From assembly GCF_001618065.1 (NCBI RefSeq), contig NZ_LAEI01000041.1:196948-228947 (forward strand): a DNA stretch of 32,000 nucleotides, written 5' to 3'. A program made the translations under genes and the position numbers. Positions 1-32,000 of this stretch are shown here, in pieces; the stretch's first letter is position 1, and each line of letters begins with the position of its first letter. Origin of the DNA: Neisseria flavescens (GTDB lineage: Bacteria > Pseudomonadota > Gammaproteobacteria > Burkholderiales > Neisseriaceae). The notes beneath the pieces are model-generated. The model searched no databases, was not told the DNA's origin, and saw only the letters and a list, made by a program, of their open reading frames with translations.

Positions 1-271
1 GTGGGAAAAAGAGCGTGTGCAATGGCTCAATGCTGATGGCAGCCCGATGACGGAATATTGTTGGCACAACAGGGGCAGCAAGGCGATTCAGATTGTTTTG
101 GACGATAAATGGCTGCTGTTGGTCAATGCCAAACGTAGTCGTCAGTTATTTAACCTGCCTCAAGGCAATTGGGAAATTTCTTGCGTACCATCTGAGAAAT
201 TTAATTACGAAGAATCAGGAAAATGTGTTGTTGAGCATATGGGGATTTGGATTTTACATAAAACAAATTAA
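1..271 (+). CDS. glgX: Glycogen debranching enzyme GlgX, C-terminal fragment (5' end lies outside the window)
   Basis: The frame of ORF 17..271 is open back to the window edge and ends at TAA 269-271. The tail ...QWLNADGSPM..IQIVLDDKWLLLVNA..LPQGNWE resembles the C-terminal domain of GlgX/isoamylases. It lies directly upstream of glgP. Confidence 0.7.
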   Translation, partial: WEKERVQWLNADGSPMTEYCWHNRGSKAIQIVLDDKWLLLVNAKRSRQLFNLPQGNWEISCVPSEKFNYEESGKCVVEHMGIWILHKTN

Positions 272-478
272 ATGAGAATTAAACTATTGATTGATTAACT
301 CTTTGATATTTTGTCGATATTTGTTCATTTTTAGCTTGGTAGTATAAATTGAAAATGCCGATAAGATGATGAATGGTTTAATTGTTAATTGAATGTTTTA
401 TAAAGAAAAATATATCCTTTTTTTTGAATCTTTCCGCTATAATCTCCTTAGTTTGTAACAAATCTACGCACCATTCCT

Positions 479-514
479 TTCAGACGGCCTGTTGCCGTTG
501 TCAGGCCGTCTGAA
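479..514. repeat. Inverted DUS pair (13-bp stem TTCAGACGGCCTG / CAGGCCGTCTGAA, 10-nt loop)
   Basis: Read directly from the sequence. There is no U-tract on either side, so it is probably an uptake-sequence hairpin rather than an efficient terminator. A TATAAT hexamer lies at 438-443. Confidence 0.8.
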
Positions 515-586
515 AACCGAGTTTCGTTGTTTTTAATAAAACCATCAGGCGCGTTGTCCAGTGCCTCACGCTAGAGAAAGGCTTCC

Positions 587-3067
587 ATGGCTAAGAAAAA
601 ACTCCCCATCTCCGGTTACGATTATGTAATGCCTAAACCGGACGCCGAAACCATCCGCAAGTCCATCGTTTACAAGCTGATTTTCATCTTGGGCGTAGAT
701 CCGAAGGAGGCAACTTCACACCAATGGCTCAACGCCGCCATGCTTGCCGCGCGTGACCTGATTGCGGAAGATTTCCTCAAAACACGCCGCGCCCACATCG
801 ATAACAGCAAACGCATGGTTTATTACCTGTCTATGGAATTCCTGCTTGGACGTTCGTTTGTCAACGCGCTGATTAACGAAGGCGTTTATGCCGAGTTTGA
901 AGAAGCCTTCAAGCAACTGGGCAAAGAATTTGCCGATGTATGCGAACAAGAAGAAGATCCGGGTTTGGGTAATGGCGGTTTGGGCCGTCTGGCCGCCTGC
1001 TTCCTCGACTCTTTGGCAACCCTGCGCATTCCGGCCATGGGCTACGGTATCCGTTACCAATACGGTATGTTCAAACAAGAAATCGTGGATGGCCAACAAG
1101 TTGAAAAACCTGATTTGTGGCTCGACCAAGATTTGGCATGGCAATTTGCCCGTCCGAACAAACAATATTCCGTCCGTTTCGGCGGTCAAGTGTTGAACTT
1201 GGGCGACAAAAAAGAATGGCAGCCGAGCGAAGAAATTTCCGCTTGGGCATACGATGAAATCATTCCGGGCTATGGCGGTGAATGTGCCAACCCATTGCGT
1301 TTGTGGACCGCACACGCAGGCAACCTGTTTGACCTTGCCGACTTCAACCGAGGCGATTATGCCTCTGCCGTTCGCGCACAAAACAGTGACGAAAACATCT
1401 CACGCGTTCTGTATCCGAACGACTCTACCGATTCCGGCCGCGAATTGCGCCTGAAACAAGAATACTTCTTGGTTTCCGCTTCTGTTCAAGACATTGTTGC
1501 CCGCCACAAATGCCGTTTCCCAAGCATCCACACTTTGGCAGACGAAGTCGCCATCCACTTGAACGACACCCATCCGGTGCTCGCTATTCCAGAATTGATG
1601 CGCATCCTGATTGACGAAGAGGGCATTGCATGGACTGAAGCATGGAATATGTGTTGTAAGATTTTCTCTTACACCAACCACACATTGATGAGCGAAGCCT
1701 TGGAAACTTGGCAGGTTGACCTGATGGGCCGTCTGCTGCCACGCCACTTGGACATCATCTTTGAAATCAACGCCTACTTCCTCAATGCCTTACGCGCCAT
1801 CGGCAACTTCGACGACGACTTTGTCCGCCGCGTATCCATTATTGACGAAACCCACGGCCGTCGCGTCCGCATGGCATGGCTTGCCGTGATCGGTTCGCAC
1901 AAAGTCAACGGCGTGGCCAAAATCCACTCCGATTTGATGACCACATCCATCTTTGCCGACTTTGCCAAAGTGTTCCCGGAACGCTTTACCAACGTAACCA
2001 ACGGCGTAACCCCGCGCCGCTGGATCAACATCGCCAATCCGGGTTTGACCAAATTTTTGGACAAACATCTAGGCGACGAAGACTGGCGTCTGCATTTGGA
2101 TAACCTGACCAAGCTCAACGACAAAGTGGACGATCCTTCCGTACAGGCAGAATTCGGCGAAGTGAAAAAAGCCGCCAAAGAGCGCCTCGCCAAATACATC
2201 GAAACCGAGCTGGGCATCAAGGTTAATACCGATGCACTTTTCGACATCCAAATCAAACGTATCCACGAGTACAAACGTCAAGCATTGAACGTGATGCACA
2301 TCGTCGACCGCTACAACAAAATCTTGGAAAACCCGGATTTCGATTGGCAGCCGCGCGTGTTCATCTTTGCCGGTAAAGCCGCTTCTGCCTATTACATGGC
2401 GAAGAAAATCATCCGATTGATTAACGACGTTGCCAAAGTCATCAACAACGACCCCCGTATCCGCGACCTGATTAAAGTCGTTTACATCCCGAATTACAGC
2501 GTCAGCCTTGCCCAAATCATCATCCCAGCCGCCGATTTGCACGAACAAATTTCACTGGCAGGTACAGAAGCATCCGGTACCAGCAACATGAAATTTGCCC
2601 TCAACGGCGCAATCTGCATGGGTACACTGGACGGAGCGAACGTCGAAATTTTGGAAAAAGTCGGCGCGGACAACTGCTTTATCTTCGGTAACACCGTAGA
2701 ACAAGTCGAAGAAATCCGCCGCAACGGTTACGACCCGTTGAGCTATATCGAGCGAGACAGCGACCTGCGCCGCGTCGTCAACCAAATCAGCCAAGGTACT
2801 TTCTCTCCGGAAGAGCCAAACCGCTACAACGACGTGTTGCAACCATACGGCGACTTTTATCAGCTGATGGCCGATTTCCGCAGCTACATCGACACGCAAT
2901 ACAAAGCGGACGAACACTACCGCAACGTATCCGCATGGCGCAAATCAGCCTTGATTAACATCGCCAACATGGGCTTCTTCTCATCTGACCGCTCCATCGC
3001 CGACTACTGCCGCGATATTTGGTACATTAAACCATTGAGCGAAAAAGAATTGCCCGGCAGAAATTAA
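587..3067 (+). CDS. glgP: Glycogen/maltodextrin phosphorylase
   Basis: 826-aa ORF with an alpha-glucan phosphorylase signature, including the PLP-lysine motif EASGTSNMKFALNGA and GLGNGGLGRLAACFLDS. The ATG is preceded by AGAGAAAGG. Confidence 0.97.
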   Translation: MAKKKLPISGYDYVMPKPDAETIRKSIVYKLIFILGVDPKEATSHQWLNAAMLAARDLIAEDFLKTRRAHIDNSKRMVYYLSMEFLLGRSFVNALINEGVYAEFEEAFKQLGKEFADVCEQEEDPGLGNGGLGRLAACFLDSLATLRIPAMGYGIRYQYGMFKQEIVDGQQVEKPDLWLDQDLAWQFARPNKQYSVRFGGQVLNLGDKKEWQPSEEISAWAYDEIIPGYGGECANPLRLWTAHAGNLFDLADFNRGDYASAVRAQNSDENISRVLYPNDSTDSGRELRLKQEYFLVSASVQDIVARHKCRFPSIHTLADEVAIHLNDTHPVLAIPELMRILIDEEGIAWTEAWNMCCKIFSYTNHTLMSEALETWQVDLMGRLLPRHLDIIFEINAYFLNALRAIGNFDDDFVRRVSIIDETHGRRVRMAWLAVIGSHKVNGVAKIHSDLMTTSIFADFAKVFPERFTNVTNGVTPRRWINIANPGLTKFLDKHLGDEDWRLHLDNLTKLNDKVDDPSVQAEFGEVKKAAKERLAKYIETELGIKVNTDALFDIQIKRIHEYKRQALNVMHIVDRYNKILENPDFDWQPRVFIFAGKAASAYYMAKKIIRLINDVAKVINNDPRIRDLIKVVYIPNYSVSLAQIIIPAADLHEQISLAGTEASGTSNMKFALNGAICMGTLDGANVEILEKVGADNCFIFGNTVEQVEEIRRNGYDPLSYIERDSDLRRVVNQISQGTFSPEEPNRYNDVLQPYGDFYQLMADFRSYIDTQYKADEHYRNVSAWRKSALINIANMGFFSSDRSIADYCRDIWYIKPLSEKELPGRN

Positions 3068-3084
3068 GCGTTGAGCAGATAGCG

Positions 3085-3122
3085 AAAGCCGATACATCAG
3101 GAAGGTGTATCGGCTTTTTTTC
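3085..3122 (+). terminator. Rho-independent terminator of glgP
   Basis: 12-bp stem AAAGCCGATACA / TGTATCGGCTTT with a 9-nt loop, followed by a T-run that merges into a DUS (TTCAGACGGC). Confidence 0.8.
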
Positions 3123-3196
3123 AGACGGCATGAAATAGAAAGGAGTAAAACAGTATGGTTGTATCGCTGTTTTAGGGTATTGCTAAATGACTCAAT

Positions 3197-4690
3197 TTAA
3201 AATCGGTATTTAAAATTTAGTAGCCATTCATTTTGATGGTAGCGGTAATGTGCTGTATTGCTATGGGAGATTGAGCGTCTAAAACGAAATTCAGGATACA
3301 CACCTTTAAGGTTCCACTGCGGAAAGCCTACAGCGGCTATCATGATGTATTGATTGTCGCGTCGCCGTCTGTTGTCGCTGACAAAACTTGCCGCGTCATA
3401 AAGACTGAGGCGGTGAAGCAGGATGGTATTGAGGTAAGTACCGCTTGAAAAAAAACTATATGCGCCCAGCCGTGTCGTATATTCCTTGCTGGAAGAAGAT
3501 TTTTCGGGATAAGCTTTGCGTGTTGCATCAAAGTTGGCGAACAGGCCGCTTTGGGGTGTGAGAGAAAATTCTGCCCCTACGCCCAGTTCGTATTGCTTAT
3601 AGTTGGCAAAATAATCTTTGTTTTGTCCACTATATCCGGTCTTTTTTGCTCCGGCATGTGAGTTAATACGCCAGCGTGGGGAGAGTGTGCGTGACCAGTT
3701 GACATCCGTGCCCCATGCGCGGTAGTGGGTGTGGCGGTTGCGGAAGTCGTATTCGAAATAGGGCAGCAGGGAAAAGGAGGAGCGTGCGTCGGCATAGGCG
3801 TATCCCGCGTAAAGCGAACCGTTGTGATAGCCGTAATCCGGCATGGCCGCCGAACTTTTGTCTTTTTCCGTGTAGCGGTTGCCGTACAGCACACCGCGCA
3901 CCTGTACACCGTGATGCCCTTTGAGCGGGATGGTTTTTTCGGAGGTCGCGCTATAGGATGAGAAGGTCGAATCCGTTGGTGCGGGCAGGGTGCGCTCCAT
4001 CAGGCACATGCCTGAGATTTCCCACACGCATTGGTTGATGCCGTTGCCTTGGTTTACATTGCTATTGTAGCCGTAGCCGAGGCTGATTTGGCCGTGCCAG
4101 CGGCGGCGTTTGCCCAGTTCGGACAGATAGTTTTCCACGATGGGGCGGGTTTCAGCAGGAATATCTGTTTTCAGAACTTTCTCAAACGCGGCGGCGGACT
4201 CTTTGTTTTGGTTGTCTTCGGCATAAAATCGCCCCGCTTCGAGCAGCAGGCGGGGGTTGTCGGGTTCGGCTTCCAAGGCCGTCTGAAAACTATTCCCCGC
4301 CGCGTGGAAATCCCCTTCGTCCCGTTTTTGCAGCGCATCGGCCAAATGAATCAGCGCGGGTTTGTGCCGGGGCAGTTTGGCGTAGCGGGCAGCGAACTGG
4401 CGCACCTTGTGCCACTGCCGCGCGTTGAGGGCGTGGTAAATCGCGCTTTCCAGTTCTTCCGCCGTATCGCCGACTTGATAGACTGTACCGTCTATCATGA
4501 TGTAGCCGTCGTTTTCCCCCACTTCACCGCGTGCCTGTTCCGTGTCCAGCCAGCCGCTTTCGCGGTATTGCTGCGTTTGGCGGCTGCCCTCGTCCAGCAG
4601 GCGGCGGCGTTCGTCTGCGGCATCGTCGGACGGGGCGGCAAGGCAGACCGTACAGAGCGGCAGGAAAAGCAGGCAGAGGCGGTGGTTCAT
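3197..4690 (-). CDS. Slam-family (surface lipoprotein assembly modifier, DUF560) outer-membrane translocon, 497 aa
   Basis: The likely start is M73 of the 569-aa track ORF (ATG 4690-4688, AAGGA about 10 nt upstream). It has a signal peptide MNHRLCLLFLPLCTVCLA, a TPR-like N-terminal region (..GDFHAAGNSFQTALEAEPDNPRLLLEAGRFYAED..) and a C-terminal beta-barrel region starting ..WHGQISLGYGYNSNVNQG... It ends ..LLNFKYRF with the terminal Phe typical of outer-membrane proteins. Confidence 0.85.
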   Translation of the reverse strand: MNHRLCLLFLPLCTVCLAAPSDDAADERRRLLDEGSRQTQQYRESGWLDTEQARGEVGENDGYIMIDGTVYQVGDTAEELESAIYHALNARQWHKVRQFAARYAKLPRHKPALIHLADALQKRDEGDFHAAGNSFQTALEAEPDNPRLLLEAGRFYAEDNQNKESAAAFEKVLKTDIPAETRPIVENYLSELGKRRRWHGQISLGYGYNSNVNQGNGINQCVWEISGMCLMERTLPAPTDSTFSSYSATSEKTIPLKGHHGVQVRGVLYGNRYTEKDKSSAAMPDYGYHNGSLYAGYAYADARSSFSLLPYFEYDFRNRHTHYRAWGTDVNWSRTLSPRWRINSHAGAKKTGYSGQNKDYFANYKQYELGVGAEFSLTPQSGLFANFDATRKAYPEKSSSSKEYTTRLGAYSFFSSGTYLNTILLHRLSLYDAASFVSDNRRRRDNQYIMIAAVGFPQWNLKGVYPEFRFRRSISHSNTAHYRYHQNEWLLNFKYRF

Positions 4691-4787
4691 GGGATGGGGT
4701 CCTTTGGGCGGGGAGGCCGTCTGAAAGAAGTAAAAACAGAAATTCCGCAAGGCAATGCAGGTTTGCACGGCACTTCGGAAACAAGTC

Positions 4788-4817
4788 AGCCGCAGTATAT
4801 TTATGCCTACTGCGGCT
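4788..4817 (-). promoter_or_regulatory. Intercistronic 10-bp perfect stem-loop between the secreted-protein gene and slam
   Basis: AGCCGCAGTA (4788-4797) pairs with TACTGCGGCT (4808-4817) around a 10-nt loop. It lies in the 218-nt gap between the stop at 4909 and the slam ATG at 4690. A DUS sits at 4714-4725. Confidence 0.4.
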
Positions 4818-4908
4818 TTTGTTAAAAAACGGCGGTTTTCCTGATTGCGGGAACGTACGGCCAAACGCCGAAAACACCGGCATTCCCTAATCGCGTAAGC
4901 GGGCAAGG

Positions 4909-5853
4909 TTATTTTTTCGCGCCGCCGAAGGCTACATCGTCGCCTTTGCCGTTGCCGCGTTCGGCATAGCCCGCCATAGCTGCCGCGCCATTGCCGTAGA
5001 ATTGGCCTTGGATTTTTTCATGATTACCCGCACCGCTTTTAAACGTACCAGCGGAGTTGGTAATTTCAACACCATTAAAGCTCAAATCCTTATCGCCTGC
5101 GCGTTTCAGCGCGCCGCTCATAGAACCTTTGTCGCCCGTACCGAATGTGGCTTTGATTTCACCGGTATAGAAATCGTTTTTGCCCGGCGTGTGCTTGTTG
5201 ATACCGACAACGTTATAGGTAGCCGCAGCCAAGTTTCTGGTGTTTTTGGTCGGATTCTCACCCACAAACCAAACCGTGCGGTTGCCGTCGTTCATATTCA
5301 AATCCGTGCTGTTGGCAATCTGATTGCTGTTGCCTTTGCGCGGCGCCCATTCGCCGAAGAAGACGTTGGTTGCCGCAGTCGGCACTTTGGCAAAAGTCAT
5401 GCCGCCGAATTTCGGCGCAATCGGTAATTTTGGGTCGGCCATTTGGCGTACGCTGAACACTTCGGTGTTGTTGGCGCGTTTTTCATACCACACTTGGGCG
5501 AGTTTGGTTTTCGAGAACCAGCCCGCAATCGGGTTGATGTCGCCGGGTTGCAGATATTTCGGATTGGCCGTGCCGTTTACATTGGCGTTCTGATTACCGC
5601 CGTTGATGGGCGCATTGCCGTATTTGTTGCGGATGCGCTGCGCGGGGCCGGCTTGGAGGTTGATGGATTTGGACAGGCCGTTGCCTGTGCTGACTTTGAT
5701 ACCGGCCGCACCTGCACCGAAGGGTAGAGAATCTGATGTTTTGGGTTCGATTAAGTTTGGATTGCTTGAACCACCTTCCACATTAGCCGCATGAGCAGCA
5801 GAGCCGAAGGCTGCGGTCAGAAGGACGGCGAGGGTTAATTGCGATGCTTTCAT
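4909..5853 (-). CDS. Secreted, non-lipidated TbpB-fold protein (hemophilin/HphA-like candidate Slam substrate), 314 aa
   Basis: It has a Sec type-I signal peptide MKASQLTLAVLLTAAFGSAAHA|ANV and no cysteine anywhere, so a lipobox is impossible. The C-terminus ..IQGQFYGNGAAAMAGYAERGNGKGDDVAFGGAKK matches the last strands of the TbpB/HpuA/fHbp/hemophilin 8-stranded barrel. AAGGA lies 8 nt before the ATG. The gene sits between a TonB-dependent receptor and Slam. Confidence 0.7.
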   Translation of the reverse strand: MKASQLTLAVLLTAAFGSAAHAANVEGGSSNPNLIEPKTSDSLPFGAGAAGIKVSTGNGLSKSINLQAGPAQRIRNKYGNAPINGGNQNANVNGTANPKYLQPGDINPIAGWFSKTKLAQVWYEKRANNTEVFSVRQMADPKLPIAPKFGGMTFAKVPTAATNVFFGEWAPRKGNSNQIANSTDLNMNDGNRTVWFVGENPTKNTRNLAAATYNVVGINKHTPGKNDFYTGEIKATFGTGDKGSMSGALKRAGDKDLSFNGVEITNSAGTFKSGAGNHEKIQGQFYGNGAAAMAGYAERGNGKGDDVAFGGAKK

Positions 5854-5983
5854 GATTTTTCCTTTAAAGAAAAATATGATGGATACCGCTGTTTTGTCTC
5901 GAGCGGCAAGGTGTATCGGGTGTTACCGATAGGGCGCATATTAATATAAATAAAAATATAAATCTAATTAAAACTCATTATCA

Positions 5984-6011
5984 AATATAAAGTGCGGATT
6001 GCATTTGTCAA
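5984..6011 (-). promoter_or_regulatory. Candidate sigma70 promoter for the 314-aa gene (TTGACA-N16-TATATT), with an adjacent Fur-like half site
   Basis: On the minus strand, TTGACA is at 6011-6006 and TATATT at 5989-5984. Immediately downstream is GATAATGAGTTTTAATTAG (5982-5964), which matches the 19-bp Fur consensus at about 11/19 with the first 8 positions perfect. Confidence 0.35.
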
Positions 6012-6081
6012 TATTTTATTTTTAATATCATTGCATTATCATCTAAGAAATACAAATATTATAGTAACGGTAACAGGCTGT

Positions 6082-6111
6082 AGCCGACGGGCAGATTCCT
6101 GCCCATCGGCT
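6082..6111 (-). terminator. Strong stem-loop 14 nt after the receptor stop codon
   Basis: 13-bp stem (AGCCGACGGGCAG / CTGCCCATCGGCT, with one G-U pair in the minus-strand RNA) and a 4-nt loop. There is no clean U-tract, so it may be a partial terminator or a processing/stability element. Confidence 0.45.
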
Positions 6112-6124
6112 GCATAGGATACAG

Positions 6125-9100
6125 TCAAGCCTTAAAACCTGCCCTTGATGCCGAAGGTAACCGTCCTGCCCGGGCCGGGACAGGGGTGCTGGACATCGGG
6201 TCTAGATAATAGCGGTTGGCGAGGTTGGTAACGCCGAAATTCAAGTCTATATGTTTCCCTATGCGGTAGCGGGCATAGGCATCAAGCAGGGTGGCGGCGT
6301 GCCAGCCGTAGGGTTTGCCGTTACGCTCATACACCTGCCCCGCGCCGTCGGCAATCAGCTTATCGTAGTTTTTCCGCTCCGCCTTGCTGTGGTGGATGGC
6401 GCGCATGCCCAATTCCAGTTTTTCGTTGAAGAAGCGCGTGCCTACATCAAGGGTAAGCGAATATTTGGGCTGCAGGGACTGGAAGAAGCGGCTGAGGCCG
6501 AAGCCGCCTTCAAGGCATTCGGGTACGCGTTGCAGGTAATAGTCGAATTTGAAGGCGATGCCCTTGTCGCATACCATATGTTTCAAACGGTAAGTGCCGC
6601 CGAAGGAGGCGAAGAAGCGACCATTGTCTAGGCGGATTTGCAGTTCTACCCCCTTGCTGATTGCCTTGTCGTATTGGATCATGCCGCCGTCCATATTCGA
6701 GGTGTCGATTTGGTTTTTGATTTTATTGCTGTAGTAGGTGAGGCGGAGGTCGCCTTGGCGCAGTTTGGCGAAATGCGGGGCGAAATTGAAATTGTAGCCT
6801 ACTTCCCAGTTGGTGCTTTTTTCCGGCTTCAGGCTGTATTCGGCCACGGTCTCGCTGCCGTACAGACCGCCGCTGCCGGTGGCGGCGGTCAGTTCGTAGA
6901 GGCTGGGAAAGCGGCTCATGCGGGCATAGCGGGCGAAGAGGCGGTGGTTGTCGGCAATATCGTAGCTGACCGACAGCATGGGCGACCAGGAATACGCGTG
7001 CTGCTCCTGCGGCATGCGCCAGCGTTCGGCTTCGCTGAATTGATGCCGGATCCAAGCGGTACGGTTTAGGTCGCTATTGAATTCCAGTGCTTGATCATTG
7101 CCGGTTTTTGATGGTAGTTGGTTTTCATTGGCCATACGGTCCGTTGTTTCGCTTACCGAACCGGGTGTTATGCCTATATGTGATCCGGGAATATAACGGC
7201 GGTAGCTGCCGCGTTTTCCTTGCGGGTTGTTTACTCTCTCGCGGTACATTTCCGGCGTAATTTGTACTTTGTCGGGGGCAAATTTTCCTGCATTCATTGG
7301 AATGATCTGTTTGCGGCGCAGTACATATAGTACATCGGTATTTTTATTGCCGTCCGCATACTGAACAAAATTTCCATCAGATTTGGCGTAAAACCGAGTA
7401 TCCTGACCAACGAGAGTATCATGCGGATCAAAATCGTAACCATTTTTTTCCTTAAAACGGCGGTTAAGGGCTTGATATTCTGCAACCTGACCCCCGATCC
7501 TATCGGGATCATAAAGCTGCAACATCCGCTGCTGGTTGGCAATATCTTCTTCATCCGCCAATTCAAAATACGGCATCATCAGGCCGGTAACATAGCTGTC
7601 CGAACCCAGGCCGTACTGATACCAGGGGTTGCGTGCGGCACGCTGCCGCGCCAGTTCGATATTGCGTCCTTTGAAGTTCTGATAGCGCACGCCCGCCTGT
7701 ATGTTCAGGCGGGAAGTCGGTTTCCAATCGAAGACCAGGTTCGCGCCCCATTCGCGCTTTTTCGCCGACTGCGGGCCGCCCAAGGCCGCCATGCGGGTCA
7801 GTACGCCGAAAGTATTCATCAAATCATTGCTGTCGGCGGTATCGGTGCGTTCTTCCAGCGTTTCGCGCTGGTAGTCGGCGGCAAGGGTGAGGCTGAGTTT
7901 GTCGGAAAGGCGGAAGCGGTTGCTGAGGTTGAAGCCGTTGCGGACGACGTCGGTACGCTGCCGCGCGCCGGGAACGATGATGCGGTCGGGATGTTCGATG
8001 TAGTAGCGTTCCTGATTCAGCTTTTGCTTCAGTTCGGCCAGATTCATCAGCTTGCCGATTTGGTTGGTCTGGTCGGTCAGCACATTTTTGTCGGCGGGCG
8101 TGATGGCGTAGTAGCCGCCCGTATGCCCCATCCAGCGGTCAGTAATCGCACGGTTGTTTTCATCGTGTTCTGCCAGCTTGCGGGCGATTTTGTCGGGCGT
8201 GTCTTCTATCATGCGCAGCACTTCTTCGTGGGTTCGCGCCGAGCCGTAGGTGTTCGACGCCATCGCGCTTTCGCAGCTTTCCCCCCGCAGGTTAGGCGAG
8301 GGCTGTTTGCGTATGTTGCACCAATACCAAAGGTCGTACTCATAGTCGGGCGTAATGACGCCGACGACGGGGCCGCCGCTCTGATGGCGGTTGCTGTCGG
8401 TCTTCACCCGCCACATATCGGCTTGAAGGTCTATCCATTTGTTGTTTTGCGGCTTCCATTCGTAGCCGATTTTGTAGGTTTTGCTGTCGATTTTCGTCCC
8501 TATCCCTGGTGCCTGCTGCGCAGGTTCGTCTAGGGATTGTTCGGCGAAACCGAGTATCCATGCCGTTATCAGGGGGTTGATTTCGCCGAAGCCGATTTTG
8601 TTGTCCATATATTGCAGGCTGATTTTTTGGTTGCCCGGCAGATACCAGTTGTTTTTCAGCAGCAGGGTTTTGGTGTCGGTGTGGCTGTTCATAATTTCTT
8701 CGCCCGGCCGGAACAGGACGGCCATATTCGGCACCAGGCTGGCGGAAGATTTGCAGAGCATGTCTTTTTCCCGCCATGATTTGTCAGGATACTGGTCGTA
8801 ACAGGCATCCGCACCGTAAATGGGGTTGTTGAGGTAGCTTTGATAGCCGCGTTTACCCGCGTAGTAGTTGCCCTTTTGGCGGTGGCTGTATGCGGCAAGG
8901 CCGTCTGTAATGTCGGTTTTGAAGGCGGCGGACAACATCAACTGCCTGTCGTCTTTGAAGTTGGTGTGGCTTTTGCCACCCGCATACTTCGTACCCGCTA
9001 TGCCTTCGTCCAACAACAGGGCGGTGGGGGAAGGTTTGCCGGTATAGCCGGTCAATACATCGGGCATACCCGATACCCCGTCCGCCGTTGCGCCTATAGG

Positions 9101-9757
9101 CGAGAGGGTGCGGTAGTCGCGGCCTAAGAATTGGCGCAAGTCGTTTTTCTGCGCCACGGTGTTGCCGGAAAACTCGGTTTTGACTTCGATTCCCCAGTTT
9201 TTGCCTTCGGGGATGATGTCGGCGGGTTCGATGGTACGGATGGACATCGCACCGCCCACGCCTGATTTCACGCCGCGCGTCATGGCGGGGCTTTTTTCCA
9301 CTGCGATGCTGCGGAACAGGGCGGGGTCGAGGTAGTTGCGGTCGCCCACACCGTAGTTGTTGAGCCAGACATCGACCGTCTGCTCCGTGCCGTCTAGTGT
9401 TACGGGGATACGGCCCTTGCCGGTGATGCCGCGTATATTGGGCGTAATCGCGCCGCCGGCGGTGCGGGTGTTCATGTTGTACACGCCGTTTAGGCCTTTG
9501 AGTACGTCGCCGGCGGATTGGACGCGGTAGCGTTCGAGGTATTCTTTGCCAACATAGGCGTTGGAGACGTTTTTGAATACACATCGTCCGCGCCTTTTTT
9601 GGTCGTTGGTACGTTTGCCACTGACAACAACGGTATCCAATTCTTGGTATTGTTCGGGTTGAGCTGAGGTTTCGATGACATTGGCAACGGTTAATGTGCT
9701 GAATGCGCTGGCAAGGCTGAGAATGATTATTTTGGGTTTGGGAGTAAAAGCAGACAT
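6125..9757 (-). CDS. Very large TonB-dependent outer-membrane receptor (1210 aa, TdfG-like size class); the 3' end appears frameshifted
   Basis: It has a signal peptide, a TonB-box-like ELDTVVVSG and plug-domain motifs (..NIRGITGKGRIPVTLDGTEQ.., ..IAVEKSPAMTRG..). Barrel-end motifs are ..IDLNFGVTNLANRYYLDP... The canonical end PGPGRTVTFGIKGRF-stop is present but in another frame (see findings). Confidence 0.88.
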   Translation of the reverse strand: MSAFTPKPKIIILSLASAFSTLTVANVIETSAQPEQYQELDTVVVSGKRTNDQKRRGRCVFKNVSNAYVGKEYLERYRVQSAGDVLKGLNGVYNMNTRTAGGAITPNIRGITGKGRIPVTLDGTEQTVDVWLNNYGVGDRNYLDPALFRSIAVEKSPAMTRGVKSGVGGAMSIRTIEPADIIPEGKNWGIEVKTEFSGNTVAQKNDLRQFLGRDYRTLSPIGATADGVSGMPDVLTGYTGKPSPTALLLDEGIAGTKYAGGKSHTNFKDDRQLMLSAAFKTDITDGLAAYSHRQKGNYYAGKRGYQSYLNNPIYGADACYDQYPDKSWREKDMLCKSSASLVPNMAVLFRPGEEIMNSHTDTKTLLLKNNWYLPGNQKISLQYMDNKIGFGEINPLITAWILGFAEQSLDEPAQQAPGIGTKIDSKTYKIGYEWKPQNNKWIDLQADMWRVKTDSNRHQSGGPVVGVITPDYEYDLWYWCNIRKQPSPNLRGESCESAMASNTYGSARTHEEVLRMIEDTPDKIARKLAEHDENNRAITDRWMGHTGGYYAITPADKNVLTDQTNQIGKLMNLAELKQKLNQERYYIEHPDRIIVPGARQRTDVVRNGFNLSNRFRLSDKLSLTLAADYQRETLEERTDTADSNDLMNTFGVLTRMAALGGPQSAKKREWGANLVFDWKPTSRLNIQAGVRYQNFKGRNIELARQRAARNPWYQYGLGSDSYVTGLMMPYFELADEEDIANQQRMLQLYDPDRIGGQVAEYQALNRRFKEKNGYDFDPHDTLVGQDTRFYAKSDGNFVQYADGNKNTDVLYVLRRKQIIPMNAGKFAPDKVQITPEMYRERVNNPQGKRGSYRRYIPGSHIGITPGSVSETTDRMANENQLPSKTGNDQALEFNSDLNRTAWIRHQFSEAERWRMPQEQHAYSWSPMLSVSYDIADNHRLFARYARMSRFPSLYELTAATGSGGLYGSETVAEYSLKPEKSTNWEVGYNFNFAPHFAKLRQGDLRLTYYSNKIKNQIDTSNMDGGMIQYDKAISKGVELQIRLDNGRFFASFGGTYRLKHMVCDKGIAFKFDYYLQRVPECLEGGFGLSRFFQSLQPKYSLTLDVGTRFFNEKLELGMRAIHHSKAERKNYDKLIADGAGQVYERNGKPYGWHAATLLDAYARYRIGKHIDLNFGVTNLANRYYLDPMSSTPVPARAGRLPSASRAGFKA

Positions 9758-9855
9758 AGTTTCTCTTTGTTAAGAACTTAATATAAGAGGTTAAAATACT
9801 CTTTTATATAAAAAATATAAAATTTTTAAATATTATTAATATTTATATAATAATT

Positions 9856-9874
9856 GATTATTCTTATCATTATT
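9856..9874 (-). promoter_or_regulatory. Candidate Fur box upstream of the receptor gene
   Basis: The minus-strand sequence AATAATGATAAGAATAATC matches the 19-bp consensus GATAATGATAATCATTATC at 15/19. It is embedded in an extremely AT-rich 190-nt leader (9758-9944). Confidence 0.55.
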
Positions 9875-9944
9875 GAAATAATCTAATAAATAGCTGTTTT
9901 TATCATAATTTTGTTTGGATAATATTCAGATAAATAGAGATATG

Positions 9945-9978
9945 AAAAGGCCGTCTGAAAACTTTCAGACGGCCTTTT
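9945..9978. terminator. Inverted DUS pair acting as a terminator (after ribB)
   Basis: AAAAGGCCGTCTGAAA / TTTCAGACGGCCTTTT form a perfect 16-bp stem, with A/T runs built into the arms. Confidence 0.75.
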
Positions 9979-10011
9979 GTTTCATTTGCTTTGAGAGTTA
10001 ATCAAGCAAGA

Positions 10012-11103
10012 TTATTTTTCAGCTTCTTCAAAGCCGACGACTTCGAGGCCGAAGCCGGTGAGGCCGGTGAAGGATGACGGCTGGCCGAGGACGCGCAGTT
10101 TTTTGACGTTGAGGCCGGCGAGGATTTGTGCGCCTATGCCGTAGCTTTTGCTGTCCCATTTGTAGGCTTGGTTTGCGCCTTTGGGCAGGGTGCGGTCGAG
10201 CAGGGTGGCGCCGTCTTCGGTACGGTGCAGGAGGATGACTACGCCGCTTTCGGCTTGTTGGATGCGCTCAAGGGCTTTAGGCAGTGACCATGAATGGCGC
10301 GGATTGGCTTGGATGAAGTCCATCACGCTGAAGGGCTCGTGGACGCGGACGAGGGTTTCTTCGTCGGCGGAAGGTGTGCCTTTGACGAGGGCGAGGTGGG
10401 TTTCGCCGGAGAGTTTGTCGACGTAAACGTGTTGTTGGAACTCGCCCCATGGGGTTTGTACGGGTGAGTTGCCCATGTCTTCGAGCAGGCTTTCGGTACG
10501 GCTGCGGTATTCGATGAGGTCGGTAATGGTGCCGATTTTGAGATTGTGTTCTTCGGCGAACTTCATCAGTTCGGGCATGCGCGCCATGGTGCCGTCGTCG
10601 TTGATGATTTCGCAGATGACGGCGGCGGGGATGAGTCCGTTCATTTGTGCCAGATCGACGCCGGCTTCGGTGTGTCCGGCGCGGACGAGTACGCCGCCTT
10701 TTTGGGCGCGCAGTGGGAAGATGTGGCCGGGTTGGACGATGTCTTCAGGTTTGGCGGATGGGGAAACGGCGGTTTGAATGGTCAGGGCGCGGTCGGCGGC
10801 GGAAATGCCGGTGGTAATGCCGTGGGCGGCTTCGATGGAGACGGTAAAGTTGGTGCCGTATTGTGCACCGTTTTTCTGGGTCATCATGGGCAGGCCGAGT
10901 TTTTCGACCATTTCGCCGTCCATCGGCAGGCAGACCAGGCCGCGTGCGTTTTTGATCATGAAGTTGATGGCTTCGGGGGTAACGAATTGGGCGGCCATCA
11001 GCAAGTCGCCTTCGTTTTCGCGGTCTTCAGCATCGGTGATGATGACCATTTTGCCGGCTTTGATGTCTGCTAAGATTTCGGGGATGGTGGAGATGTGGGA
11101 CAT
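10012..11103 (-). CDS. ribB: 3,4-dihydroxy-2-butanone-4-phosphate synthase with a degenerate GTP-cyclohydrolase-II-like C-terminal domain (RibBA/RibBX type), 363 aa from the internal ATG
   Basis: MSHISTIPEILADIKAGKMVIITDAEDRENEGDLLMAAQ.. is a classic RibB N-terminus. The C-terminal half aligns in layout to RibA but lacks the Cys-rich zinc motif (RVHEPFSVMDFIQANPRHS in place of the RVHSEC..C.C type). Confidence 0.9.
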   Translation of the reverse strand: MSHISTIPEILADIKAGKMVIITDAEDRENEGDLLMAAQFVTPEAINFMIKNARGLVCLPMDGEMVEKLGLPMMTQKNGAQYGTNFTVSIEAAHGITTGISAADRALTIQTAVSPSAKPEDIVQPGHIFPLRAQKGGVLVRAGHTEAGVDLAQMNGLIPAAVICEIINDDGTMARMPELMKFAEEHNLKIGTITDLIEYRSRTESLLEDMGNSPVQTPWGEFQQHVYVDKLSGETHLALVKGTPSADEETLVRVHEPFSVMDFIQANPRHSWSLPKALERIQQAESGVVILLHRTEDGATLLDRTLPKGANQAYKWDSKSYGIGAQILAGLNVKKLRVLGQPSSFTGLTGFGLEVVGFEEAEK

Positions 11104-11352
11104 GGTATTTCTTTCTTGGCTGATGGTGGGGGCGTGGCGGTCTTGGTGGTCTTGATCCAGCCACATGTCAGGCATATTGGCTGCCTGCTCGATTTTTCGG
11201 GCTTTTTTCTCGCCGAAAGATTTATTTTTCAGCAGGGCGGACAGCTCGCCTTGGTTGATGGCGATGGCTTGGGCAAACTTGGTCTGCTGGCCGTTGTGGT
11301 GTTGTGTTATCCATTGCCGCAGGTTGTGGCGGCGCAGGTCGGTGGTATTCAT
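11104..11352 (-). CDS. 83-codon HTH (Cro/C1-like) coding segment that continues in frame into ribB with no stop codon
   Basis: MNTTDLRRHNLRQWI..TKFAQAIAINQGELSALLKNKSFGEKKARKIEQAANMPDMWLDQD resembles phage-repressor-type HTH domains that end in ..WLD. No stop codon occurs before the ribB ATG at 11103. Confidence 0.4.
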
Positions 11353-11542
11353 GATGGGATGAAGTTGAATTGTGTGTAATGGATTGTAGTCTTGTCTTTA
11401 CCAAAAGGCAAACTTTGTTTGCGGGGATTTTTTTATTACTTTTTGGTAATGAAATTTATTGTTTCAGACGGCCTGAATATGGCTTGAAATTGATGGTTTT
11501 GGGAGAATATGGGGAATGTTTTGATGATTATTTTAACGGGGG

Positions 11543-12154
11543 ATGTTTGAAATGAAAATGTTTGGGCGCGGATTGGTCGTGCTGGTGTTGTGTGCGCTGA
11601 CGGCTGCAGGCGGCTGGTTTTATGCCCTGCATGGTCAGAACGAAGAACATCAGGTTTTGTCCCGTGAGGGGGTTTTGATGCAGATTAAGCAGATGAACCG
11701 CTTGGAAAGTACGGCATTTTATATCGATACGATTATCCGTACGGAGAAAAAAGGGGATTGGCGCAGGCTGTGGCAGGATTCGCAAAGCGGTATTTTTATT
11801 GTGCGCGGTAAGGTGTTGGCCGGTTTGGATTTGGACAAATTAGGCGCAGACAATGTTAATATTGTGGACGACAAGGTATTGATCAGCCTGCCGGCGGTGG
11901 AAATCTTGAGCGTGGATTTGGAAAATATCGAAGTGTACGATATTCAGACCGGCTCGTTTAATTTGCTGCCTATGGATAAGTCGGTATTTAAGACGGTGCA
12001 GGAAGAGGCGAGACGGCAGGTATTGCAAAGCGCGTGTAAGGCTGAGATTTTGGAACATGCCAATCGTCAGGCGCAAATGCAGTTGGAAAACCTGTTTGCA
12101 TTGACTCAGACGAAGGTGTCCGTCTATCCGGCTGCGATAGGGAAATGCGGTTAA
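11543..12154 (+). CDS. DUF4230-like membrane-anchored protein
   Basis: 203 aa with an N-terminal transmembrane segment (GLVVLVLCALTAAGGWFYAL). The motif ..GKVLAGLDLDKL.. is of the kind I associate with DUF4230. The start codon is uncertain (ATG at 11543, 11552 or 11558). Confidence 0.55.
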   Translation: MFEMKMFGRGLVVLVLCALTAAGGWFYALHGQNEEHQVLSREGVLMQIKQMNRLESTAFYIDTIIRTEKKGDWRRLWQDSQSGIFIVRGKVLAGLDLDKLGADNVNIVDDKVLISLPAVEILSVDLENIEVYDIQTGSFNLLPMDKSVFKTVQEEARRQVLQSACKAEILEHANRQAQMQLENLFALTQTKVSVYPAAIGKCG

Positions 12155-12173
12155 ATAGATTGCTTGAAAAGAT

Positions 12174-12204
12174 AAGGCCGTCTGAAAATTTTTCAGACGG
12201 CCTT
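12174..12204. terminator. Inverted DUS pair, convergent terminator between the DUF4230-like gene and amiC
   Basis: AAGGCCGTCTGAAAA / TTTTCAGACGGCCTT. Confidence 0.75.
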
Positions 12205-12219
12205 TATTTCATAAAGCCA

Positions 12220-13467
12220 TTATCCGCGTCGTAAAACGGCGGTATTGATGTATTTTTGAATACCGGTGGCAATGGCTTGGGCGCATTGTTGGCGGAATGA
12301 TTCGCTGCCGAGCAGCCGCTCTTCGGTAGGGTTGGAGAGGAAGGCGGTTTCCACCAAAATAGACGGAACATCTGGCGCACGGAGGACAGCGAAGTTGGCT
12401 TCGTCAACGCGGCCTTTGTGTAATTGGTTGAGTTTGCCCAATTCGGTCAAGACGGAATGGCCGAGCTTGCGGCTGTCGCGCAGGGTCGCGGTTTGGGTCA
12501 TGTCTAAAATAGCGTTGTCGACATTAGGGTTGCCGCTGGTTTGTACGCCGCCGATGGCGTCGGCGTTGTTTTGGGTTTGGGCAAGGAATTTTGCCGCCGA
12601 GCTGGTCGCGCCTTTGGTATTGAGCATATATACGCCGGTACCGCGAGCGGACGGGCTGGTAAAGGCATCGGCGTGGATGGATACGAATACGTCGGCATTG
12701 CGCGCACGGCCTTTGGCAACGCGTACGCCCAATGGGATAAAGATGTCTTCGTTGCGTGTCATAAATACGTTGTAACCCAAGGCTTCGAGGCGTTTTTTGG
12801 TTTCGCGGGCAATGGAGAGTACGACGTTTTTTTCTTTGAGGCCGCTCGGGCCGATTGCGCCGGGGTCTTCGCCACCGTGACCGGGGTCGATCATAATCAC
12901 GGGACGGCGGTTGCCACCGCTGCCGCGATTGTTTTTAGGGGCAGGGGCGTCGTATGCGATATTGGTATTTTGACGTTGTTTGGGAACATTGCCGTTGAGC
13001 AAGGCCATCATCGGGTCGTTGGCATCTGCGCCGTGCGGATAAAGGTCGATAACCAAGCGGTTTCTGAAGTTGCCGACGGGGGCGAGTGCAAAGACTTGCG
13101 GATGGGTGCTTTGTTTGAGGTCGATGACGATACGCACGGTATTGGGCGTATTTTGACCAGCACGAATGCTGCGGATAAAAGGGTCGTTAGACAGCACTTT
13201 GCTGGAAATGCCTTGCAGGACGCTGTTGATTTCCGCTCCTTGAATATCCACAACCAACCGGCTGGGGTTGTCCAACATAAAATGTTGGTATTTCATCGAG
13301 TGGTTGCTCTCAAGGGTAACGCGTGTGTAGGCGTTCGCCGGCCAAATGCGGACGGCAAGAAATTGCGCAGGAGAGGCCGGTTTGGCCAATGCGTCACCAA
13401 CGGGCGTGAGGGTGAGAAATAGTCCTGTGCCTTGACGGAGAATGTGTCTTCTAGTTAATTTGACCAT
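12220..13467 (-). CDS. amiC: N-acetylmuramoyl-L-alanine amidase (AMIN domain plus Amidase_3), Tat-exported
   Basis: Twin-arginine signal TRRHILRQGTGLFL..ALA and an AMIN-like N-terminal domain. Catalytic motifs are IMIDPGHGGEDPGA and SIHADA. Confidence 0.93.
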   Translation of the reverse strand: MVKLTRRHILRQGTGLFLTLTPVGDALAKPASPAQFLAVRIWPANAYTRVTLESNHSMKYQHFMLDNPSRLVVDIQGAEINSVLQGISSKVLSNDPFIRSIRAGQNTPNTVRIVIDLKQSTHPQVFALAPVGNFRNRLVIDLYPHGADANDPMMALLNGNVPKQRQNTNIAYDAPAPKNNRGSGGNRRPVIMIDPGHGGEDPGAIGPSGLKEKNVVLSIARETKKRLEALGYNVFMTRNEDIFIPLGVRVAKGRARNADVFVSIHADAFTSPSARGTGVYMLNTKGATSSAAKFLAQTQNNADAIGGVQTSGNPNVDNAILDMTQTATLRDSRKLGHSVLTELGKLNQLHKGRVDEANFAVLRAPDVPSILVETAFLSNPTEERLLGSESFRQQCAQAIATGIQKYINTAVLRRG

Positions 13468-13946
13468 GATTCTAAACTTTTTCGGCCTTGGTTTGTGTGG
13501 GCGGAAAAGGTGCAGGTTCTGCCCTTATCGGTGTACGTCAATGTAATGGTAATGTCTGCCGGAGGCGTGAATTCTCCACCTTGCTGCGGCCATTCGATGA
13601 GGCAGATGCTGTCGGGCGCAAACAATTCGTCCAAACCGGCATCTTCCCATTCCTCGGGCATGGTAAAGCGGTAGAGGTCGAAATGGTGGAGGGTGAATGT
13701 ATCCAGCGGATAAGATTCGACAATGGTGTAAGTCGGGCTTTTGACTGCGCCCGTATGCCCCAGTCCGCGCAAAATCCCGCGTGTCAGCGTGGTTTTGCCT
13801 GCACCCAGCCCGCCTTCAAGATAGATGGTCAGCGGAGCGGAAAGCTGCTTGCTCCATTCTTCACCCAGTTTCAGGGTTGCTTCTTCATCGGGCAGAAAAC
13901 GGGTGTACAGTCCGTTTGAGTGCATGGAATAGGCCTTGTCGTTCAA
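13455..13946 (-). CDS. tsaE: tRNA t6A37 threonylcarbamoyl-adenosine biosynthesis ATPase TsaE (YjeE)
   Basis: P-loop GGLGAGKTTLTRGILRGLG, then ..VKSPTYTIVESY.. and ..HFDLYR... It overlaps amiC by 13 nt, as in the conserved tsaE-ami synteny. An alternative start is M8 at 13925. Confidence 0.9.
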   Translation of the reverse strand: MNDKAYSMHSNGLYTRFLPDEEATLKLGEEWSKQLSAPLTIYLEGGLGAGKTTLTRGILRGLGHTGAVKSPTYTIVESYPLDTFTLHHFDLYRFTMPEEWEDAGLDELFAPDSICLIEWPQQGGEFTPPADITITLTYTDKGRTCTFSAHTNQGRKSLESWSN

Positions 13947-14019
13947 AAGGCTTAATTATGATGGAATTGGCGGCGTTTGCAAACCTGATAGACGATAAAG
14001 TTAGATAAAGATAGTGTTG

Positions 14020-14050
14020 AGGCCGTCTGAAAACGGAATTCAGACGGCCT
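14020..14050. terminator. Inverted DUS pair
   Basis: AGGCCGTCTGAA / TTCAGACGGCCT, located between the divergent tsaE and pheA genes. Confidence 0.6.
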
Positions 14051-14096
14051 TTAATGTTAAAATGAAAATATCCCTCACAAAATTGCGAGACAGCTT

Positions 14097-15185
14097 ATGC
14101 CTTTATCCATAGACGAACAATTATTGCCGCACCGCAATGCCATCGACAGCATTGATGCGGAAATCCTCCGTTTGCTCAACGAGCGCGCTGGTCATGCGCA
14201 TGCTATCGGCGAATTGAAAGGGACAGGCGCAGTGTACCGTCCTGAACGGGAAGTGGCCGTTTTGCGCCGGATTCAGGATTTGAACCGCGGCCCTTTGCCG
14301 GACGAATCGGTCACCCGGCTGTTTCGCGAGATTATGAGCGAATGTTTGGCGGTAGAGCGTCCGCTGACGATTGCCTATTTGGGCCCGAAGGGGACATTTA
14401 CCCAGCAAGCCGCCATTAAACATTTCGGCCACGCCGCACACACCATGGCGTGTACCACCATCGACAACTGCTTCAAACAAGTTGAAACGCGCCAAGCCGA
14501 TTATTTGGTGGCGCCGGTAGAAAATTCGACCGAAGGCTCAGTGGGGCGCACTTTGGACTTGTTGGCTGTAACCGCTTTGAAAGCCTGCGGCGAAGTGGTT
14601 GTCCGCATCCATCACAACCTGTTGCGTAAAGACAGCCACGAAATTGGCGGCATTACCAAAGTTTTCGCCCATGCCCAAGCCTTGGCACAATGCAACGACT
14701 GGCTTGGCCGCAACCTGCCCAATGCGGAACGTATCGCAGTAGCCAGCAATGCAGAAGCAGCGCGTCTGGTTGCCGAATCTGACAGCCCGAATGTGGCCGC
14801 CATTGCCGGACGTATTGCCGCGGAAATTTATCAGTTGAGCTTTGCCGCCGAGTGTATCGAAGACGAACCGAACAACACCACGCGCTTCTTGGTGATGGGT
14901 CATCAAGAAACCGGCCGCAGCGGCAACGACAAAACCTCTTTGGTCGTCTCCGCACCCAACCGTGCCGGTGCCGTTACTTCTTTGCTGCAACCTTTCACCG
15001 AGTTGGGCATTTCCATGACCAAATTTGAAAGCCGTCCAAGCAAATCGGTTTTGTGGGAATACCTGTTCTTCATTGATATCGAAGGCCATCAAAGCGATGA
15101 AAATGTCCAAAAAGCCTTGCAGCTTTTGGGTGAACGCGCTTCCTTCGTGAAAGTTGTCGGCTCTTATCCGACCGTTGTTTTGTAA
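14097..15185 (+). CDS. pheA: Bifunctional chorismate mutase / prephenate dehydratase (P-protein)
   Basis: N-terminal chorismate mutase helix (R..IDSIDAEILRLLNERA), a prephenate dehydratase domain (IAYLGPKGTFTQQAA, NNTTRFLVM) and a C-terminal ACT domain (ESRPS). Confidence 0.95.
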   Translation: MPLSIDEQLLPHRNAIDSIDAEILRLLNERAGHAHAIGELKGTGAVYRPEREVAVLRRIQDLNRGPLPDESVTRLFREIMSECLAVERPLTIAYLGPKGTFTQQAAIKHFGHAAHTMACTTIDNCFKQVETRQADYLVAPVENSTEGSVGRTLDLLAVTALKACGEVVVRIHHNLLRKDSHEIGGITKVFAHAQALAQCNDWLGRNLPNAERIAVASNAEAARLVAESDSPNVAAIAGRIAAEIYQLSFAAECIEDEPNNTTRFLVMGHQETGRSGNDKTSLVVSAPNRAGAVTSLLQPFTELGISMTKFESRPSKSVLWEYLFFIDIEGHQSDENVQKALQLLGERASFVKVVGSYPTVVL

Positions 15186-15202
15186 GGATTATTGGGTATC
15201 AA

Positions 15203-15231
15203 AGGCCGTCTGAAAAGTTTTCAGACGGCCT
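15203..15231. terminator. Inverted DUS pair, pheA terminator
   Basis: AGGCCGTCTGAAAA / TTTTCAGACGGCCT. Confidence 0.75.
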
Positions 15232-15293
15232 AAATTATGTTCTCAATAAGTTGCCATTTATGCAACATTATTGGCAGATTAATGTCAGTAAGT

Positions 15294-15323
15294 TTGCATG
15301 ATTGGAAATGAACACTCTATAAT
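15294..15323 (+). promoter_or_regulatory. Candidate sigma70 promoter TTGCAT-N18-TATAAT upstream of the rtcB-prfH leader
   Basis: TTGCAT is at 15294-15299 and a perfect TATAAT at 15318-15323, about 260 nt upstream of the rtcB ATG. Confidence 0.45.
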
Positions 15324-15365
15324 CCGAACGTTTTTAATATTTTCATGCAAAGAAAGGAGCAAGCC

Positions 15366-15425
15366 ATGACATGCAATACTTCAATCCGCTCAATCACATT
15401 CTTTGCAGCCCAAGCGTCGGTCTGA
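15366..15425 (+). CDS. Possible 19-aa leader mini-ORF (MTCNTSIRSITFFAAQASV)
   Basis: The ATG at 15366 is preceded by a strong Shine-Dalgarno AAAGGAGCAAGCC and the ORF ends at TGA 15423-15425. It lies about 40 nt downstream of the candidate promoter. There is no homology evidence. Confidence 0.25.
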   Translation: MTCNTSIRSITFFAAQASV

Positions 15426-15502
15426 CTTTCGGATAACGCTTTTCGCATTCCATGTCGCCCGCTTCGGGCTGCTTTCCCTACGATTATCGGCTAGAAACCA
15501 GG

Positions 15503-15525
15503 CCGTCTGAACATTTCGCAGACGG
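15503..15525 (+). other. Degenerate DUS hairpin in the rtcB leader
   Basis: CCGTCTG / CAGACGG form a 7-bp stem with a 9-nt loop. It is preceded by a GCCCG-CTT-CGGGC hairpin at about 15457-15469. Confidence 0.5.
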
Positions 15526-15583
15526 TGGATACCTATTGTCATCTGTTGACGGTTTCTATCCGTTTTAAAGAAAGCATAAACAC

Positions 15584-23261: not shown

Positions 23262-24596
23262 TTAAAAAATTTGAAATAATTTTCTCTTCGAGTTCGATGT
23301 CTTTAATGTGTGTTTTTCCCTGTCTTGTGGGAATGCGGTTTCTTTCTCATCAAGCAAATCATCAAGTAATGTTTGCATGTTCAAATCATCAATTGCTTTT
23401 TGCTCTTCGTGTATATACTGAATCTTTTGTGTCTGATCTCTACAGTCGTATTGTTCAGGTTGTAAACCTTTGGGATAACCTTCAATGCCTTTTACAAGTT
23501 CATCGACAATTTTTGTATCATCCCAGCCTATATCGCGGAGGAAATTAACCATTTTTCCAACCTGATTACGCGCATGGAACAGTTTATGATCGAAAGATAA
23601 ATTTACTGTTTCTGTCTTGGCATCCATCCGCTTGGCTTCTGTTTTGAATATCGCCGTACATATCGGATAAGCACCGCCAAGATACGAACCGGAATAAAGC
23701 AAAACATCTAAGGGAATTTCTATATCGCCTGCCCGAAATTCAGTTTCAAACCTGACCCATGGACTGTTGACATCGCCAAATTGTTTTCCTTTCTCATAAA
23801 CGCGAGTGAATTTTGAATTGCCGCGTTTACCTACATAAAAGGTTTTGCCGCTACCATCATCATTGCGCCATGCAGTACCTCTACATTCGCTTTTTGGCCT
23901 CATGTTATGAACGTCAAAATGACCGTTATCATGATCAAGTAATGCCTGATCGGGTGTGTATTCGCCGTTAAAGAAATCATGGGCGACGTCAACACGGGTA
24001 ATTTTTGGACGTATGCACTTACTTAAAAACTCATACAGTCGGTTTTCCCAACCGGGTATAGCAGCCTGACAACCTGTACCATTCAATTCAACCAACATTG
24101 TTTCACGCTGACCGCCGTAATGAACCTTGCCATATTCGACGTTATCCGGACCAAGTTGGTAACAGCTTTTATAGAAAAACTTGCCTTTAAACGGTAGTTT
24201 TTGGGTAATGCCAAAACCTAAAATTTCTTCTAAAAGCTCGCTATACTTCACAACAAATTCTGTATCTGAAACCAATCCTTTGCCTGTTACTTTCGGTAAA
24301 CTGTCTTCGTGAATCGTGAAAGTGATTTGGTCAATAAATGCGCCGTCATCCCTGCCACGTCTTAAAGGTATTTCGATGAATTTGCCTTTTCCATCGGATA
24401 CGAAATGGCTGAAATATTCAAACTCAAAGTCTTGGTTATCCGATTTTTCCGCACCCTTCGGATTAGGGGTTTTATTTTGCTCCCCCCCTATTAGCCTAGG
24501 GGGGCAGCCTTCGGCGGTTGTCGCAGCCTTGCCGTCCGCTGGCGCGGCCGCCATGTCTGCGCCTACCGCCACGGCTTTATATTCCAAGGCTTTCAC
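23262..24596 (-). CDS. Rolling-circle replication initiator (Rep_trans / RstA / gene II family)
   Basis: ..ITRVDVAHDFFNG.., ..FYVGKRGNSKFTRVYEKGKQ.. and ..WVRFETEFR.. are typical of filamentous-phage replication initiators. The GTG start at 24596 has AAGGA 9 nt upstream. An alternative ATG is at 24554. Confidence 0.87.
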   Translation of the reverse strand: MKALEYKAVAVGADMAAAPADGKAATTAEGCPPRLIGGEQNKTPNPKGAEKSDNQDFEFEYFSHFVSDGKGKFIEIPLRRGRDDGAFIDQITFTIHEDSLPKVTGKGLVSDTEFVVKYSELLEEILGFGITQKLPFKGKFFYKSCYQLGPDNVEYGKVHYGGQRETMLVELNGTGCQAAIPGWENRLYEFLSKCIRPKITRVDVAHDFFNGEYTPDQALLDHDNGHFDVHNMRPKSECRGTAWRNDDGSGKTFYVGKRGNSKFTRVYEKGKQFGDVNSPWVRFETEFRAGDIEIPLDVLLYSGSYLGGAYPICTAIFKTEAKRMDAKTETVNLSFDHKLFHARNQVGKMVNFLRDIGWDDTKIVDELVKGIEGYPKGLQPEQYDCRDQTQKIQYIHEEQKAIDDLNMQTLLDDLLDEKETAFPQDREKHTLKTSNSKRKLFQIF

Positions 24597-24807
24597 GGTT
24601 GCATTCCTTATCCATCAATTCTTTTACAAACAATCTGCCGCATTCATACGCTTCGTTTTCGGTTTTTTGTTTCAAAGTCGGATTGCGGATAGGGAAACAA
24701 ACTGTTTTGATGCATTGGGATTCGTTGTCTTTATCCCTGAACACTTTCAAGATGTATGCTTTCGGGAAAGATAAGGGTTCGGGATTGACGGTATAGAAAA
24801 TAAACAT
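24577..24807 (-). CDS. Hypothetical 76-aa first ORF of the phage module
   Basis: ATG at 24807 with GAAGGGG 8-9 nt upstream. It overlaps the Rep GTG start by 20 nt. I recognise no family. Confidence 0.3.
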   Translation of the reverse strand: MFIFYTVNPEPLSFPKAYILKVFRDKDNESQCIKTVCFPIRNPTLKQKTENEAYECGRLFVKELMDKECNRESLGI

Positions 24808-24811
24808 GATT

Positions 24812-24843
24812 AAGCCCCTTCACTGGCTAGAGTTAAGGGGCTT
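24812..24843 (-). promoter_or_regulatory. 9-bp inverted repeat AAGCCCCTT-N14-AAGGGGCTT at the prophage edge
   Basis: Read directly from the sequence. The promoter-distal arm contains the Shine-Dalgarno-like GAAGGGG of the 76-aa ORF. Confidence 0.4.
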
Positions 24844-24961
24844 TACAAGAATTAAGAATATGCGCCCCTGATGGAACGCAATATATAAGGACGTTTGTCG
24901 GAGCTATTTTTAAGGAGAAGTAATTTATCTGCCGGATAAACAGGCATTTAAAACATAAACC

Positions 24962-24994
24962 AAAGGCCGTCTGAAAACGTTCAGACGGCCTTTT
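24962..24994. terminator. Inverted DUS pair, terminator of the T1SS operon
   Basis: AAAGGCCGTCTGAA / TTCAGACGGCCTTTT, 10 nt after the hlyD stop. Confidence 0.75.
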
Positions 24995-25004
24995 ATCGTT
25001 TTAT

Positions 25005-26234
25005 CTAGCGTTCGCTCAACGCTTGTTTCATACGAGTAATCGGTTTGATCAGGTATTGGAAGATGGTTTTTTCACCGGTTTTGATGTCCACCGTTGCAAC
25101 CATGCCCGGAATAATCGGCATAGGTTTGCCGTTTTTGTCTTTCAGGGAGTTGTTTTCGGTTTGGACGAGAACACGGTAATAGACTTGGTTCGGGTCGAGT
25201 TTCAGGTCGTTGGCACGGTTTTGCATGGAGTTGCTGACGGTATCGGCACCAACGAGGGTAACTTTGCCTTCCAAACCGCCGTAGATGGAGTAGTCGTAGG
25301 CGCTGACTTTAACCAATGCAGGTTGGCCTGCGCGGATAAAGGCGATGTCTTGCGGACGGATATAGGCTTCGACCAGCAGTTTGTCGTCAACCGGGACGAT
25401 TTGCATGATGTCTTCGCCTGCGTTCACAACGCCGCCGATGGTGGTGACTTTTATGCCTTTGACGATGCCGCGCATAGGCGCGCGGATTTGCGAGCGTTCA
25501 ACCGGGTCGGCACGCATGGCAACGTTTTCTTTGGATTGCGCCAGCTCAGATTCGGCTTGCAAGAGTTCGTTGTTGGCATCGGCTTTGTAGCGGTTGCGGC
25601 GTTCGGAGATTTGGGTGGCCAAATCTGCAGAATCACGGCGCATTCTTAAAAGTTCGACTTCGGAAACCACGCCTTCGGCAACCATAGGTGCGGTAATGGC
25701 GATTTCGCGGTCAAGCGCGGCCTTGCTTTGGGAGAGGCCGCTGACGGCGTCGGTCATGGCTTGACGGCGTGCTTTGTAGGCGGCGATTTCGCGACGGCGA
25801 AGCTCAGGGCCCACGCTGTCAGGGAAGGAGAGCTTGGTGCCGTAGGCCTCGGCTTTAAGTCGGGCAACGGTGGCTTCGAGGTTTTCGACTTTGGCTTCGC
25901 TTTCTCGTAAAACGGCGGAGCTGCGCGTGTCGTCGAGTTTCATCAGAATCTGATCTTTCTCGACCATGTCGCCTTCTTTAACCATGATTTCGGTTACGAT
26001 GCCGGGGTCGAGGCTTTGGATGACTTGCTCACGGCTGCTGGGAATGATATTGCCGTTGCCGCGGGTCACTTCTTCGACAGGACTGTTGTATGCCCAGACG
26101 ACGAAGACAACCAGGAAAAGGAAGAATAGGATGATGACCCAAAATTGGCCGCTGTGTTTTTCTTTTTGAAGGGCGGCATTGAGGTCGTTGATGAGGTGTA
26201 GGTCTTTGGATTTGACGTTGTTTTCGCGGCTCAT
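25005..26234 (-). CDS. HlyD-family type I secretion membrane-fusion protein
   Basis: 409 aa with a single N-terminal transmembrane segment (FWVIILFFLFLVVFVVWAY). It has a long coiled-coil middle and a C-terminal barrel-sandwich segment (..GMVATVDIKTGEKTIFQYLIKP..). Confidence 0.92.
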   Translation of the reverse strand: MSRENNVKSKDLHLINDLNAALQKEKHSGQFWVIILFFLFLVVFVVWAYNSPVEEVTRGNGNIIPSSREQVIQSLDPGIVTEIMVKEGDMVEKDQILMKLDDTRSSAVLRESEAKVENLEATVARLKAEAYGTKLSFPDSVGPELRRREIAAYKARRQAMTDAVSGLSQSKAALDREIAITAPMVAEGVVSEVELLRMRRDSADLATQISERRNRYKADANNELLQAESELAQSKENVAMRADPVERSQIRAPMRGIVKGIKVTTIGGVVNAGEDIMQIVPVDDKLLVEAYIRPQDIAFIRAGQPALVKVSAYDYSIYGGLEGKVTLVGADTVSNSMQNRANDLKLDPNQVYYRVLVQTENNSLKDKNGKPMPIIPGMVATVDIKTGEKTIFQYLIKPITRMKQALSER

Positions 26235-26279
26235 AATCGTGTATCTTTATTGTGTTTGGTGGATTTTAACCATTAGGGC

Positions 26280-26316
26280 AGGCCGTCTGAAAGAGTAAGT
26301 AGGTTTCAGACGGCCT
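26280..26316. repeat. Inverted DUS pair inside the T1SS operon (between the ABC and MFP genes)
   Basis: AGGCCGTCTGAAA / TTTCAGACGGCCT with an 11-nt loop. The T-run is on the plus strand only, so read-through on the coding (minus) strand is plausible. Confidence 0.7.
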
Positions 26317-26322
26317 TTTGCT

Positions 26323-28539
26323 TTATTGTGCTGCTGATTGAGGGGCGGCGGCAGCTTGTTGTTGCTGCTGTTTGACTGCAGCAGCTTGTTGCTGTTGTTG
26401 TTTGACGTTGGCTGCTTTGGCCTGTTCGTTTTGCATGAGTTTTTGCAATACCAAGTCACGCGGGCCGTCCATCACGACTTTACCATTGTCCATCACAATG
26501 ATGCGGTTGACGATTTGCAGCACTTGCGGACGGTGCGTCACCAAAAGCATGGTGCGGTTGCGGCCCCATTGTGCAATGGCATTGAGCGCCATACGCTCAG
26601 TGGCTTGGTCCAGGCTGGTGGTCGGCTCGTCCAGCAAGACGACTTTCGGGTTGCGCAAGGTCATGCGCGCCAAGGCGATGATTTGTTTTTGACCGCCGGA
26701 CAAGCCCAAACCGTCTTCACCCAGAGGCATATCCAAACCACGCGGATGGTTGCGGATGATTTTGTCGAGGCCGAAGCGGTTGAGCGCAGTCAGTAAGTCT
26801 TGGTCGGTAGAGTAACTGCCGGTACGCGCCAAGTCCATATTTTCACGTAATGTACCAAGGAACAGGCGTGGCGATTGGCTTAACAGCAGAACTTGATCGC
26901 GCAGGAAGTTGGGATCCAGCTGGCGCATATCGACGCCGTCAAGGGTAACGTTGCCTTTTTCAGTGTCGTACAGACCGCTGGCCAGTTTGAGCATGGTACT
27001 TTTACCGCTGCCGATACGGCCCAAAATACCGACTTTTTCGCCCGGTTTGATGGTTAGGCGCAAATCTTCGACGGCGCTGTTGTTGTCGGCTTGATATTTG
27101 AACGATACGTTTTCAAAGGTAATACTGCCTTGAACATTGTCCAAAGTAATGTATTTGCGTTCCGGATTGCGCTCTATAGGGCGGGTAACGATGTCGTTTA
27201 CGCCTTTGAGGGCAAGTTTGGCCTGTTGGAAGCGGGTGGCCAAACCGGCGATTTGTGCCAATGGCGCCAAGGCGCGGCCGGACAGAATCACGGAGGCAAT
27301 CAATGCACCCATGGTGATGCGTTCTGCATGGTTGTCGGCGTGAATCAAATAGGTACCGACAACGACCAAGAAGACGGTATTGAGCTGCTGCATAGCAACG
27401 GCGAAGTTGACCATGAAGTTGCTGGTGTCTTTGACTTTGATGGAAGAAGCGGAAGTTTTGGCGGTGTATTCATCCCAACGTTGTTGCGCCCAAGATGTGG
27501 CGTTGTTGGTTTTCAGGGTTTCGATGCCTTCGATGGCTTCAACGGCAAGGCCGGAGCGTTGCGAACCTTCTTTCATCGATTCGTTGATGTGGCGAGAGAG
27601 CGGGCGTTGTACGACAAAACCGACAATCACGACAATCGGAATGATGGTCAGGGGAACAAGTGCCAGTTTGCCGCCGACCATGGAAATCACGAAGATAAAC
27701 AGCAACAGGAAAGGCAAGTCGACAATAGTCAACAAGCTGGCACTGGTCATAAACTCGCGCACGGCTTCAAATTCGCGCAGGTTGCTGGCGTATGAACCGG
27801 AAGAAGCTGGACGGTCTGCCAGACGTAATGCCATCACGCGGCGGAACAGGGCGGAGCTGATGATCAGGTCGGCTTTTTTGCCGGCAATATCGGTCAAATG
27901 ACCGCGAATCATCTTGGCGGCAAACTCAAACAAAATTGCCAAGACCACGCCGATGCTCAAAACCCACAAGGTTTCATAGGCTTGGTTGGGAATCACGCGG
28001 TCGTACACGTTCATCACATACAGGGAGCTGACGAGTGCAAGGAAGTTGATGATGATGGTGGCCAAGATGACTTGGTAGTAGTAGCTGCGGAAACGCCAAA
28101 TGACTTTCCAAAACCATGCTTTGGGCAAATGGTATTCAGGCAGCTCCGAGCGCATATCGGTAGCCATTTTTGGTTTGATAAACCAGCAGTAGCCCAAATA
28201 CAGGCCGGAGAGCTGCTCATGACTGAGTTCTTGTTCCAAACCGTCAACCTGGCGGATATGGTATTTGCGCTCTTGTCCTGAGCCTTCGATTTGGGTGATG
28301 ACCGCAGCTTCTTCGTTGTGCAGGATAATCATGACCGGCACGGCAAGCGAGGGGATGTCTTCCAGATTGCGTTTGGATAAGGTGTTTTCAAAGCCGTGGC
28401 TGCGCAGGACTTCGACCAGCGAGTGATAGTTGACCTTGAGCTTTTTGTCGCGCACGACTTCGGCGGACAAAGCGGCTTCGGATACGGGCGCACCCAAAAG
28501 GCGGGTCACTAAAACAATGTGTTCAATGATGGCTTTCAT
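26323..28539 (-). CDS. Type I secretion ABC transporter (permease/ATPase) with an N-terminal C39-like domain lacking the catalytic Cys
   Basis: 738 aa. Motifs are Walker A GRIGSGKST, signature LSGGQKQ, Walker B VVLLDEPT and H-loop LLVTHR. There are six transmembrane segments. The roughly 130-aa N-terminal domain resembles a peptidase-C39 fold but has no N-terminal cysteine (HlyB/LssB type). Confidence 0.93.
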   Translation of the reverse strand: MKAIIEHIVLVTRLLGAPVSEAALSAEVVRDKKLKVNYHSLVEVLRSHGFENTLSKRNLEDIPSLAVPVMIILHNEEAAVITQIEGSGQERKYHIRQVDGLEQELSHEQLSGLYLGYCWFIKPKMATDMRSELPEYHLPKAWFWKVIWRFRSYYYQVILATIIINFLALVSSLYVMNVYDRVIPNQAYETLWVLSIGVVLAILFEFAAKMIRGHLTDIAGKKADLIISSALFRRVMALRLADRPASSGSYASNLREFEAVREFMTSASLLTIVDLPFLLLFIFVISMVGGKLALVPLTIIPIVVIVGFVVQRPLSRHINESMKEGSQRSGLAVEAIEGIETLKTNNATSWAQQRWDEYTAKTSASSIKVKDTSNFMVNFAVAMQQLNTVFLVVVGTYLIHADNHAERITMGALIASVILSGRALAPLAQIAGLATRFQQAKLALKGVNDIVTRPIERNPERKYITLDNVQGSITFENVSFKYQADNNSAVEDLRLTIKPGEKVGILGRIGSGKSTMLKLASGLYDTEKGNVTLDGVDMRQLDPNFLRDQVLLLSQSPRLFLGTLRENMDLARTGSYSTDQDLLTALNRFGLDKIIRNHPRGLDMPLGEDGLGLSGGQKQIIALARMTLRNPKVVLLDEPTTSLDQATERMALNAIAQWGRNRTMLLVTHRPQVLQIVNRIIVMDNGKVVMDGPRDLVLQKLMQNEQAKAANVKQQQQQAAAVKQQQQQAAAAPQSAAQ
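26348..26407 (-). repeat. 2 x 30-nt imperfect tandem repeat (25/30 identical) encoding a VKQQQQQAAA x2 tail
   Basis: Units 26348-26377 and 26378-26407 were compared base by base. They lie in the last roughly 30 codons of the ABC transporter. Confidence 0.8.
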
Positions 28540-28582
28540 ATTTTTTCGCGTAATGTTTTTGGTTTAACCGGCGGATATGGCT

Positions 28583-29851
28583 TTATTTTTGTGCCAAACC
28601 GACCCAGGCGGAGATCTTGGCCTGGGTATTTAAATAGTCGAGCGCCGCATCGCGGAAATCGTTGCGGGCGGCAACATAATCCTGCTCGATGGAGGATAAC
28701 TCGCTGTATGCGCTCAAAACGTCGGTCAGCGTACGTCGGGCGATTTTAAACTGCAATTCGTACACTTTGATGACTTCTTTTTGGGCGGCAATGTGTTGCG
28801 CCGTCAGCGCGGTACGCTGTTCGCTTTCCTGCATATCGATGGCGGATGTTTGAATGCGTTCGTTCATGTCGCGCAGGATTTGTTCGGACTTGGCTTCTGC
28901 GGCAATCAATGATTTGGCATTGCGTTCTACATTGTGTCGTGCAGCAATATCCAACACATTCCATGCAACGTTTAAATAAAGCTGTCTGGTGTTACGCGTT
29001 GCACTGCCTTCTAAATTAAGGGCAGGCAGGCGTTCGGCTTTGGAAGCGTCCAAATCGGCACGGACGCTGTCGCGCTCGGCCAATTGCGCCTGATAGGACG
29101 GATTGTTGTTGCGGTTGGGGTTGTTGAAGCGTTCGCTGATGGATTTCGCCGTGTCGTTTTTAAACGGATCTTCCAAATCGTTGGCAGTCAGCTGGCGCGA
29201 GGTATAGCGGGACAGGCGGCTCAGTGCCAAATCCATGGTGCGGCGTTGTTGGGCGATGATGTTTGCCACTTGCAGTTGGCGCGCGCGCGCTTCAATCAGT
29301 TCGGAACGGCGGCCGGCATCATATTTGACGATGGTATCCAAGTCTTTTAAGAGGTTGTTGTGGCGCGCCAAAGTCTGCTCGTTGAGGAGCAGGGTTTCTT
29401 TTGCACGCAATGCGCTCAGGTAGAGGCGGCCAATATCGCTGCCCAGCTGCTCTTGGCTTTCGGTGTATTTGTGTTGATAGTATTCTTCGCGGCTGCGGTC
29501 GCGGCGGACGGCGGCTTCAATCGCACCCCATGAGTAAATGTTCACGCTGCCGCGCACACCGATACCGTCATCCATATCGTTGCTGTTGTATTTATTGTGT
29601 TGCGCCAGCACTTTCGTGCCGGTCAGGGTAACGACAGGATAATGGCGCGCACGCGTGGCTTTGGTTGTGCTTTGCGCTGCTTCTTGAGTGGCTTTGGCTT
29701 CACGCACAATCGGGTCGTTGATTAAAGCGTCCCTGAGGATGTCTTGCAGGCTGTATGCAGAGGCCGTCTGAAACGGCAGCAGACAGCAGGCGACGACAAT
29801 GGCCGATGACAATAAACGGGGCTTTGTGGGGGAAGAATAAATATGCGACAT
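28583..29851 (-). CDS. tolC: TolC-family type I secretion outer-membrane protein
   Basis: 422 aa with a signal peptide (..ACCLLPFQTASA|YS). The N-terminus SLQDILRDALINDPIVREA.. is typical of TolC, and the alpha/beta structure is repeated. Confidence 0.88.
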   Translation of the reverse strand: MSHIYSSPTKPRLLSSAIVVACCLLPFQTASAYSLQDILRDALINDPIVREAKATQEAAQSTTKATRARHYPVVTLTGTKVLAQHNKYNSNDMDDGIGVRGSVNIYSWGAIEAAVRRDRSREEYYQHKYTESQEQLGSDIGRLYLSALRAKETLLLNEQTLARHNNLLKDLDTIVKYDAGRRSELIEARARQLQVANIIAQQRRTMDLALSRLSRYTSRQLTANDLEDPFKNDTAKSISERFNNPNRNNNPSYQAQLAERDSVRADLDASKAERLPALNLEGSATRNTRQLYLNVAWNVLDIAARHNVERNAKSLIAAEAKSEQILRDMNERIQTSAIDMQESEQRTALTAQHIAAQKEVIKVYELQFKIARRTLTDVLSAYSELSSIEQDYVAARNDFRDAALDYLNTQAKISAWVGLAQK

Positions 29852-30073
29852 GATTTTTAACCAAATAATTTATATATTATCGTTGTCCGTATCGGGTATC
29901 ACCTGAGGCATGACCGGGCGAATTTTGAACGAGAACACATACATTTACAAAGCATAGAGCATTTTTTCCAGCTTTTCACAATATTCTGATAAAAGGTCAA
30001 GATACATGCCTTAAAGTATATTATTGCAGAGCGCGACTATCGTATCTAATGATTTTAATGTAAAAAATCTATC

Positions 30074-30110
30074 AAAAAGGCCGTCTGAAAGGATTTCAGA
30101 CGGCCTTTTT
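30074..30110. terminator. Inverted DUS pair, rsmB terminator
   Basis: AAAAAGGCCGTCTGAAA / TTTCAGACGGCCTTTTT form a 17-bp stem. Confidence 0.8.
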
Positions 30111-30115
30111 CAACC

Positions 30116-31375
30116 TTAATCCTTACGCTGCAATACAGCGGCAAAGAAGCCGTCGGTTTGGTGTTCTCCGGAGTTGAGACGCAGGTATTTTCCGGTATCC
30201 AAATCAACCTTCAGGCTTTGCAGCAGTTCGGCGCAGTTGACGAGTTCAAATTCGGGATGTTCGGACAGGAAACGTTCGACTTGCAGCTCGTTTTCTTCCG
30301 GTAACACGCTGCAGGTGGCGTACACCAAGCGGCCTTGCGGTTTTACCAGTTTGGAGGCGGCATCGAGGATGCTGTGTTGCTGTTTCAAAAGGTTAGCCAC
30401 GGTCTCGGCGGATTGGCGGTATTTGAGGTCGGGATTGCGGCGTAAAGTACCCAAACCGGAGCAGGGCGCGTCCACCAACACGCGGTCGGCTTTGCCTGCC
30501 AGTCGGGCGATACGGGCATCGTGTTCGCTGCTGATACGTTCGGGGTGGATGTTGGTCAGTCCGGCGCGGGTCATGCGCGGTTTGAGGTTGGCAAGGCGTT
30601 TTTCGGCAATGTCGAAGGCGTAGATTCTGCCTTTATTGGCCATTTGCGCACCGACAGCCAAGGTTTTACCGCCGGCGCCGGCACAGAAATCGACAATGAT
30701 TTCGCCACGTTTTGCGCCTACCAATAAGGCAAGCAGCTGGCTGCCTTCGTCTTGGACTTCCAGCGTGCCGTCCAAAAACAGCTCATGTTTGTTAAGCGCG
30801 ATTTTGTTTTTCAGGCGGATGCCCCAAGGTGAATAAGGCGTTGCCTCTGCATCGGCACTTTCGGCTTGCAACAGCGGCAGCACTTTATCTCGTTTGCCTT
30901 TCAAGGTATTGACGCGGATGTCGAGCGGGGCAGGTTGGTTGATGCTGCGGCCGAAGGCGAGGATTTCTTCTTCGCTCCAATGCTGTTGCAGTTGTTCCAC
31001 CAGCCATTGCGGCAATTCTGCGGCGGTATTCAGGCCGTCTGAAAACTCGGTTTTGCGGGCTTTCAAATTGCCGAGAAACTCTGTTTCTTCTTCATCAAGC
31101 AGGTCTTTGATTTGGCTGATATTGGTGCTTCTGCCGAGAACCAGTGCGGCAAGTGCGGCTTTGCGCGGCTGCGCGTGCGGACGGCGCAGGGCGGTACTGA
31201 TTTTTTGATAGTGTCGCAGCGCGGCAAAGGCGGTTTCGGCAATTTCGTGGCGGTCTTGGCGGCCGAGCTTTTTGTGTTCGCGGAAATAGGCGGAGAGGAC
31301 GGCATCGGAAGGCTGTTTGAAAGTCAGCATTTCAGCCAAAACTTTGGCGGTATGGTCGAGTTGTGCGGCGTTCAT
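30116..31375 (-). CDS. rsmB: RsmB/Sun-family 16S rRNA m5C methyltransferase, 419 aa
   Basis: It has a NusB-like N-terminal domain. SAM methyltransferase motifs are DFCAGAGGKT, DAPCSGLGTLRRNPD and YATCS. The start is taken at M25 (ATG 31375), because the longer track ORF would overlap the upstream gene. Confidence 0.85.
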   Translation of the reverse strand: MNAAQLDHTAKVLAEMLTFKQPSDAVLSAYFREHKKLGRQDRHEIAETAFAALRHYQKISTALRRPHAQPRKAALAALVLGRSTNISQIKDLLDEEETEFLGNLKARKTEFSDGLNTAAELPQWLVEQLQQHWSEEEILAFGRSINQPAPLDIRVNTLKGKRDKVLPLLQAESADAEATPYSPWGIRLKNKIALNKHELFLDGTLEVQDEGSQLLALLVGAKRGEIIVDFCAGAGGKTLAVGAQMANKGRIYAFDIAEKRLANLKPRMTRAGLTNIHPERISSEHDARIARLAGKADRVLVDAPCSGLGTLRRNPDLKYRQSAETVANLLKQQHSILDAASKLVKPQGRLVYATCSVLPEENELQVERFLSEHPEFELVNCAELLQSLKVDLDTGKYLRLNSGEHQTDGFFAAVLQRKD

Positions 31376-31410
31376 AATGTAATGGGTTCTCTTAAAGTTG
31401 GTAAATGGTT

Positions 31411-32000
31411 TCAGACGGCCTTCATGATGCGTTCGATTTCGTGCCAAAAGCCGTCCGGCCGTAATTCCAAAACGGCAATCAAGCCTTGGTCGATACGGCG
31501 GATTTCGGTTTCGTTCAATGTTTCGGTTTCGGCAACACGCGCAGGCGCGAGGTAGGCCATGCGGTCGAGCAGGTGATAGCGCGATTCTTGGCGTTCAAAC
31601 CCATATTCCGCCCAATCTTGAATATAGATGCCGCGCCAGCCGTATGGATTAAGTGGCGGCTCAAAAGCATGGAAACCTTGCGGAAAAAAGCTGATGCCGC
31701 GCACGATGGAAGCAGGAAGCAGATTTTCCGGCAGGCCTTGTGCGGTTAAGGCTGCTTTGCCTTGCGGCGTATGCAGCAGCTGGGATTGCTGCACCAGTTT
31801 GGCAACTTTGTCCGTCAGCGTGTCTTTAGTGTTGAGGCCGCGTAGGTTTTGCACTTGGTCTCCGCCGTAGTATTTACACGCCAGCTCGATATGGTAGGGC
31901 TGTTGGTTGAGGGAAGCGACAAAATCTGCTGCGCCTAAGGTTTGGCCGTCTGAAAAAACGGGCAGATTGTATGCGTGCAGTTCGGCGTGTGGCGCGTTGG
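31411..32000 (-). CDS. Conserved hypothetical protein, 5'-truncated by the window edge
   Basis: The frame stays open upstream of the listed GTG (31854) to position 32000 (..NAPHAELHAYNLPVFSDGQTLGAADFVASLNQQPYHIELACKYYGGDQ-VQNLRG..). I cannot assign a family confidently. Confidence 0.5.
   Translation of the reverse strand, partial: NAPHAELHAYNLPVFSDGQTLGAADFVASLNQQPYHIELACKYYGGDQVQNLRGLNTKDTLTDKVAKLVQQSQLLHTPQGKAALTAQGLPENLLPASIVRGISFFPQGFHAFEPPLNPYGWRGIYIQDWAEYGFERQESRYHLLDRMAYLAPARVAETETLNETEIRRIDQGLIAVLELRPDGFWHEIERIMKAV

What the first reader, a model, noticed from the sequence alone, without database searches (positions are those of the whole stretch)
3197..9874. Fur-box-fronted module of a giant TonB-dependent receptor, a Cys-free TbpB-fold secreted protein and Slam: a candidate Slam-dependent hemophore-type uptake system
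Three co-oriented minus-strand genes form a self-contained outer-membrane acquisition module.

(i) The first gene is a 1210-aa TonB-dependent receptor. Its AT-rich leader carries a 15/19 Fur-box match at 9856-9874.

(ii) The second gene encodes a 314-aa protein whose C-terminus (..GQFYGNGAAAMAGYAER....DVAFGGAKK) has the signature of the 8-stranded barrel shared by TbpB lobes, HpuA, fHbp and hemophilin. It has a type-I (AHA|A) signal peptide and contains no cysteine at all, so it cannot be a lipoprotein.

(iii) The third gene encodes a DUF560/Slam translocon with a TPR N-domain.

From established knowledge, Slams export TbpB-fold surface lipoproteins in Neisseria. In Acinetobacter, a Slam exports the soluble hemophilin-like hemophore HphA, which hands heme to a partner TonB-dependent receptor.

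A non-lipidated substrate paired with a receptor of this size class is not one of the classical neisserial systems (TbpAB, LbpAB, HpuAB). The size recalls the roughly 136-kDa orphan gonococcal TdfG, whose ligand is, to my knowledge, unknown. The ligand here cannot be read from the sequence. The mature protein has only two His residues.
Basis: partly seen in the sequence, partly recalled or inferred. Interest (0 to 1): 0.85.

Follow-up and report, generated by a model that had tools for sequence, protein, structure and literature searches.

The report
Commensal Neisseria TdfG–hemophilin–Slam uptake module
This is the commensal-Neisseria copy of the gonococcal tdfG–ngo0554–ngo0555 locus, an iron-repressed set of a giant outer-membrane receptor, a secreted hemophilin-like protein and its Slam exporter; the locus type is already in the literature, but what it captures is still unknown.

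Summary
Three co-oriented minus-strand genes encode a roughly 1,208-aa TonB-dependent receptor, a Cys-free 314-aa protein with a signal-peptidase-I signal, and a 497-aa Slam (TPR plus DUF560). A 15/19 Fur-box match lies at 9856-9874.

The module is orthologous to gonococcal tdfG (NGO0553)–ngo0554–ngo0555:
- gene sizes and gene order match;
- NCBI names a 91%-identical N. subflava protein TdfG;
- a published ngo0554 Fur box matches exactly at 5966-5986.

Grossman et al. 2021 already called that locus a T11SS/Slam hemophilin-like system. The 314-aa protein models confidently (pLDDT 88.5), and its eight best PDB matches are all HphA/hemophilin structures.

- The secreted-protein gene has its own promoter carrying Fur boxes.
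- The receptor barrel and the secreted protein form a co-varying hypervariable cassette next to a conserved slam.
- The receptor profile is closest to HasR but lacks both HasR heme-ligating histidines.
- The N-domain of this secreted-protein allele has no histidine.
- The receptor ORF carries three 1-nt indels, one of which removes the C-terminal β-strand.

The ligand is unresolved. Heme is plausible but unproven.

The parts
9856..9874 (-). Fur-box-like 19-mer AATAATGATAAGAATAATC in the 21%-GC leader of the receptor gene
   Evidence: 15/19 to GATAATGATAATCATTATC. Best match in the window. P about 0.015 against shuffles of the leader. Unchanged in three and with one substitution in the fourth of four commensal loci, whichever receptor allele follows, although the whole leader is conserved there.
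6125..9757 (-). TdfG-type giant TonB-dependent receptor gene. The ORF as read is 1210 aa; the native frame gives 1208 aa ending in TAA at 6132-6134. A TonB-box-like ELDTVVVSG lies at residues 39-47.
   Evidence: Plug and barrel Pfam hits. 99% identical to P0211 and 91% to N. subflava 'TonB-dependent receptor TdfG'. The family profile's best PDB relative is HasR at 2.9e-23, followed by PhuR and ShuA.
9576..9600 (-). Compensated frameshift (+A in an A-run near 9600, -A near 9576) that garbles receptor residues 55-61 (RRGRCVF instead of GADDVYY)
   Evidence: Alignments to four homologous loci and to the 98%-identical contig L038.
6177..6179 (-). 1-nt deletion in a C-run (C3 instead of C4), 17 codons from the end. 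It replaces the last β-strand and terminal Phe of the receptor.
   Evidence: All 23 homologues in A5 end ...PGPGRT[VIF][TS][FLV]G[LIFM]xxxF. In the restored frame the window reads FGIKGRF-TAA exactly.
6082..6111 (-). 13-bp GC-rich hairpin just after the receptor stop, with no T-tract. Possible attenuator or transcript-stabilising stem between receptor and hemophore genes.
   Evidence: RNA fold -28.2 kcal/mol, z = -4.65, 0 of 200 shuffles fold as well.
6044..6064 (-). Distal Fur box of the hemophore-gene promoter region
   Evidence: 2 mismatches to the published FA1090 ngo0554 motif CTATGATATTTGTATTTATTA. No match expected by chance.
5984..6011 (-). Strong sigma-70-like promoter TTGACA-16-TATATT for the hemophore gene. 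A second candidate, TTGATA-18-TATATT, lies at 5984-5955.
   Evidence: 11/12 consensus match, the best in the region.
5966..5986 (+). Proximal Fur box, overlapping the -10 element and downstream promoter of the hemophore gene
   Evidence: Exact 21/21 match to the published ngo0554 Fur motif AATTAAAACTCATTATCAAAT. Conserved in L005 and in the gonococcal locus L037.
4909..5853 (-). Cys-free secreted hemophilin-family protein of 314 aa. Signal peptide is residues 1-22, N-terminal handle domain about 23-175, eight-stranded barrel about 190-314.
   Evidence: NF041636 at 102.7 bits. phmmer hits to hemophilin chains. AF2 pLDDT 88.5 and Foldseek top eight all HphA/hemophilin. Published ngo0554 qPCR primers match at 5142-5163 and 5067-5089 with 2 mismatches each.
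3197..4690 (-). Slam / type 11 secretion outer-membrane protein of 497 aa, with an N-terminal TPR domain and a DUF560 barrel
   Evidence: SlipAM 2.7e-30 and TPR_Slam 9e-15. 89% identical to the Slam of gonococcal tdfG loci. Same length as NGO0555.
3085..3131 (-). DUS (3120-3131) followed by a 12-bp hairpin with a T-run. Likely terminator of the module, shared with convergent glgP.
   Evidence: Fold -18 kcal/mol, z = -5.1. DUS match.
9945..9978 (+). Inverted DUS pair forming a 15-bp hairpin. It terminates upstream ribBA and marks the upstream boundary of the module.
   Evidence: Terminator scan. DUS matches at 9950-9959 and 9964-9973.

Best explanation
The region is the commensal (N. subflava/flavescens-group) orthologue of the gonococcal tdfG–ngo0554–ngo0555 locus. 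It is an iron/Fur-repressed, Slam (type 11 secretion)-dependent capture-and-import system of the hemophilin/HphA kind.

Inferred sequence of events:
1. Under iron limitation Fur leaves the boxes in two promoter regions. One precedes the receptor gene. A stronger one precedes the 314-aa gene, from which slam is probably read through.
2. The 314-aa protein is exported by Sec and cleaved by signal peptidase I after AHA. Having no cysteine, it cannot be lipidated.
3. The dedicated Slam recognises its C-terminal eight-stranded barrel and passes it across the outer membrane. It is released, or at most loosely held.
4. Its N-terminal handle domain captures a ligand, most likely heme or a related iron-bearing molecule.
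5. It docks on the very large extracellular loops of its cognate TdfG receptor, which imports the ligand using TonB.

Receptor barrel and secreted protein co-vary as one exchangeable cassette, whereas slam is conserved. This suggests specificity lies in the receptor–carrier pair and that Slam recognises the conserved barrel.

Shown here: gene content, folds, orthology, conserved Fur motifs and the cassette structure. Inferred: secretion, release, iron regulation in this species, docking, and the identity of the ligand. The confidence given is for the architecture and general mechanism; for heme as the ligand it is a little under 0.5.
For: - Families and folds.
- Orthology with the gonococcal locus: identical three-gene order in gonococcal L037 and L009. 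The NCBI name TdfG is given to a 91%-identical protein. FA1090 coordinates give 3621, 951 and 1494 nt. ngo0554 primers match the window gene.
- Regulation: a 15/19 Fur box precedes the receptor. There is an exact match to a published ngo0554 Fur box and a 19/21 match to the second. An 11/12 promoter overlaps them. In gonococci ngo0554 is Fur- and iron-repressed and ngo0555 is co-induced without a Fur box of its own.
- Not a lipoprotein: no Cys in the window protein. In 64 homologues the only Cys lies inside the signal peptide's hydrophobic core (LLCG; Leu at -1 is not a lipobox).
- Receptor lineage: the TdfG profile's best solved relatives are the hemophore receptor HasR (2.9e-23), PhuR and ShuA. 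TIGR01785 heme-receptor family scores 5e-62.
- Cognate pairing: TBDR and hemophore identity matrices correlate at r = 0.94, against 0.58-0.66 with Slam. The variable block runs from about 9250 to 4700, between conserved flanks.
- All three genes are under purifying selection, with dN/dS 0.14-0.45.
- Literature: Slam-dependent secretion of non-lipidated HphA/HrpC homologues has been shown experimentally in other genera.
Against: [quoted passage not shown]
- All five solved HphA/hemophilin proteins ligate heme through His in the N-domain. The window protein has no His between residues 23 and 175. The only partly conserved candidate position (73) is Arg here, against His in 40, Tyr in 10 and Arg in 13 of 64 homologues.
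- Both HasR heme ligands are missing from the TdfG family. His189 aligns to Val, and the segment between the FRAP-like and NPNL-like motifs has no His.
- TIGR01785 (210 bits against a cut-off of 316) and Pfam HphA_N (20.5 against 22) are both below threshold.
- No heme oxygenase or heme-utilisation gene lies nearby.
- In gonococcal RNA-seq tdfG itself did not respond to the stimulus that derepressed ngo0554 and ngo0555.
- In this window the receptor ORF lacks its C-terminal strand. If that sequence is correct, import may not work in this strain.
Confidence: 0.72

Rival explanations
1. The machinery is the same, but the ligand is not heme. On this view the TdfG/NGO0554-type pair is a branch of the hemophilin family that has changed specificity. 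The new ligand could be another metal complex, a different tetrapyrrole, or a host or microbial molecule. The precedent is Xenorhabdus CrpC, which has the hemophilin fold but does not bind heme.
For: - The N-domain of this allele has no His, and no His is invariant in the N-domain across 64 homologues.
- The receptor lacks the equivalents of both HasR heme-ligating His.
- The N-domain has no detectable sequence relatives outside this narrow family among 1.84 billion representatives.
- There is a published precedent for a non-heme-binding hemophilin homologue that lacks the His ligands.
- No heme-utilisation genes are linked.
Against: - Position 73 is His or Tyr, both classical heme ligands, in 50 of 64 homologues.
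- Invariant or near-invariant Tyr, Trp, Arg, Lys and Gln residues (Y100, W122, Y123, R136, Q137, K148) would suit a porphyrin pocket.
- The closest receptor relatives are all heme or hemophore receptors.
- Fur control points to iron.
Confidence: 0.3
2. The 314-aa protein is not released. It stays on the cell surface as a co-receptor bound to TdfG, working like TbpB or HpuA but without a lipid anchor. It may capture a host protein that the receptor's very large loops then strip of iron.
For: - NCBI files the family under 'Slam-dependent surface lipoprotein'.
- By the HasR profile alignment, the receptor has about 345 more residues than HasR's plug-and-barrel in two blocks between aligned segments. 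That size class is seen in host-protein receptors such as TbpA.
- HpuA and TbpB are the next structural neighbours.
Against: - There is no Cys and hence no anchor.
- The structural match to soluble HphA/hemophilin (E about 1e-12) is far better than to HpuA (1e-5) or TbpB (1e-4).
- Non-lipidated homologues are released into the medium in other genera.
Confidence: 0.12
3. In this particular strain the module is decaying or switched off. The receptor gene carries real frameshifts, so the secreted protein, if made, acts alone. It might sequester a nutrient from competitors, as H. haemolyticus hemophilin does to NTHi, or it might do nothing.
For: - There are three 1-nt indels in the receptor gene against about five substitutions relative to contig L038 across 6500-9500. 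No frame-disrupting indels occur in ribBA, slam, the 314-aa gene or glgP.
- The last strand and terminal Phe of the barrel are lost.
- A gonococcal genome (L037) also has a fragmented tdfG.
- Hemophilin-mediated competition is documented (PMC10964412).
Against: - All three indels sit in or beside homopolymer runs, and the downstream native frame is intact to the codon. This is what sequencing error looks like.
- Two of the three indels compensate each other.
- dN/dS values indicate purifying selection on the gene across the family.
Confidence: 0.25

Closest known systems
Neisseria gonorrhoeae tdfG (NGO0553) – ngo0554 – ngo0555 locus
   Same: - Same three genes in the same order with matching sizes: 1206/316/497 aa in FA1090 against 1208/314/497 here.
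- Receptor 70.5% and Slam 89% identical to one gonococcal allele.
- One published ngo0554 Fur box is identical and the other differs at 2 of 21 positions.
- Deep allele classes exist at one chromosomal site, like gonococcal tdfG1 and tdfG2.
   Different: - The chromosomal neighbours differ: ribBA and glgP here, EamA-family and aspartate ammonia-lyase genes in the gonococcus.
- The host is an oral commensal. A 2022 review called TdfG exclusive to the gonococcus and N. elongata.
- This copy has frameshifts in the receptor.
HphA–HphR–HsmA of Acinetobacter baumannii; hemophilin (Hpl) of Haemophilus haemolyticus; HrpC/HrpB of Xenorhabdus
   Same: [quoted passage not shown]
- Adjacent Slam/T11SS and TonB-dependent receptor genes.
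- These are the best structural matches in the PDB.
   Different: - The carrier is about 40-75 residues longer than the solved HphA chains (292 mature residues against 218-255).
- Its N-domain is unrelated in sequence and lacks the His heme ligands.
- The receptor is about 1,200 aa.
- No linked heme oxygenase gene.
- Pfam HphA_N and HphA_C are matched only weakly and by a minority of the family.
HasA–HasR hemophore system (Serratia, Pseudomonas)
   Same: A secreted carrier hands its ligand to a dedicated TonB-dependent receptor. HasR is the closest solved relative of the TdfG profile.
   Different: - HasA has a different fold and is exported by a type I system.
- The profile alignment begins at HasR residue 99, so about 98 N-terminal HasR residues have no TdfG counterpart; from general knowledge this is HasR's signalling extension.
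- TdfG lacks the equivalents of His189 and His603.
- By the profile alignment TdfG has about 345 more residues in two barrel blocks.
Neisserial bipartite receptors TbpAB, LbpAB and HpuAB with Slam1/Slam2
   Same: Slam-dependent partner protein with the same barrel fold, paired with a Fur-regulated TonB-dependent receptor.
   Different: - The partner here has a single lobe and no lipid anchor.
- Gene order is receptor first, with a dedicated Slam adjacent.
- No known host-protein ligand.

Membership tests
Slam / type 11 secretion system outer-membrane protein (DUF560) | C-terminal DUF560 (SlipAM) β-barrel domain | tested here: met
   PF04575 at 2.7e-30, covering residues 198-497 against profile positions 1-288 of 288.
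Slam / type 11 secretion system outer-membrane protein (DUF560) | N-terminal periplasmic TPR domain of the Slam type | tested here: met
   PF24575 TPR_Slam at 9e-15, 55.4 bits against a cut-off of 35.2.
Slam / type 11 secretion system outer-membrane protein (DUF560) | Adjacent cargo gene with a TbpB-type eight-stranded barrel | tested here: met
   The 314-aa gene lies 218 nt upstream on the same strand. NF041636 is above its cut-off, and the barrel is modelled at pLDDT above 90.
Slam / type 11 secretion system outer-membrane protein (DUF560) | Required for translocation of the cargo across the outer membrane | not testable with these tools
   Needs a secretion assay with and without slam.
Hemophilin / HphA family of Slam-dependent hemophores | C-terminal eight-stranded β-barrel plus N-terminal β-handle domain, with overall fold similarity to solved HphAs | tested here: met
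   Foldseek top eight hits are HphA/hemophilin, with E 2.7e-13 to 3.6e-11, alignments of about 305 columns and target TM 0.64-0.75. phmmer gives 8gm3 at 9.4e-8 and 6om5 at 8.5e-7 over residues 149-314.
Hemophilin / HphA family of Slam-dependent hemophores | Sec signal cleaved by signal peptidase I, with no lipobox cysteine | tested here: met
   AHA|A site and zero Cys.
Hemophilin / HphA family of Slam-dependent hemophores | Gene cluster with a Slam (HsmA) and a TonB-dependent receptor (HphR) | tested here: met
   Three adjacent co-oriented genes. The same arrangement is seen in 17 related loci from Neisseria, Eikenella and Alcaligenaceae that hold all three genes.
Hemophilin / HphA family of Slam-dependent hemophores | Sequence membership of the Pfam HphA_N heme-binding domain | tested here: not met
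   PF22828 scores 20.5 bits against a cut-off of 22, and only over profile positions 79-104. 22 of 64 relatives match weakly. The N-domain alone finds only its own family among 1.84e9 representatives.
Hemophilin / HphA family of Slam-dependent hemophores | His axial ligand(s) for heme iron in N-domain loops | tested here: not met
   No His in residues 23-175 of the window protein. Position 73 is Arg here, against H 40, Y 10, R 13 and F 1 among 64 homologues. All five solved HphAs use His.
Hemophilin / HphA family of Slam-dependent hemophores | Binds heme and delivers it to the cognate receptor | not testable with these tools
   Needs spectroscopy and growth assays.
TdfG (gonococcal NGO0553) orthologous group | TonB-dependent receptor of about 1,200 aa (136 kDa) with high full-length identity | tested here: met
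   70.5% identity over residues 1-1195 to gonococcal L037. 91% to the N. subflava protein that NCBI names TdfG. 45-46% to the other gonococcal allele class.
TdfG (gonococcal NGO0553) orthologous group | Followed by ngo0554-like and ngo0555-like genes | tested here: met
   The gonococcal locus is described in the same terms.
TdfG (gonococcal NGO0553) orthologous group | Iron/Fur-repressed expression | tested here: inconclusive
   Motifs are present: 15/19 upstream of the receptor, and an exact plus a 19/21 match to the published ngo0554 boxes. Expression could not be measured. The gonococcal literature on tdfG itself is mixed.
Heme/hemophore TonB-dependent receptors (TIGR01785; HasR, PhuR, ShuA) | Score above the curated family threshold | tested here: not met
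   TIGR01785 scores 210.3 bits against a cut-off of 316.85. TIGR01786 scores 176 against 323.75.
Heme/hemophore TonB-dependent receptors (TIGR01785; HasR, PhuR, ShuA) | Conserved heme-ligating His in the plug apex and in the loop between the FRAP and NPNL motifs | tested here: not met
   HasR His189 aligns to Val (NNYGVGDRN). HasR His603 falls in the segment RFPSLYELTAATGSGGLYGSETVAEYSLKPE, which contains no His. The same holds for the 24-sequence profile.
Slam-dependent surface lipoproteins (TbpB, LbpB, HpuA, fHbp; the NCBI product name) | Lipobox with an invariant Cys at +1 for acylation | tested here: not met
   No Cys in the window protein. In relatives the only Cys sits mid-signal-peptide in LLCG, with Leu at -1. 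The database name 'lipoprotein' does not fit this subfamily.

The most novel reading that the evidence does not exclude
TdfG/NGO0554-type pairs may be a distinct branch of the hemophilin systems in which neither partner uses the canonical histidine heme ligands, so they would capture something other than His-ligated heme. Receptor barrel and carrier would evolve as strain-specific lock-and-key cassettes. These cassettes are ancient (dS about 1), are shared between commensal Neisseria, Eikenella and the gonococcus, and are swapped by recombination next to a conserved, allele-blind Slam. This would be analogous to the pyoverdine/FpvA types, which restrict piracy of a secreted public good.
Probability: 0.25. 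Interest if true: 0.7.

Novelty: already known. Interest (0 to 1): 0.35.

Why it matters
TdfG is the largest gonococcal TonB-dependent transporter. It is still listed as having no known ligand or function roughly 25 years after its discovery.

The evidence here points to a concrete experiment: treat NGO0554-type proteins as the secreted partner of TdfG and test binding, secretion and uptake. Orthology is clear. The carrier has a confident hemophilin fold. Receptor and carrier co-vary tightly, and the carrier gene has its own Fur-boxed promoter.

Two further observations matter for vaccine or target thinking about TdfG and Slam. Both partners lack the canonical heme-ligating histidines. The receptor–carrier block is a hypervariable cassette shared with oral commensals. 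So the ligand may not be ordinary heme, the receptor and carrier are antigenically diverse and exchangeable, and only Slam is conserved.

For this window itself the finding is an orthologue of a locus already described and already named in databases.

Tried and rejected
- AlphaFold model of the receptor (24-sequence alignment): mean pLDDT 51.9, pTM 0.51, and the plug modelled below 30. It is too poor to use, so no fold search was run on it. The location of the extra length was estimated from the HasR profile alignment instead.
- The N-domain search of 1.84e9 representatives returned one non-family hit, a 2,223-aa S-layer protein with Ig/FN3 repeats (E 7.7e-7). BLASTP shows 26-28% identity over N/G/T-rich repeats. 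I rejected it as compositional similarity.
- E. coli Fur consensus scan of the hemophore-gene leader: best match only 12/19, no better than shuffles. The Fur boxes there were recognised only by matching the published gonococcal motifs.
- No solved Slam structure matches by sequence; only designed TPR proteins hit.
- The supplements of the two hemophilin survey preprints held no entry for the gonococcal accession or for these species, so I could not place the family in their clusters.
- Rfam and tRNA scans of the window found nothing.
- The ngo0554 primers do not match gonococcal loci L009 or L037 (at least 4-6 mismatches). Neither locus is therefore the FA1090 allele, and gonococci appear to hold at least three variants.
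- I considered a lipoprotein reading for relatives with Cys14 and rejected it. The Cys lies in LLCG inside the hydrophobic core and is followed by an AxA site.

Full report
**1. The observation**

The window is Neisseria DNA. It contains 28 copies of the 10-nt DNA uptake sequence against 0.04 expected. The flanking genes are 99-100% identical at protein level to N. subflava/flavescens-group genomes.

Three co-oriented minus-strand ORFs are present as described:
- a TonB-dependent receptor at 6125-9757, with Plug and barrel domains;
- a 314-aa ORF at 4909-5853;
- a 497-aa Slam at 3197-4690, with SlipAM at 2.7e-30 and TPR_Slam at 9e-15.

The 314-aa protein has a type-I signal (…GSAAHA|ANV) and no cysteine. 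Only two His occur in the mature chain.

The 15/19 Fur-box match at 9856-9874 is real. It is the best match in the whole window. Only 1.5% of shuffles of the AT-rich leader reach it.

**2. What the proteins are**

The 314-aa protein passes the NCBIfam threshold for the Slam-cargo barrel family (102.7 bits against 80). By sequence it matches two hemophilin/HphA chains over residues 149-314.

With a 64-sequence alignment, AlphaFold gives pLDDT 88.5 and pTM 0.87. The model has an N-terminal β-rich handle with helices (about residues 23-175) and an eight-stranded barrel. Foldseek against the PDB returns the eight HphA/hemophilin entries first (E 2.7e-13 to 3.6e-11, target TM 0.64-0.75). HpuA (1e-5), TbpB/LbpB (about 1e-4) and fHbp follow.

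For the receptor, a profile of 24 relatives finds HasR as the closest solved protein (2.9e-23), then PhuR and ShuA.

**3. It is the TdfG locus**

Several lines show this is the orthologue of gonococcal tdfG–ngo0554–ngo0555:
- A 91%-identical N. subflava protein is named 'TonB-dependent receptor TdfG' by NCBI.
- A complete gonococcal genome carries receptor, 316-aa protein and Slam in the same order. Identities are 70.5%, 64% and 89%.
- The supplementary tables of a 2026 gonococcal study list NGO0553 tdfG (3621 nt), NGO0554 (951 nt, 'Slam-dependent surface lipoprotein') and NGO0555 (1494 nt) side by side.
- The two Fur motifs that study reports upstream of ngo0554 occur in the window. One matches exactly at 5966-5986 and the other has two mismatches at 6044-6064.
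- The published ngo0554 qPCR primers match the window gene with two mismatches each.

**4. Prior knowledge**

Grossman et al. (bioRxiv 2020.01.20.912956; mBio 2021, PMC8406197) already described NGO0553-0555 as a conserved Hrp/hemophilin-like T11SS locus. They noted that NGO0554 is iron-repressed and peroxide-induced.

Slam-dependent secretion of non-lipidated HphA homologues next to a Slam and a TBDR is established in several genera. A survey counted 197 Neisseriales homologues in its permissive set and 38 in its strict set.

The gonococcal transporter literature nevertheless still lists TdfG as having no known ligand or function. One review restricts it to the gonococcus and N. elongata.

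**5. Transcription units**

The hemophore gene has its own promoter region:
- a GC-rich hairpin follows the receptor stop (z = -4.65);
- then comes an AT-rich stretch with an 11/12 sigma-70 match, TTGACA-16-TATATT, at 6011-5984;
- the two Fur motifs noted above lie in this stretch: the proximal one (5966-5986) overlaps the -10 element and the downstream promoter, and the distal one (6044-6064) lies about 30 nt upstream of the -35.

This matches the gonococcal data. There ngo0554 is among the most strongly derepressed genes. ngo0555 follows it without a Fur box of its own, and tdfG did not respond.

**6. A hypervariable receptor–carrier cassette**

I aligned the window with loci that share the same ribBA and glgP flanks, and with gonococcal loci.
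- The flanks, the leader and about the first 400 nt of the receptor gene are 90-100% identical in the loci that share the ribBA and glgP flanks; in the gonococcal loci the start of the receptor gene rises to about 90%, and slam is 94-96% identical over most of its length in all of them.
- From about 9250 to 4700 identity drops to 45-70% between allele classes. This block covers the receptor barrel, the intergenic region and the carrier gene. Smaller mosaic blocks lie inside it.

Synonymous divergence is about 1 between allele classes, against 0.12-0.37 for slam. Whole-gene dN/dS is 0.14-0.45 for all three genes.

Pairwise identity matrices for receptor and carrier correlate at r = 0.94, against 0.58-0.66 with Slam. 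One allele class in N. flavescens is 81-89% identical to Eikenella receptors, although the Slams are only 59% identical.

This mirrors the gonococcal tdfG1 and tdfG2 clades, which share 59% nucleotide identity with the same synteny. It suggests cognate receptor–carrier specificity and a Slam that recognises the conserved barrel.

**7. The ligand**

Heme is the default by analogy, but several expected features are absent.
- All five solved HphAs ligate heme with His in N-domain loops.
- The window protein has no His in residues 23-175. Its N-domain has no sequence relatives outside this family among 1.84 billion representatives.
- Position 73 is Arg in this allele class, against His in 40, Tyr in 10 and Arg in 13 of 64 relatives.
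- In the receptor, HasR His189 aligns to Val. The segment corresponding to HasR His603 contains no His.
- A heme-non-binding hemophilin homologue that lacks the His ligands has been described.

Other features would suit a porphyrin pocket. Y100, W122, Y123, R136, Q137, K148, the invariant S40/P44-F45-G46 loop, and H221 in the barrel are all invariant or near-invariant.

I put heme at a little under even odds.

**8. Integrity of the receptor gene**

Relative to a 98%-identical metagenomic contig, the window has three 1-nt indels in the receptor gene:
- +A near 9600 and -A near 9576, which compensate each other and garble residues 55-61;
- -C at 6177-6180.

The last indel replaces the final β-strand and terminal Phe, which are invariant in 23 homologues. 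In the restored frame the window reads FGIKGRF-stop exactly.

All three indels sit at homopolymer runs, so sequencing error is likely. However, no frame-disrupting indels occur in the neighbouring genes. A gonococcal genome also has a fragmented tdfG. Real inactivation therefore cannot be excluded.

**9. The receptor's extra length**

The AlphaFold model was too poor to use (pLDDT 52).

The profile alignment to HasR leaves about 83 more residues than HasR between the aligned plug and first barrel segment, and about 260 more between the mid-barrel aligned segments (profile positions 448-846). The alignment begins at HasR residue 99, so about 98 N-terminal HasR residues have no counterpart in the TdfG profile.

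**10. Verdict**

The system is already described for the gonococcal orthologue and is already named in databases.

Residual interest lies in three points: the unresolved ligand, the missing canonical heme ligands in both partners, and the co-varying cassette shared among commensals, Eikenella and the gonococcus.

Noticed in passing
window 9576-9600 and 6177-6180: There are three single-base indels in the receptor gene relative to a 98%-identical contig (L038). Two compensate each other and garble residues 55-61. The third removes the C-terminal β-strand and terminal Phe. This could be sequencing error at homopolymers or recent inactivation.
   Followed up: partly
window about 4700-9250, compared with L001, L005, L009, L012, L021 and L037: The receptor barrel, the intergenic region and the hemophore gene form a mosaic hypervariable cassette. 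Identity between allele classes is 45-70% nt and dS is about 1. The flanks and slam are 90-100% identical in the commensal loci, and slam is 94-96% identical even to the gonococcus. Receptor and hemophore divergence correlate at r = 0.94. One allele class is shared with Eikenella.
   Followed up: partly
L037 4892-8719 (N. gonorrhoeae CP061490.1): In this gonococcal genome the tdfG homologue is called only as fragments of 142 and 337 aa, and the longest matching ORF is 386 aa. It appears to be a pseudogene, while the 316-aa gene and slam are intact.
   Followed up: no
homologues P0088, P0118, P0188 and others; L009 7980-8945: The second allele class, including a gonococcal one, has a Cys at position 12-16 in LLCG inside the signal peptide's hydrophobic core, followed by an AxA site. 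It resembles a lipobox but has Leu at -1. The database name 'Slam-dependent surface lipoprotein' is probably a misnomer for the whole subfamily.
   Followed up: partly
window 5866: There is a 2-nt (TA) indel relative to L038, 13 nt upstream of the hemophore start codon, in the run next to the AAAGGA ribosome-binding site.
   Followed up: no
window 17400-24700: This low-GC block (32-43%) is a filamentous prophage of the Neisseria Nf/MDA type. It carries an IS110-family transposase (17464-18420), Zot (18718-19875), TspB (20169-21701), several small ORFs and a Rep_trans replication initiator (23262-24596).
   Followed up: partly
window 15584-17328: An RtcB RNA ligase gene overlaps the start of a gene for an RF-1-domain protein (PrfH-like). 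This is the rtcB–prfH ribosome/RNA repair pair.
   Followed up: no
window 25005-29851: Three co-oriented minus-strand genes encode a HlyD-family adaptor, a 738-aa ABC exporter and a TolC-like outer-membrane factor. This is a type I secretion or efflux set. Its substrate was not examined.
   Followed up: no
L022-L035, for example L024 7182-10295 (N. sicca, N. lactamica, N. meningitidis and others): This is a different two-gene Slam module. A 457-aa protein has proline-rich repeats, and its last 195 residues are 46% identical to the window protein's C-terminal part. It is followed by a Slam that is 47% identical. The module lies downstream of aspS, with no TdfG-like receptor adjacent.
   Followed up: partly
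window 9945-9978, 3120-3131 and 26 other sites: There are 28 exact copies of the DNA uptake sequence GCCGTCTGAA in 32 kb. Many are inverted pairs that double as terminators between genes. Two lie inside the module, at 4278 within slam and 4716 in the slam leader.
   Followed up: no
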